A stretch of DNA of 61,740 nt, filler included, from Hausera hauseri (taxonomy: Eukaryota), in the NCBI GenBank assembly GCA_046269625.1. It is 12 parts of 12 records of this genome, joined end to end, with 100 filler letters (N's around TTAATTAATTAA, not from the genome) between each part and the next. Parts side by side here need not be neighbours in the genome. Positions count along the whole stretch, not along the records: positions 41,980 to 47,184 come from JBJURY010307721.1; positions 47,285 to 52,084 come from JBJURY010431805.1; 10 more parts are not named here. One strand, written 5' to 3'. Below the pieces are notes generated by a model. That model was given only the letters and a program-made list of their open reading frames with translations. It did no database searches and had not been told where the DNA came from. Below, one piece after another: positions 1 to 61,740 of this stretch. Position numbers and translations under genes: made by a program. How positions within the stretch are numbered: position 1 is the stretch's first letter; the number at the start of each line of letters is the position of its first letter.

Positions 1-170
1 CTTAGAGGTAGGTGTTCGTAGTTACTAGGATACCCTGTTATTTTTTCAGAAGTTCAACATTTCTGCTTCAGTTGCTATGTCTTTCAAACAGATGCACTGA
101 CGTCGCCAAGCTCTGGCGTCATGCGCAGCTCTGATTCAGTTGAGTCTGAGTGTTGTAGCGGGTCGGGGGG

Positions 171-300
171 AGACTTCCAAATGTTCTTTAGCCCAGAGAA
201 GGTTGTTCTTTGTATTCTGCTACTGATGGCACTACTTGTTCGGCCGCCTGCTGTTACAATACTGCCAAGATACGTAAACGTGGTAATCTCTCTGTTCCTG
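171..300 (-). mobile_element. Non-LTR (RTE-like LINE) reverse transcriptase C-terminal remnant
   Basis: Minus strand translates FTYLGSIVTAGGRTSSAISSRIQRTTFSGLKNIWKS, matching the YLGS...I..RI....F..L..IWKS thumb region of RTE-type RTs. Confidence 0.6.
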
Positions 301-414
301 TATATTCTTCTCTCTGTCTTCCTTAGAGCCTATAATACATGTGATTGCAATTGAGAAGACACGTCCACATCGTGTGCTTTTCTTGCATGTGTACCCCCAC
401 TGAAATCTCTTGTT

Positions 415-2294
415 AACAGTATTTTGATTTTAATAAAGATATAGTTTTGTCTGTAGATGCTTCTGAGAATGGCTTAGGCGCAGTGCTCTTACAACAAGGC
501 CTGCCTGTTGCACATGCATCCAGAGCTTTGACTAAGGCACAGCGTAATTACGCACAAATCGAAAAAGAGGCTTTAGCTATCGTATTTGTCTGTGAGAGGT
601 TTCATCAATACTTATTTGGGAAATGTTTCTTGATAGAAAGTGATCATAAACCCTTGGAGTTTATTTTTAAAAAACCTTTAAGCCAATGTCCACTTCGATT
701 ACAGCGTATGCGGATACGTTTACAGCCGTATAATTTTAACCTAGTGTATAAGCCTGGAAAAGAAATGTATTTGGCAGATGCTCTATCACGCTCTTTCGTA
801 AAAGAAATTGGTGATGATTTGAATGAAGATGTAGAGGTGTATATAGATATGATAGTGGGAAATTTGCCAATATCTGATGATAGATTTAAGGAATTTCGAG
901 AAAAAACTAAACAGGATTTAACTTTACAGGAAGTGCAAAAATATGTAAAAAATGGATGGCCTGATAATAAGGTAAAAGTTTCTGATTTGGCTAAGCCATA
1001 TTTTTATTTTAGAGAGGAATTAAGTGAATATAGGGGAATGTTATTCAAAAATACATGTATAGTGGTACCCGAAAGCATGCAAGCTGATATGTTGAAGAAA
1101 ATACATTATAATCATTTGGGATTGGAAAAATGTAAAAATAGAGCTAGACAGTTATTGTTTTGGCCCGGCATGTCAAGAGACATTGAACAAGTAGTAAAAA
1201 ATTGTTCTACATGTGTGAGGTTTAGAAATGCAAATATTAAAGAACCAATCTTAAATAGAGAAATACCAAGTGATCCGTGGAGAGTAATTGGAGCTGATTT
1301 ATTTTATTTTAATGGAAAAAATTATCTTTTAATTGTAGATTACTTTAGTAAGTATGTGGAAGTGGAATTGCTGCAAAATACAATGAGTAGGGACGTAATT
1401 CATGTTTTTAAGACTATAATGTCGAGATTTGGAATTCCCGAGATGGTGTATACGGATGGTGGACCACAGTTCACTAGTGCGGAATTTTCTGTTTTTGCAA
1501 GAGATTGGAGTTTTAAACACCAAACATCAAGTCCGATGTATGCTCAATCCAATGGCATGGTTGAACGTTATGTTCAGACGGTAAAGAAAATAATGACTAA
1601 AGCAGCTTATGATGGAAAAGATATATATATGGCTTTAATGGAGTATAGAAATACACCTTTGGCAGCTGATATGGAGTCTCCTGCAGAGATTATGTTTGGA
1701 AGAAGGTTAAGAGGAATAATACCGTGTTTAGATAGAAAATTGAAAAATAGAAATAGGAGAGTTAGAGATTACTTACAAAATAACCAACGGAAACAGTCTA
1801 AATATTATAATCGGAATGTTAGGAACCTAGAACCCTTGCGGAGAGGAGATAAGGTCGTGATACAGTCTAAGGAAAAGCCTTATACTAAAGCTCTCATAGT
1901 TAAACCTGTGCTCAGACCAAGATCGTATTGTCTTCTGAAAGAGGATGGTAGGACGATCGAGCGTAATAGAAGATATATTCATAAAGCCCCGGATCAAATG
2001 AAATTTAGGATGACAGAGGAAATGACGAAAAGTGATGTTTCACAAGAGAAGAACAGACTGATGGATGTTAAGGATGGAGATTCAGAATCTGAACAGATGC
2101 AATTCAATGATCAAGAAACATCTAGTCAGCCAGAAGTAAATCCAGAAGAGACTATTACTCCCATAGAAGAAAATCGAGAGAAAAGGACATTGACACAAGA
2201 TAATTCTACTATAAAATGGAATGAGCCCGTATTGGAAACTAGATATGGTCGAAGGATAAGAAAACCTGAGTACCTGAAAGATTATGTAATATAG
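415..2294 (+). CDS. pol: Ty3/Gypsy (Mag-like) Pol, RNase H + integrase part, 5' truncated, uninterrupted
   Basis: VDAS...YAQIEKE...SDHKPL...ADALSR (RNase H); HYNH..C..C zinc finger; ADLF, TDGGPQF, SNGMVER (DDE core); C-terminal TRYGRRIRKPEYLKDYV. Confidence 0.92.
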
Positions 2295-2364
2295 TTTTAT
2301 ATTCTTATAGTTAATTTTTATATTTTGAAATTTAAATTGTCATATACTAATCTTTCTTTCTTTT

Positions 2365-2375
2365 AAGAAGGGGGA
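2365..2375 (+). promoter_or_regulatory. Polypurine tract
   Basis: AAGAAGGGGGA immediately before the TGTT LTR start. Confidence 0.8.
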
Positions 2376-2804
2376 TGTTGGAGTTTGATGTGCATCCCTA
2401 AAATAATTGTAATCGAATTCAAATTCAAGCACTTGATGACGTGCTGGATTCCGATAAATAGTTATCACCTGTGGTGTGGCAACAGAAGAAAGTCACACAG
2501 TAAGACAGTGGAAGAGTTGGAAGTGTGTAGTGTGTCAAATGTTATGGACTTGCTGGATGGTAATATATTTAAATGATATACGAGCTGCCAAGTGTATAGC
2601 AGCGATAATGTATTTGATTTTATATAGTAATTAAAGTGTTTGTTAATGTTAATCATTTTATCTTTAATGACTGAATCGTACATACACCAGTTTACAGCAA
2701 CGGAACTTTGAGTACATCTTATTTTTAAATGGTAAACCAACCAACCACTGGAAGTGTGATTTGAAGCATCAACTAAGATATCACTCGGACCACAGACCGT
2801 AACA
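2376..2804 (+). repeat. LTR (~430 bp) of the Mag-like element
   Basis: TGTT...AACA termini, preceded by PPT and followed by PBS. Confidence 0.8.
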
Positions 2805-2815
2805 TGGCGCAGCCG
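2805..2815 (+). promoter_or_regulatory. Primer-binding site (probably tRNA-Ser)
   Basis: TGGCGCAGCCG directly after LTR-terminal CA; complementary to a tRNA 3' end CGGCTGCGCCA. Confidence 0.7.
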
Positions 2816-2999
2816 CGAACCGGAAGTATTGCAAAGCTGAAGAAGTGGTGTATGACGGTGATAAATTTTATTGTGGTGATTATTTTTAATTATTGAGAAA
2901 ATACCACTTAGGTATATATATGTGTATATAAATTTTTATCGTATTTCCTTTTAATCCCTGTCTTTGGTGTGAATTTAAAGCCACTTGAGTGAAGTAAAT

Positions 3000-4380
3000 A
3001 TGGAACAGGTACTTAATGCATATTCATTCTTCAAACCCCCAGAAGTGCTGTCATTTGAAGGAAATATTGCTGATAACTGGAAGAAGTGGTTGCAGAAATT
3101 TAAATTATATATGAAGGCTTCAGAAAGTGATAAAAAATCTGAAGAAGTACAGATTGCAATATTTTTGCATGTAATAGGAGATGAAGCACTTGAAAAGTTT
3201 AATACATTTGATATGAAAGAAGCAGATAAAGAAAAATTAGAAAGTATAATTAAGTATTTTAATGACTATTGTTTACCAAAGGATAACGAAAGTGTCAATA
3301 GACATATATTTTTTACAAGAGACCAAATTTCAACAGAGACATTTGATGAATATCTGACAAATTTACGAAAATTAAGTGTTTCGTGCGGCTTTGGAAATTT
3401 GAGAAATAGTCTGATTAGAGATCGACTATTAAGTGGTGTCAAAGATGAAAACCTACGTGAAAAACTGCTACGGGAAGAAGATTTGTCTCTGGAAAAATGT
3501 ATCAAAATATGCAAAGCAAAAGAACTGGCTGAATTACAGCTAAAGTCATTGTCTACTAGTAAAGGAATTGGAAATGTACAGAAGAAATATAACGGGGATA
3601 GAATTCTGCAAAAGAAAGGTTCTACAAAGCTGGAGCGATATGTTTCAAGACCTAGAATGATAAATGGAAATCATCCTCCCAACCGCCATTCGTTTGGAAG
3701 AAAAATGCCAGGTAGAGGTACAGACTTGAGTCAACAAGTGAATAAAGTACAGTGCCAGCGTTGTGGTAAGTACCACTTGAAATATAATTGTCCTGCTTTT
3801 AGTAGAATTTGTAATTTGTGTGGTAGAAAGGGTCATTATGCAGCGGTTTGCTGGAATAAAAAAATTCATAAAGTAAATTTTGATAAATCAAGTAGATTTG
3901 ACTCTGATTCAGGTAAAGCTCTTGTATTGAATACAGTGCATAATGTATATAATGTTTCATGTAATGACTGGCTGGAAAAGCTTATAGTTAATGATTCACA
4001 AACTTTATTGGCTAAATTAGACACCGGAGCTCAATGTAATGTTTTGCCTTTGAAAAAATATACTGAATTAGGTTTGAAAATGAGAGATTTAAAATATTCT
4101 TGTTTAAAATTAAGTAATTACAATGGATCTGGAATAGAGGTAAAGGGTCAGTGTATATTAAATTGCCAAACTGAAAAAGGTTTAAAGGTACCTATACAGT
4201 TTCAAGTTGTTCGTACAGCTTTAAATACTTTACCGGTATTAGGATTAAAAACAGTAGTGGCACTCAATTTAATTAAACGAGTTGAATTTGTTAAGGGTCA
4301 GGATTTCAATCAGACTGTTATAAAATATCTCTTAAAAAGGTTATCTTATTGCAAAAATATCACAATATTGTATTTGAGCC
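3000..4380 (+). CDS. gag: Ty3/Gypsy (Mag-like) Gag-protease, 3' truncated
   Basis: ATG at 3000; NWKKWLQKF..., LIRDRLLSG; two knuckles CQRCGKYHLKYNC and CNLCGRKGHYAAVC; protease LDTGA and VLGL. Confidence 0.9.
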
Positions 4381-4396
4381 ATATCACCCGCCCCTT

Positions 4397-4470
4397 ATAC
4401 ATACATACATACATATGTATATATATAGATACACACACACACATACATACATATATATACATACATACAT
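4397..4470. repeat. (ATAC/AC/AT)n microsatellite
   Basis: atacatacatac...acacacac tract at contig end. Confidence 0.85.
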
Positions 4471-4489
4471 AGCGTTTTTTCACGGATGG

Positions 4490-4589
4490 NNNNNNNNNNN
4501 NNNNNNNNNNNNNNNNNNNNNNNNNNNNNNNNNTTAATTAATTAANNNNNNNNNNNNNNNNNNNNNNNNNNNNNNNNNNNNNNNNNNNN
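4490..4589. other. Artificial contig spacer (first of 11; others at 8673, 15289, 21234, 27121, 32389, 36943, 41880, 47185, 52085, 56997)
   Basis: 44 N + TTAATTAATTAA (stops in all six frames) + 44 N, repeated identically. Confidence 0.97.
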
Positions 4590-6887
4590 GTTAAGAGGTA
4601 ACATCGATAATCATATTAGGCTACACAGTCAGTAGGGAATTTAATTGTTATGCAACATAAAACATCGATGAACGAACAATTTTTGCCTACTCAGCAAATT
4701 TAGCCAATTTATTAACCAAATAAACTAAGAGACCAACAAAACTTCAGCCAAACGAAATTACATTTACTAAAGAGGTAATAAAATGCCACAACACAGTAGA
4801 GTAAATGGGAAATAAACTATCGAACATGTTATACAATACCACCGTTAATTTACTTTACGATAAGAAGCGATTACTCCTTAAACAACTGACAATGTAAATC
4901 TCTAATCCTAACTACACATTGGTTTTGCTTTTCGAAATTTGGTTGTCAATACACGCCCAGCAATATTGACACACTTTTCTTTGAGCCACAAATTTTCCAG
5001 TAATCTCATAAAGTTCAGGTAAACAAATATTTCTATATTGACCATTGAATTTAGAAATTCAGACTAAGTGCACCAAGTATATATATACTCTAACATGCAG
5101 CCGTGCAATGTGAAGCCGACCAGTATCGATCGCTAGTATCGGTGTTTTCTATAGTTAAATCAATTTTGATGCATTTGAAATAAGACGAACCAAACGACAT
5201 CAGTGTGATGTTCTCTTAACGACGCATTTTTAAAATCAAGAACGATAATGTAGCATCGATTTGAAATTTTTAAAAAATTAAAAATGTCATGGCGATCAGA
5301 TGTAAAATCGATTCTTTTTCAGCCGGTTAATGTAATCAAATCCTGGGTTATAATAATCAAGTCTATGCATTAATTGAATCAATATGAGTGTTGTTAATAT
5401 CAACTAAATAAGGTAATTGAGAATCTTCCAACCGTTGAAATAATTGATGGAAAATAAAATGTCATAAGGCAAATCAAACGTTGCTCATTAATAATTCAAT
5501 AAGATAAATTAAATTAATAGTATCAACAACGTAATGAATGAAAAGATCAATAATACTTGACGTAAATGAGCTGACAAAGAAAAACGTTATATTGTTCCGT
5601 CTTCCATTGAACAAAATTTATGAATCCGCGTATGTTAAAATTGTCTTAATGGAAAAAATCAATGTTGACACAACTGTAGACACAATAAAAGTGACTTCTT
5701 TTAGAGTAAACAGTAAAACGGTTTTGAGAGGGTTTAGTGCAGTTTGGATAATTATTTACAGCCTATAATATTCTGTGTTAAATGGATCTCATATCATTTT
5801 GATTTTTATACTACTAATTGCCACAGCGTCCATAGACCTTATTAAATTGCACCATATGGCAGAGGGAAGTATTATTGCACTGACCAATTTTCCAACCGTG
5901 AAAATATTCCTGTACGTAGATAATGTAATCAGGATTTCGTGTCTAATTTCAAGAAATGGGTTTAATCAATAATGACACCAGGACGTTATCAGAAAAAACT
6001 AACGTATTATGTGCCATATCAAGCAACAATTTTTGCTTAATTTTGATTTATATAGATAAAATATGATATGCACCAATACGGGTCATTTCATCTGCTTTAG
6101 ATATTCGATCTAAGCACCATACATGTTGATCATGATAAATGCATCACTATAATATCAACACTGCATTCAATCGGTGGAAAATATATTTTTCACAAGTCTA
6201 ACAAAATATTATTATTCCAATAAGTAAAATTAGCCCAATAAAATAACGCAAATTCTTACTGAATGTGTGCATTCCTATCTCTATATACGTATAGTACTTT
6301 CGAATATTGAATAGGTGACATTTTATTAACTCTCCATTATTCAGACTTTCGTCGTCCGCACTTTCTGATTATGTAGTGTGATCAGCAAAAATTCATATAT
6401 CCGTTAGTGTAAATAGCCGACACCAATATTCGATATTTTGCTGATCACTCTGTATAAACAAAGTCCTGATGACATTATCCATGTAAATGGATATTTTCAC
6501 CGTTTGAATTTCTTAACTACTGTAATAAAAACCATGTAATAAAAGCCCATAATGCGACAGCTACATAGATTTTCAAGAATGCGACAACTGCGCAGAAAAT
6601 ATAAATATTATTGATTGCAAATATGGAAATTGTAGATATTATTGACGAATATTATTGAGAATTGCCAACCTGTAAATAATAAAAAAACTGTCGCGTACCG
6701 TATAAATATGAAAAAGTAAATAAAATTAAATTTAATGGATCGTAATTATGAGTAATTATGAGAAGCTACTACTATATAATCAGATTTGGAAATAGAAAAT
6801 TCAGAAGAAATTTTGCGACTTAGGCTCGCAACAACCAGTTATTGATTCAGTTCTGACATTTCTATTGATCATCGATATTCTACTAAC

Positions 6888-7256
6888 TGTTACTGACATT
6901 TCTATTGACCGTTGATATTCTGTTATTTGTGCGTGGTGTCAATAAAGGTTATCTTTATTTTCGTGTTTCAAAATCCATAGATCTCCATCGTCTCTTAAAG
7001 ACGATTTGTACTATACTAAGGGCAAAGTATTACTTAAAATCATATAGTTAAGTCGGAAATATATAAACTGAGACAAGCACTCAACCGCACGAAGTACCAG
7101 CAGCACATCGTAAAATAAATTAAATTTATTAGAGCACAAGCACATTACTCGAGGACGAGTAATCCTAACCTGCTGAAAAGCGAATAAATTTGAGTTTTAA
7201 TATTGTTATAGTGGGAGAAGGTAAGGGCCACCCCAACTGTAACATATTTGGCGACC
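6888..7256 (+). repeat. Probable 5' LTR and PBS (TGGCGACC, tRNA-Arg-like) of a Gypsy element; LTR 5' boundary uncertain
   Basis: ...GTAACA at 7244 followed by TGGCGACC at 7249; TGTTAC at 6888 is the matching inverted end; AATAAA inside; gag follows. Confidence 0.5.
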
Positions 7257-7621
7257 CTAGCAGGACAGTTTGTATCTCGCTAGACTTTACTGTTGAGAAA
7301 CTAATTAACGACATACCGGCGAATAGCGCCAATTACATCAAGTAACTGAAATAGTAAGAATCGAGAATTAAAATTTGGGATTGTAAGTTGATAGAAGGAA
7401 TTAACTAAAATAAACTGAGAGCAAATATTGATAGAGCCAATTCACATTAAAACTTATTAGTGAACGGTATAGAAAAACGTAGTCAAAGGGAAACTCGTAA
7501 TAAGCTTTACCTCGAGGATAAGATAATTTATAAGCGCTGTTTATCTGACACTGAACTAACCTCCGTTAAAGAATTTAAAGCTGCCCCCAGAATTAAAGTA
7601 GACAAATCGAATAAAGTAAAG

Positions 7622-8672
7622 ATGGCAGCAGAGAACCCAGCCGTAGCTCAAAAACTTGACATATTTACGTTCGATTCCTTGAATTTACCAGCATACGACG
7701 GCGACCCTGACGTTTTAAACGACTTTTTACGAACCTCTAAATTGCACGCAGGAGGTACCAGTCTTGCACATGAGGTTATGATTAAACAACTGTCTTTATA
7801 CTTGAAAAATCTGGCTGCAGATGCTTATAGTGAACTTACTAATGATGAGAAGAAATCATGGTCCTCTGTAGTAAGAGTTCTAAATGGTAAATTATTGGCA
7901 ACAGTGACACTAGAACAGAAGCTTATGGCCTCCCAGAATAGAACGCAACAGAAGGGAGAGTCAGTTACTCAATTCGCATTCGCACTAAAGAAACTTGCTA
8001 ATAGTTACGTGAGTACGTTAAGGATAGCTAATGCGACAAAGGCAAAGGCAGAAGCAGAACGAGAAGCGGCAGAGAAGGCGAGTCCGCCAGATTTGGATGT
8101 CATGATGACAACGCAGTTGATAAACGGTATATGGTCTAGAGATTTAGTTAAGCAACTAATTTTAGCTCGATCAGACAATTTTGAGACTGCATTACAGTTA
8201 ACGCAAAACTTAGAAATGGCACTATATAGATACGCCAAACCGAGTGATAGATTTGACCGGAATAATGATCGCGACAATCGAGACAGAAACCGAAACAATA
8301 GAAGATTTAACGATAAGGACCGAGGTTATCAAAATAGAGCTCAAAATTCCTCTAACCGCAGCACGAGATATGACAATAAAAACTTTAGTGATAATGGGAA
8401 CACATACAATCCTTATAACAAAACAGGCTATATGTCGGATAGAAACCAAAATAATGAACGAAGCAATAAGAACCGATATATAGATAATCGGAGCTTTGAA
8501 AATAGGAATAACGGAATCGATAAACCAGCTCAAAATAAAACAATGGGTAGACCTAAATCACCATTGAATGAAGACGGGCGACTAAGGATCGGTCGAGACA
8601 GAAATATAATTTGTTATTCATGTGGTAAGGAAGGACACATAGCTAAATCATGCCCTAATCCACGGAGTGTAT
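7622..8672 (+). CDS. gag: Ty3/Gypsy Gag, 3' truncated by gap
   Basis: LPAYDGDP capsid start, RTQQKGESVTQF MHR-like motif, Asn/Arg-rich linker, CYSCGKEGHIAKSC zinc knuckle. Confidence 0.85.
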
Positions 8673-9549
8673 NNNNNNNNNNNNNNNNNNNNNNNNNNNN
8701 NNNNNNNNNNNNNNNNTTAATTAATTAANNNNNNNNNNNNNNNNNNNNNNNNNNNNNNNNNNNNNNNNNNNNACAGACTGTCCATCTGATACGACTGTAC
8801 TGTCAATATGTCGACAGAATTTGAATATTTTTTAGATTTATGGCTGAAGAGACTCGGTATTCGATCCAGCGTTATTTAAATGAGAATCCGAATCCGGATA
8901 ATGAAAGCATCGTTGGGTATAACAATAAAAAGTGCTGCCCTGCGATTGTCGAAATACTGCTCTTATCGCTTTGATGACTTGTTTTAGAGAAACAGTTTTG
9001 GGCACACCGAAACTGTTTGACCTTCTTGTCAAGCGCGAGAATAACATACAAACGTGTATAAAGAGCGGTATGAATTCAAAAATACTCACTAGATTTCCTC
9101 CAGTTGTTTTTTATACGCTTAAAAAATTAAATGGTCTGAGATTGCCGAGCGCACATTCAGCAATCCTCCGGCGGCCAAAATATCCATCATGGATATTCCC
9201 CGGCAGCGTACAGGGATGGACCGTACAGAGCGGAACACGGTAATATTGCTCATTATTGATAAATCAACCAGAAGATTTCTTTTTATCCATTTCAGACATT
9301 TTGTCATAAGCCCTACTGCGATTTTATTTTTTTTCGTAAATGTGCATGTAACATAGGGAATTGAATTTAGATTAGGTGAGTCAAAGATTCTTTTATTCAG
9401 AAGTACTTTTACATTTATAAATGATATAATGTACGATCCCCTTCCATTTGTCATGAATGTTCAATACATGCATCGGGTTTAAATAGCGATGCATAAGGTC
9501 TTTTAAGACACGACGGAAAAGTCAAAAACATTATACATAGCAGAGATGC

Positions 9550-12500
9550 TAGATGTCTACTCATGGCGAATATCGCTTTATCGCCACAATGCGCATACTT
9601 GCTTCCTAACACTTACATATCCTATAAAACGTGCGTTCATAAGCAAGAATCATCTATAAAGGCAAAACTCTCAAACAGTCAATACGTACTCCGAGTTAAC
9701 AGTGATATCACAGCCATCGATACTCACTGCCCAACCGAAGACGCCAACTATCCGACACGCGTCGTCAGTTTTATTCGTCGTCAAATCGGGATTCCTGTCA
9801 TTTCACATTCTACTCGGAGAGAACACTTGGGTTTACAAACCCGCAAAGATCATATTTATACTCTGACTGTGAAAGCGCCCGATTCCAATAGTCATCAAAT
9901 ACATATCTGATAATACGCCTCCCGAACGTACCATTCCTGCGGGGAACTCGGTCACCCCGAAGTTTGGGACCCGCTGCAGCGAGACTTAAGTCCCGGCCGC
10001 CCATACTATACCATTGGGTCGGACGGCATCGTTCACTGACGCCCCACAACATATTCCTGGCCATACATTTACATCATTTTCTGTCTTCTTTTTTTAAACA
10101 ATTAACACATTTACACAGTTGCATCAAGACACGCAAACACCATTGACTACTACAACTCGATCTCCACTTTTCTACGCTCATCTGAGTTTTACATCACGCA
10201 CAATGGCTCCACAGTACCTATAGCTAACACCCTACAATCTTCTTCAACTTATACCCACCTCCAGATACACTTCCGCATCCGTGGTGGCATAAATTCATCG
10301 TCCACCATAGACATCACGGATAAAACCACCACGAAACCAAAGTCTGTCATACTGCTTCAAAAACCCACTCATGCTTCCACTAATAACCCTTCACCTACTA
10401 CCTTTCGGCTTCTTTCCCTCACTACACTGATTTCTTAATAGACAACCAAGGCTCTAGCAAAACTTGGTTGCAATTCCACCAACTGTGGCTACAAGCCAAT
10501 AACGTTACCGATACCGTCACTAAAGCACACAATCTCCTCTTTTTACTCCCTAACAACATCAAAACACGAATCCACAATATTATCGAAATCTTTGAACTTC
10601 CTGATCCATATTCACAACTCTTCAACGCTGTTCTCAAGATCAGAGAACCCTCAATGGATACGATCATACAACGCTTCTTCCACGACAATGCTATAGGCAC
10701 ACAACGACCATCAGACTTTTTACGCACTTCTTTGGCACATCTACACACTCCCGTTGTCAATAAAGAACACAATCCAGAACTACTGCACCACTACTTTCTC
10801 AAAGCGTTACCCATCCAAATTCGGGCTCTACTTACCGTGGTGGAGGACTCCACGGCTCTTGAGAAACTGGTCGAATTAGCCGACAAGACGCACAACGTTC
10901 TACACTTAAACTCCCCATCTATCGTTTTGGCGGCTTTTGCCGCTAATGGTATTCAAAGCAACAACACATCAATAGAGCAACAACTAAATCAGTTACGTTC
11001 TGAAAATACATCATTACGCGCAACAATTAACAACATTAACAACAAATTAAATGAACTATCCCTGTCTCGCCGAAGGGATTTTATCGCTGACCGTGCCCAT
11101 TCTGCATCTAGAAACCGGTCACCATCTCCTGCGCTGTCGTCAATATGCTGTTATCAGAGTAGAGTCAACGAAAGTGCCAAAAAATGCTGCCTAGGGTGCA
11201 AATTTTATAATAAAAGATTTTTTTCGACACCGTTGTTTGCATTTTCCACGCAAAATTCAAAAACCAAGCTCTTAAATGCATTCCAGTTTGCACTTTCAAA
11301 ACAGATACGAATGACGGTTGTGCTACCTTGTCTTCTAATACTCATCCCAGTTCACCTTTTCAAAAAAACTAAATTTGCAGCCAGAAGTCACGGAGAACTC
11401 TGGAAAAAGGGCACTACTACACCTTCTGAATACCGACACGCCTCTTTTTCTGTCTTTACTCTAAAGGATGCAATCACCACTCCTACAACGCAATCCGTTG
11501 ATTTTCTCATTAATACAGGTGCAGCGATTTCTTTATTATTAAAAACTCTTCCTGTACTAAATTCACCATTTAGAATTAAGCTCTTATACACCGCTTCAGG
11601 TCAACCGTTGCTCATTTCTGGAATGGCTAAACTATCTTTCATCTTACCAAAATTTTCACACTTTTCCACTTGACGTTTACAGTTGCTAACGTCCAGACGG
11701 CAATTCTATGATCCGATTGTTTATCACATTATAATTTATTGGTTCACTGCAGTCAACGATGTCTGAGCATCGGCATTACTGGCAGCATTACTGAGCATCT
11801 CAATAGCATTTCGACTACCGCGCAGTCGATCGAGACGCGGAGATCAATTTTGAGAAAATCAGAATATAATCCAAATTTTTGTAACAATAATTCATTTCGT
11901 AAATTCTAAAATAATAATATTGATATTCAATCGAGGTTCGATGTCGTTAATTGTGATACTGCCACCAACGTTAATTCATTTGACGAAATCACTTTATCCA
12001 ACACCATTTTCAATTCGACCACCTTACACCAAATACCACTTGACTGCACATTACCAAACAATTCACAAATTGCAGCTGCTACTAATCAAGCTGTTTCACC
12101 ATCATAACCGAATCTCTCACAGATGCCAACAACTTTACAACAATTCGCCCTGTACGATCATTATTCCAGCTAACTGTCATAGACGACACTCCTACAGATA
12201 AAACGATACCGCCGGCGCAAAATCACTTCGTTACGGTCAGCAAAAATTAGTTCTGCGGGTTACTTCATAAAGACAAAATATAATTCCCCGAAGACTTGTA
12301 TTCGGCAAAATTCGTATGGCTAAAAAATCAAACGCCGTGCGGTTTCCAGCCGCAGCATATGGGACCCTGTAAACTCGTACAGTTGCATTCACACAACGCT
12401 ATTATTTCTAAAGACGGCAGAGACCTTACAGTGCATATTACCAACTTAAAACTCGCCTTTTTCGTCGACGACACTTTACCAATCGACACGTCAACCTCTT

Positions 12501-13195
12501 TTCTCACTCCTACACTTCCTGCTATTCCTATATCTATTGCTATACCTGTTCCACCTCCTCCTTTTGCTCCTATTTTTGCTTCATCATTTTATACACCTTA
12601 TACTTCTATTCCTATCTGTCGCCCTATCTCTACCACTACTCATGTTTCATTTTATACTTCTAATCTTCCGCCTAATTCAATTCCAGTTCTTACTCCAATT
12701 TCTATGTCTCCTCCTTCATCTGCCACTACGTCCTTTACCAATCCCTCGTCTTCTAACACTCTCTTGAACACCTCCAACCATCCGTCTCCAACAATCACTC
12801 TTTCTCCTTCACCTTCTCCTTCTATTCATTCTGACTCGTCTTTGTACAACACAATACTTACACCAAAATCTGACAATTTTCCCCAACTTTAAACTCTGCA
12901 AGAAAACACATCGCATACAGCCAAAACACGCAGAGTCATATGTAGCATGTATAGTAGGGAAAAATCTGTAGGATGCACCCAACGTCTTCTTCACGCTAAG
13001 ACCAATTGATACAGACACCTTTTCGTTTGCCGATTTTTCTTTCTGTCCCTTTTACTCTTTATCGTTTTAATATTGCCTCGGCGAAGGGTAATGTGGTGCT
13101 CACCGCGGCCGGTGCTCTTTAACCCATCTGGTTGGGCACATCCGGGTGTCCGCTATCGCCGCGTCGGATCAATAGTCGGGTTTGACTCTTCACAC
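9550..13195 (+). mobile_element. CsRN1-like Ty3/Gypsy element, internally deleted (partial LTR, PBS, gag-pro, post-integrase tail, PPT, partial 3' LTR)
   Basis: Degenerate tRNA-Trp PBS CGGTCACCCCGA (9949-9960); gag QRPSDFLR..LADK with CHCC knuckles; protease FLINTGAAISLL; tail MGPCKLVQL..VHITNLK; PPT ~13080-13090; LTR start TGTGGTGC at 13092, homologous to 55707 (-). Confidence 0.85.
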
Positions 13196-13759
13196 TAAGA
13201 ATTTAATCTGAAAAATTTTTTTGTATTTTAATTACTGAAATACATTGTATTTGTTGAAAATTAAAGGGGTACTATGAATGAAAATCTACCAACAGAAATT
13301 CATAAAAACGAGCAAAATGGGAAATTTATTTTTCGTAAAGCCGTTTTTAAAATATCCAAAATAAGTTGGCCTTATTGACTAATTATGTAAATCTTATCGG
13401 TATTATTGAAAACCCTTCTTACAACAATTCCGAATTTGCTGTACATTTTATATGTCATTTATTGTGGCACTGAAAATGTAAAAAATGTTCTTTTGTTTAA
13501 AATAATGCATATTTATTTTGCCTTTTAAAAATTATTATTGTCTTCGCCAGATTCTTTGAAAAAAAACATATGATTGGATTTGAAAGTTTTTATGCGTTCA
13601 TGTTTTGTCTGTTGATCAGATATTATGCGTTACGCCGAATGGTTTTACCTATTTGCATAATTATGAAAATTTCGTATCGGTTATCCGAGTATCCGATTCA
13701 GTGTGATCAGCTATATTTTGTACCCAAATTCGAAACCAAAGAAAGAATTCTTCTTGCGG

Positions 13760-15288
13760 CAGATTTAATTGTAACTAGATCTTGTGTATTAGATTTGTTT
13801 TTGGTATTGAAGTGGACTGAACAACACTTTGGGTGTGCTGGTACATTATACACTCGATCCGATAGTTACCATTATCTTTTGACCATAGATAACTATGTTG
13901 GCAGTCCAATATCCTACGGGGAAGGCAGTTTGTCCAAAAAGTGATGCGTTACCTATATCTGAAGGATTCGCTCGTTTTATCTCATGTTGATATTCTAATG
14001 GTACGATCATGTGTCGTATTAAGTTCATTGTTGCTCTTGGGTCGATTAAAGCCCTTATGTAATGGTTTCCTATGTATAGAGTAGTTCGGGGTCTTAAATC
14101 ATGCAGTTGAAGTATGGATTGAAGTTGTCTTTTAGTAGAATCTTCGACTACGGGTAGTAATGAATATACTCCAGCAGTTCTGACCACACCGTTTTCTACT
14201 ATAAATTTTTCATTATAGGGTAAATTAGTTGTATTGTTTTCTACTAAACTTGCAGTAGTTTGCAGTGGTGAGGTTGGTCAAGATAAAGTAAATGTCGGTG
14301 GAGATGCACATTTAGACATTATATCCGAACTCGCTTTCCATTTTTGTGATAGCGAAGTTAAATCGGGATATTGACTTGTTGGTCTAAGTTGCTCATTATC
14401 TAATGATTCAGTATGATTTGCAGCTTTTGACATAACCATTATTTTTTATAATAACCATGCTCACAGTAGGGATCCTTAATTTCCTTTCCAATTTTTTTGG
14501 TGATTAAAGGCAAATTCTGTATGTTTGTATTTGTCATAGGTAGTTCAGTGTAAGAATTATTCTCGATATTCATCATTGGTGGAAGTTTTGGTGGCGGTTT
14601 TTTCGTTTTATTTTCAAAGTTAACATGCTTTCTAATAGGTTTTTCCATCTTTTTTCTTCATGCGTCGTTAGTATTTTGCCAAACGATGTGAAGTCAGCGG
14701 ATAATATTTTCAATGAAAATACTGTAAGAGTGTAAATTTCATAATCATTTAGTAATGATGAAAGAATGGCTTTTGCTGTTTGAATGCTTAGATAGATGGT
14801 AAATATTCCGGCTGATAAAGTGCCAAATTTTATGAAACCTCCCAATAAGGTTTTTAGAAAGTTCATCGTAACTTCCTTATAGTGTTCTGGACTGAGTAAC
14901 TTTTCCAATCTTGCATCTTGAATTCCGTCATCTAATATGCGATGCAATGCTTTACTTAAAGCTTGTTCACTTTGAGCAGGGTATCTCAATTCTTGAATCA
15001 TATTGTTTATTTTGCCTCTAGTGTAGACAGTGGTTTTCGAAATGTCCGTGAACAAATTCTTTTGTACAGCATGTTTTAATGCAGTCATAGTGAGTCTTTT
15101 GGGAATTTTACATGGTTTCTTTCTTTTTGGTAATACTATCCAAGTACCAGCATTATCATATTTTATGTAGGGCACAGTTTATTATTTGAGTTAGCACAGT
15201 GTTTCTATCGGCATTACTCGGGTGATCGGTTATACATAACGAATTTCTTTTTTCTATATTACGGTAATTTCTACATAGCATTTCTTTT
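13760..15288 (-). pseudogene. Retroelement fragment: C-terminus of chuvirus-like glycoprotein followed by aspartic protease
   Basis: KCYVEITV..PITRV, GGFIKFGTLSAGIFTIYLSIQTAKAILSSLLNDYEIYTL..; downstream RPRTTLYIGNHYIRALIDPRATMNLI; homologous to 46850-48430. Confidence 0.8.
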
Positions 15289-15388
15289 NNNNNNNNNNNN
15301 NNNNNNNNNNNNNNNNNNNNNNNNNNNNNNNNTTAATTAATTAANNNNNNNNNNNNNNNNNNNNNNNNNNNNNNNNNNNNNNNNNNNN

Positions 15389-15811
15389 GAAGATGATACA
15401 GAAAAAGTTGTAGCGATAGGAAGCGTGGTAGGGGCAGAAGAAGAAAGTGTAGAAAATGATGAAGCAAGACTAGGCGCGGAAGTGGACAGTGGAAGTGGTG
15501 TAGCAATAGATGTAGTGGTGGCAGGGAATGGAGGAGTAAGAAAAGAAGCTGGCGCGTCAAGTGGAAAGGTGTCGTCGACAAAGAAAGCTGGCTTTAGGTT
15601 GGTGATGTGTACTGTGAAGTCTGCCGCCTTTAGAGATAATGGCGTTATGACAGTGTAGCTGTAACAGTTTGTAGAGCCTCAGGTACCGTGGCTGAAAACC
15701 GCAAGGAGCTTGATTCTTCAGCCATACGAATTTAGCCGTGTACAAATCTTCAGGTAAGTATATCTTGTCTTTGTTAAGTAGCCTGCAGAACGAATCTTTA
15801 CTTACCTCTAC
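15389..15811 (-). mobile_element. CsRN1-like element, post-integrase tail (3' half of the element continued at 19110)
   Basis: VSKDSFCRLLNKDKIYLPEDLYTAKFVWLKNQAPCGFQPRYL, homologous to 12230-12560. Confidence 0.8.
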
Positions 15812-18800
15812 TGTTGAGGCTGATGGAATGACTTCTGATGGAATGACTTTATCACCTGATTCGACAATGACAAATATCGTGACGATTCGTGATAACTGCA
15901 TATAATAATTGTTGAAAGTTGACATTGAAAACATTGTAAACACATTTATATTTTTTTTCTTTGTAAATACATTTATATATTCTTTCCTTCTCAATTGTCG
16001 AACCCGTTCATGGGTATGCCTTTTAGTTCCCTGCTGCTGTACATTTTAATGTTAACCATTTCAAGCGACCAGATGATGACGGTAGATTGACCGCGTTATT
16101 GAGAATGGCTGAAAGTAAAAGATATACGATTACCCGATTACCCTTACTCAAGAACAAATATTGAAATTGGTTAAAAATTGGTAGGTAACCAACTAAATCA
16201 TAGAATTGAATTTACATATTTAAGTTACGAACATGAAATTCATAATCACTTTTGAACACAAGCAAATATTAAAATCAGTAGGCAACTAACCGAAAATATT
16301 GAAATCAGTGAGTAACCAACTAAATTATAAAATTAAATTGCAGTGGTAACCAAATTAATAAGCCAATTCTGAAAACCAAATTTACATTTTCGTAAGTGGA
16401 AATCGGAAATTGAATTTGTATATTAACATATATATAAGCAAGTTAAAAACACGTAGAAAAACAACAAAAATTACTCTATCACTGTGTTAGTAAAGTTAAT
16501 ATTTGACAAGAAGTCAATTTCTGGTAAGGAAATTATGTTTATCCTCATACTTATATTCAAGAACAGAAATTTTATTGCCAGAAGAAGTCTATAATCAATT
16601 CAAAAATGAACCCCAATTCGTTTATGAATGCTAACTTGATAGCTGAAGATTCATTGAATGAGCAGGTGATCACGGAGCCGGAAAATTATACAACCACAAA
16701 CGTCATGTCAGGCGGTGAAATACGAGACAACCCTCAGGCAGTTATAAGTAATGGAGAATCTCGATGGGAATTGACGAGTGGTGAGTATGTAATTCTTAAT
16801 GTCGTATCGATTGATTAGTCTCATTGGTCTCTCATTATGCATTGTTTTCTTTTATTGTTATCATTTTGTAATAAAAATGTAAAAATCATAATTTCGGGTG
16901 GAATTACGTTAACCGTATTTTGAAATAGTAAAATTCATAATTTTGGGAATAACTTTGTTAACCGTGTGTCAAAATAGAAGTCAAGGGATGGAAAAGGATT
17001 GATTTAACTAAAACGGAAGTAATGAAATTGGGAAGACTTTTCATACCAATGAATATGCGATAGTCGATGAAGCGAACATGATGAATATCGTTGTGTGAGG
17101 GCTGGTGAACGAATGTTGAGAATCGGTTGTGACTTAATGCTAAATGAAATAAGGCGATAAAGCTATATAATAACGAGTCGTGGACTTGTAAGGAAAAGAG
17201 ACCTGAGTATTTGTTTTAATACGATTGAGATAATAAAGTATAGTTGAATATATATTAGTCCAATCGAACATAGTTAAAATACGTAGATAAACTTAATATC
17301 CGTAACCCTTTGGACGGGTAAGAAATATCGCAGCTACTTCGTAAACCTGAGATCAGACACGAATAGTGATCCGATGGAAACAATTATAATGGGGAGTCTG
17401 CTGATAACTTTAACATTAAGTTTGAAAATGAATAATTATTAAATAAAACCTCGATAATTGATTGTGTCTATAGCATTAAACCGAAATAAATAAGATGCCG
17501 ATGTGTTAGAATAATAGTAATTACGATTATACACTTAAAGACCGTATAATAAGGTTTGTTTATCTGTGGGCGTATAAATAAAAATGTTTATTGACGACAA
17601 TTAATGCGTTCGATGTCTTACATAATGTCTTTGTGGAGCCGCGGAAATCGCATGTGTACGCGTGTATTTGTATGTATAGGGTATGTGTAAATTTTATTCT
17701 GAAAGACCAAAGTTTGCGAATTTTGTTCAGGGAATCGAGTTGATTGACGATGTTTGTCTGAAGAGTTCAACACATAAGATTGGAACATTTATGAATTGCC
17801 AAAGGATTGTTTGTGGGAAGTTAGAGTTGATAGTTAAATCACCAAAGAAAGGGATAAAAGCTATAACCACCAAAAGAGAAGGTACATCTCATCTACATAG
17901 CGAATCGCTGAACACTGAACGAATAAATCAATGTAATACAAGAAAAATGGATCAATATCCAGAATATATGTCCACGACGTTGTAAATGTTGAGACCTATC
18001 ATAAGGCATGAAGATTAATTAAAGATGATAAATTATTACATCAGTATGAGTCGCTTCCTTTAGATACGTTATAATAGGTTATATGATATGGTAGTATAAA
18101 ATATTAAAGAGATTTGGAATATTTAATTTATCGAGGAGCAGTGAATATAAGTATGCAACATTACAGACGGGCGTTGCTCTGCTTTATAAATGTTTGAGGA
18201 TGGCATCGGTTCCCGACGATATTGGATCAGGGTCTGTTATATATTTGATTTAATATAGAGTGTTATTATTGAATGAATAAATTGGTCCTTTCTAGGAATC
18301 GTAATTGATTATTTATTATTTTTATTGTTACTTTACCATAAATAATTAAAGGGTTTGAAAGAAGATAAAATACAAAGAATTGTGAAATGAATATTGTGGT
18401 ACATAGCCGGATGAATAAAATTGAGGATTAAGGTTCGGATGTCTGTTTGTTGGGATTATACACTTAGAATTTGAATCTAACATTTTAAATTAATTAAATG
18501 AGAAATTGTATAAAGTCTCCAGTATTAATTTGATAATGATGATAAATTTGACATAAGGCAAGGATTAAGTTACATCGTGATGAGTGAAGATTACCATAAT
18601 AAAATTTATGGAATGATTCAAGTGTGACATCTGTTCCCTATGATATTGGTTGATATTGATAAAACTTAAAATGTTTTCATTGTCTTGGATATTGCTTAAA
18701 TGGACCTTGTTTTCGTAAAAATAATAGCCGGAAAATATGGAATTTATATTGTTTAAGAGACCACAGTCAAATAATTATCGGAGTAAAGGATGTCCCTATT

Positions 18801-19105
18801 GTTCCTACATTGATATAGATGGTTAGGTGATTTGAAACCAAGTAACGCCTAAGAGCTTGATAATCGTCGACAAAAATTTTGGGTACAATAGTCGAATTAG
18901 TATTTATATTAAATATTTCGGTTTGAGTAAATTCAGGATTGGAAGATGGGTATTTGAAATGAGGGTGCAGACCGTCTAGCAGTCGTACCACCTATGAACA
19001 CACCCTTCAGATTGGACATCAGGTTTATAGTAACGAGCATGAATATATAAAAAATGTTGGCAAATAGTAAAGGTTGAATATTTCTGTTTGACCCCTTTGC
19101 TAGCA
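15812..19105 (+). mobile_element. Unclassified 3.3 kb insertion with TG...CA ends inside the CsRN1-like element
   Basis: Host element reads continuously when the segment is removed; flanks CTAC/CTAA (4-bp near-TSD). Confidence 0.6.
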
Positions 19106-19109
19106 CTAA

Positions 19110-21233
19110 GAAGTGGTTTTCGCCGTCCGTATCGTCTCATCCGTGAGAGTGTCATCTGGGGCAATTAGTTCGAATAATGATCGGACAGGAACTCCGAATA
19201 AGGCTTAAGTAAGTGAGCATGCTGTAGAAGTGGACGGAGTGTTCCGCTAGCCGAGCAGAACGAACGGAAGAAGATTCGTCCAATTACTGTTGGACTCTGC
19301 AAGAATTCTTAGTGACGTTTTCAATGTTCGGTGGAAACGTTCTAGGAGGCCATTCGATTGGCGATGGTAAGGCGTAGTATGTATGTGATGGATCTCCAAT
19401 CGGTTAACAATGGGTTTGAACATGTTGGATTCAAACTGTGGACCTTGGTCCGTGATGATGAAGCGAGGTGATCCGAACCTGCTAATCCATGTGCGAATGA
19501 AAACGTCAGCTATGGTGTCGGTGTTTGTGCACCGCAGAGGGATGGCTTCAGGCCATCCGAGGAACGGTCCATCATGGTGAGGATGAATTGATGACCGTTG
19601 TCTAAATGAAAAGGGCCAACAATGTCATATGCATGGACTTAAAACGCGATGTACAGGAAAAGTGGAATAGTGGTGGCTTTAAATGTTTAGTTGTTTTGTA
19701 TTTTTGGCATGTCACACACTCCTTAACCCATGCTTGCACATCAGAACGCATTGACGGTCATATGACTTGTCGATGGAGGAGACGAAAAGTGGCTTTAGCA
19801 CCATGATGGTGTAATGAATGTACGTGGTGAAATGCTTGTCTTTGCAAGGAAGGTGCTAGAATTATTACTGAATGGCCTGATTTAGAGGTGTCTAAAGCCA
19901 CGCCGTCAACGATTGTGCAATATCTAAAAGACTTAAACATGTCTGGAGGTGGCTGATTTTGTTGGAGTTGTTTTTGCGTAAAAATCGGAGAAAAATTAAT
20001 AGAACTAACCGACCTAGATAAAAAATCAGCAACCAAATTGTTAACCCCATTGATATGTTTAATATCAAAATTAAATGTCGATAAGTATGATATTTGTCGT
20101 TCTTGGCGTGTGGAGGGGCGTTTCATGGCCACGATGTTAAGTAAAGGCTTGTGGTCAGTTTGTAGAGTGAAACGACGAGCGACGAGTAAGTGTAAAAAAT
20201 GTTTAAGAGCGAGAACGATTGCCAATAGTTCTCGGTCAAACGTGGAGTATTGAGTTTCAGGTGCGGTTAGTTTGTGAGAAAAAAATTCCAATGGTTGGTT
20301 TTCTCCCTTATAGATTTGGTAGATTACAGCGCCTACAGCAGTGGTTGACGCGTCAGTGGTGAGGATGAGCTCTGCATGAAACTTGGAAAAAACAAGAATA
20401 TCTACAGTTTTGATTCCGTCACAGAGTTTGTCGAATTTATCAACCAATTCAAGTGTCCATTGGATTGGTTGATGTTTCTTGCTGCCGCTTAGGTGTGCGA
20501 ATGGAACTGTTAATTCGAAGCAATATGACACATATTTATGTACAAAGTGGAGTGTGACAAGGAAGCTACGCATTTCGAGGGCTTCGACTCGGTCTGATTG
20601 GGGAGAATGACCGTCTGGTGTGATAACGTGGCATAAGAAGTTAATTTGTTTTTTGAAAAAGTGGCATTTGTCGAAGTTAATCTATAAATTATGGTAATGA
20701 AGATGTCGGAATATTGCGAGAAGGTGTTTGTCGTACTCTTTGGCCGAAGATGAAACGACTAAAATGTCGTCGATATAAAGGTGTGCAAACGAGAAATCGA
20801 AAAGAATTGAGTCGATGTGCCGCTGGAAAGTTTGTGCGGCATTCCGCAAACCAAATGACACGAATAAATATTCGTAGAAGCCAAACGGAGTAGTTAATGC
20901 GGTTTTTTCAATGTCTTCAGATGCTACCGGTATTTGATGGTAGGCTTTAGCTAGATCGATGGTTTAATAGATAGTGGTTGAGTTAAGACAATGCAGGATA
21001 TCCTTGATGAGTGGTAAAGGATATGCGTCAATGATGGTCAAGTTGTTAAGCTGTCGGTAATCACCACATGGTCTAAAGGTACCGTCCTTTTTTTGTACAA
21101 CGTGTAACGGTGAAGACCAAGGAGATTTGGAACGGCGTACTATGCCAGAACGTTCGAGCTCAAGAAATTCGGCTTCTACGGCTTGTCTACGGCGAGGTGA
21201 CAGAGGCCGTACTTTTTGGCGTATTGGGCGTTG
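19110..21233 (-). pseudogene. pol: CsRN1-like pol (RT-RNase H-integrase), decayed
   Basis: SPWSSPLHVV, PCGDYRQLN, YIDDILV, TDAS..YSTFDRELLA..TDHKPL..ADFLSR, DIVGP, TDQGPQF, HRQSNGLLER. Confidence 0.9.
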
Positions 21234-21333
21234 NNNNNNNNNNNNNNNNNNNNNNNNNNNNNNNNNNNNNNNNNNNNTTAATTAATTAANNNNNNNNNNN
21301 NNNNNNNNNNNNNNNNNNNNNNNNNNNNNNNNN

Positions 21334-24300
21334 ATACTGCAATTATTTCGAAAATATCGTGATGTTATAATTTTGAATGATAACAATATCGGTAGAACTG
21401 TCGTTATCCAACACCAGATAATCACAAAAAACAACTATCCCATCAAATAAAATCCGTATAGAATGGCCGAAGTTAAAAAGGAAAAATGTGGTCGACAAAT
21501 GGTACAAATGGTTGAACATGATATTATCAGACCAAGTTTTTCACCATGGACATCCCCAGTAGTATTTGTCAGAAAAAAGACGGAGAACAGTGATTTTTTG
21601 TAGATTTTACAGCATTAAATAATGTTACCAAGAAGGATAATTACCCATTACCAAAAATAGACAAAATGATCATAGCCTTAAGAAATACTGCAATATTCAT
21701 CACCCTCTATTTACAATGAGGATTTCGGCAAGTCGAAGTTGCGGAAAAAGATAAGAAAAAGACAGCCTTCTCTACCGAGATTGTATTATGGGAATTTAAC
21801 GTTATGCCCTTTGGCTTGAGGGGAGGACCAGCAACATTTCCAAGATGTATGAACTTTTAATGCAAGAAGTAATATGTTGTATGGTTTACATAGACGATGT
21901 AATAATATTCGTAGAAAATTTCAAACAACATTTAAAAGAAATATCACAAGTATTTGATAGGCTGAAACAGGCCCACTTGAAAATCAACTTGAAAAAATTT
22001 GAATTTGCCAAAAACACCGTAAATTTTCTTTGACACATAGTGTCAAGCAAAGGAATTCAACCTGACCCACGAAACGTGGATAAATTTAAGAAATTAAAGC
22101 CACCCAAATGTCTTTAGAAAAATGTATGAAAATGTATGAAATGTATGAAAATGTATGTTCTGTCCCACCAACACATGGGGAAGGAGTGTAATCGATAAAT
22201 CAATTTTGCACATGTGCCAATAGATAGTGCACATGGCGCACTATCGATCGGTAATGGCTAGGCGAAGGTGCCGTTAGGCACCGTTGCTATGCACATTTTC
22301 ACATTTCACAAATCGATCGCTGCACATTGCACAAATAATCTAATCGATCGGGACAAAGTGCTAATCGATAGTGCACATTAGTGAACATCGATTGGTGCAC
22401 AGAGCAGGGGCGCAACACGTGCAAGTGTGCCAAAATAAAAATACCCATTTTCCGGTAATGCAAATATTGATGATTGGCACATAGTACCGGGTGCAATCGA
22501 TTGGAAATACAATGTACTATGTAAATGTGCAATTAGAATTTAAATCGATCAAGGACATTTCGAATAATATCGATCCAAAGGGCAACTGAGGCAGACTTTC
22601 CATAGGTCTTTTAGGTCCCAACGAGTCAAAATTCGACAAATGTTTAAGCGGGAACAGATAGTAAGTGCACATTGTAACCCGGGTCTTCCATCTCAGATTT
22701 ATGAAATTCTGTGCACAACTCTAATAATTATCGATTTTCACCGAATAGTATCCATTACCTTGACACTTATAAATTTTTTGAGAAATCTGAGAGCGCCAAT
22801 CGATTTTCCATGTCTTAGTGCATCCATATAGCACTGTTCAGATGTGTAGCACGTGCAAGTATGCTTTAATCAATACTAACGGTTTTGCGATAAAACCTAT
22901 AAAGTTGATTTTAGAACGCGAGTAAGTGGAAATCGAAAAATCTAAAAGCGTACACACATAGAAACTAACATGTGCTGTATCCGCTTATGACATCAGATAT
23001 TTGAAAACTCGAATACAAGTGGAACTTTTAGAATAATTTATTTTCTTTTGGAATAAAAGCAAAAATCAAAAAATCTAAAAGCGTAGAGGGATAGAAATCA
23101 ATATACGAAGAATCCGAAAATGACGTCATATATTCGAAAAGAGGCTTAAATAAGAAAGCCGACTTTTCGATCGATTTCGAATATTCGAATAGTACCACCG
23201 GATTCCCCTTGTCCGAAAACATAGGAAATTCGTATATAACTTTGCAAGTATAGTTAAACCGCTAGTAGCATTAACTAAGAAAGGAACAATGTGGAATTAG
23301 GAAGAATCACACAAACGAGCATTCGAAGTTCTAAAGCAAGTCCTAACTTCACCACCAATACGACAATTTCCTGACCCTAAATATCCATATACAATAATGA
23401 CAGATGCCAGCGGCTATGCTATTGGAGCAGTCCAAGGACAATCTTTTCCAGATAGACCATGCGAAAGAATAATACATGCCTCAGCAAAATTCGGAGCGAA
23501 ACGCAACGCACATAATCAACAATCCAGCGTAAATGCTATGCAATAGTATATTCATTAATATATTTTAGATATTATATAACTGGGCGAGAAATAATCCTAC
23601 ACACCGATCAAAAATCATTACAATGGTTAATGAAACAACGAGATACCAGCCGAAAATTAATGAAATGGGCTGCGGAAATTCAAGACTTAGATATCTCAGT
23701 AAAATGCCGACAAGGAATGGCAAACCCAATGCGAATTTTCTATCAAGACTTCAAGAAAATGATATCGACCAAAGCTATAACGATTGCATAAATCCCCATT
23801 ACGATGATATGCAGGACTTAAGAAAATATTATTCGCAAACAATTCACCCAGATGTACGTAAAGCAATATGAAGAAAACTCACCAAGAATGCAAACCATTT
23901 AATAAGTATGACTATTCAAACATAGAAAAAAGATAACCAACAGAACGCAAGACAAAGTGACTATAAAAACCCATGTGTTGAAAACATCTAATATGAACAT
24001 TACAAAATGATTGACCCAATTTAGACCATGATAAACGAAGTAGATAACGTAGAAGTCAACGAAGAGGTGCACATATTTCTGTCCATACCAATTACGCACG
24101 AAGCCATAACCAAAAAACAAGCAAAGTATGAAGAAATTCGGAAAATCCGTAATAATCTAAACAAAGAAGGGCGAAAAATAAATATAAAATGGATAGGGGA
24201 AATATCTACTATCAAGAGAGCAAAGACTCATGGTTGTACCAAAACATATGCACGCAAAACGTCTACTACACGACCATGACGGACAACTTGGCGGACACCG

Positions 24301-25340
24301 AGGTTATAAAACTAGTATTATTGGCCAAAGATAGCAGGTGACGTAAAAGACTGGTGCACAAATTGTCAAGTATGCTCAAAAAGATGAGGAAAATTTCACG
24401 TAAGAAAAACACCATTAAAACTCTGTACCAGTTTTAGCAACACCCTTCGTCTGCATAGGTGTAGATGTAGTAAGACCATTACCAACCACTGCCATATAAA
24501 ACACATGCGTATTGACAGCAATAGACTACTACTCAAATTTACCGATAGCGATGCCAAATGCTAATTAAACCACGGATGTTATGGCCGAAAGATTAGAAGA
24601 TGACGCAGCAATTGAATATGGAGTGCCATTTACAGTAACATTTAACAGAGAAAGCAATTTATGCAGTGAACTTATGGCAAAAGTACTAGCAATATTATGA
24701 ATTATTCACAAATTTGCTTCACCCTATCATACTTAAGTCAATGGTGCGGTGCAAGCCTTTAATAAACAATTTTCAATTATGATATCTAGTTACGCATATA
24801 ATCATCCAGCTTATTGGGATCTGTATATAAAACCCTTTGTATATGCCTGCTGACAAAGCCCTCATACAGCAACTGTAGAGTCACCATTCTTTTACTATAT
24901 GGTAGACGCAATATCATGCCAGTTGACCTGGAGTATAGACCGTCGCAATAACAACTAATGGAAGAAACCGAATATGGAACAATTTTACAAGAAAGATTAC
25001 AAGAAGCATGGATCAGAGCCGGATTAAAAATTAAATACCACCAAGAAAATTATAAGAATCAATATTATAAGAAGGCCAAACCCCATGTATATTGAATTGG
25101 AGACTAATTCAACATATTGGATGAAATCTGTAAATCGCATGAAAGCCCAAAACTGAAATTACCCTATAAAGGACCACATAAAATACTACAAATAACCGAA
25201 TCAGACTTGAAACTACAAAATTTATCCAACCCTAATAAAACCTCTTGGATGAGTGGACAGCGATGTAGACCAGTAGCTAAGGAACGCAAGCTGGAACAAG
25301 CACCACCTTGTAAATACCAATTAAGAAGTAGAATGCAATT
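21334..25340 (+). pseudogene. pol: Ty3/Gypsy pol (RT, RNase H, integrase), heavily decayed, interrupted at ~22113-23220
   Basis: SFSPWTSPVV, EFNVMPFGL, VYIDDVII, TDASGYAIGAV, NANFLSRL, HDGQLGGHRG, GVDVV, PYKGPHKI. Confidence 0.88.
22113..23220. repeat. Non-coding interspersed repeat inserted in pol, starting with (AAATGTATG)n
   Basis: Interrupts the RT/RNase H connection; 22190-22980 is collinear with 27760-28565. Confidence 0.7.
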
Positions 25341-25379
25341 ATATGACAAGAATACAATGGTCGCATTCATGGACGACGG

Positions 25380-25720
25380 ATCGAACAATAGAGTAACCAC
25401 AACCGTAACCATAAGCAAAGTCAAAATAGAAGCAATAGTAGATGCAGAAGCAGCAAAAAATTATTTAAGTAAAACTACGATGGAGACACTAAAATTGAAA
25501 TTGACCGAAAACAGTGAAATCAATCACAAGTTAATAAACGGAAACCAATTGAGAGTAATAGGCGTAATCACAGCCTTAACTAAATTAAATGGGAAACGTT
25601 CAAAGATCCTGTATCACATACTAGAAAATATTACAATTCCCTGTATTATAGGTCGAGGTACGCTAATAGATTATGATACAGTGGTAGATGTAGCTACGAA
25701 TTCACTGGAAAAAAAACAAA
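25380..25720 (+). CDS. Retropepsin-like domain downstream of integrase (degenerate active site)
   Basis: VTISKVKIEAIVDAEAAKNYLS...INGNQLRVIG...PCIIGRGTL, in frame with the integrase GPY/F motif in ORF 25117-25749. Confidence 0.65.
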
Positions 25721-27509
25721 AGATTAGGACAAATACCGAAAAAATATAAATGAATTGGAAGACGAAATAAAAAGGTTTGAACTGCTATATAACATGCACT
25801 ACAGTCAAAGTGATAACGATTATCCCCTTTTGACACCAATATTGGTCAGAGTATATAGTAATTATGTTAATGCGGAACTTTATCCCACAAACCCATTGAC
25901 TCGTATAAACCTACGGTTATAAATACGAATTACCCATTATATACCCTAAGCTGGTGGTAAATTAAACCTAACTATAGGATATATAGATGTTATTTGTTTT
26001 GCCAACCCACAAGAGTCGTATTCTAATCTCACTATTGGTTTAGATGTACTATAAAAGTTAATTGGAGCAGAACTCAAAGTCATCTCTCGATCTAACGTAT
26101 TCAACGGCGATGGCTACCAAGATAAAAAACCTGAACCTAATGATCACTGGTGGTTCGCGTCGGGAAAAGAGAATGTTCCACCCTCATTAAACTATGTTAC
26201 TTTAAATCAAACTACCGAACAAAATACAGAATCTACAGTAGCCCGGGAAATAATGCAAACCCGAGTAGCAGAAACACCCTCAGCTAATACTCCAAGAGCG
26301 ATTTTTGGAACTCCCTTTAATTTTTCTACCATAACCTTGATAACCTTAATACTATTCATAATACTTAGATACGCAAACACCCAACCAACCCAAACAACTA
26401 CTACAACTGACTCCTGGATTAGTACAGTGGTATTATTGCTAATATTTGTATATTAAATATTCCAAAATAGTACTACATGCGATGAAGAAGAAACAGATAA
26501 CCTCTTTTCGAATGATCATACAAGAAGACAAGTACCCCTACCTTCAGTAGTTAATGCGGACACATATTCAGTATCTAACGTAACGAGTATCCCAAAGAAA
26601 TTACCACAAAACTCTTCACGCGATATATCAAGAACTACATCGACAGCTTCTATGTATGTTTGACCTAACAGGAGTACAAACGACGAGCCAAGTCCACGCA
26701 CCTACAAGTTATACAACCATAAGTAAAAATTATAAGAAGCAGAGAAGAATATCAGACTCATAAGAAAGGAAACTAAAAGGTACCAGCCTGATAAAACCAA
26801 GAAACTCCCAGTAAATCATAAACCTAAATCAATGAGATCGGATCACGTTGAAAGAGCATAACACAAAGAAACCAAACCATTAGAACAAAATTATGCTGAA
26901 CTACGCCAACAAAAAGGAAAAAGTCTACCACCATTTCCTTTAACGCAAGAGGCTGCAAATCGACATCGATTATAGAATTTCCTACTGGTCACCCCAGAAC
27001 GTATTAATTATGCTCAAGAACTAGTTCAAGGGATCCATAAATCGTGTAGCGGAATTAAGAGATTTTTTCGTTAAGTATCATGAAAAATGGGGGATAACAG
27101 ATGAACAATATAGGCCCATANNNNNNNNNNNNNNNNNNNNNNNNNNNNNNNNNNNNNNNNNNNNTTAATTAATTAANNNNNNNNNNNNNNNNNNNNNNNN
27201 NNNNNNNNNNNNNNNNNNNNTAGCATAATTACGGATTCATGCATGCTTGTATGTGAGCAAGGCTTACCTTGGATTTTGTTTAAACTAATCAATTTTCAAA
27301 TTATGTGGCAAGTTCATACAGTTGATGCACTAAAACAAAGGTACAAATGCGGTATGTTGGCAATACAAGTGCAACATGTTGGCAACAATATGCTGTACTG
27401 AATTTACCCTACCATTAAAATTATTTATTTCCCCTTACATTTGTGTTTTGTTTTACTGTATCAATTATCAAATTCAAATAAAAATAGACAGCTAACGAGA
27501 ATCTGGTAT

Positions 27510-27720
27510 GATGTCATATACTGTATGACAAAATGAAATACACAGTATTATGTATGAAATATGGAATACAGCATGGGATATGATATATGAAATGTGATGT
27601 ATGACATGTAGAATATGATGTGTTAAGTATGGACCATTCTTTCGTCCCCCCAGGAATATAATATATGTAATATGCATGAAATACTTAGGTAATATGGATA
27701 AAATATGAGTAATATAGACA
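27510..27720. repeat. Degenerate (ATATG/ATG)-rich low-complexity tract
   Basis: Repeated atatga/atgtga/atatgg units. Confidence 0.55.
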
Positions 27721-27759
27721 AAATATTAGGGAAAAATGGCGACTCTCCTTCAATCGATA

Positions 27760-28565
27760 AACCACCGCGGGTTGCACCGAGTGCTAATCGATAATGTACA
27801 GTGCCAATCCATAGTGTTCTGGGTGCACTATTGATGGGCATAATTTGGTATCGATCGAGCACATCGGAACCGTTTCCATAGCGGTTTTGTGAAAAGTGCA
27901 AATCGACCGTTTCACGATGCAGTATTGATCGAATCGATCAGACCAAAGTGCTAATCGATAGAGCACAGTGCGAACATTGATTATCACAGTGAAGGTGTGC
28001 AGCACATGTGGAAATGGGTGCAAATCAATAATAACGGTTTTCCGATAATTCCAATATTGATGATTGGCACATTTTGAAAGTGCAGTTCGATCAAATAAAG
28101 TGTGCTCTATTCTACTGTGAAATTACAATTTAAATTTATCGTCCCGTTTTCAAATAGTATCGATTCAAGATTTCACTAATGGAGAGTAGCCATAGGCCTT
28201 CACAGCCAGGGGAAGCAAAATTCGACAAATTTTTAAGCGTGGACACAAAGGAAATCCCACATGTTTACCCGGACCACTATCTCAGTTTTCCAAAATTCGG
28301 TGAACAACTCTAATAAATGTCGATTTTCACAGAATAATATCGAATATCTTGACAACCATAAATTATTCGAACAACTTGAGAGCGCCATTCGATTACCCAT
28401 ATGTGAATACATCTACAGAGGAATTTTCACATGTGTCGTACATGTGCAAGTGTGCCTTATTCAATAATAACGGTTTTTCGATAAAACCTATAAAGTTGAT
28501 TTTAACACACAAGGAAGTGGATATCAAAAAATGTAAAAGCGCACACATATAGAAACTATTATGTG
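27760..28565. repeat. Second copy of the ATCGAT/GTGCAC-rich interspersed repeat
   Basis: Shared blocks such as caaagtgctaatcgatag, aaattcgacaaat, cgataaaacctataaagttgatttt. Confidence 0.75.
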
Positions 28566-29449
28566 ATAGTAGGTAGAAGTGTCCTCCCTTAACGAATTCT
28601 CAAAAATCGCTCAAATCGACCTTAAAATCAGTTTTCCCAACCTATCTCGCAATTCTGAGAATTTCATGTCTGGTGGTCGGAGACCCCCAGGGACAGAGGA
28701 AGGTCGGACAATGGACTTTGGACCGAGACCAATCGGTCGCGCCAGATAAAGCAAACAAAAGTTAACAGCGCCGCGAAGCCGAAAAATGTAACCCTGCGGC
28801 ACGGAAGGCGGAAGAAGAAAAATGGGCAATGTGCAACCGGCAACGCAACACATGTTGCTGGTATACCGAAATTTTGTACAGAGGTAAAATTTATGTTGGC
28901 AAGTCGAATGGACACGTATTTTTCGTCGTCCAACTAAGGAAATATGGGAAAATTCGGTTGGGCAAATTTCCGTGGGGTAAAATTTTCCCCTGTTCAAGTC
29001 TACCGGTCATGGAAATTGGTTTCAAACATTGCCCACAAGTTGGGAAAATTTTCATGTTACAATCACTTCACGATAAGACCAACGGATCCGGGTGAAAAAT
29101 ATAACCGAAAAACGCATTGTTAAAAAGTTAAAATCATCATCATCATCATCGTCATTATCGTTGTAAATGAGTTCGTTTTGTAAAAATCGTGATTTTCATT
29201 TTGTACGACGACTGCGACGACGCTGAAAACCGAACGGTTTACGATCGCATAAATTATCACAAGGTCATAATTTAGTACTACTACTACTCACAAGGAGAAT
29301 GATTCTGATCAAAAGTGCAATGATGGTAGTGGTAATGGTGATACCTGAGACCGTGTGCCTACAAACTAATGAGTACCACCAAATGTGTAACGGGGATATT
29401 GAAATGACATAACAACAGCAACAGCAATATAACAAGTTGTATACTTCAA

Positions 29450-29730
29450 AATCATAAAAACAGTCTGTCTGTCCATTCAGAAAAGCGGAATACGTTTAGT
29501 CAATGTTCATAATAATGTCTGTAATGTAAGCCACAATAAGCAGTAATGTCCACATAGTATAGTCACTGGATGTTGATAATGAAGTGTATTATATTCAACA
29601 TGATACTATGATATTGATGAAGTGTGTGTATTGACAATGAAGCAGCCAGTTTGTCGTAAATCATGCGACACACAGTCAAATGGAAACATGCCACGAAATT
29701 TCGCGCCAAAGAACAGTTTTCCGTAGTGAA
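29450..29730 (-). pseudogene. Polinton/adintovirus adenain-like cysteine protease, internally deleted
   Basis: RKFRGMFPFD...FIVNT and EYNTLHYQHPVTILCGHYCLLWL (Q...CG.YC catalytic motif); the His region is missing. Confidence 0.7.
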
Positions 29731-29809
29731 GGAGCTCAGTGATAGTAGTAGTAATCGAAATAAATTACTTCATAGTATGACAACGAGGAAGACAAAGAAA
29801 AAGTGAGAC

Positions 29810-30950
29810 ACAGCGGATTTTATTTGAACAATGAAGTTTCCATTTTTCGTTATTTCAACCTCGACATCACATACACCGTAAATGGATTGCTCCAACGCTT
29901 TAGCATAGTGAACCTCCAGTCTCAGGTTTCTCTGCTGAGGTAGTTGAGTCTGTTCAACGTCATAATGTTGATCCAGGAAAAAGGCGAAGAATGTATAGGT
30001 GAACTTGAACAAATCCAGCGATATTCCATTGTTGACATTTTTGTTCAATAAACCCATGTTGCGCACGATAGATTGCATGTATGTGCAAACATAATCGCCG
30101 GTCTTGAAATCCTGCTCATATGTATCAACGAAATCTCTATTCTTACCCCCATTGATGTAATTCACATCGCTATGGATAAACGTTTCCGAATCGGTGGTAT
30201 AACTTCCCGTTTGTTGAGCAGTCGTTTGAAATGTAACAAGCACAAATTTCGGCAATCGCATGTCGCCAAACAGTGCATTTTTGTAAAACCTCGTTGAACC
30301 TTTTAGTTTGGTGTAAAACACGAGTTCTGTGCTTTGTAATGGGTAACATGGCATTTTGTGTTTCCAAGCCCAATCGACGTCCCATGAATACAGATGGTTC
30401 TACCTTACACGACAAACGTATAGTCGTGCCTCTGTAATATTCATTATGGGTTTAAGATTTGCAACTGCAGTTTTCAAACAAAAGACAGTGTCGCTGTGTT
30501 TGAGCCGAATCATGGCTTTAACACCAGGCAGTAGGTATTTCGGCTGATCGGAAAATCTAAGTACAGCGGTCCACACATAGTAAGAGCTTTTGATTCTGCC
30601 ACCCATGCCTGACGGTTTGCTGAAGTGGCGTCATATCCGATGATTTTCGTCAAATGAGTCGTTTTCGTGTCTGCACTGTAATTCAGAGCCGTTTCAATGA
30701 GTGGTTTGATACCGTACAGACTGGTCTTGCCTTCAATTTTGACGCTGTTTAGAGTCAGTGAAACCTCCTGGAACAGTGTGAAGAAAAGGTAATTGGCCGG
30801 TGTGACAGTGTCTATTGCAGCAAGAACTGTTGATGCTTCTTTTTTAACAATTACTTTTAGCGCGTTATTACATAGAGTAGCGTGTCATTCAAATCGGTAT
30901 ATTCATTGTCTGCCGCCATAATGTTACATTGAATTCCAATGTTAATGTCC
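29810..30950 (-). pseudogene. Polinton/Maverick (adintovirus) major capsid protein, frameshifted
   Basis: EYTDLNDT, PANYLFFTLFQEVSLTLN, IETALNYS, QPKYLLPGV..IRL, EARLYV, LPKFVLV, NGIS...F...YTFFAF, NLRLEVHYAKAL. Confidence 0.82.
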
Positions 30951-31061
30951 GTTAAAACAGAATCAACAGGGTACATTTTTTCAAAAGCTGAGTTATGAAT
31001 AACAACTTGTGATGTGGCTTTGTCAAATATACACAATGCAGATTTTGCATTCCTCTTTTTG

Positions 31062-31228
31062 TGCTAATGTTTTTTTTAATATTTGATTTGTACATTTTTT
31101 CTTGATGTTCTGGCAATCTGAAAAATTTTAGTTTATTATGACTGATCACGAACCATATTCGATGAATATTTTTTATTTCGCCAGAACATCAAGGAAACAC
31201 TAAGTCAAATATTAGAAAACTATTAGCT
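31062..31228. repeat. Palindromic MITE-like element
   Basis: cttgatgttctggc (31101-31114) / gccagaacatcaag (31180-31193) with imperfect outer arms. Confidence 0.65.
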
Positions 31229-31534
31229 TGTCAAAAATAGTGAAAACGTTGTCAAAGTTCCAAATTCCAAAGCATAGTGGAAGGATATTCGAACAAGTGC
31301 GAAATGCTGTTACATTGAAAGGCAGCAGCAACTAAACGCAAATTACCGTCACAGTGGCAACGGTTATAAACAACTACAGTTTAGGATAAACAATGGCAGT
31401 AAGTATATGATGCTTTAACGATATGGGTGCATGGTTTTTATCATTTTGTCCCACTTTACCGAATTTTTCATTAACGTTTTGTTCTAATTGCTGCTATACT
31501 AACAAAAACGACATTATCGACAACATCGATGACA

Positions 31535-32388
31535 GCGATAGATGACGCGTGGTTCGATCCGCGTCATCTCGTTGGGCATACTGGCATCGACAAACTGGCA
31601 AAGACAGAGTTGGCGACAAACCAAACGTAGGCTGGGAAAACAGTTAACACATAGCCTAAACAAACCGACAAAAAGGCAATTTCCAATTCGTGCGTAACGT
31701 GTTGCAGGTATAAATAATGTATGGCAAATGGATCTATTGCAAATGATTCCGTACGCCAGCATCAACAATGGGTATCGGTAAGTGCTGACATGTATTCATA
31801 TGTTTAGTCATTTGTCACGTGTAATTATTGTCAAGTCTAAATCCTGTAAAGAGATTTCCGTCTATTTTCACAGATTAATTGAACAACAGCCGCCGAAACA
31901 TGTACAAATGTATTTGGTTAAAGAGTTTTACAACTCCCATGTCGCATTGGTTTGGAGGCGGTTCGGTGTAAACCACTACTCTGTGTTTTCACAATACAAG
32001 ACTACACTCGGTAAACCATTTAATCAAACCCTACGGGGCCGATTGAACAAATTCTTTTCCAAACAGGGCAATAAACGCTGGGTAGATGTACTACCGGATA
32101 TTATCCATTCATACAATCATTCGATACGTCGTGGCATCAATGGATTACGTCCGGTTGATGTATTCGATGATTTGGACATGTAGCTTTACCAAAACCTACA
32201 ACGGGAAGTTAATTGTCGTCCAACGTATAAAATTGGCTATTATGTACGCATTTCGCAGCTGAGCACAACGCCATTTATCAAGAATTTAAATCAGAACTGG
32301 ATCGATGTGGTTTTCCGAATTTCAGCAATCAACGCTAAACAATCACCCGTCATGTACGTTTAGGAAGACGAGAATGGTGAGGAGATAC
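31535..32388 (+). pseudogene. Polinton-type retroviral-like (rve) integrase
   Basis: WFDPRH, SLNKPTKRQFP, NNVWQMDLLQM..YASINNGY, CIHMFS, KEFYN, PFNQTL, RWVDVLPDIIHSYNHS, YKIGYYVRIS, QNW. Confidence 0.85.
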
Positions 32389-32765
32389 NNNNNNNNNNNN
32401 NNNNNNNNNNNNNNNNNNNNNNNNNNNNNNNNTTAATTAATTAANNNNNNNNNNNNNNNNNNNNNNNNNNNNNNNNNNNNNNNNNNNNTTATTTTACTTT
32501 TTATGAATATTGACTGTTTTATACACGGGTTTTGATAATAAAATTTGCACCATTTTTTGCCATGACTGATGGAGATATAGACGTTCCCAGATCAATTTGA
32601 ATATCGCCTTAAGTAATTTGGCTAGATAACGTTCAGATATAACAATATCCTACCGTTTTTGAGGCAGAAAATAACGATATTGAAACCTTTTTATTTGAGA
32701 CGCATTTGCACTTGTTCAAATCTCCTCCCCTGAGTGGAGAAATTTTGAACTTTGAAAAAAAAACC

Positions 32766-32990
32766 CGTTCTTTTCCTCGGGTAAATGTTCTTTTTTAATA
32801 TTCGATTTATGATGTTTTCTTGATGTTCTAATGTGTCCTATTGTCTGTGCTCATCTATGTGCATGGCTAAAATAAATATGAGATTAATTAGAGTGATTCT
32901 TCATTAGGCGAATACATTTTAGATTGACAGAATGTCAAGAAAACACTATAAATCAAATATTAAAGAAACATTCGCTCTAGAAAAGGAACG
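32766..32990. repeat. Palindromic MITE-like element, same family as 31062-31228
   Basis: taatattcgatttatgatgttttcttgatgttct pairs with agaatgtcaagaaaacactataaatcaaatatta; outer arms also pair. Confidence 0.65.
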
Positions 32991-33015
32991 AAAAGTTAGT
33001 CAAAGTTAACTATTT

Positions 33016-34200
33016 TTAAACGTAGTGAGGGGGTAAGCGAACAAGTGCTGAAATTCTGTCATTTGAAAACTTCTTGCTATTTAATTCCCATACAAACAAT
33101 AATTTTTGACCAACAGGTATTCGAGGGTTACCACATTCTGCAGCATTGGCAGGCTGCACCGCTTGGTTCATGGCAAATAGAAAGGTATTGAAATGGGTTA
33201 TATAATCGTTTGTTGATGTGTTGCTAAGAAATTTATTCGAAATTATCAAAGAATCTGGGCAATTCGTTGATTTGAAAGGAGTTGTTCGACGTTGTAAAGA
33301 TGCAGAAGATCTCGGTAAATGTTTACAATACCCATAAATTGCCACGTTGATTGACGTCTTTATGCAGTCAAATCTCCTCTTTTTGGTTTTTATTGTCCCG
33401 TCTCTCGTTAAATCACTTGAAATTGCCCCTGTAACATGGAAAAGAATTTTGTGGATTAATTAATAAACTTCTGCCATTAGTATTTGGCTAATTGTACATT
33501 GACGTAACATGAATGGCAAACTAGAAATTCGGTTTTAGTAAAATTTTGGTGGAAAAAAGAAACGAAAATTTTATGAAATTTTAAATTTCTCCACATGTTA
33601 GGGAAAATTGAAAAACAGCGAAATGACGTAACATTTAGAAGCACAAATTGTATAATTTTAGTTTTGTTTGCACAATTGTTTTTCATATTATTAATAAGAA
33701 AAAAATGTACTTGTAGAACTTGTAAAATTCCGACTGACGGTAAGGTACTGTTCCTTGGGAGAATTGCATAAGCAGTAGAATCGATGATACTCTGATTAAA
33801 AAAGTTATTGTAGATCTTTTCATCTGAGTTTTCTAAGTATACTCCTAGAAAATTACACAGAATTCCGAGTAGTTTTATGATACCTGTTGTCAAAGCACCG
33901 AAACGATTGAGGGTTATGCTTTTCGAAGTTTTATAGCGTCATAACAAACGGATTTACGTTATGCTTGAAGCTGTATGCATTTATTTATTGTTGCTAAGAT
34001 TTTCGCAAACTCTTTATGTGCCAACTGACTGAATATTTTATGTAACCATAGGATTTTTCTTTATTACGATGTGAATAAAGAAATTACCTGGACTTGAATT
34101 ACCTTTTAGTTCAGGATTACCTGTTTGTACTTGTTCATAATTCCCCATTGCCAAAGATGTATACAACAAACATTTTGAACTTTTCTACTTTTCCACTCAT
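33016..34200 (-). pseudogene. Unidentified multi-exon gene, probably decayed
   Basis: ATG near 34200, GT-AG short introns and open exons (33016-33430, 33710-33950), but with in-frame stops; no family recognised. Confidence 0.3.
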
Positions 34201-34879
34201 TTTCGATGGTTGATAGTGTGCCATAGCTATGGTGCGACGGCATACTACTGAAATACTAGTACTGGAAAAGGTTATAGTTGACTGCGCATTCGCTACTACA
34301 TACAGACGGGATATTTTAGTGGATACTTGGTAAAAGAACCAACTTTTGACTTACATATAAGACGAAGGTATTGTGAAAAAATATGAAGAAACTGTTTACT
34401 CAACAGTACAATTCTGTCTATTGTGGCTATCCAAAATCAATCATTGCTGATGACTACAAGCTTTCATCAGATGAACTGATCGGTACCAAGCTTAAAAAAA
34501 TACTACTTATTCTTTCGAATGAGCTGTACCAAAGTGTGTTTCCAGATGAGTTTATATAATAGTTATTCTAGTAATATTGCACAATAATAAATGCTTCTTG
34601 CATACGTGGCCCCTATATATTACCTATTGTAATTCGGTACTTCTTGCATTCGTAGTTATCATTAAGCAATTTATTGAAATTTAATATCTTACGAAGAGTA
34701 CAAAAATTTTAAACGTCCCCAAAAATAAATAGAGTTGACGACAGATCCTATAAACAAATCTTAACGTCAGATTTTATGGAGGAGTTTTATACTCCTTATC
34801 CAGACCCTACTGGCACACCACTGATTTACACAGACATTAAATCATAGTTAAACGAGTGATGAAAATTTTCTATACTTTC

Positions 34880-35600
34880 TAGAGGCCGACATTATTGAAG
34901 ACCAGGATTGTCTAGGACGAACACCATTAATGTACGCAACATATTACAGCAAAATGGATGTTATAAGATGGCTTCTTAAAAGGGGATGCAATGTGAATTC
35001 TTGTGATTTCAGTACGTGTTTGTGCTGCATTTCAATGACGTAATACATCCATTTCACAGACGAAATCTCATCGCTTCATTGGGCATGTTACTTGAATAAC
35101 ACGGAAATGATTGAATTGCTCTTGGAGGCTGGTGCGAAGATTAATAATCAAGATTCGTTTGGACGATCGGCGGTCCATTGGGCATGTACCTGTGGTACGT
35201 TAGAGTCACTAAAAATAGTGAGAAAACGTCCTATAGCAATTTTTACCGTGGTTCAGATTCTTATTGATTACGATGCTAATGTTAACTTGCACGACCAAAA
35301 TGGTTTAACTGCAACAATGTGGGCCTGTCGATTGGACAATCTTTTGCATTTGCAGGTTTTGAGTCGCGTTAAAAATCAGAAAATTGATCATATTGATGGT
35401 TATGAAAGAGACAGAAATGGTCGAACGATTATACACTGGTTAGTGAGACGTCAGTTGCCACTCGATTGTTTGAATGTACGACCAATTTGATATTTAACTT
35501 ATTTGTCACATCGCTTAAGTATTTGTTAAATGAGGAGACGGCACAGCTCAGAGATGATGAAGGGAAAACGGTTTTGTTACTGGCCAGTGAGCAAGGAGGA
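34880..35600 (+). CDS. Ankyrin-repeat (inversin-like) gene fragment with short introns, 3' truncated
   Basis: DCLGRTPLMYA, SLHWACYLNN..LLLEAGAKIN, DSFGRSAVHWAC, DQNGLTATMWAC, DRNGRTIIHW, DDEGKTVLLLA; ~30-50 nt GT-AG introns. Confidence 0.8.
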
Positions 35601-36124
35601 GGCGAGTGGGGAATTGAAGAAGTACAAAATTACGTAACACTGCGTACTTTTTTATCTTTTCTTGTAAAAGTAATTTTCATACTTCTAATCATCATAAAAT
35701 TCTCTACTTGAATAACTAATTTCCACGATAAAAAAACCGTTGTAAGTCTAATAATTGATTACCAATATCTGAAATTTTTCATTTTCTCTCTACGATCACT
35801 GTATTAGATTTTGTGTGTCATTTGATAGTTTTAGAATGAAAGTATTATGGCAAATGAATAGTGCGATTTTAAATATAGGTTTCACGTGAAATTATAAAGT
35901 TTTCATAATTCTCACGTAAAACTGAAGATTACTAATGAAACATTCTCGTTCCATGTCCATGGATGCTTTATGAAATGGTCAGAGGAAAGAAGGTTTCAGA
36001 AAGAGAACTAGACCAAATTGAGGAATACTGTGACAAAAAAAGCTAATGACAAGTCGAGTTCCGGGCGCTTAGATGTGAACTTTAACGTTCTGGCAGTCGT
36101 AGTTCCTGTTTCGTCTCCACGTTT

Positions 36125-36170
36125 TACAAATAGTATATATTGATGATATTCTAGTCTTTTGTAGTGACTG
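36125..36170 (+). mobile_element. Tiny LTR-RT remnant
   Basis: Translates LQIVYIDDILVF. Confidence 0.4.
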
Positions 36171-36330
36171 CGATTATTCGTCTCATAAATCTATAGATTG
36201 CTAACCACCGTTTTAAGACTTTCCAGTAATTGATCAAAATGAATTTCCTTCGGCATTGCATGGTTTAATTTTTCCTTCTTCTATTTCTGAGAGCTTCTGA
36301 GGGCATTTATACATTTGAAAGCGCCAGTTA

Positions 36331-36720
<390 letters not shown>

Positions 36721-37863
36721 TTAAGATGTACATTTTGGTGTAAAGCTTTTTATTCTAGTGCCATAAAAATAGTAAAAAAACAGAATAATTATGTCATCAT
36801 CTGCTTTAAACATCTCAGATTAACACTCAGTATGTGTTGAGGATGATTTTAAGCTCCTAAAAGACAAAATCGTTGTTTAATATCTGTAAAACTGACTGAG
36901 TTATAGCTAGTTTTGTGATAGCCAAGGGGGATTGGCTGTGGCNNNNNNNNNNNNNNNNNNNNNNNNNNNNNNNNNNNNNNNNNNNNTTAATTAATTAANN
37001 NNNNNNNNNNNNNNNNNNNNNNNNNNNNNNNNNNNNNNNNNNTATTTAGTTGAAATAAACAGTCTGGTTTTGTAATGCTTTGTTCACCGATATCAATTGG
37101 ATAACTCTGCGTTTTAAATAGCATTAAAATTCAATTCGGGGTATTTTGTGCGCTTATCGATTTTCTAACTGTCTTTTGAATAGTTGACTTCCAGTGAAAT
37201 GGCTTGTGAAAACTTGACAATCTAACACTACTTCCATTATCGAAAATATATAAATATACATCTTTTCACGTCTTTAAATGCTCTGTAAAATGATTCGGGG
37301 AAACTTTCAAAAATAGAAAAATATCAAATTGAAGTATACTATACTGAAGGAAGTTCATTCCTCTCAATAAGATTAAATCGCATACAGAATCCTTTGAAAT
37401 CATTACACTGTGAAAATTTTGCCAATACATGTTTTACAAATCGTTTCGAAATGCACATTTAGAAATACGTCTTTTCAAATCTTTGTTTATGTGAGCCCCT
37501 TTCGACTCTTGTATTTTTATAATCAATTCATCTTCATGAAAATAAACACTTCAATGGCAAACATCCCAACAATATTTATTAATACTCAAAAAACATATTC
37601 TTCCGTAGACGAGCCATTTTGTTTTTATAGCAGTATGTTCAGAACTAGTTGTGGTAGGGTAATTTTATAAAATAGTTTATTTAAATATTTCATTTTAAAT
37701 ATTTATTATTTTAAATATTTATGTTTCAGATTCAACATTGTCTGCTGACGTATTTATTTGATCAAGATATGATGCTTATAACTGAATTTTATGCTACAAT
37801 ACAGATAGATGTCAATGTATGAATTAGTTCAGAATAGCATTTGTTCAATCGACTTTATTTATT

Positions 37864-38338
37864 CATGGCATTCAGCAATTGTTTGATGACTCACAGGAAA
37901 CGTTTTGGCAGTCAGATGGACAACAACCTTATTAAGTAAACATTGAATTTCACCAAAAAACAATCATTTGTGATATTTGCCTGTATGTCAATGTAAAAAT
38001 CGATGAAAGTTACACCCCAAGCAAGTTTGCAACTTACTAATTTATGATTTATAATTGTTATTAGGACCGGTAATCATTTTGACGACTTGACGGAAATCCA
38101 ACATGTCGACACTCAAGAACCTGCTGGATGAATTGTTATTCCTTTGGCAGATAAACGAAAGCGGCCCATTTGAACGTGGATGTTGCAATTGGAAATTGTA
38201 GCTAATCATCAGAACGGTCGTGATACACATCTTAGACGAATTAAAATCCATACACCGAATGAAGACAGCGATGGGCAAGACATTAAAAATTCCATTTTTA
38301 ATTTGGATGTTACGCGAGCACTTTGCGGAAAGTTCTGA
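37864..38338 (+). pseudogene. ANAPC10: Anaphase-promoting complex subunit 10 (APC10/Doc1) pseudogene
   Basis: ETFWQSDGQQP, DESYTPSK, EPAG*I, ANHQNGRDTHLRRIKI; stops at 37933 (TAA), 38129 (TGA), 38171 (TGA). Confidence 0.88.
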
Positions 38339-38904
38339 ATAGGTGGTTTCCAAATGTATTTCAGTGTAAATAGTTGTTTATTTTATTTATCGGCTTGTCA
38401 GTTACCAAAAGAATTGTTATGTTGAAATGTATTCATAATTTTTTTTGTTTGTTGATTGTTTTTTTATTTATGTCGTAAGGTTTTACAATATTGTTGTTCT
38501 TTCCGAACAATGAATCATGTATGAAGATTGCAATTATTTATACAATATGCATACAGTCAATTTGGAAATGGCTATTTTAGGGTCATGGATGACATTCTTT
38601 ATGGGTTCCACTTAAGAAGGTTGACATGAAATTCAATTTTCACCGTAGAGTCAGCGATTCAAATGACATTTTATCTGTATTTATTCGGTGTTTCTTTTTA
38701 TCAATATTTCGATCCTTTCATATTTTCGTCTATTTTGTCATTTGTACCAATAAGTTTAGGAAAATGCCAACAACTTTGATTCAGAAGATAATCGTAATAT
38801 TTTGGACAATAGAATTAGGGTTTCGTGAGTAGATAATAACTGCTCTTCAGATTAAATCAAAAAGTCAAAACGAAAATTTATTTACAACGAAAACCTATCC
38901 AACA

Positions 38905-41879
38905 TCAACTACTCATATCATCAATTTCCGTTAATGGGGAATAGAAAAAATTCGACAACGGATGCTCCTGGATATAATCGTGACCCATCTCTTCATACGC
39001 CTCCTTTGATATGCTCATGCTGTCGAACTGAGTATGCAGTGCCAATTTACAAGCACCTTTCCATGCATCCAAAGTGGGATTTTCTACCAACAACCGACAA
39101 CTTCACAAGGATCTATCAAAGAGCGAATACTTACCGGCAAAATGAATAATCGGATCAGGCAGCGATTCCGGCAAAAATTGCCGTATATCGTAATTTAGCC
39201 TCTCTTTCAAATTCGGCATTTTGCTAACACTGCCCGTGACGAAAATATTTTCCGCCAACTGTTTCGAGTTTAAGCCGTTTCTGTCTTGTAGATGTACCAA
39301 ATACGTTCCGTTAATCATGTTTTCTAATACTTCCGTCAGTCCTGCGTCTTCGTACCCGATCATGTACGGACAAAATATTATTTCAGGAACTCTGGAATCA
39401 TGTTTCATTTATGTCAGCTAGTTTGAATTATCCTTTGACTCACTCGTTCTCGGAGATTATTCGAAAGTAAAGTTCGATCGATTTTCCAAGTTTCATACAA
39501 TAATTTCCGAGAACGAGAGAGACAAAGTAACTTCTATTTGAATTTTGGTTTTATTATTGGACGCACACATACTCTATCTTCATTGGTTAAAATTTGTTAC
39601 AATCTGATTGGCTACTCATATCGTTTGAAATTATGCAATTTGAAAGGGTTACAAAAATCATTTTGGAGATTATTCGAATACCATCAAAATACCTCATCTG
39701 TTCGGTAGTCAAATGCAGTCTGTAGTACTCGTTTATGTCAACCTTCAAATGGGAGTTGTTGTCTCTGAAAATACCGCATAACAATTGCCGTAACAACATA
39801 TTTTGAAAAGAACTTGGAAAATTCCGGATCATATTGAGTCAACAAAATTTCCAATTGAGTCATCTGTTTTTGTTCGGTATCGCTATCATCGGTCATATCG
39901 TCGCCATTTTCATTATCTTCAGTTCGGTTTGATGTTTGCGTTGTTAACTTCTTTTTCTAATGGACAAAACAATTAAATTCATATCGAATATCAGTGATGA
40001 TATCCTTACGAATTCTAAATTATCCGTGAGTTCTGCGGCTAATTTTCGAATTTTTCGAGCTTTCTGTTGGCGTCTTTCGTCGATACCGACACTGGGGCCG
40101 CTAACTGACATAGATACAGACGAATTCGTTCGTTTCTTCATTCGATTGTCAATCAATGATTGTCGTTGATGTCGCAGATTCATAACCCACAACTTGTACA
40201 AAATTTTATTAATACCATATTCCAATTATTATTACAGCAAAATCTTCTTCCCGTCTTTCTTCCAGTTTACTGACTTCTGTTAAAATCTACAAACACAGTT
40301 ACATTTGGCCGCGATACGATTTGCTTTAACTTTGTTTCGCTGAACCTCTTTCATGAGACGAATCTGTTCCCGTCTCATGGCCGATGCTCGCATGAGAATT
40401 TGCTTTTGTTTTTGTCTCAATTCATCTTCGTCTAGTTCTTCATCAGAAATATCGATCAAGTCAAATTTTGTTTTATCATCAATCATTTCCTAATTTTATG
40501 CTCATCTTAAATTATGATGAATATCGTTCAGAAATTTACAAACAACAGTTTTGTTTCATATTTTAACAAGCGCACAAAATTTGCAACCCTTCAATACCCC
40601 CCACCCACGCAATTATGAAGTATTCGAGAAGAATCAATTAACCGAACTTCCGCAACGTACGATGATGAAAAACGAATAATTTCCACATGAAACATCGACC
40701 CAAATCAAAACTTATTTCCGCCCGTGGGAAATGCTTCTTCCTGGCACATTTCACCTCAAATATAAATTACACACATACATACACACACTAAGAATTTGGA
40801 CAAAAATTACTACCATATTCGGTGGCCATTCGATTCCGTTAATTTTACACTGTATTTTTTCTATTGTACTTTCTAGATTTTTTATTTCGACAAGAACCTG
40901 CTCGTGATTTTCGAATCCCATTGACTTGAGTGTCTTAAAGATACCGATAAATAATCATGGCGATTCATTGACAACTCGATACTTTTTTCGAGTTTTCCTT
41001 GGATGATATTAATTCTCGTAGATTTGTGAGATTTTCCTGAGCAGTTGCTAACTGTAACACAATTATCGAACAAAATACAATTCGTATCAAATACGTCACC
41101 TTTTCTTGATTCTTTTTCAGATGAATTTCTTTACCACGGAGACTCTGTTGTTTTTTCTTCTCTTCGATTTGTTCGGTTGTCAGAATTCGTTCAGACTGTA
41201 AAACACACAGACTGTTCAACATCTTATTCATTGGGTTATGATTGTTTACTTTTTTATACGGTAGTTGGATGTTTAGTGAATGTTTCGACGCATATTCGGG
41301 ACATTTCCATTTCATCATTTCACAACGGTAATCGATACTTAAGAAACAAGTTTTCTTGTGTAGGTACTGCGATATACGAAATGATTTGGTTTAGCAATGC
41401 GTAGAATTCGTTACTTCACCCATTTTCAAATCAATTAAATTCTGATGACAGGAATATTTCAATTGAAGTAATCTCGCCATTAGCGAATCCAACTGCGAAC
41501 CGCCAATGTTAATCTTTCTGCACAGTTTTGCTTCCATTCTACCATTAAATAACGGGATTAAATGTACTGTTTGATATCCGAATGATATTATGAGAACAGT
41601 ATCGGCTTAAATTATGGATTATTAAAAAAATAAATAAATAAAATATACAAATTCTAATAAAATTTCTAGTTATCAAACAAAGAAACTTACTGGCAACTGA
41701 TTCTAAATATTGCGGATTATTATGGGCATAACTCGACAATCCGTCAATGTACTACGCAATACTCTGCACTCCGTACGCTTCAAAATAATTCTGACATTTC
41801 TGTCGACAAAACCAATTAACTCAACGAAATATATAATAATCAAACGTTGTCGGCACGTATTCGGATTACACTGAAATTT
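38905..41879 (-). pseudogene. ACTR5: Actin-related protein 5 (INO80 subunit), intron-containing, 5' truncated by gap, with lesions
   Basis: CNPNTCRQ..SEL.FEAYGV, KINIGGSQL..RLLQLKY, IQLPY, DLIDISDEELDE, RVPEIIFCP, NIFVTG, LDAWKGA, EHPLSN; TAG at 41752-41754 and frameshift near 41785. Confidence 0.85.
39433..39527. repeat. Intronic hairpin / MITE-like element
   Basis: 29-bp arms (39433-39461, 39499-39527) with 3 mismatches. Confidence 0.7.
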
Positions 41880-44789
41880 NNNNNNNNNNNNNNNNNNNNN
41901 NNNNNNNNNNNNNNNNNNNNNNNTTAATTAATTAANNNNNNNNNNNNNNNNNNNNNNNNNNNNNNNNNNNNNNNNNNNNAGTGTATCATTTGCAGAGACT
42001 AGTAAAGCTAGCACAATAAAAGATAATTTGGAAGGAATCTACGGAAAACGAGGTGATATAAGTATGATTATCGAGATGCAGGACTTACGAAGATATGTGA
42101 AAAATATGGGCGAATCTAATAATCCACAAGTAATCAAGGCAAGGAAGGAGTACGAAGAGAAGCCGCAGCAAATGGAGGTTTATCATGGGTTGAGAGAACC
42201 AAAAACGGAGTACGAAAAAATTATAGCACATACTAACATGGACAGGAAGAAAAATCTAAATCAAGCAGCGAAAGAGGAGAAGGAAGAAAAACCGACTACG
42301 TCTTCAAGTGTAGACTTGGACGCAGATACCGAAATCGTGTCTCAAAATAAAGAAAAAACAACGGACGAAGTTGAAAATGAATTCATTGGGACAATAATAG
42401 AGGTAGAAGCCCCTCCCTTAGGAGAAGGTCGGGAACTCGTTCACGATCCCCTATTAAAAAGGTTGTAGAAAAGGAGGAAGACTTCACCATCACTTTAAGA
42501 GACGAAACAGAGTTAAATACCCCTGTAATAACTCAAGACGTTCCGGAAACAACAAATATTTCATATATTGATGAAAGTAATGAAATATGTCCGTTAACAT
42601 TTAGCGAAGAGGAATCAGAAGAGGAAAAGTCTATAAAATTTGGGAAAATGAGAAAATATTGGAAAAATGCAAGCGAACTAACCAAAACAAGAGACGTACT
42701 GAATGATCCCGAAAGGCTACCGGAAAGCTTACAGAAACTCCAGAAGATGAGCAAACAGTTAGATATCTCCGGAAAAGAACAACAATTCATAGAGAATCTA
42801 TATAAAAAGCTTAAACCCGGTTCTCAGAAGAAGGACGAAAACACACCTTACAAACTGCAAGAAACGCCACAAGACTTGATAGAAAGTTGGCGAAATAAAT
42901 TAGAATTGTGGACAAGGAGTGAAATTGATTTTTCGAAAATATGGTGGAATAGAAACGAGCCATTTCTCGAGCAAGTTAATCAAGCACGCGGATTATTAAG
43001 CATATTAAAGGATAACCCAAAACTAAAACACGTAAGACGTAATTTAGAAGGGTTAATATGAGATAGAAAAGGCGATACTTTCTTACCTCCATAACAAGCT
43101 AGGATACGAACTGACCAATGCCGACTTAGAGATATTGGGTATAGACCCAATCGATATTCCACCTCTAATAGCAATGTGCAGCCTGATAAGAGATAACTCT
43201 CGGAAATATCCAGATTTTAAAATTTGGATGGAAAGAGAAGACGAAATACGAACCAAAATTAACGACTGTAAAATCGGTGTAGTTCACCCGGAAAGAACAG
43301 AAGCACAGAGAATAATACGTGCTTGTCTTCTCGAATTAGACGAGTATAAAGAAGAATTCAACTACATGAAGCATATTATAGAATTTGTACGAGGGCCAGA
43401 TCACGAACTAAAAGAAGCCCTTGAGATATTAGATGAAATAATCTACACCAAACCGGCAATATCCAAACAACTAAAGAAGTGAATTGACTTGTTACCTTTA
43501 ATAGTAGGGATAGTAAACGAAAGACTAAGAGAATTCACCGTGGTTGAGCCCACAATGAGGCACCAATTGGAGGAAATGTTGCTGGATATCGGTACGATGG
43601 AAGATGAAGCGAAATTACGAACTAAATTCGAATTATTTCGAGAACGTGAATTTATGAGCAGGGATCAAGAGCGAACAACATTAACAGCGATATATAGTAT
43701 GATAGAAGAAAAGGAGTTCTACAGAAAAAGAAGCAAGCTAAGTGATCTTCAGCGGAGTTTAGCGAACATCCGTTGAGAAGGGATACAGAACCTAATGCAG
43801 AAACCGTTGAAAGAAATCTCAGCACAGGAAATAGAAACATTAGAAGTATGTAACGATCACCGAATTGCTCTGGCGCAAACACTACAATATCTACAGAATC
43901 CAGCAGAATGGACACCAGGTTTCGACCTACATTGCCACACCGAACTAACGGAAATTCGGAAGGATCTTCAGTTGACTGCCGACGAATCTAAGTTCATAGG
44001 CAGGCTAATGGATGCAATAGATCCGGACGCTGAAGTATTAAATCAAATGCACAAATTAATCCTACTATTAACAGAAATGGCAGAAATTGACGAAGTAGTA
44101 GCCAGACGACTGACGAATCAAATACGCTCGATAAAAGAGACTCGGTTACGTTCCGAGAAAAGACAGCGCGAACTAAATGAATTGCTGAGAGAAACAGAAG
44201 TTTACAAGAACAAGTATTCCTTTACGGAATCTGAAATGAATGACAAAACGGAATTTATAGAGATGGCAAAGAGACAGAATCGCAGAAATGACTAGTTATC
44301 AGGAGAAAGCCCTAATACAACCAGAAGAAATGTGCCGATTAATAACATTGATACAACAAGCGTGCGAAAATAAAGACGGATTTAGGATGTCCGTAATGAA
44401 AACATTGCAATCGCAGATAAGATAATTACGAGAGAGAGTCCAAGTCGGACAGGCGGCACTAATGAACTACAAGTTACCTGACGCGGATAATGATGCCGAG
44501 TGGGATGAATATTTCCAAGGTCTAACCAAGAAAAGTCCAAGAACTCCGATACAAATTTATGAGTCACCAACTGGTGTGCAGAAAACGAAATTTGATGTGC
44601 AAATGTTACTTGATCCCACGCTAGCTGAAAAGGAATTAAGCAGTATGTTGAAAATAAACAAGCGAAGATAAGTTAAGGAAATTGATTCCGACCTTGACTA
44701 AGCTATTCAGCGAAAATATCGCATACAGCGCCGTACCCAAGCTCTTAATAAGAGAGTACGCCAAACTATTGAAAAATAAACCGGAAGCT

Positions 44790-45010
44790 TAAATTAAAGT
44801 GAAAGTATCGTCTGAAGGAATGGATGACGAGGAATTTGAATGCACTACCTATACCACCGTTTGGGACATAAAACAGCGGATAATGGATAAGGGTGGTAGG
44901 GAAGGGGTTAATTACCGACTCTACTTCAGAGGTAGGATATTAGATGATCTAGAATTTCTAATAGACGTAGGGATTATACCACTCGAAGCGAACCAAATAA
45001 TAGCCATAAT
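44790..45010 (+). CDS. Ubiquitin-like domain within the element polyprotein
   Basis: TTVWDIKQRIMDKGGREGVNYRLYFRGRILDDLEFLIDVGI fits the Ubl pattern T(I/V)..(V/I)K..I....G......RL.(F/Y).G+.L.D...L.D.GI. Confidence 0.7.
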
Positions 45011-45191
45011 CGACAGCGAGCAAACCAAAGATGAAGCCATGAGAAAGGCACATACAGAACATTGTGTTGGGAAAATCATGGGGATCCAAGATGCCGCAAT
45101 GTATTTCGAATACTTACAGACTGATGATGAAAAACCGCAGTACGATAGGAACTTAGTCCCCCTAAGCGAAACCTTACCACCAATAAAAGCG

Positions 45192-45218
45192 AAACGACCG
45201 GTCGGAAGACCGAGAAAG
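45192..45218 (+). CDS. AT-hook motif
   Basis: KRPVGRPRK. Confidence 0.65.
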
Positions 45219-45710
45219 ATAAAAGAAATTGATTATAATGTAGATATGATTAGAGAATTGAGACAACTATTGGTACCAACCCCGAGTTCAGATAACGACG
45301 AACTAATTGAGCTAATGAAAGACCTAATCAGGTTAGTCAGCTACACTGGACTCCAAGGCGACATATTATCTGAAAAAGAAAGATTAATATATAATATAGT
45401 TCGGACAATGAAGACTTCGCGATTCAAATAATCGAAAAGCACCCTTCCTGACGAAACCGTAATCGACAGAATTATGATAGACAATACGATGGAAGAATTA
45501 AGGAAAGTCTTAATATATTTAGCGGTAAGAACTAACCCTCTCCGGGAAAACGAATTTGACAAGACAATTGTGTTAGCTAGAAAAGCTGCGAGAAGGGTAC
45601 CTAAGGAAATAAAATGGACTAAATTATTTGAAAAACAGGACAATGCGAAAAGGACCAATAACTTAGAGGACATAGTACGAAACATCTCTTCGAGAAAAGG
45701 GAACGAATTG

Positions 45711-47460
45711 ATTTGGTTAATCAGTCTACTAACTATAATGATGTTAGTGAAGCAGATGGGAGCAGTCACCATATACGACTGTGAAAATTTAAAGTGGGCC
45801 AGAAATATTCCTTGATGGACTTAGAAACATGTGAGGATGCGAGGTCCCACAAGCTCCAGACAATAGAGAAGAGATATATATTATATCAACAACGTGAGTT
45901 AATTGCAATGGATGCAACAGAATGCATGATAAATAGGTCTCGCTGCATATTTCATTGTGGTAATATGCACGGCCATTCTTCAATAATCAAACCTACCACA
46001 CCATTGATACCAATGAACGTGGATATGCAACATTGCTTAGGAGCCCGGTCAACCGGCAAAATGGTTTGGGACAGCATGGAATTGGAAGCCCAAGAAGGAA
46101 AAATAATTAGAGCCTACTAAGTGGCAGTAGGAAAATTGAACATTCACACCGGTTATTGTGTTGGGGAAGAATATGACACAAGGAAGGGAATAGAAGGAGG
46201 AATTAGTCGTAGATTTTTATGAAACCGAGTTAAGATCCTTAAAAGCGATGTTTCATAACGTTACCAAACTATTCAGCGAAAATCAGAAATGTCACATTCA
46301 TGATGGTGCTTGCACGTTCCGAATTTTGGTTATCGTATGGAATCCACCCTCCAAGATGGATTGCAATTTCATCAAAATCAGAGTTAAAATTTAATGAGAC
46401 CATGGGAAGCGTTATTCGAGCAATTTACATACTAATACCAGGTCAAGAGAAGATGTAATAGAACAATCCACACCGACGATATTAATATCAGACGTGCACG
46501 GGTTAAAATTTATTAGAAAGTTTATGTTATCACGTTGCGATGTAGTTATGTATGCCACTAACTACGAAATATTTTTTGTAGCAGAAACAGAAATCGACTT
46601 GAAAACGTATGATTTAAAAACACAAGGTGTGCGGATTGAGGCTTACCTCAAAAACCGAGACGACTATTTCTATTACAAAGGGTAGACCGGAATAGCGGAA
46701 CTATATCACAAAATGATAAGAAATGACTGCAGATTAGACCTGAAGTCATAAGAACTAAACTGGCTTTAATTTACGCCAAACCAGAATTGGCATCACCAAT
46801 TATTCCAATGAAAGACGGTGTTTTCGGGCGAGTTACAGGAGAAGTCCTATTAACTTACGAATGTGAGAAAAGAGACGTACCAATCAACTTAGAGGAGAAA
46901 ATATGCATGCAAGAATTACCCGTCATCTATGAGATTATGCCGAGATTAGCGATGCCACTCACCAGAGTATTATTGGCGAACTCAACCGAACCAACGATGC
47001 TGAAGGAATGTAAAACGAGCTTAGGCCAACCAAGGTTTAGACGAAGTGGAACCGATTGGATAACTCTACCAAATGGAGGTACGGCCGCAGCCCCTAGTAA
47101 ACTAACCGGGACAAATCTAATCAAAGGATTATCGGAAGATAAATTCGAAGATACAGCTAATAAAGGAATTTATAGGCCAAAAGANNNNNNNNNNNNNNNN
47201 NNNNNNNNNNNNNNNNNNNNNNNNNNNNTTAATTAATTAANNNNNNNNNNNNNNNNNNNNNNNNNNNNNNNNNNNNNNNNNNNNGGATTCTTAGCCATCT
47301 ACTTCTTAGTCCAGTTAATTAAAGCAGTGATCCAAGCTATTATAAACGGATATGAAATATTCACCTTGACAGGATTGTCTTGCAAACTTTTGACCGCAAT
47401 TATCACAACCTTTGGAAAAATTCTTAAGGTTTACAAAGAAAATCGCTGGAAAAATGAAGT
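45711..47460 (+). pseudogene. env: Chuvirus-like (class III/gB-like) envelope glycoprotein with signal peptide and C-terminal TM
   Basis: LIWLISLLTIMML..AVTIYDC, YSLMDLETC, LYQ, ECMINRSRCIFHCGNMHGHSSI, GYCVG, C...DGAC, GEVLLTYEC, CMQELPV..MPLTRVL, KGIY, TM GFLAIYFLVQLIKAVIQAIINGYEI. Confidence 0.78.
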
Positions 47461-48109
47461 AGAACGCCACGTCGGGTGTTATAACCGCAAATGCCGAGGG
47501 AGGTTTTTGATTTTGTATAGACGTAAAAATAAGTCAACAGTAACACGAAAGGATAATTCAGATGATGACGAGCCTAAGGGAGGAGAAGTGAGATCTAGAA
47601 TGAAGATGCACAATATGTACTCAGTGATTAACGCGCTGTTACCTACAATGCCGCCAACAGCACCAATATGTGAAGACTGCGACCGCAAATTAATCACACC
47701 ATGTAGATCAGAAATCTATCAAAAGCCCATTAATTATGAAGATCCTTATAAGAAGAAAAAACAATATGTAGTACTACGGAAAATGAATATTATCAACCAA
47801 AGACCTACAGAGAACAACCATGGAATATTGTACTCAAAAAGAATACCGCGCCACATAGAATCGAAATCAACGATCTGGGAAAAACCGAAACTGTGTTCGA
47901 TCTCGGGCTAACTACCTCAGGAACCGCTAATTAGCAGTCGCGTCAATGAGACGGCAAATAATAATTTATACCCAAACAGAGAATTAAGACAGTTAAGAGA
48001 AAATATTTTCTCATCGCCAGAAATAACGATAAACGGACACAGTCTCTACTATAAAACGGTCAAAGATAGCGTCAAATTGCTAAGGAACAGCAGCAGAAAG
48101 GAGACCCTT

Positions 48110-51100
48110 CGCTAAAATACACATCGAAGATTTGGAAGTGTATTTATTAATCGACACAGGATCGCAAACATTATTTATAAAATATGACTCTATACCAACC
48201 ACATTGCGAGATCAGCTATGTCCGCTATTATCGTCAGATCCTGGTAGCGTAGGAGCATTTGGGCAAGTATCGAAGCCGAAATTTAAATGGACTCCTACTG
48301 TTCATATGATGGGCCAAGCGCTCCAACATAAATTTGCGATAATGGACCAGTTAACAAATGATGTAGTACTAGATTGTGATATATTGAAACAGATACCAGG
48401 CATAGCAATCGATGTGCATAACGGAAAATTAATTGACCTCGAACCAATAAAAGGGACAAAAGTAATAAAGGAAAGGAAATGGGGCGAAGTATGGATTCCG
48501 GTAGATGAAGACATTCCGCCCAGAACTAAAATGATAATTATCGCACAAATTCGTCAAGACAAAGACCTACCAGTATATTCGAACCTTAAGAGAATATCGA
48601 TCCAAACCTTATGTTTAGCAATATCTTATGTATATTAGTGACGGGAAGAATACCCAGCGGACTAATTAACAATGCAACAATTCCGGTAAGATTTCACGCT
48701 AACACTACTTTAGGTAACACTTGCAGAGTATCAGAAGTAACGATATAGGAAAAGCCGTATAAGTGAGCTGAATTTCCGCCCTACGTTAAAACCAAACTCT
48801 CTCCTGAGGCATATTGCAAGTTCTACAAATTACTATGTTAATACCGTTAAATAATTGCGCAAAATGAGGAAGACATAGGCAGAGCAAAGGCCCTGAGATT
48901 AACAATCCCATTAAGAAAGAAACCATGCTCGAATGACAAAATCAATCTAGAAGAACAGAAAATGCCCAAATGGTACCCACTTCCTCATTCATTAAGACCG
49001 GAGATAACCAAAGAATTAGAGCGAATGTTAAAGGCCGATATAATTCGCCCAAGCTACCGATCGTGGTATTCACCTATACTTATGGTTAAGAAGAAAGGAA
49101 CCACGAAACATCGGTTTTGTATAGATTATCGCGCATTAAACACACTGATGATGAAAGACTCGTTCCCTCTACCATCAGTAAAGGAAGCTTTAGACAAACT
49201 ATCAGGAACAAAATGGTTCACCACTCTCGACTTACAATCGGAATATTGGCAAGCGGAAATCGAAGAAGAAGATCGATATAAGACAGAGTTTAAGACACAC
49301 GATGGCGTATACGAATTTAATGTTATGTCCTTCGGCATCACCACAGGACCAGCTATTTTTACTAGAATGATGAATAAGATGCTCATGGGACTTGATCATG
49401 CTTTCGCATATTTAGGCGACGTAATGATAGCATCAAAACAGAGGAAGAACACTTAAAAGACATTGAAAATACACTCATGTAACTGGAACAAGCAGGGTTG
49501 AAACTAAATTTAAAGAAATGTAAATGGGCACGGAACGCAGTATCGTACCTCAGACACATAGTTGGAGAAGGAGGATCAAAACCGGATAAATCCCTGCTAA
49601 ATAAAGTAGCCGATTGTATGGAACCGCAAAATCAAAAAGAGTTAAGACACTTGTTAGGCCTATGTGGGTATTACGCCACTTACGTACCGGATAATTCTAA
49701 AATTAACGCACCACTATACCGCTACTCAAAAAAGGAACTAAGTGGAGATGGACGGAAGTGGAGCAAAAAGCATTCAATGAAATAAAGAAAATTTTGACAA
49801 GCGACCCAGTTTTTAGAAACCCTGATTTTAACCTACTATTTATCATTAAAACCTATGCAAGTAAAAAAGGTATAGGATATGAACTAGCTCAGAAACTAGA
49901 AGATGAAGAACTAGAACACCCAAAAGCCTATTGAGGACGCTCATTAAAGAAAGCAGAAAAGAATTATTCGGTTACTAAATTAGAAACGTTAGCCGTAAAG
50001 GAAGCACTACGACACTTTAACGTTTATGTCTATGGAGAGAAGATTATAATAGTGACCGATCACAAAGCAGTTACGACATTGAAAGGATGATCTAATAACC
50101 AAACATGTAGATTAAACCGTTTGATAGAGAAAATCTCACAATATAGCATTGAATTCTAATACAAACTAGGCACTAAACACGTCGACGCAGACGCACTATC
50201 AAGGTTAAAGACAAAAACCAGTGGGATTATTACAGCGAAGAAAACGCAACTCGAACAAATAGTTGAACATCAAAGAACTCTAACCCTGGATAAAACGATC
50301 AGGACCACCGCAGAGCAGGCTAAAGATAAGATTATTCAGTAAATTGTTGAATTCACACAAAACGGCAAAATACCCAAAGGACGGCAACTGAAGAAGCATC
50401 TGAAGAAACACGGACACAAATACAGCGCATCGAATTAAGATAATATCCTATATTATGAACGAAAAGGAAAAAGACTAATAGTTATTCCAAAAGAATTAGG
50501 CGTCGAAGTAGTCATGGCTGAACATGATTCGTATTTAGCTGGACACATGTCTTGGAAGAAGACATTGGAAAGGATATTAAATAGATACTATTGGCAAAGC
50601 ATTTACATCGATGTAAAGAATTGGGTAGGTGCTTGCGAAGTTTGCGCGACAAAACAAAAGGAAACGAAAGGCTACGTAGCGGAATTAAAACCCATAAACG
50701 TACCAGATAGGCCCATGCAAGCTATGTTTATGGATATAGTGGGACCTTTGCCTAAAACTCACAAAAATGACATATATTTTAACATGCGTGGATCAATTAA
50801 CACACTTCGTCGAACTAGTGGCACTACTAGATTAAAGGCAGAAACTTTAGCCAACGCAGTGGTAAGAAAAATCATCTGCAGATATGGATTACCAGAACAA
50901 ACCTTACCGGATAGAGGAAGAAACTTCACAAGTGAATGATTCGAAAAAATTACTAAGATATTCGAAATCGAACGATTAACTACTACCGCGTATCACCCCC
51001 AATGTAATGGAATGGTCGAGCGAATGAACGCAACAGTCATTCGAATACTATCAACAGTAGTGATCAAAGACCAAAAGGATTGGGACGAATTCCTAGAAAG

Positions 51101-51135
51101 AACACAGTTTACAATCAATACTACACCACATCCAA
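48110..51135 (+). pseudogene. pol: Ty3/Gypsy pol: protease, RT, RNase H, integrase
   Basis: LIDTGS; WYSPILMVKKK, RFCIDYRALN, LDLQSEYWQ, YEFNVMSFG, YLGD (from YLDD); NYSVTKLETLA, TDHK, DADALSRL; HDSYLAGH..CEVC, MDIVGPLP, DRGRNF, YHPQCNGMVER. Confidence 0.92.
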
Positions 51136-51139
51136 CGAC

Positions 51140-52084
51140 CCATTAAAACGGATGCTAGAAGAAAATATAGCTAGTATAACAAAAAACCCAAAGGATAACT
51201 GTATCCAAATAAACACAAAAGGACGGTTGATTAAAGGACGAGTAATCACAGTTCAATTCATAAGGGATGACAAATCAACTCATAATCAACAGTAACGTCA
51301 AACTGACGTCGAAAAGCCGAATAAATGTTGAAAGTTATCTCAGAGATATAGATATAAAATCCGGTTAGACTTATATGAAGTTCGACTGAACCAGTCGAGT
51401 ATTTACCTAGGAAGTTATCAATTGGAAAATCCAATTTGGGGAATTCTGCCTAAGACGAAAACAAGCAAAATTACGACTACAAAAACAAATACAACCACGT
51501 CTACATCCACCAAAATCGTCCAAACGAGTGGATTACCTCAGAAGAATCTAGAAATGATTCCTATAAAATATTGGACGCAACAATATGAAATAACGTTCAT
51601 TGTGGAAGAAGCACTGAATTACGACGTAAAAATAAGCTGCCGAACATTATACAACAATCAGAAAGTGACACTGGCTAAAGGAAGCCATCGAATTAAATGC
51701 ACCTACTTAGAACCCAAAACAGACTACATAATACAAATAGGTGCAGAAAATAAACAAAGTAAAACGTTTACGGTTCGCTACCTAAACGAGATTGTCTTAA
51801 CGAAACCATTAACTAACGAGGAAACAAAAGATGAAATTACGACTACCGCTAAAACGAAAAAACTAAATAGACAACTTTGTCATTAATATAGATTGTTGGA
51901 ACGTCAACGTTTGCTCTCATAATTTTTATTGCACTTTGCCGATTGATTACCAAAAATTGTTACAGTAATCGTCACAAAATCAACGAGAGGGAATTAAGGG
52001 TGATGATACCGAAGGATGAAATCAATGATGGAATAACCTGACAGTTACAGATAGAGTTATTCCGCCATCAAACAAAGAATTGGT
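51140..52084 (+). pseudogene. Putative type I membrane protein: FN3-like domain(s), Thr-rich stalks, TM, cytoplasmic tail
   Basis: CTYLEPKTDYIIQIGAEN (FN3 L.P.T.Y...V.A.N signature); TKTSKITTTKTNTTTSTST; LSLI*IVGTSTFALIIFIALC-RLITK. Confidence 0.55.
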
Positions 52085-52184
52085 NNNNNNNNNNNNNNNN
52101 NNNNNNNNNNNNNNNNNNNNNNNNNNNNTTAATTAATTAANNNNNNNNNNNNNNNNNNNNNNNNNNNNNNNNNNNNNNNNNNNN

Positions 52185-52600
52185 TCTACAGATCCCTGGA
52201 TACTCCTTGACCATGTTGATTTCTTCTTTCTTAATCTTTACTTCGTGAATCTTCCGTATTTTTTCCTTTATGGATTCCGCGTGTCGTTTGTCACTGACAC
52301 ATATCTTTTTTCTCATCTCACTATTAATACAACATTGGAACAATAGTTCCTGTTTCAGAGCCTCGCGTGAAAGATTGTGCTTCATGACTTTATCCAGCAA
52401 TTTTTCGATTGCCTCGAAATAAGTCTCCAGTTTCGCTTCATTCATTCTGTACTCAAGTGCTTCTTTCCGATCTCCACACAGCATTGAGAATTGGGCGGAA
52501 GCCTTCCGTAGTCGGTTTTGATATTCCGTTATCTTTGCATCTACTGTCTCGTATTATTTTTGTGCTTCTTCCTCCAAGAGGCATTCAACCATGATTTCAA
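52185..52600 (-). mobile_element. Unidentified charged ORF remnant, possibly a retroelement gag N-terminus
   Basis: Glu/Lys-rich open frame running into the gap; no diagnostic motif. Confidence 0.25.
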
Positions 52601-53989
52601 CAATGATTTCCGACGCCGTCCACATCATCGCCCAGCTTGGGTATGGTTGGAAAATCCCCGCCCCTGGCATCTCCGCTAAAGCGGAATTTGATCGTTTGTA
52701 ATTACTCATTGAAAAGTTAACACCAGTTGTTGAAAATTTTATTGTCTCTCAAAATACTCATTTGGGAACAAATTTTCCGAAATTACAAAATTAAATTATA
52801 CTTTTAATATTACATTTTTAAATTAAATTCATGGTTGGATTTTTAACATTTAAAAATGCTTCGAATTTAAATTTAGAATTTCAGTTCTCGATTATATCCT
52901 CACAATATAAATGTGATATTTTACCAATGACACATGCATAAAGTATTTTGTAAATCTGTGTAAATTAATTTTAAGTTTATTCTACAATTGGAAAAATTAT
53001 TATAAATATCAGTTTTTAAGGTTTGTAAACTCATGTCGCACATATCATTAATTAGCACATTCTATGCGAGTACGTGGATGTGAAGCTCGTGTTAACTCGT
53101 TTCCTGCGCAGAATGTGTTTCTGAATTATAACACTTAGGAAATTCAAATAATAATTATAAATTTCGATTTTACTAATATTTAATTCTTGTTGGGCGTTTC
53201 TAAAATTGTCCTTCTCCAAAACAAACCCAATACAAAATAATACACCATTGTATTTGTTGAGCTCAGCTCATCGTCATTATCATCTTCGAAAATTGTGCAA
53301 CTGCAGCAGGGAACCATAGCGACGAAACAACTCAGCTAGGCACTCAGGTTTCTTTGGAACGATAATCTCAACACTGTCGGTTCCGCTTTCTACAACAAAT
53401 CGTAGCCCTCCATCACCAGCATACCCAACCGCTACACCTTCCAGAAATTTGTGTCTGAAGGATGCGGCTTGAAATTCGACGCACCAACCACGAATCATTG
53501 TCTCCACCCCAAACAATTCAGATCATCCATCGATTCTCCCAATTAACCCAAATTGCCACACAAACACCGCAGACACTCATTTCACAAATATTCGTCCTCT
53601 TGCTCCAATGGGACATTGCATCATTAAAATTTAAAACAAGACCCAATGTTCGAGTACTTGCACACAATAAAACTCCAAGGCGAATAAACTCATACCTTGT
53701 TGAGTGATCACTCCCCCCCCATCCTAAGCCGAGGTAGCCTCTCTGTTCTTAACAGGGCCATGGTCAGAAACAACTGATGATCTTCATGAACAAAACTCAA
53801 TTCATCGTAAGACGTATGCTTACAGACTCTCTCCACACTGACATCTTTAATATCCGTCTTTGGAACGACAAGAATTAATAACTTTTCATCAGCCGTTTTG
53901 TAGTCCAAAATAATAAAAAAGAAGCAACTTGATTGATTCCATTGTCGCACATTCTTCCTTCTTCCATTCCTACACCAATTTCAAGTGAA

Positions 53990-55245
53990 GTTAATTCAAA
54001 CGCACCAGCATCTGTAAACGCATTTGTCTTCAATAGCATTTTAATGGCCTTTAATCCATCATTAATAGCCTCTTTGATTTGTGTTAAAGTATGTTTATTC
54101 GGTCCTCTAATCAACAAAGTAACTGACAATGGATTTCTGCATTCCTCAATAAATGTAAATTTCACATCTCCAAGAGCATATTCATAAACAAGACCGGTAT
54201 AACCCAGACAATCTGGTGCTAGTTCTTCAACACAATTTACGGCATAATCACCACAGGCTAACGCCATTCGTTCCACGTTTCTTCGCTTAGCACGTCGTAG
54301 AGCTAAAATTCCTTCTTTGGCAAGCATATCCAACGACAAAGGATCAATTCCTTTTTGGTTTATCACAACAAAATTATATTTAGAATCACCTTGGGCTGCA
54401 GCTTCATCACAAACCTGTCTCTTCAGAGATATAATTTTTTGAACTCGTTCGTCAGTGAATTGTCTTTCGGCTTGGACTAACTTTTCTCGTTTAACTGCAC
54501 TCTTGTAGAAAAAACTACTGTTTATTTCAGTTTTTTCATATTCCAACGACACATTGCATGTTAAGATAAATGCATTTTTAACCCTCTTGGGCATGTCCGG
54601 ATGACGACCACCATAGTTGAGTACTAATCCCTTGACCAATTTACTATCCATATCTCGTTTATGTTGCATTTGCATAATTTCCAAACGATGAAGATCCAGT
54701 GCAGAATATGAATCATAAACACTCAATACAGCGTTTACGATATGATCGCTCAACATTTTAGCCAAATCGCAGTCCAATTTCGTCTTTACGGACGTTCCAG
54801 CGACGTTAACTAAAGTTTGACGATCGAGCTTTTCAATATCTGAAAACGGTTTCGTTATTTTCATCCTTTCTAAGACTTCAAGTGCCTTCACTTTTGCAAG
54901 ATCGAAACCTTCGGTAATTAGTCGAGGATGAAATGACTGCATATATAGTCCATCATACATTAATCCATCAGCCTACGTCAATAATTCTGCGATCATCAAT
55001 ACGATGCTTGTCGTTCCATCACCGGTAATATGATCTTGAGCAGCCGCAGCTCAAGCAATTAAACTAGCATCTTTGGTTAATTTAATATCTCCAGCTGCAG
55101 ATACCAACATCTTTAAAGTTCCTTTCGGGCCAAAATTGCTCTTTAAGACATCAGAAAGGCCTTTATAAGCTGTAAGATTGATATTGAATGCATTCTGTGA
55201 CTTCGCATATTCAGCTTTGGGATTTAATAAAGCTATTGACGCCAT
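53990..55245 (-). pseudogene. CCT6: T-complex protein 1 subunit zeta (CCT6) pseudogene, essentially intronless, 3' truncated
   Basis: [93 protein letters not shown]; in-frame stops and deletion of the GNVLL..HPT segment. Confidence 0.92.
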
Positions 55246-55599
55246 CGATGAGAAATCTAGAAGTTTTAAATTCTGACACCAATTCTAATTCTGTTGAATA
55301 AAATCCATTGATCAACAATAACTGATGAGACAAAAGTACAAATCGTAGAAAAAAAATCAAAGTCAAAACGTTGATAAAAATCCAAAATGTCAAGTTGTAA
55401 AAGTTTTAAATTCAAACCCATTTTATGTTGGATAAGAGCGGAAATAACCAAATCAGTTTACAAATCGTTCTTACTAAAACTCGTTAGTTTACTAATTTCT
55501 CGAAGCGTGTCGCTAATTTTTTTAAATCCCATCTTCCAAGTCTCTCCACAAAAATCATATGTGAAATGGTCTGAACAATGTTCGTTGCTGCACGACACT

Positions 55600-56996
55600 T
55601 TTAAGAAGGGAGATCGGGCCCGACTATGGGCCCAAGGCAGCGACAACGGACGCCCGGCCGTGTCCAATCAAATGGACCAGAGGGCGCCGGCCTCTGTGGG
55701 CACCACATCAGCCCCCCCCGTGGCAAAGTAANNNNNNNNNNTGCTATACTTGCTGAATGTGACTCTGCGTGTTTTGTCTTTGTGCTGCGTGTTTATTTGC
55801 AGAGTTTAAGGTTGGAAAAAACGGTCAGATTTTGTTGTTAGTGTTGTGTGATGCCAAGACGAGTCAGAAAGAAGAGAAGAAGAAAGTGAAAAAGGAAGAG
55901 AGATTGTTGAAGACGGATGGTTAAAGGCATTCAAGAAAGTATTAGAATGTGGAGGGATAATAACAGGTGTAGTGGCGGATAAAGGAAGAGAAAGAGAAGT
56001 TGGAATTGAATGATGGGAGACAGTGGAAGTGGAAGATGAAACAGAAGTTGTAGTAGAGCGAGGAAAAGGGATAAGGAAAGAGGTAAAGAGAGGAGGAAGT
56101 TGTGAAGCGGAAGTGAAAGGAGTAAAAGATGATGTGTGAGGAGAAAGGGGGAAGAAAGTGCCGAAGATGAGGAAGGTGTGGAAAGATAGGGACAGAGAGA
56201 AAGAGAAGACGGCGAAGAGGTACAAGGCGAAAGAGAGAGAAAAGATGGAGAAGGCAAAGGAAAGTAGTTGTAGGGTGGTGTGCAAGAGGTTGGAATGATG
56301 ATAGGTGTAGATCGAGAGGTTGGTGAAATCCAAATGGTGTTTGATAGAGGAGGTATTGTAAGAGGAGAGAACAGGTTGTTATTAGGGGATGGAGGAAATA
56401 TTGGAAGGCTTGAAGGTGCAAAATCAGATAGGGAGAAAGTGGCTGAATTGTGAGAAGAAATTGAAGTGGCAATTTTGGGAAAAAGCATAGGAGAAAGTGG
56501 ACTAAGACATTGAGCAGAGATGGAAGGTGAATTCTTGGACTGCTGTGCGTCGTACAAAGATGTTGTTGGAGACGATACTTCTATGGAAGACGTATCGTCG
56601 ATGAAGAAGGCCGGTTTAATATTATTTATGTGAACGGTCACTTCTTTGTCGTCTTTGAGAATGATGATGTGGGAGTGTAAGCGAATTTTTTTGCAAGGGC
56701 CGACATACTAAAGTTGAACACCACACGGCGTCTGATTCTTTAGCCAAACGAACTTGACAGTATATAAATCGTCGGGTATGTAGGGTTTTATTTGCGTGTA
56801 ACAATCTGCAAAATGAGTCTTTGCTGATCTCAACAAAGTGTCTCTGTACAGCTTGTATGGTTTCATCTGTAGGAGAATTGTCCAGCTCAGTCAGCTCAAA
56901 TAATGATCTAATGGAAGTGCCAAATAATGCTTCTGCAGGTGAACAGCATGTAGAAGTAGATGGTGTGTTCCGCCAGCCAAGCAGAACGTACGGAAG
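55600..56996 (-). mobile_element. CsRN1-like element 3' end: integrase C-terminus, long S/P/T tail, PPT (55711-55720), partial LTR from 55707
   Basis: LGWRNTPS..CSPAEALFG, VHINNIKPAF, GGGGGGGG PPT, TGTGGTGCCCAC LTR start homologous to 13092. Confidence 0.85.
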
Positions 56997-57261
56997 NNNN
57001 NNNNNNNNNNNNNNNNNNNNNNNNNNNNNNNNNNNNNNNNTTAATTAATTAANNNNNNNNNNNNNNNNNNNNNNNNNNNNNNNNNNNNNNNNNNNNGGAT
57101 TATCCATTTTTATTGTATATATTTATACAACATTTACAAATTGTGCATTCATTCCAAATGTATTTATTATCTAATTTTATTATTATGCATCCTGTTTCAC
57201 AAAATGTACAATCTGAATTATTTTAACTCATTTTATTCCATATTTCTTATAATGTTGTGAG

Positions 57262-57392
57262 TAGTTATAAAAGGAGGGTTTGGAATTGGTTTTTCAAATT
57301 CTTAAAAAAATTTTCATAAGTGAGCGGTAGCGAGCGAATAAAAATTTCTTTAAAAATTTGAGGGCAGGCCCCAAACCCTCCTTTTATAACTA
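57262..57392. repeat. Palindromic MITE-like element
   Basis: Perfect 22-bp inverted arms tagttataaaaggagggtttgg / ccaaaccctccttttataacta plus inner paired arms. Confidence 0.8.
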
Positions 57393-57419
57393 ATAAATTA
57401 TTCCAGTTTTTTGCGATAG

Positions 57420-60400
57420 TTTTGGCAGGTGATAAGCTAAGAGGTGAAGTAGAAATAGGCGAAAGTATAGAAATAGGGTGTGGAGTAGAAATAGTGATAA
57501 AAGTAGGAGTAGAAGGAAATGCAGAAATGGGTGGAGGAATGGAATTGGTAGGTGACGATGTAGGAACAGAAACGGGAGCAGCCAAAAAACGTCTGGTAGA
57601 CTGGGGAATTGAAGTCGGGGTAGAGGTAAATACAGGGGTGAGAAAGGAGGTTGATGCTTCGGTTGGTGAGGTATTGTCGATGTAAAAGGCGGTTTTTAAA
57701 TTAGTAATATACACTACAACTTCTTTCCCGTCTTTGAGGATAATAGCGTTGTGCGAATACAGCTGCACCAATTTATATGGTCCTAAGTACTGTGGCTGAA
57801 AACCTCACGGTGTCTGTTTTTTTAGCCACACAAACTTTGCCGAGTATAAGTCTTCGGGTATGTAAGAATTCTCATTATGCAAGAGCCTGCAAAACGAATC
57901 CTTGCTGATTGTGACGAAATGATCCTGTGCTGCTCGTATCCTCTTGTCTCTTCAGGAGCCGTTAGTTCAAACAGTGGCAGTACAGGGGTTCCGAATAAAG
58001 CTTCCGTTGGTGAGCATCCTGTAAAAATAGACGGAGAGTTCGCCAGCCAAGCAGAACGAACGGAAAAAGAGTAGTCTAATTTGTGTTGCACTGTGCAAGG
58101 ATTTTGAGTGATGTTTTCAAAGTTTGGTGGAAACGTTCGAGAAAGCCGTTCGATTGGGAATGATAAGGTTTTGTATGAATGTGGCTTATAGTCAATCGGT
58201 TGACCAGGGATTTAAACAGATTTGACTCGAATTCCGGACCTTGGTCTGAGATGATATAATGAGAAGACCCTAACCTACTAATTCACGTACGGATGAAAGT
58301 ATCGGCGATATAATAAGACGATATAATGAGGAGACCCTAACCTACTAATCCACGTACGGATGAAAGTATCGGCTATAGTGTCAGTGTTTGTGCTCCGCAC
58401 TGGGATTGCTTCCGGCCATCGTGAGGAACGGTCCATCATGTTGATAGTAAATTCGTGGTCGTTGTTTATTGGAAGAGGACCGACGATATCTATATGTACT
58501 GTTTTAAAACGTGATGTGAGGGGGAAATGATATAATGGTGGTTTTAAATGTTTTATATTTTTAACAAGTTACGCACCGTTTAACTTATGCTTGCACATTG
58601 GGCGCATTGACGGCCAAACTACTTAACGTTGGAGTAAACAAAAAGTTGCTTTGGCACCAGGATGATGTAACAAATGTATACCATCAAATTCTTTTTTCTG
58701 TAAAGATTTGGCAAGAATTATTTTAGATTGTCCTGGTTTGGAAGTATTTATGTCAACGCCGTCAACGATGTGGTGAGACTTGAGCGACTTGCGGATATCT
58801 TGAGATGGCTGATTTTCTTGGAGTTTTGTCTGAGTAACAATTGGCAAAAATTGATTGAATCGACTGATCTGGATAAAAAATGGGTAACACCGTCAATATG
58901 TTTAATGTCGAAGTTAAACGTGGATAAATATGAAATTTGTCGCTCTTGTCGAGTTAAAGGGTGTTTCATTGCCATTATATTAATCAGCGGTTTGTGATCA
59001 GTCTGCATAACAAAATGACGAGCTGTAAGTAAGTGAAAAAAATGTCTTAAAGCAAGAACTATTGCCAGCAGTTCCCGATTGAAAGTTGAATATCTAGTTT
59101 CTGGCGGCGTTAATTTTCTGGAAAGGAATTCTAGGGGCTAATTTTCGCCTTTATACAACTGCTGTAGTATGGCACCTACTGCGATGTTTGGTGCATCTGT
59201 GGTCAAAATTAGCTCAGCGTCAGGCTTAGGAAATGCTAGTATTTTAACAGTTTTAGTCCTTCGCGAGGCCTATCATACTTATTAACCAGTTGTAGTGTCC
59301 ACATGATTTTCTGGTGTTTTTTTCCTCCCCTTAAGTGTGCAAAAGTGCCGTGAGTTCTGAACAATATTGGGTATATTTGTGGACGAAATTCAAGGTACCA
59401 AGAAAACTGCGCATTTCTGTGGTTGTTTTAGGTAGTTGGACGGTTTTAAGAGTCTCAACTAGATCAGGCTGAGGTGAATAACAGCTTAAAGAGATAATAT
59501 GTCCAAGAAAATTAACGCGTTTTTGGAAGAAGTAACATTTTGTAAAATTGAACTGTAGGTTGAACTCATTACGTCGTTGGAAAATATATCGTAGGTGTTC
59601 CTCGTCTTGTTTAGTGGAAGAAGAAGCAACCAAGATATCGTCAATATGTGTGTGCAAAAGGGAAGTGTGAAAGGATTGAGTCAACCTGTCGCTGAAAAGT
59701 CTACGCAGCATTCCAAAGACCGAAATGAATGTACAAGTACTTATAAAGACCGAAAGATGTGGAAACTGCAGTTTTCTCGATGTCTTCCGGTGCGACAGGA
59801 ATTTGATGGTATGCTTTGGCCAAATCAACTGTTGAGTAAACTCTAGTAGAATAAAGCCGATATAATATGTCTTTGATTAATGGTAGTGGATATACATCAG
59901 TTATGCTTAAAGTATTATGCTAGCGGTAATTGCCGCATGGTCGGAAGGATCCATCTTTTTATACAACGTGGAAAGGCGAAGAGCATGGGGATTTAGATCT
60001 GAGAACAATACCTGATTGTTCAAGTTCCATAAATTTCGCCTCTGCTGCCTGCCTGCGACGCGGTGACAATGAATGGACTTTTTGTAGAATTGGTCTTTGG
60101 TGTTGTGTAATTATATGGTGGTAAATGCCATTTATAGGGGTGGAATTTCGATCTTTCTGAAGTATACGAGGACAAGAAGTGTGGATGAATTGTTGTAAAC
60201 GTACTCGCAGTTGCTGGAATATTGGACGTGACGATGAACCAAGGTTGCTAGCAGTACTTGGTGAATGTTGGTTGATTGTCGGCGGGGAGTCGAGTGGAAT
60301 TTGATGTAGGATGTTCGTGTCTGAAACCTTATTCGAGTAAAAGTTGGTGTTCAATGATTTTACTGAAGATGCAAGATCATGAGCGTCGATATTGAGCTGT

Positions 60401-61740
60401 GACTGGCTATCGACATTGTTCTTTGAGAGCTTACGAGGTAAAACGTGATAGTTATGAGAATTAGGAAGTGGTGTTGACTGTTTTAAGATTGATTTCCTAC
60501 TTATTGTTGGATGTGCTCTCGTCGGAGGGCTGCCTATTTCTGTACTATAGTCTTCAGGTGTATTTGATTTCAGACGCCGTTGGTTGAAATTGTATAGCAA
60601 GTTTTAGTACGACAGGAAATCGCAACCAAGTATTGCCGTCTGGACTTTAGCAACTGTAAACGTCCAGTAAAATAATGAGGAAAATTTTGGGAGAGTGAAA
60701 GATAATTTGCAAGTTCCGGCAATATGAAGGGGTTGACCGGAAGCGGTGTATAACGGTTCTGTTTTAAATAAAGAGTGTTGAACTGGAAAAGAAAGTGGTA
60801 GTAATGAGATCGCTGCACCGGTATCAATGAGAAAGTCCATAAATTGAATGTTGGAGGTGGAAAAAGCAGCTTTTAGTATAAAGACTGCAAAAGAAATGTG
60901 GTGGAAAGAAGAATTAGATAAGTTGCTTTTACCAGAATCTGCCTTGATTACTGGCGGCAAAGTCAGTTTTTCGGATTGATAAGTTGAGACGGTTAACGTT
61001 ACAGAAACTGGAACGTTTATCAGTGGTGTAGTTATGGTTAGTTTTATAGTGGCGGCCTGAAATACAATTCCAAGCATTTGATCCAAATTTTGCATGATAG
61101 ATGCAAACAATATTATCTTAGTGCAGAGGCGAGGAACAATATCTACAGCCTAAACAGCATTTATTTGCTTTTTTATTAAATTTGTTATGATAATAACATA
61201 TAAATGATCGCGTTGGTGACAGTGTTCGATTTCTTGACGCAGAACGTGTTCGATGAGATGAGGAAGCATTCGGTCGATCTGAGACAAGGTCGTTCAGATT
61301 ACCATTGATGTTATTGATGGGATGTTGTAGTGAAGCATTTTCGGCGCGTAAATGGTTTAATTGGTGTTCAATAGATGTATGTCGTTAGCTGTCATCGGTC
61401 GTAATTGTGGCCGATATGATGGGTTGTTATTGTATTTGTAAACTTCGTGTGCTTTATCGGCCAATTCAGCTTGTTTATCTAAAGCTGTAGAATCCTCAAC
61501 AACAGTAAGTAAAGCCCTAATTTGAATAGGTAAATCATTAAGAAAATATCGGCGGAGTAAATCCGGATTGTGTTCCTTGGTGACACCCAGAGTACGTAAG
61601 TGGCGCAACGAGGTGCGTAAGAAATCTCTAGGCTTTTGTGTTCCCATTGCGTTTTCATTAATGAATCGTTGTATTATCGAGTCAATCGGTGATTCTGTTA
61701 GTTTTAACACGGCGTTGAACAACTGCGTATAAGTTATGGA
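57420..61740 (-). mobile_element. CsRN1-like element, decayed gag-pro-RT-RNase H-integrase-tail
   Basis: QKPRDFLR..LADK, double CHCC, FLIDTGAAISLL, ILGCDFL, SPCSSPFHVV, HIDDILV, TDHKPL, DIVGPLP, SDQGP, LGPYKLV. Confidence 0.9.

Follow-up and report, generated by a model that had tools for sequence, protein, structure and literature searches.

A decayed viral glycoprotein and a decayed retropepsin lie next to each other on the minus strand at positions 13849–15286 (copy A), and the locus raises the question of whether the two belong to one element and what the DNA between them once encoded. We studied it within the window, the whole stretch of 61,740 nucleotides analyzed, which is animal DNA in parts of 4–6.5 kb with eleven identical artificial spacers between them, most of it occupied by decayed gypsy elements. 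A second copy of the arrangement is found on the plus strand at 41980–52084 (copy B; Table 1). We conclude with good confidence that copy A derives from a Burro-like gag-env-pol Ty3/gypsy element, of which it is a dead fragment, that its ancestor likely encoded one polyprotein and that the linker is likely the tail of env with an ALIX-type motif; the identity of the element and its env–linker–protease layout are highly probable. This layout has already been published, and what is new relative to the literature searched is the linker motif. Copy A represents a further decayed subfamily of the published layout, and the motif signal at the level of the family is worth more.

Table 1. Features of copies A and B and the adjoining assembly spacer
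Feature	Positions	Strand	Remarks
Artificial assembly spacer	15289–15388	.	44 N + TTAATTAATTAA + 44 N; 100 bp; one of 11 in the window
Copy A env, C-terminal third, chuvirus/gB-type (class III) glycoprotein	14576–15286	-	PF24664
Copy A membrane-spanning env end, block best conserved vs copy B	14630–14809	-	48% aa identity
Copy A linker (env tail), decayed coding, 544 nt	14095–14638	-	Two frame changes and one TGA
Copy A YPDL, late-domain-like motif	14359–14370	-	92 codons ahead of the protease
Copy A in-frame TGA	14278–14280	-	183 nt ahead of the protease start
Copy A retropepsin remnant	13849–14094	-	PF00077 E 5.5e-4; terminates at a stop
Copy B ubiquitin-like domain, upstream of env	44793–45050	+	PF00240 E 2e-5
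Copy B signal sequence and env glycoprotein, broken	45705–47464	+	PF24664; signal by hydropathy
Copy B coding linker, 646 nt	47456–48101	+	Two breaks minimum
Copy B protease (DTGS), RT, RNase H, integrase, broken	48102–51143	+	Ty3/gypsy order
Copy B FN3-like domain and transmembrane helix, after integrase	51500–51960	+	fn3 E 0.017; helix KD 2.25

Structure of the Two Copies

The env remnant of copy A aligned to profile positions 394–609 of PF24664 (Monjiviricetes_fusion; E 3.1e-23, with stops read as X), which was also its top match in Atlas (0.95). The 5′ side is cut by the contig edge at the spacer 15289–15388, and five in-frame stops fall within the first 36 codons, near that edge. The initial annotation had recognized the C terminus of the glycoprotein on the minus strand and paired it with sequence near 47350; both points held, with the matching peptides at 14743 downward on the minus strand and at 47351 on the plus strand. 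It had further described a frame with a single TGA running straight into the protease. Such a frame exists, open from 14445 and interrupted by one TGA before RPRTT at 14094 and LIDPRA, but env sits in another frame and two further frame changes are needed. The env frame terminates at 14576, and the open stretches after it are at 14657–14442 in the second frame and at 14445–14281 and 14277–13849 in the third; passage from env to protease takes one frame change within 14657–14576, another near 14445–14442, and the TGA. Because two frame changes lie upstream of the protease frame, copy A displays no env–protease fusion, and the in-frame state claimed for it was seen in intact relatives (below) but not in copy A itself. 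The retropepsin remnant scored 20.6 bits against a PF00077 cut-off of 20.7 and has DPR in place of the catalytic DTG, and past 13849 homology is no longer recognizable. Truncated, frameshifted and without the catalytic motif, copy A is, to judge from its predicted products, inactive.

Copy B consists, in order, of a decayed coding region, a ubiquitin-like domain, a signal sequence, env, linker, protease, RT, RNase H, integrase, an FN3-like domain and a membrane helix. Its env matched PF24664 at profile positions 37–124, 340–480 and 553–609. The spacer at 47185–47284 interrupts env, about 72 profile positions being absent there, which indicates that the joined contigs are either in true order or from the same family; the env anchor, linker and pol share one contig. 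The pol region matched PF00077, PF00078, PF17919, PF17917, PF17921 and PF13683, and no Pfam match to dUTPase was found downstream of the protease. Within the linker we located PTAP (47654), TAA (47909) and LYPxxxL (47966), with one frame change just ahead of the protease. The ubiquitin-like region also matched PF13881 (E 0.029) and is in the frame of the env signal, with one stop in between. A PDB sequence search with the upstream part of copy B returned nothing besides ubiquitin, and the corresponding searches with protease, env and FN3 gave no useful information. The FN3-like domain matched a profile of four relatives with E 4.7e-5, the segments for which were picked by eye.

The 3.7 kb upstream in copy B are decayed coding DNA with no gag Pfam match, and copy A is cut in that region. 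No long direct repeats that would mark LTRs were found for copy A or copy B, both of which reach contig edges. A Bcl-2-like domain suggested by eye in copy B was rejected after a negative profile test: no match was obtained with Pfam, PDB or a two-sequence profile, at low sensitivity. MATH, BIR and ankyrin domains were not detected in copy B either. An AT-hook-like GRPRK lies upstream of the env signal at 45190–45225 (+; PF02178 E 0.16), and GRPRK-like stretches were noted by eye in P0126, P0127 and P0129, three of the protein relatives described below.

Relatedness and Coding Character of the Copies

Env lies directly upstream of the protease in both window copies. The best-conserved env block was 48% identical over 60 aa and scored 159, compared with 32 ± 5 for shuffled sequences (0/500 as high). 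The proteases were 26% identical over 74 aa with a score of 76 (z 13.5), against 21–44 (z −0.2 to 4.9) for four other proteases in the window. Between the linkers (544 and 646 nt), no local alignment rose above shuffles; the initial remark that the linker had diverged was sound in this respect but missed a short retained motif. Reading through the linker of copy A requires 3 breaks, compared with 7.9 ± 1.5 in dinucleotide shuffles (1/1000 as low), and that of copy B 2, compared with 8.3 ± 1.6 (0/1000), while the known coding parts of copy B have 2–6 breaks per 600 nt and non-element DNA 5–10. As the counts are far below shuffles and within the coding range, the linkers are decayed coding DNA. 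Neither of them contains a gag knuckle or a Pfam family.

The signal of selection differed between the domains. In the env block, identity at codon positions 1/2/3 was 0.58/0.80/0.43, and the dN/dS comparison proposed with the initial annotation indicated purifying selection (dN about 0.41, dS about 1.8, the latter near saturation); the protease block gave a dN/dS of about 1.1 and no purifying selection. The proposal of two subfamilies sharing an env–protease unit stands as far as env directly upstream of protease in both, sister envs and a family-specific protease are concerned. One could suppose that env and protease are chance neighbors, left by two decayed elements with noncoding DNA between them, given that the linkers cannot be aligned, copy A has three breaks and its protease is weak. 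Yet order, strand and a similar spacing are common to both copies, the protease match is family specific, the linkers are open and 11 relatives are fused, and we consider such a coincidence barely credible.

Intact Relatives

We searched 1.84 billion protein representatives with the env of copy A and obtained 44 matches. Env, linker and retropepsin occupied one ORF in 11 of these, including 9 of the 13 best matches, with linkers of 57–317 residues; the remaining 4 of the 13 end 10–49 residues past the anchor. The retropepsin after env was confirmed by Pfam in 9 of the 12 long matches scanned and additionally in P0136 and P0161. Four long ORFs, those of P0124 and P0129 and of two cluster members, P0167 and P0169, extend further into RT, RNase H and integrase. 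In a quick env tree, which had 39 rows once 7 short matches were left out, A and B were sisters (SH-aLRT 97) within a 16-row clade (SH-aLRT 98) made up of A, B, all 10 fused rows present and 4 short-tailed rows. No long tail stopping short of a protease was seen in the A/B env clade, in a protein library that favors open frames. As the relatives are kin, the rows are not fully independent.

The relatives differ in their further domains. A CCHC knuckle precedes env in P0126, and in P0128 a Bcl-2 match is found there. Two or more retropepsins follow env in tandem in P0125, P0126, P0127, P0129, P0130, P0167 and P0169, and in P0169 matches to a C2H2 zinc finger and ankyrin lie between them. P0124, which spans a gypsy env-pol polyprotein in full, is labeled a hypothetical protein from a Flavobacteriaceae MAG and is probably eukaryotic DNA mis-binned into a bacterial genome.

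Other searches added little. A protease profile built from the relatives was rejected as a family marker, as other proteases in the window outscore A and B. A word-index protein search with env returned nothing and one with RT a single unrelated gypsy protein; P0001, from the RT search, is a gypsy polyprotein of 2,622 aa that includes a DNA methyltransferase domain (PF00145). No relative emerged when viral contigs and env-bearing metagenome contigs were scanned for patterns, and none of the 8 loci from an RT scan had env, linker or protease matches.

In-Frame Stops ahead of the Protease

A single in-frame stop interrupts each linker, and the two are about equally far from the protease (183 nt in A, 190 nt in B). 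These could be one shared and real stop of the A/B subfamily, about 62 codons before the protease, with pol expressed by readthrough as in gammaretroviral gag-pol. The stretches after the stop do align weakly (87/5000 shuffles), the best ungapped register being +1 from the stop of copy B, no Met occurs from the stop to the catalytic site, and the chance of the coincidence is 0.03–0.05 per anchor. The coincidence was noticed after the fact, however, and isolated decay stops are frequent in copy B, with 21 listed across three frames. The base after the stop is C, at background rate (17/55), RNA structure is not shared (z about −2 in A and about 0 in B), and the LYP motif of copy B is downstream of the stop of that copy. 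All 11 relatives that reach the protease do so in an open frame, and a literature search on readthrough in such elements was without result on this point. We regard readthrough as improbable and retain an ancestral single polyprotein as the preferred reading.

Late-Domain-Like Motifs in the Linker

The motif classes were fixed from copy A (YPDL) and copy B (PTAP, LYPxxxL) before the relatives were examined, and P0167 and P0169 were left out of the counts as near-duplicates. Individually the motifs of A and B are weak, YPDL appearing in 6% of shuffles of the copy A linker. Among the relatives, YPx1–3L was present in 4 of the 11 fused linkers (shuffle mean 0.51, 2/3000) and in 7 of the 27 env-only tails with a length of 30 aa or more (shuffle mean 0.76, 0/3000). 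P(T/S)AP occurred in 1/11 fused linkers and in 4/27 env-only tails, the latter against a shuffle mean of 0.35 (0/3000), and not once in 11,417 ectodomain residues; PPxY was not enriched in the 11 fused linkers and 27 env-only tails. The bare dipeptide YP, a class picked after the relatives had been viewed, was found in 9 of the 11 fused linkers (shuffle mean 2.24, 0/3000), is absent in the other 2 and is present in both window copies. In a 9-row set, it ranked first of 400 dipeptides, and its density was 7.7 per 1000 aa in linkers vs 1.2 in ectodomains. The nearest YP was 15–41 residues ahead of the protease in 9/11 relatives, whereas the motif-to-protease distance is about 45 codons in copy B and 92 in copy A. 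The segment bearing the motif is poorly conserved, and hydropathy would place it on the cytosolic side.

The linker motif may be a late domain with a role in ESCRT recruitment and putative binding of ALIX, a reading that we consider to have about an even chance of being right. Searches of the openly accessible literature turned up no account of a late domain in a gypsy, chuvirus or errantivirus protein, nor of FN3 in such elements. Pairs of an aromatic residue and proline can be retropepsin cleavage sites, and YxxPhi signals occur in the tails of viral glycoproteins. Tyr-Pro could thus be a cleavage site that frees the protease or an adaptor sorting signal of the YxxPhi type, the layout being unchanged, and a position 15–41 residues ahead of the protease in 9 of 11 relatives is a plausible place for a processing site. 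With such a function, one has to explain why YPx1–3L is also enriched in tails without a visible protease (7/27), why P(T/S)AP, a late-domain motif of another class, is likewise overrepresented in those tails and absent from ectodomains, and why the spacing from Tyr-Pro to protease varies threefold. Cleavage or sorting is to us a possible but somewhat doubtful function, and it is the late-domain reading that we develop below.

Genomic Context and Host

Two further gypsy regions were noted in the window. A retropepsin-like domain with DAE for DTG follows the integrase of another gypsy family at 25378–25746 (+), with short hydrophobic cassettes downstream of it at 26300–26450 (+). A gag with a CCHC knuckle at 7451–8672 (+), cut by a spacer, weakly resembles the N-termini of P0131 (E 2e-6) and P0126 (E 2e-3) and may be the gag of an env-pol family.

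The surroundings of copy A allow a different account of its origin, namely that it did not insert on its own but traveled, as part of an env-pol transcript, inside the terminal repeat of another gypsy family, one with a Ser/Thr/Pro-rich tail. The cut tail of that family stands immediately on the other side of the spacer, in the orientation of copy A. Elsewhere, its conserved end cap (13073–13180 (+) vs 55726–55619 (−), 73% over 108 nt) precedes an intronless CCT6 that includes the start (53878–55250, −), and scraps of Prp8 and a NUP210-like gene (8929–9907, +) lie ahead of another copy of the family. The junction, however, falls within an unsized assembly gap, and in the window most spacers are flanked by unrelated pieces. 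We find cargo unlikely, and if true it would leave the linkage of env and protease unchanged.

The CCT6 gene, on a separate contig, has parasitic flatworms as its best named matches. In a tree of 34 rows, it fell on the flatworm side (support 99/96), and the named cestodes, trematodes and Protopolystoma formed a clade (support 100/99) that did not include it. The host is probably a flatworm, on the evidence of this single gene, and one gene does not fix the class. A literature search on env elements of monogeneans gave no relevant result.

A Possible Route to the Particle

The C-termini of P0124, P0129, P0167 and P0169 comprise a signal, an FN3-like segment, a stalk and a membrane helix and resemble that of copy B. 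We regard this FN3-TM module after the integrase as a candidate second surface protein of the family. From hydropathy, an internal signal would direct env to the lumen of the ER, the membrane anchor of env would lead the linker and pol back to the cytosol, and past the integrase another signal and anchor would present the FN3-like module on the outside. Counting segments of KD ≥ 1.8, we found all four proposed hydrophobic segments in P0124 and P0167, three in P0129 and five in P0169. Following retroviral precedent, host signal peptidase and the protease of the element may then cleave the chain, and the env tail would keep the YPx(n)L motif, in some cases PT/SAP, by which ESCRT would be recruited to the budding particle.

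We tentatively propose, as a possibility, that gag-env-pol gypsy elements may bud with ESCRT through a late domain in the env tail, ahead of the protease at the position of HIV p6, and that the FN3-bearing membrane protein encoded after the integrase may be the attachment partner of their lone gB-like fusogen; the window would then record this machinery in a flatworm lineage other than those from which intact elements have been described. The late-domain-like motif offers a cheap and direct test of whether such elements were built for budding in an envelope, and the missing attachment protein could be supplied by the FN3-TM module, a candidate for that role.

Comparison with Known Systems

Burro (GYPSM1), a giant gypsy element of planarians, has env in frame between gag and pol; its env matches the fusion glycoproteins of mononegaviruses and has a Ubi/SUMO-like domain upstream, and decayed Burro fragments with stops and frameshifts are found in Dugesia japonica (PMC6431247). 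Section 7 of that paper does not mention a linker motif or a post-integrase FN3-TM module, and the word "fibronectin" is absent from its accessible text. As in Burro, a Ubi/SUMO-like domain stands ahead of env in copy B; unlike in Burro, Bcl-2, MATH, BIR and ankyrin were not detected there, and it is because no Bcl-2-like domain was detected that we call the elements Burro-like and not Burro. Burro exceeds 25 kb and includes a dUTPase-like domain, whereas gag, LTRs and total length are not visible for A and B, and its one-frame env-pol is not open in the window copies but present in the 11 relatives.

Chary and Hayashi (eLife, PMC13524379) described Ty3/gypsy "errantiviruses" of GAG-ENV-POL order with an HSV/gB-type ENV, which occur in Nematoda, Bryozoa and Platyhelminthes. 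Among the flatworms, Macrostomum, Prostheceraeus and Schmidtea contributed its nine intact elements, and of the 55 flatworm assemblies surveyed, the parasitic ones had at most one ENV match; according to the same paper, the transmission mechanism is unknown outside Drosophila and gB-type entry is unexplained. The terms late domain, ESCRT, ALIX, budding, ubiquitin and fibronectin have zero occurrences in its main text. An intact ORF was the inclusion rule of that survey (PMC13524379), and the ORFs of A and B, unlike those of its elements, are broken. In common with the GAG-ENV-POL errantiviruses, both copies have a gB/chuvirus-type env directly upstream of protease, and copy B and four long relatives have a Ty3/gypsy pol of PR-RT-RH-IN order; copy A ends after the protease. 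By their predicted domains, copies A and B are relics of elements of this GAG-ENV-POL errantivirus type.

The nematode NERVs differ in host, which here groups with flatworms, and their env-pol reportedly forms one continuous ORF. They are metaviruses in which the env-pol order is flipped (Sacco et al. 2022, J Gen Virol, as cited in PMC13524379). Anakin, a BEL/Pao element, carries a chuvirus glycoprotein (PMC7642597) and thus resembles our elements in having the same type of glycoprotein on an LTR retrotransposon, but in the pol of copy B the RNase H and the H2C2 integrase match models of gypsy type, and no model of a BEL peptidase was matched. In retroviral budding, YPXnL binds ALIX and P(T/S)AP binds TSG101, as in EIAV p9 and HIV-1 p6 (PMC8402826). 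The motif described here differs from these in residing on the tail of an envelope protein and not on Gag, in an invertebrate gypsy element, and is putative from sequence alone; it resembles them in that a motif fitting YPXnL stands just ahead of the protease.

Follow-up and report, generated by a model that had tools for sequence, protein, structure and literature searches.

A decayed Ty3/Gypsy-type element with a chuvirus-type glycoprotein ahead of pol in Hausera hauseri, very probably a Burro-like endogenous virus of flatworms

We analysed a window of 61,740 nucleotides from Hausera hauseri (assembly GCA_046269625.1), which is not continuous DNA and consists of 12 records with a 100-nt spacer, N44-TTAATTAATTAA-N44, repeated 11 times between neighbours. 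Two of these records, JBJURY010307721.1 (41980..47184, hereafter record A) and JBJURY010431805.1 (47285..52084, record B), carry the parts of a retroelement on the plus strand. A first-pass annotation treated 41980..52084 as one continuous stretch and missed the artificial join inside it. The features are as follows.

41980..44660, plus strand: decayed helical, charged N-terminal region, with stop-free pieces of at most 226 codons in shifting frames; record A starts inside it
44664..45026, plus strand: helix and ubiquitin-like (Ubl) module, common to the lineage (profile of P0007, P0011, P0019 and P0068, iE 3e-11)
45192..45218, plus strand: AT-hook-like motif KRPVGRPRK, read from the sequence
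45219..45707, plus strand: helical segment where relatives have a Bcl-2-like domain; Bcl-2 not detected
45708..45776, plus strand: internal signal-like hydrophobic helix just upstream of IYDC (hydropathy 1.82)
45771..47184, plus strand: frameshifted ectodomain of a chuvirus-type glycoprotein (class III, gB-like), truncated where record A stops (PF24664, E 4e-19)
47185..47284, no strand: artificial spacer, not genome sequence, cutting the glycoprotein between records A and B
47285..47465, plus strand: glycoprotein TM and tail at the start of record B (PF24664 model positions 553-609, E 6e-7)
47466..48083, plus strand: linker from the env TM to the protease, sharing the TM frame as far as 47908, where a stop and a change of frame follow
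48084..48440, plus strand: aspartic protease (PR), LIDTGS at 48147-48164 (RVP weak, E 0.03)
48480..48900, plus strand: PR-RT spacer, homologous to the spacer of relatives (tblastn with P0002, P0003 and P0064), at the dUTPase-like position of Burro
48974..49734, plus strand: reverse transcriptase (RT), frameshifted (RVT_1, E 6e-21)
49749..50144, plus strand: RNase H (RH), Ty3/Gypsy type (RT_RNaseH_2, E 5e-29; RT_RNaseH, E 4e-25)
50484..51140, plus strand: integrase (IN) zinc finger and core (Integrase_H2C2, E 6e-16; rve weak, E 0.002)
51569..51805, plus strand: FN3-like domain, common to the polyprotein C-termini of relatives (profile iE 5e-6)
51892..52038, plus strand: TM helix (51892-51966, hydropathy 2.25) and tail downstream of the FN3-like domain, in another frame

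The domain order annotated in the first pass, which runs on the plus strand from the helical region through Ubl, AT-hook, signal, glycoprotein, protease, RT, RNase H and integrase to the FN3-like domain and TM helix, was confirmed, with the qualification that it crosses the artificial spacer. The longest stop-free stretch of the element is 226 codons and the frame shifts repeatedly; the copy in records A and B is decayed. The giant polyprotein that had also been proposed is therefore not visible here, and support for it comes from single ORFs in natural relatives.

The helical, charged region at the start of record A gave no Pfam match at E 0.05 and no tblastn match to 13 relatives, and contigs of run X1 cover it like the remainder of the record. 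The adjoining Ubl scored 35.5 bits with the four-relative profile versus at most 7.7 bits in 20 shuffles; its match to Pfam ubiquitin (E 4e-5) lies below the cut-off. By eye, GRP motifs similar to the AT-hook-like motif occur upstream of the glycoprotein in P0003, P0007, P0011, and P0064. Neither the relatives' four-sequence profile nor Pfam found a Bcl-2-like domain in 45219..45707 or in the window; this domain is weakly present in P0005 and P0011. Pfam gave no match to MATH, BIR, ankyrin, or Smc domains in record A, which is truncated and decayed, and it found ankyrin in P0064. P0002 and P0003 have a hydrophobic helix at the equivalent position before the glycoprotein. Nothing identifiable as Gag, LTR, or PBS was linked to record A, and the element runs past the ends of both records. 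We weighed a purine tract with TG after it (51985-52002) as a PPT and start of the 3' LTR but did not adopt this reading, because the tract falls inside the frame that encodes the TM tail and because summed contig depth gives no copy number.

The glycoprotein matches PF24664, the Monjiviricetes fusion glycoprotein of Pfam, in both records and also in a second copy that lies within one other record of the window:

13790..15288, minus strand: second, diverged copy with glycoprotein C-terminus, TM, linker and protease (PF24664 model positions 394-611, E 7e-22; RVP, E 0.01)

This copy bears out the earlier observation that the env-protease order recurs in a diverged copy. Its glycoprotein shares 48% identity over 60 aa with the TM and tail of record B, and its protease is 26% identical to that of record B (E 9e-7). 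Identity of the glycoprotein to its best relatives is 32-37%. The structural model of the glycoprotein of relative P0005 (pLDDT 81) found only herpes gB among its top PDB matches (E 1e-13), and its top BFVD match was a chuvirus-type G (E 1e-41). These results uphold the first-pass proposal of a chuvirus-type class III fusogen upstream of pol, together with its expectation of a chuvirus G or gB class III fold. Thus, the glycoprotein is chuvirus-type by PF24664, with a gB-like class III fold predicted from the model of P0005.

Because the element is spread over two records with an artificial spacer, the passage from env to protease in this copy is not itself observed, and we considered whether the two records belong together. 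By tblastn, P0002 is collinear with both: the ectodomain in record A corresponds to residues 400-872 in three frame pieces and record B to residues 940-2051. About 68 glycoprotein codons are accordingly absent at the spacer, as comparison with the second copy also indicates. In run X1, 9,775 contigs matched record A and 12,783 matched record B, with 30 of 30 bins covered in each and near-identical likeness spectra; none of the run X1 pieces listed spans either record whole. The two records could derive from separate copies, or separate subfamilies, and be neighbours in the file only, which would leave the family layout unchanged and the exact 10-kb element absent as a locus. We judge this unlikely, though it is a reading to be taken seriously: the spacer is artificial, other adjoining records of the window are unrelated to each other, other window records contain additional fragments of this lineage, from both Gag and pol, and the high abundance of the family makes its fragments common among run X1 contigs. 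Against it, the end of A and the start of B fall some 68 codons apart within one gene, on the same strand and with zero overlap, and the likeness spectra match. On balance, A and B probably belong to a single locus, or failing that to a single family.

Downstream of the glycoprotein, the distance from the start of the TM to the protease motif is 288 codons, close to the linker of about 270 codons first estimated, and the linker itself gave no Pfam match. The PR-RT spacer matched the relatives' profile weakly (iE 0.21) and gave no Pfam dUTPase. The RT has a catalytic motif near 49410 that is not intact; its best PDB match is Ty3 RT (4ol8, E 6e-30), and its identity to the best relatives is 45-54%. 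In an RT tree built without BEL/Pao or named gypsy references, the RT of record B falls in a 99/100 clade with P0002, P0003, P0018, P0064, and P0068, on a long branch (1.36); the pairing with its sister is unstarred (90/85). Two further gypsy RTs from the window fall apart from this clade. The C-terminal part of the integrase appears to be missing, judging by the matches of relatives, which stop at 51140. Here and in relatives, PR, RT, RH, and IN follow one another in that order and the RNase H and integrase models are of gypsy type, which marks the pol as Ty3/Gypsy-type (Metaviridae), in agreement with the first-pass assignment. No BEL/Pao-specific Pfam model matched in the window or the relatives, leaving the pol outside the BEL/Pao type.

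Relatives of the element came from a full HMMER (phmmer) protein scan, which gave 63 matches; a word-index protein search, a weak search, gave none. One match, P0050, was discarded as a phmmer false positive with Kelch/Ig domains. We chose 17 of the matches by length for Pfam, leaving 46 of the 63 outside the Pfam scan of that set, and found PF24664 in 16 of the 17. Eleven of these 16 have a protease downstream in the same ORF, five of them also an RT, and none has an RT before the glycoprotein. In seven natural relatives, glycoprotein and pol share one ORF, with ORF lengths of 2,146-4,844 aa; the cluster members P0064 (4,844 aa) and P0068 (3,003 aa) also run from glycoprotein through protease, RT, and RNase H to integrase. 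Accessory domains (Bcl-2, ankyrin, extra proteases) come and go among the relatives, and P0011 shows CCHC, Ubl, Bcl-2, and glycoprotein in that order (the last two weak), which is the Burro order of PMC6431247. Natural relatives, rather than this copy, thus indicate that the env-before-pol layout is lineage-wide and made as one polyprotein. That a chuvirus glycoprotein fossil (a non-retroviral EVE) merely adjoins or has landed within a normal gypsy element lacking env is extremely improbable. According to passages of PMC10084718, gypsy fragments flank EVEs of this kind in insects, and clear capture by gypsy is not seen. Here, however, the second copy repeats the glycoprotein-protease order in one record, Ubl and FN3-like flanks are common to the single-ORF relatives, and the seven fused ORFs refute an EVE at the family level.

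To which known group does the element belong? The CCT6 gene, located in a different record of the window, has flatworms as its named top matches, and a tree places it with flatworms outside Neodermata; by this gene, the host belongs among the flatworms but not to their parasitic groups. The text of Arkhipova & Yushenova 2019 (PMC6431247) describes the planarian element Burro as encoding Gag, Ubl, BCL2, Env, PR, RT, RH, and IN in one ORF. Citing Grohme 2018 and Jurka 2007, it presents Burro and GYPSM1 as giant gypsy-like planarian elements. In the strict sense, Burro1-4 and GYPSM1 are expected to exceed 30 kb, with long LTRs and accessory MATH, BIR, ankyrin, and Smc domains. In planarians, smedwi-2 RNAi raises the level of BURRO1 RNA. 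Chary & Hayashi (PMC13524379) report Ty3/gypsy elements of GAG-ENV-POL type, whose ENV is gB-type, from Nematoda, Bryozoa, and Platyhelminthes; in 114 arthropod elements they report glycoproteins of chuvirus likeness adjoining gypsy pol. Since an env-before-pol layout in a single ORF is published for Burro, the layout is not new, and the suggestion that the architecture was undescribed does not hold in view of either paper.

The present element resembles Burro/GYPSM1 in its flatworm host, upstream Ubl, mononegavirus/chuvirus-type Env before PR-RT-RH-IN, many copies, and, in its relatives, one giant ORF; decayed copies, as here, are described for Dugesia japonica in the text of PMC6431247. It differs from Burro1-4/GYPSM1 in that Bcl-2-like, MATH, BIR, and ankyrin domains were not detected in records A and B, so the BCL2-like domain between Ubl and Env that strictly marks those elements was not found. 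The likeness to Platyhelminthes C1a (Smed_errantivirus_1-6, PMC13524379) extends to the order, Ty3/gypsy pol, and gB-type fold. By eye, the glycoprotein motifs of the window and its relatives (YxxYQ...EC...CG.HSH) agree with the published Platyhelminthes_C1a rows and disagree with the Nematoda_C1 and Bryozoa_C2b rows shown. Smed_errantivirus_1-6 are intact, with 1-215 copies, whereas the present copy is dead. The traits shared with Burro-like and C1a elements are a gB-fold Env before PR (across the spacer in the element, within one record in the second copy), an upstream Ubl, and a flatworm host.

Other systems fit less well. Nematode GAG-ENV-POL elements (Sacco et al. 2022, as cited in PMC13524379, whose supplement 1 has 36 Nematoda rows) likewise have a gB-type Env before a metavirus pol, but they have another host, and CG.HSH is absent from the Nematoda_C1 ENV rows shown. 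Anakin, reported as a mosquito BEL/Pao element with a chuvirus glycoprotein (Dezordi 2020, as cited), shares the glycoprotein family; in contrast, the present pol has Ty3/Gypsy-type RNase H and integrase zinc-finger models and Ty3 as its best solved RT match. Troyka was rejected: no Troyka encodes an envelope (PMC12440569) and the present element has one.

We also considered independent capture, in which a flatworm gypsy lineage unrelated to Burro would have acquired its chuvirus-type glycoprotein separately and in the equivalent place. According to PMC13524379, monophyly does not hold for GAG-ENV-POL elements and the ENVs of flatworms occur in more than one configuration; Bcl-2, BIR, MATH, and ankyrin were not found in this copy, and identity to the best relatives is low for both glycoprotein and RT. 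Independent capture nonetheless seems improbable, because the Ubl before the glycoprotein, the PR-RT spacer, the host group, and the glycoprotein motifs all fit Burro/C1a, and accessory domains are gained and lost among relatives anyway. Instead, we regard the element as the decayed remnant of a Ty3/Gypsy family that is abundant in this flatworm and has its chuvirus-type glycoprotein before PR/RT/RNase H/IN, very probably a Burro-like endogenous virus whose intact form would be made as one polyprotein; description and motifs set it beside Burro1-4 and Smed_errantivirus. The element is a new, decayed, and abundant member of the Burro-like group, in a layout itself already described. As found, it carries little weight, being a dead copy with a published layout in another flatworm. 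What it adds is the specific assignment of the Burro-like Env to the chuvirus type (PF24664, predicted gB fold), a constant Env-before-pol core around which the accessory domains differ, and a pointer to a conserved FN3-like membrane module after the integrase.

The Burro-like reading led us to speculate about how an intact element could work. The Gag, helical, Ubl, and AT-hook parts would be produced in the cytosol, after which the predicted internal hydrophobic signal would thread the glycoprotein into the ER, with signal peptidase cutting before xYDC. The glycoprotein TM would then stop transfer, leaving PR-RT-RH-IN in the cytosol, attached to the Env tail, until they are released by the protease of the element, such that Pol would reach budding sites via Env and not as Gag-Pol. 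A second predicted signal, after the integrase, would insert a small FN3-like type I membrane protein. Finally, the trimeric gB-like protein would fuse a putative enveloped particle with another cell, where RT and IN would insert a new copy.

The FN3-like domain scored 18.9 bits with the relatives' profile versus at most 6.8 bits in shuffles, and C-x-C..L.P.T is invariant in five of five aligned sequences. Its best PDB matches are FN3 domains of Tie2 (E 9e-4) and EphA2 (E 0.01); the structural model (pLDDT 45) has six strands and no confident fold, and was too poor for a fold search. The module of signal, FN3-like domain, and TM is kept here and in four of the five relatives that reach past the integrase. 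A search confined to the running text of available papers found no such post-integrase module, and neither it nor the AT-hook is mentioned in the text of PMC6431247, Fig. 2A aside. The module could serve in attachment or act as a decoy for host signalling. More speculatively, Burro-like elements might encode in it a second envelope protein that handles cell attachment alongside the gB-like fusogen; a single polyprotein passing through the ER membrane two times would then be cut into a herpes-like entry apparatus of two proteins. We hold this idea tentatively and think it rather unlikely.

Elsewhere in the window, at 7620-8672 and unlinked to record A, lies a Gag with CCHC resembling that of P0011.

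The Pfam scan of twelve frames, with stops read as X, recovered the domains of the decayed Ty3/Gypsy-type element, which lies on two records (A, 41980-47184; B, 47285-52084), and the glycoprotein of a diverged second copy.

Pfam domains of the element and its second copy, in order (E-value in brackets)
A, plus strand: Monjiviricetes fusion glycoprotein, PF24664 (4e-19)
B, first 57 residues, plus strand: PF24664 (6e-7)
B, after the glycoprotein part, plus strand: RVP (0.03)
B, after RVP, plus strand: RVT_1 (6e-21)
B, after RVT_1, plus strand: RT_RNaseH_2 (5e-29)
B, after RT_RNaseH_2, plus strand: Integrase_H2C2 (6e-16)
B, after Integrase_H2C2, plus strand: rve (0.002)
Second copy, 15286-14630, minus strand: PF24664 (7e-22)

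The domains that the first-pass annotation had described are real; the continuity it read across them is not shown. The A-B join is artificial and falls within the glycoprotein gene, so this copy gives no direct view of how env meets pol. The window consists of 12 records, with a 100-nt spacer (N44-TTAATTAATTAA-N44) that has stops in all frames between each and the next, and it has one 10-N gap, at 55732. P0002, a natural relative, is collinear with A (residues 400-872) and then with B (940-2051), leaving 67 residues for the gap. Within one record, the second copy holds counterparts of A's closing stretch (27% over 100 aa), B's opening stretch (48% over 60 aa) and the B protease (26% over 74 aa), with about 68 more residues between its A-like and B-like parts. 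The A-B copy is dead: its longest stop-free stretch is 226 codons, its frame shifts repeatedly, and it lacks an intact catalytic motif in RT.

Word-index protein searches found no relatives, whereas the glycoprotein frame, used as query in a complete phmmer scan, returned 63 matches. Among the 17 that were domain-scanned, selected mainly by length, 16 carry PF24664; the exception, P0050, was rejected as a false positive. Protease lies downstream of PF24664 in the same ORF in 11 of the 16 carriers, RT is also present in five of these, and RT ahead of PF24664 was found in none of those scanned. P0064 (4,844 aa) and P0068 (3,003 aa), both cluster members, have the order glycoprotein, protease, RT, RNase H, integrase; P0011 has CCHC, ubiquitin-like, Bcl-2-like and glycoprotein domains in that order, with weak matches for the last two. 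Using profiles each built from four relatives and a null of 20 shuffles of all 72 frames, we detected the ubiquitin-like module at 44664-45026 (35.5 bits against a shuffle maximum of 7.7) and an FN3-like domain at 51569-51805 (18.9 against 6.8). The PR-RT spacer profile matched weakly (iE 0.21), and the relatives' Bcl-2-like profile matched nowhere in the window. The relatives' order and these profile matches together indicate that the layout, extras included, belongs to a lineage. A single polyprotein is seen in relatives, and we infer one for the A-B copy; a continuous gag-env-pro-pol ORF was reportedly described by Sacco in 2022. Tandem aspartic protease domains occur in P0003, P0007, P0064 and P0068, some past integrase, with up to six stretches in P0064, which additionally has ankyrin and C2H2 domains. 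P0002 is HBK71150.1, a 2,627-aa env-pol polyprotein deposited as a Flavobacteriaceae MAG protein; it is probably animal DNA that was binned with bacteria.

The model of P0005, a natural relative, from a 36-row alignment (pLDDT 81) matched herpesvirus gB throughout among the PDB matches listed (best E 1e-13); against BFVD it is closest to the glycoprotein of Tacheng tick virus 4 (E 1e-41), and below this come glycoproteins of chu-related and other negative-strand viruses. The closest solved structure to the element's RT is Ty3 RT (E 6e-30). In a tree of 11 rows, all without named reference elements, this RT, on a long branch, forms a 99/100 clade with five glycoprotein-before-pol relatives and the RT of record 21334-27120; two further gypsy RTs in the window fall outside. 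The first-pass interpretation was right in kind and mistaken in thinking the architecture undescribed, since the layout is already published. PMC13524379 describes GAG-ENV-POL elements whose ENV is of gB type from Nematoda, Bryozoa and Platyhelminthes, including at least nine flatworm rows, and 114 arthropod elements with chuvirus-like glycoproteins adjoining gypsy pol. Among the rows displayed there, Platyhelminthes_C1a ENV shares by eye the motif pattern of our glycoprotein, whereas Nematoda_C1 and Bryozoa_C2b lack it. The element is a further member of this described type. We file it as Burro-like / flatworm GAG-ENV-POL (Burro being giant planarian gypsy-like elements) and stop short of calling it Burro1-4 proper, as the comparison covers domains rather than size or LTRs and a profile search for the Bcl-2-like domain found no match.

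The post-integrase FN3-like module has an invariant C-x-C..L.P.T in 5/5 aligned sequences; FN3 domains head its PDB matches (E 9e-4), and its predicted fold is not confident. Figures or supplements of the cited papers may already show it. A second hydrophobic helix lies past integrase in P0002, P0003 and P0068 by hydropathy and in P0064 by eye; the integrase tail and second signal are seemingly absent from the A-B copy. As a proposal drawn from topology and general knowledge of viral polyproteins, the polyprotein would start in the cytosol and enter the ER at the hydrophobic helix ahead of xYDC. The glycoprotein TM would return it to the cytosol, so that the enzymes would be cytosolic and tethered to the Env tail until cut by protease; the second helix would insert the FN3-like type I membrane protein. 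At the end of B (51925-52084) the summed contig depth goes up in the final bin, and a purine-rich tract with TG directly after it lies at 51985-52002; this could be an LTR start, although it falls within the reading frame of the TM tail.

Elsewhere in the window, an open frame that looks like Gag and carries a CCHC knuckle (7620-8672, plus strand) runs off its record end; unlinked to A, it resembles the Gag of P0011 (E 2e-11) and P0006. The element's RT clade has a third decayed pol in the window (21343-25650, plus strand), 59% identical to P0003 and P0064, with similarity that extends beyond integrase into P0064's additional protease-like region; an insertion at about 22110-23200 breaks it and shares repeats with 27800-28565. 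Another gypsy family, its RT outside the env-before-pol clade, has fragments at 15389-21233, 57097-61740, 10600-12950 and 55744-56995 (copies at 65-75% DNA identity), and 417-1712 (plus strand) is part of the RNase H/integrase region of yet another gypsy-type element, a more distant one (27-28% to relatives). Pieces of an actin-related gene, which we take to be ARP5-like, lie at 39103-39408 and 40965-41390 (minus strand), the first with Pfam Actin (E 6e-6).

The CCT6 gene on another record has flatworms as its best named matches and, in a 28-row tree, is placed with the flatworms by a 99/99 split and falls outside the clade of parasitic Neodermata; by these sequences the host is likely a free-living flatworm. 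This CCT6 (chaperonin zeta) stretch (53875-54972, minus strand) is intron-free, 365 codons long and 74% identical to its best match, and is possibly a processed copy. One sequencing run, possibly the window's own source, gave 9,775 contigs matching A and 12,783 matching B, where summed depth does not equal copy number. They cover 30/30 bins on each record, with likeness spectra of about 7/20/45/29% for A and 6/18/46/30% for B, which fits one abundant, aged family that has the extras at its N-terminus as well as the FN3-like end.

Follow-up and report, generated by a model that had tools for sequence, protein, structure and literature searches.

In this study, we have analysed a window of 61,740 nt of DNA from Hausera hauseri (GCA_046269625.1; the window is the whole stretch analysed), and our main finding is a ubiquitin-like domain (Ubl) without a C-terminal diglycine, which selection has maintained in the accessory part of an envelope-bearing Ty3/gypsy element, where it probably (we put the probability at about 0.6) acts as a docking module and not as a cleavage signal. 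A Ubl that lacks the diglycine can be neither conjugated nor clipped as ubiquitin is, and for this reason an integral docking domain is the best reading. The domain (44793-45014, +) lies in positions 41,980-47,184, which come from JBJURY010307721.1, one of the contigs of ~4-6.5 kb each that make up the window with a 100-base N spacer at every join. There are eleven such spacers, from 4490 to 57096, each a fixed 100-base run of N carrying a 12-base linker that puts stops in all six frames. Adjacency across these spacers requires separate support.

The Ubl domain is real. It forms the first 74 residues of an ORF of 212 aa (44793-45431, +), and residues 1-76 taken alone match the Pfam ubiquitin profile PF00240 at 27.4 bits (E 2.8e-6), above the cut-off of 25.4, in agreement with the ubiquitin-like pattern that an earlier note on this DNA had seen in a retroelement ORF. 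The whole ORF scores 24.7 bits (E 2e-5) over residues 2-61, and residues 19-61 align with ubiquitin from the PDB with identical numbering, the identity to ubiquitin being 17/61 (28%). When 1.84 billion protein representatives were searched with the ORF, the 61 matches were tandem-ubiquitin proteins aligned on its Ubl part, with the best stretch always starting at residues 9-22. Since the E-values of these matches sum over repeats, and since tblastn of the 61 representatives against the window gave no match at 1e-5, they point to no donor or related element, and no donor gene of the Ubl can be named. A ubiquitin-type profile made from 106 repeats cut out of the same 61 proteins gave the ORF 24 bits, compared with 9.4 for the best of its shuffles (2000 made, 1580 reported). 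In an Atlas feature search, 9/10 of the best named matches belonged to one family or clan, of ubiquitin type, and we take this as a lead only, with every score below 0.9. GC per codon position in the Ubl (0.50/0.30/0.41) is that of the element (0.53/0.30/0.39 in the region upstream), without any sign that the capture was recent; it would be old. The earlier note was also right that a C-terminal GG is missing: the single GG of the ORF lies at residues 34-35, within the fold, and residues 66-90, at the end of the Ubl, hold no glycine.

Whether a beta-grasp fold is predicted, as the earlier note asked, depends on the model. The single-sequence AlphaFold model reached pLDDT 66 with no beta-grasp match (best Z 4.9). 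A second model, built with a 13-row ubiquitin alignment that is correct at residues 1-60 and misaligned beyond, reached pLDDT 79 and a likeness to ubiquitin that is partly circular (Foldseek E 3e-6; VIA Z 12.3, rmsd 1.8 over 73). It shows every element of the fold in sequence, strand-strand-helix-strand-strand-strand, and ends with a strand at 67-74; that this fifth strand was placed from residues outside the correctly aligned part speaks for the fold. The Ubl would resemble the integral (type II) Ubl domains of Parkin, Rad23, Dsk2, OASL and BAG6 as a beta-grasp inside a larger protein with no diglycine. No single subfamily is favoured: across 50 rows of structural comparison (Z 10.2-12.3) none stands out, for a model that is biased to ubiquitin.

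Both the Ubl and the basic motif KRPVGRPRK that follows it are a property of the family, beyond the window copy. The copies were read from one run (X1), the sole run containing the stretch; the assembly may have been built from it, and it does not count as an independent occurrence. No RNA run containing the stretch was listed. The family is high-copy, with 10,170 contigs of this run aligned on 42200-47150 (4951 bases), 3840 of them less than 90% alike, and depth in 30/30 bins. Among the joints listed, a 416-base contig with 74 differences (~82% alike) runs across the upstream junction and through the entire Ubl, and KRPVGRPRK is spanned by two further contigs (55 and 84 differences). The domain is thus no private insertion of one copy, the outcome that the earlier note had held against its own proposal. 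On 44760-45300, 1525 contigs have no indel listed in the ORF; loose ends and one indel row occur near 44660. Three contigs, each single and of low depth, lack parts of the ORF (KRPVGRPRK in one case), and we read these as decayed copies. The stop just before the Ubl is private to the window copy, as 99% of summed depth at 44790 (63 contigs) has another letter.

The differences among these copies argue that the domain has been maintained. For the selection test, 40 of 95 difference sites were listed and one before the ORF was dropped, which leaves 39 sites from one run, considered by position only. Among the sites listed, third-position differences number 27/39 (p 5e-6), with 24/33 where the copies vary versus 3/6 private to the window copy. 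Within the Ubl, the same listed sites give 11/18 in third position (p 0.014) and 7/18 in first or second, and after it 16/21 in third position, and on these counts constraint looks weaker in the Ubl than downstream; within KRPVGRPRK, both listed differences are third-position. The occurrence of the Ubl in diverged copies, together with the excess of third-position differences, suggests that purifying selection maintained the domain in an active family.

As judged from profile matches and frame reading, the element itself is a decayed Ty3/gypsy with the order accessory region, Ubl, signal, fusion glycoprotein, protease, reverse transcriptase (RT), RNase H and integrase. It is bounded by the N spacers 41880-41979 and 52085-52184, between which neither gag (Pfam) nor flanking long direct repeats were found; its 5' end is at a spacer, its visible coding part of ~3300 codons is broken, and the copy in the window is dead. 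If stops and frame breaks are read through, the contig at 41980-47184 forms a single long coding region. Its upstream accessory region (41980-44792, +; ~930 codons) starts at the N spacer and has several stops or frame breaks, one of them near 44660; pieces of it that were scanned gave no Pfam match under E 0.01, and no gag or zinc knuckle was recognised. Near its start there is, by eye, an arginine/serine-rich basic stretch (42400-42450, +), a possible second nucleic-acid-binding patch. The Ubl and the basic motif are followed, in the frame reading, by a probably helical segment (by eye) of ~165 codons with one stop at 45429-45431 (45219-45716, +), and then by a hydrophobic stretch (45717-45773, +; Kyte-Doolittle 19-mer 1.82) that directly precedes the fusion-protein match and is likely the internal signal peptide of env. 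The Ubl module thus stands ~230 codons upstream of the signal-like stretch and the viral fusion glycoprotein, the main context of the domain, which the earlier note had missed.

The env remnant (45806-47455, +) matches PF24664, Monjiviricetes_fusion, in three pieces, with E 4.7e-19 (profile 37-163), 8.6e-8 (341-482) and 9.5e-9 (552-609). It is broken, is interrupted by the 100-base N spacer (47185-47284) at which the Ubl/env contig meets the pol contig, and carries a C-terminal hydrophobic stretch at 47288-47344, a likely transmembrane segment. The env profile is collinear across the spacer, stopping at profile position 482 before it and restarting at 552 after it, which makes the join of the two contigs credible; they could nevertheless derive from different copies. 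In the pol contig, Pfam gives the PR-RT-RNase H-integrase order of Ty3/gypsy, all on the + strand: an aspartyl protease (48096-48395; RVP E 9e-4, 19.9 bits for a cut-off of 20.7), a frame-broken reverse transcriptase (49085-49551; RVT_1 E 2e-21, second piece E 0.004), an RNase H with stops (49749-50144; RT_RNaseH_2 E 8.7e-30, RT_RNaseH E 6.2e-26) and a broken integrase with zinc-binding domain and core (50484-50999; Integrase_H2C2 E 1.7e-16, rve E 2.7e-4). The ~230 codons from the protease to the RT match, where Burro has a dUTPase-like region, are frame-broken and had no Pfam match. After the integrase, at 51614-51939 (+), a possible FN3-like domain, for which all Pfam matches are below cut-off (Pur_ac_phosph_N E 0.003-0.014, fn3 E 0.07-0.13), is followed by a hydrophobic, transmembrane-like stretch (51883-51939, 2.48); together they may be a second membrane cassette ending the polyprotein.

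The closest published system is Burro, a group of giant Ty3/gypsy elements of planarians, with a polyprotein of 4900-5100 aa that begins with gag and in which a Ubi2/SUMO-like domain lies between MATH and BCL-2; gag and pol flank an in-frame env that resembles the fusion proteins of mononegaviruses (Arkhipova and Yushenova, PMC6431247). This description bears on the view of the earlier note that such a domain is not standard in Ty3/Gypsy, which holds for ordinary elements and fails for Burro, where a Ubi/SUMO-like domain before an in-frame env had already been published; in our search of the open-access literature it is the only report of a SUMO-like domain and an env in a retrotransposon polyprotein. 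According to the same source, Burro/GYPSM1 shares with our element a long accessory region, a ubiquitin-superfamily domain upstream of env, a very high copy number, an env between accessory region and protease with mononegavirus glycoprotein likeness, and the order PR-RT-RH-IN. Here too env (PF24664, 45806-47455) lies upstream of the protease (48096), by a link that spans one N spacer. There are clear differences from the published description (PMC6431247). The best match here is ubiquitin (PF00240), that of Burro being Ubi2/SUMO-like (PF11976), two matches set apart by description; an AT-hook-like motif follows the Ubl here; a possible FN3-like domain and membrane anchor come after the integrase here; and the visible part of our element has no match to BCL-2, MATH, BIR or ankyrin. 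In particular, Pfam and PDB sequence search found no BCL-2 in 45219-45716, where Burro has one; these domains of Burro came in part from HHpred (PMC6431247), whose sensitivity exceeds that of either search. Our element therefore appears Burro-like in layout, and its membership in Burro, which would also call for a length above 25 kb, a planarian host and an RT that groups with theirs, is unproven.

Elements of GAG-ENV-POL order have also been described among gypsy elements of nematodes, bryozoans and flatworms (Chary and Hayashi, PMC13524379). These errantiviruses, with an env of HSV/gB type, are like our element in having env upstream of pol with signal-like and transmembrane flanks, and unlike it in that ubiquitin, AT-hook and fibronectin are absent from the main text of that paper (PMC13524379). 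With our results, the Burro-type design, a stack of host-like regulatory domains followed by an env in the same frame, is seen in one more very abundant family. They also place the Ubl under selection, whereas the published description of Burro consists of domain annotation only, and a Ubl of 74 residues offers a tractable handle on the suggestion made for Burro of an interference with host ubiquitination (PMC6431247). For the time being, the Ubl counts as one more cargo domain of a kind already described.

One possible mechanism for the docking reading would start at the env signal, where the polyprotein would be threaded into the ER. As the signal-like stretch stands immediately ahead of env, everything upstream of it, including the Ubl and the basic motif, would remain cytosolic. 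Signal peptidase, at a cleavage predicted from hydropathy, or the protease of the element could then free the accessory piece or leave it tethered to the membrane. The Ubl would bind a protein partner through its changed surface, and, judging from what Burro elements carry, this partner would most likely be a factor of the host ubiquitin pathway. The patch L8/I44/H68/V70 of ubiquitin has become E/Y/I/I in the Ubl, and this alteration of the classic hydrophobic patch weakens the host-factor step.

The same alteration is what gives weight to the first alternative, which we consider unlikely yet worth keeping in mind: that the Ubl serves a structural or intra-element purpose (as an aid to solubility or folding, a spacer, or a contact with the element's own capsid or protease) and has no target in the host, and that the motif binds the RNA of the element. 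Integral Ubl domains with such roles occur in coronavirus nsp3. In our Ubl, the I44 patch is altered and the positions of the linkage lysines K48, K63, K11, K6 and K29 are all non-lysine, and the constraint is moderate; AT-hooks are moreover able to bind RNA (PMC11354804). Against this alternative, Burro-type accessory regions hold many host domains linked to ubiquitin and apoptosis (PMC6431247), which argues for cargo aimed at the host, as the docking reading would have it.

The second alternative, which takes up the chromatin tethering proposed in the earlier note, places the freed accessory piece in the nucleus, where an AT-hook would sit on AT-rich chromatin and the Ubl would recruit host ubiquitin or chromatin machinery, steering expression or integration. 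It depends on KRPVGRPRK (45192-45218, +; residues 134-142 of the ORF), which begins 60 codons past the end of the Ubl, just as the earlier note had it. The further claim that the motif is an AT-hook stands in part. Like AT-hooks of the HMGA type (PF02178; PMC11354804), it has a GRP core with basic and proline flanks; unlike them, it has V for the first R of the central RGR (VGR) and is present as a single copy, with a score just below cut-off. On a 23-residue piece, Pfam AT_hook gives 17.1 bits for a cut-off of 17.4, that is 0.3 bit short, and within a 340-residue reading 12.3 bits, which would make the motif a borderline AT-hook. Chance is a poor explanation for it: the pattern GRP[RK][RK], picked once the motif had been seen, has a single occurrence when all six frames of the window are read and, with the same post hoc definition, turns up in 119/20000 shuffles of the 1295 upstream residues. 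The third-position nature of the listed changes in the motif and a host DNA of ~35% GC also favour a nuclear role. However, the central RGR is important and short lone hooks are weak DNA binders (PMC11354804), and the motif lies more than 5 kb upstream of the integrase, beyond env, and is therefore not part of the mature integrase. A tethering of integration is unlikely at this distance, and weak nucleic-acid binding or nuclear import by the lone motif, which would fit the docking reading, seems more likely. Overall, we regard the nuclear alternative as improbable. The same low standing applies to a wider conjecture: that giant env-bearing gypsy elements captured ubiquitin-family domains repeatedly, and that in this lineage the env leader became a nuclear AT-hook/Ubl protein, which signal-peptide cleavage would set free and which, bound to chromatin, would recruit the host ubiquitin machinery or act as its decoy.

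Processing by a deubiquitinase requires a terminal glycine. For this reason a pestivirus-type processing signal, which the earlier note had brought in and by which host deubiquitinases would cut the polyprotein at the Ubl, is very hard to sustain for an old, diverged domain whose end has none, although the position within a polyprotein with further products downstream would suit it. Pestiviruses are known to carry inserts of ubiquitin, NEDD8, SMT3B and LC3-type sequences, and those of BVDV share with our case a ubiquitin-family sequence within a viral polyprotein (PMC13517609). Those inserts are strain-specific and host-derived (PMC13517609), whereas our Ubl is family-wide, matches the rest of the element in composition and, at its low identity to ubiquitin, is unlike recent viral inserts; in addition, a protease is encoded by the element itself, along with the signal-like stretch. 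Finally, that the Ubl is a functionless passenger or a chance likeness can practically be set aside, in spite of the failed single-sequence model and the first- and second-position share of its listed differences, given a profile score far over the shuffles, the third-position excess and the ORF without listed indels in 1525 contigs.

Relatives were also looked for outside the window. A word-indexed protein search confirmed none for the ORF (0/860 longer candidates, 0/77 of similar length), and pattern matches were confirmed in neither metagenome nor viral contigs (0/163 and 0/10). With the env-to-RT part, a search of long polyproteins returned 1/1801, an ordinary chromodomain gypsy protein with 39% over the RT. 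In the open-access literature, no report was found of an AT-hook in a gypsy LTR retrotransposon polyprotein, and nothing related under the terms of a captured ubiquitin-like domain in a gypsy retrotransposon.

Elsewhere in the window, a second Ubl-like profile match at ~35840-35680 (-) has 4 stops and E 0.002, and we set it aside as chance or very old debris. A GC-rich island lies at 36400-36700 (55-66%, against ~33% around it), and 36382-36528 (-) encodes half an immunoglobulin I-set domain, like those of Robo, DCC or receptor phosphatases; this coding piece looks like a foreign exon scrap. Further gypsy fragments, with RNase H, integrase, zinc knuckle, protease or RT, are found at 417-4472, 7451-8728, 19758-21854, 25108-25749 and 59644-60075, and the RT of these other fragments is 31-45% identical to that of the Ubl-bearing element. 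In the first of them, an ORF (2979-4472) comes after an integrase. Beside the Ubl-bearing element, at 53875-54972 (-), an uninterrupted ORF of 365 codons encodes a TCP-1/cpn60 chaperonin (Pfam E 1.9e-79).

Follow-up and report, generated by a model that had tools for sequence, protein, structure and literature searches.

A decayed high-copy Ty3/gypsy element of Hausera hauseri with a class III fusion gene before pol and an internal signal-like segment

The locus raises the question of how an element that carries its envelope gene in frame ahead of pol could have sorted one polyprotein across a membrane, and how its enzymes could have reached the particle. The window, that is the whole stretch of Hausera hauseri DNA that was analysed (61,740 nucleotides, filler included; assembly GCA_046269625.1), is built of 4-6.5 kb pieces with 11 identical artificial linkers, N44-TTAATTAATTAA-N44, between them, and the element occupies two of the pieces (41980-47184 and 47285-52084). 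This Ty3/gypsy element is decayed, has a high copy number and carries a class III fusion gene ahead of pol. Its working form is read, with a probability of about 0.72, as one polyprotein cut by host signal peptidase at an internal signal, with PR-RT-RH-IN on the Env tail.

The order of the element was UBL, AT-hook, signal, class III (chuvirus/gB-type) Env, TM, PR, RT, RH and IN (Table 1), and Pfam matches followed in the order UBL, PF24664, RVP, RVT_1, RNase H and integrase. The Pfam order of Pol, PR-RT-RH-IN, was of the Ty3/gypsy type, and the RT of the window was 41-47% identical to that of six Env-Pol relatives. Class III (gB/chuvirus-like) Env was recognised through three matches to PF24664, two of them on the ectodomain (E 2.5e-19 and 1.1e-7; positions 37-163 and 340-480 of the Pfam profile). 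A profile made from the Env of eight natural relatives was covered by the window from position 4 to 502 of 629, and resumed at 569 past the linker, in register. Two copies each had the Env C-terminus and anchor ahead of PR within a single contig, which places env upstream of pol. Judged on its testable features, the element is assigned to the GAG-ENV-POL errantiviruses. The layout is already published, and there is nothing new in the gene order itself.

Table 1. Features of the element and of a second copy, in positions of the whole window.
Feature	Position	Strand	Evidence
Helix-rich polyprotein region, several broken frames; starts at contig edge	41980..44792	+	Frame reading
Ubiquitin-like domain (UBL)	44799..45005	+	Pfam PF00240 E 4.2e-5, 23.7 bits, below the 25.4 cut-off
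Presumed AT-hook-like KRPVGRPRK motif	45192..45218	+	Motif reading
In-frame TAA, probably decay	45429..45431	+	Sequence
Helical spacer where some relatives carry a Bcl-2-like domain	45432..45707	+	pLDDT < 50
Internal signal-peptide-like segment; predicted cut 45764/45765	45708..45764	+	Hydropathy, relatives' motif, Env profile
Class III fusion glycoprotein ectodomain (Monjiviricetes_fusion), with stops and frame changes, cut by contig end	45765..47184	+	PF24664
Assembly linker (artificial); gap of about 66 Env residues	47185..47284	.	Profile skips from 502 to 569
Env anchor end and second, weaker hydrophobic stretch	47285..47420	+	PF24664 553-609, E 3.2e-8
Basic, low-order tail from anchor to protease; stop 47909 and frame change	47421..48095	+	Sequence
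Aspartic protease, DTG at 48153	48096..48395	+	PF00077 E 9.2e-4; tblastn with P0005 and P0067
Spacer, may be a dUTPase-like fold	48566..48720	+	Weak: 3.1 bits against 5-relative profile
Reverse transcriptase core; catalytic motif not intact	49085..49447	+	PF00078 E 2e-21
RNase H, with stops	49749..50144	+	PF17919 E 8.9e-30; PF17917 E 6.3e-26
Integrase zinc finger and core	50484..51140	+	PF17921 E 1.7e-16; PF00665 E 2.7e-4
Fibronectin-III-like domain behind integrase	51614..51778	+	Pfam fn3 E 0.069; Pur_ac_phosph_N E 0.014
Hydrophobic stretch that may anchor the domain behind integrase; other frame	51892..51939	+	Hydropathy
Second copy, diverged and broken, running from the Env C-terminus through anchor and tail to protease	13849..15178	-	One contig

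The hydrophobic core LIWLISLLTIMML at 45708-45746 (Kyte-Doolittle 2.6 across 13 residues) was followed by GA/VTIYDC at 45759-45782. The sequence-only reading had placed this stretch inside the frame and not at a fresh start, and this was borne out. The nearest upstream in-frame ATGs were 45474 and 45489, at 78 and 73 codons before the core, respectively; with at least 73 codons between either ATG and the core, the signal is internal even if TAA 45429 is real. At the cut site the Ala at -1 was typical and the Met at -3 atypical. The eight-relative Env profile began matching at its position 4 (45705) and thus covered the core, and the profile-equivalent segment was an N-terminal signal peptide in stand-alone homologues. 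Just after YDC the frame switched: the signal frame stopped at TGA 45813, and the ectodomain continued in another frame from about 45785.

A survey of the [YF]DC motif gave 37 usable rows, 15 of which came from the window frame and from 14 relatives, a pair of them in the same cluster. In these 15, the hydrophobic stretch before [YF]DC sat past residue 90 of the ORF; small residues occupied -3 in every one of the 14 relatives and -1 in 13. The remaining 22, shorter matches had [YF]DC within the first 90 residues, mostly directly after an N-terminal signal. Because it is N-terminal in short homologues and internal in long relatives, the segment is taken to be the glycoprotein's own signal, made internal through fusion.

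Relatives were sought by phmmer with the window Env frame, read with X, against 1.84 billion representatives, which gave 64 matches; 13 had at least 1000 residues, and the top matches were long single ORFs. Nineteen relatives were scanned, comprising 18 of the 64 (best or longest) and P0067 from a cluster look-up. They were taken from contigs in ENA and a single misfiled bacterial bin, and their ORF starts are choices of the gene caller, which their continuity is not. Protease lay behind Env in the same ORF in 12 of the 19, and the complete Env-PR-RT-RH-IN series in one ORF in five (P0004, P0005, P0018, P0022 and P0067); the ORF of P0020 extended to RNase H. A Gag marker was found upstream in four (P0009, P0013, P0016 and P0018; two matches below the Pfam cut-off), and P0018 held the Gag knuckle, Env and Pol within a single ORF. 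P0004 and the window were collinear over 45791-51140 (23-39%). The order in P0013 was knuckle, ubiquitin (weak Pfam match), Bcl-2-like domain, signal and Env, and the Bcl-2-like domain was weakly present also in P0003 and P0007. P0047 was rejected as a relative, being an unrelated Kelch/Ig protein. A word-index search with Env read with X, which is weak evidence, returned no relatives among 2043 longer candidates.

The unbroken relatives matched the single-polyprotein layout proposed from the sequence, with a predicted arrangement of cytosolic N-terminal part, internal signal, luminal fusogen, anchor and cytosolic PR-RT-RH-IN, and the polyprotein reading of the element is, as far as sequence comparison goes, well supported. 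The fusogen of each of five relatives contained 14 Cys, with 1-3 N-glycosylation sites. Single-sequence folds of two window proteins were unusable (mean pLDDT 35.7 and 33.8).

Within Pol, the best PDB match of the profile of the spacer behind the protease was dUTPase (E 0.52; weak). The C-terminal part of integrase was not found in the window copy. The fibronectin-III-like ORF scored 11.5 bits against the relatives' post-integrase profile, the best of 500 shuffles scoring 11.2 (weak homology). Behind the integrase, 4 of 4 full relatives carried another signal-like segment, and hydrophobic segments further on; there was no second signal behind integrase in the window copy.

Translation of the working form would begin in the cytosol, and the internal signal would direct the fusogen cotranslationally into the ER lumen. 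Signal peptidase would cut three residues before YDC, which would yield an N-terminal piece and Env. The fusogen would fold luminally and the anchor would halt transfer, leaving PR-RT-RH-IN all cytosolic on the predicted Env tail. A cut between Gag and Env, where these are in one ORF, would leave no Gag-Pol fusion, so that Pol would need another route. In retroviruses and LTR elements, the enzymes are normally packaged by fusion to Gag, as Gag-Pol; with an in-frame signal between Gag and Pol, the Burro / GAG-ENV-POL class must therefore solve packaging and the Gag:Pol ratio otherwise. Env-Pol may collect at the budding membrane, with the element's protease releasing the enzymes in or at the particle.

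Packaging of Pol via the Env tail with release by the protease is plausible and, at somewhat under even odds, is favoured over early release with RNA-mediated packaging. Tethering of Pol to Env was unreadable from the window copy alone because of stop 47909 and the frame change between TM and protease. The literature covered, with most subscription papers outside its scope, held no paper on Env-tethered Pol, topology or signal-peptidase processing of these elements. It is a speculative and rather unlikely extension that Env-before-Pol elements were enveloped viruses replicating by reverse transcription and lacked Gag-Pol, that Pol formed the tail of the spike, and that a second signal would have made a membrane-bound Pol loop and a fibronectin-III-like surface protein. 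If true, this second surface protein could serve attachment or act as an immune decoy beside the class III fusogen.

With the same polyprotein and topology, Pol could instead have been cleaved off at the ER and packaged through genomic RNA or Gag, a serious possibility if a somewhat doubtful one. Foamy-virus Pol is packaged by binding genomic RNA or Gag. Env trimers would presumably unite three proteases early, and one ORF would make Gag, Env and Pol equimolar, with Pol far beyond the need of the particle; both points would suit early release. So would the relatives' 1-6 protease-like DTG motifs and the 118-654 residues from the anchor to the first DTG, since this variation means that the spacing is not conserved. 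The tether, however, would be the direct route when a Gag-Pol fusion is impossible, and packaging on the Env tail is tentatively kept as the preferred course.

The linker at 47185-47284 is artificial, and the Env ectodomain is thus on a separate contig from the anchor and Pol. The contigs on either side may then belong to different copies and the locus be an assembly mosaic, which agrees with the build of the window from pieces on identical linkers and with the high repetition of the family. This was considered unlikely, though not negligible: only about 66 Env residues are missing across the gap, the two sides are in register, and the + strand of both pieces was A-rich (A 0.39). Mosaic or not, the order Env, anchor, PR held on the right contig and in the second copy (PF24664 433-609, E 1.5e-19; PF00077, E 8.7e-4); since in the second copy a single contig runs from the Env C-terminus through the anchor to the protease, env-before-pol is independent of the linker. 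No repeat pair flanking the element was found, both of its ends in the window being contig edges.

Upstream of the signal, two ORFs shared one frame with a single TAA between them (stop-free 44793-45428 and 45432-45812), as the sequence-only reading had stated, and GTG at 44799 and ATG at 45474 reproduced its ORF starts. The region 41980-44792 yielded neither capsid nor zinc knuckle: Pfam was without a match under E 0.01, and a Gag profile from four relatives was silent there, yet detected two other elements in the window. The score of the window against a profile of the relatives' upstream helical region was reached by 36 of 500 shuffles. A UBL profile, made from regions chosen by eye in P0004, P0009, P0013 and P0021, all of them in the signal's ORF, matched 44856-45005 (13.6 bits), a score reached by 0 of 500 shuffles, and UBL alone reached a pLDDT of about 70 in single-sequence fold prediction. 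KRPVGRPRK is presumably an AT-hook-like motif, and a GRP[RK] core preceded the signal in 4 of 14 relatives as well as in the window. A Bcl-2-like domain before env was absent by Pfam, and a four-relative profile gave -0.5 bits, with 100 of 500 shuffles as good. MATH, BIR and ankyrin domains had no match in the window frames scanned (10 kb of the element; the 5' part is beyond the contig edge); an ankyrin domain was present in P0067. A word-index search with the UBL-to-signal frame, which is weak evidence, gave 1304 candidates, none at E 0.001 across the TAA, and blastp of this frame against P0013, P0021 and P0009 gave no alignment across it.

If TAA 45429 were a true end, Env-Pol would be a second ORF expressed by read-through or from ATG 45474 or 45489 on a spliced or internally initiated RNA. 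This was judged improbable, and equally so the leader of 73-78 residues that would then precede the signal. In-frame ATGs do occur 15-20 codons past the stop, and the Tor env RNA arises through splicing or an internal promoter (PMC4402516). Five relatives (P0003, P0005, P0006, P0007 and P0067, with P0006 and P0067 from a single cluster) start without Gag, 126-188 residues ahead of the signal, so that some lineages may encode Gag in an ORF of its own; these starts, however, were chosen by the gene caller. Against a real stop, UBL and AT-hook of the relatives sit in the signal's ORF, the density of stops is similar throughout the window copy, the ectodomain having more stops and frame changes, and four stops of the window copy were not common to other copies.

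Copies were compared in one public run, X1 (0.37 of sampled words; one study, which may be the window's own source). A total of 11010 X1 contigs mapped to the left piece (41980-47184), across all 30 bins, with identity of at least 99% in 673, 95-99% in 1910, 90-95% in 4370 and below 90% in 4057. Nearly all X1 depth differed at four stops (43774, 44790, 46118 and 46683), which were among the 40 listed of 1072 differing places, and five X1 contigs differed in length where the signal frame gives way to the ectodomain frame; these breaks are therefore not general in the family. TAA 45429, which was not one of the 40 places listed, and the breaks downstream of it are, by indirect evidence, probably decay.

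Insertion energies of the anchor region were calculated with a position-independent hydrophobicity scale in 14 of the 15 rows, P0021 being without a match to the anchor motif. The main anchor scored -0.9 to +3.9 kcal/mol and the next hydrophobic stretch +2.2 to +8.1 kcal/mol. In 13 of 14 rows, the stretch behind the anchor came out worse than the anchor by 3 kcal/mol or more; the sole exception was the window, where the second stretch (2.2) was set against a contig-truncated anchor (2.5). Within 20 residues after the second stretch there were 2-7 K/R. Hydropathy and charge make a single pass with a cytosolic tail the better reading. Between anchor and RT, there was no strong hydrophobic segment in P0004, P0005, P0018 and P0022, and P0067 had, by eye, a signal and anchor pair, so that RT would stay cytosolic. 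A two-helix hairpin as the Env anchor, which would make Pol luminal or the fusion non-functional, would agree with the second stretch in 14 of 14 rows, with its anchor-like score in the window and with the two TMs that flank gB-type ectodomains, though one on each side (PMC13524379), but was very improbable given the Lys/Arg and Pro in that stretch, its energy and the basic residues after it, the need of RT and integrase to be cytosolic, and the sharing of the layout by multi-copy elements, e.g., Smed_errantivirus_2 with 215 copies (PMC13524379).

The host was placed by an intron-free CCT6 piece at 53878-54972, whose best named matches were cestodes and trematodes (62-65%). In a tree of 35 of 120 matches, with no named free-living flatworm or planarian and one nematode row, the CCT6 of the window paired with two other sequences (100/100) within a group of 17 rows (98/96) that held all named flatworms of the tree; molluscs, annelids, deuterostomes and the nematode row fell outside. 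The host is therefore likely a flatworm, and a nematode, the first guess, was rejected on the best matches and the tree.

In flavivirus and alphavirus polyproteins, internal signals and anchors sort one chain across the ER, and signalase and a viral protease cut it. The enzymes follow the envelope in flaviviruses, and those of flaviviruses and alphaviruses are not packaged. The likeness to these viruses that had been proposed held as an analogy of processing and failed as kinship: there was no homology, the fusogen is class III (PF24664) and theirs class II, and the RT and IN of the element, unlike their enzymes, must be packaged.

Planarian Burro / GYPSM1, a group of giant gypsy-like elements described in 2019, has env in frame between gag and pol (PMC6431247). 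Like the element, it has a Ubi/SUMO-like domain upstream of env and an env related to mononegaviral fusion glycoproteins, followed by PR-RT-RH-IN, in thousands of copies, some of them decayed (PMC6431247). Its single gag-env-pol polyprotein was matched in P0018, the window copy being broken, and its dUTPase-like domain between PR and RT had a counterpart in the window only in the weak scores of the spacer. Unlike Burro, the window had no match to a Bcl-2-like domain above the level of shuffles, and no MATH, BIR or ankyrin match in 10 kb. Burro exceeds 25 kb and has a planarian host; the window element ends at contig edges. The section of the review on Burro makes no mention of signal peptides, topology, packaging or an anchored domain behind integrase (PMC6431247). 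The element is Burro-like, but was not filed as Burro because the search for a Bcl-2-like domain was negative and the element's size, Gag and LTRs lie beyond view.

GAG-ENV-POL errantiviruses with gB-type Env were described in Nematoda, Bryozoa and Platyhelminthes in 2026 (Chary and Hayashi, PMC13524379), with nine flatworm elements in Macrostomum, Prostheceraeus and Schmidtea that reach up to 215 copies. They share with the element the Ty3/gypsy Pol and a gB-type class III Env before pol, and errantivirus ectodomains are bounded by a signal and a TM or by two TMs (PMC13524379). Unlike the window copy, which is decayed and has Gag and LTRs outside the view, those elements are intact and are described by ORF order; the word polyprotein occurs 0 times in the main text (PMC13524379). 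As to gag upstream of env, none was found in the window region 41980-44792, which starts at the contig edge, and it was present in 4 of the 19 relatives.

Nematode endogenous retroviruses reportedly have a continuous gag-env-pro-pol ORF and are said to occur in chromadorean hosts. Like the element, they are metaviruses with Env before pol and a glycoprotein derived from an RNA virus (Sacco et al. 2022, per PMC13524379), and the 30 nematode rows covered, of 36 in the eLife table of PMC13524379, are all Chromadorea. The window differs in its likely flatworm host, its CCT6 standing apart from the nematode row and with the flatworms (98/96). Atlas virus resembles the element in having Env within one Gag-Pol-Env polyprotein (bioRxiv 10.64898/2026.03.22.711591), and Anakin in having a chuvirus-type glycoprotein in an LTR element (PMC7642597). 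Unlike the window element, both are BEL/Pao with env behind pol (bioRxiv 10.64898/2026.03.22.711591, PMC7642597), so that Gag-Pol remains fused, and the Env of Atlas virus is class II (bioRxiv 10.64898/2026.03.22.711591). Troyka was rejected because it is without env (PMC12440569), and Tor was rejected as the family because its env is behind pol (PMC4402516). The locus adds little to these systems, since the layout is known and the window copy is dead; the argument on topology and the second anchored domain that follows integrase yield testable predictions for living planarian members.

Downstream of the integrase, another signal-like segment, followed further on by hydrophobic segments, was present in all four Env-Pol relatives whose ORF reaches that far. 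In three of the four, the stretch between these segments is a beta-rich domain that comes with an anchor and a stalk or linker rich in Thr. In the window, the post-integrase region of the decayed Ty3/gypsy element (51332-51939, +) contained a fibronectin-III-like ORF with a weak match to the post-integrase domain of the relatives, together with a hydrophobic segment, and no second signal behind the integrase. In another decayed gypsy element of the window (21334-27120, +), a protease-like ORF and a hydrophobic segment behind the integrase resembled the post-integrase cargo of the Env-Pol relatives. One relative, the complete retroelement polyprotein P0004 (Env-Pol; HBK71150.1), has its database entry under a metagenome-assembled genome of Flavobacteriaceae; its source is likely animal DNA inside a bacterial bin.

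Features in the polyproteins of relatives (P) and in the window
Feature	Position	Strand	Pfam E
Second signal-like/hydrophobic segments behind integrase, P0004	2259/2545
Same, P0005	2486/2724
Same, P0022	2780
Same, P0067	4363/4710
Bcl-2-like domain, P0003	52-113		0.2
Bcl-2-like domain, P0007	9-70		0.001
Bcl-2-like domain, P0013	651-748		0.055
Another decayed gypsy element	21334-27120	+
Its protease-like ORF	25108-25746	+
Its hydrophobic segment downstream of integrase	26055-26453	+
RNase H-integrase long open frame, 625 aa, another LTR element	417-2291	+
Gag-protease long open frame, 497 aa, element after the preceding one	2979-4469	+
Third Gag with zinc knuckle, at contig end	7451-8671	+
CCT6 (TCP-1 zeta) piece, intron-free, 365 codons	53878-54972	-	1.9e-79

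Linkers of 100 bases (N44-TTAATTAATTAA-N44), with stops in six frames, connected pieces of 4-6.5 kb at 11 places in the window, and that pieces adjoin across them is an assembly claim. Several direct repeats (69-229 nt, 74-86% identity) about 5.6 kb apart (22309-22974 vs 27899-28565) flanked a linker, one set on each side, and are read as an insertion within the element at 21-27 kb.

The best named matches of the CCT6 piece were cestodes and trematodes (62-65%), and the piece was placed on a long branch. It is likely a retro-copied fragment of the host gene.

Protease-like DTG motifs numbered up to six per polyprotein (P0067, P0009, P0005). Ankyrin repeats and C2H2 fingers also occurred in P0067, with a short signal-plus-anchor cassette upstream of its last pre-RT protease. 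Directly ahead of the internal signal, which precedes Env within the ORF, Pfam matched a Bcl-2-like domain in three relatives, and a Bcl-2-like domain has been described at the same place in Burro, the planarian giant gypsy-like elements.
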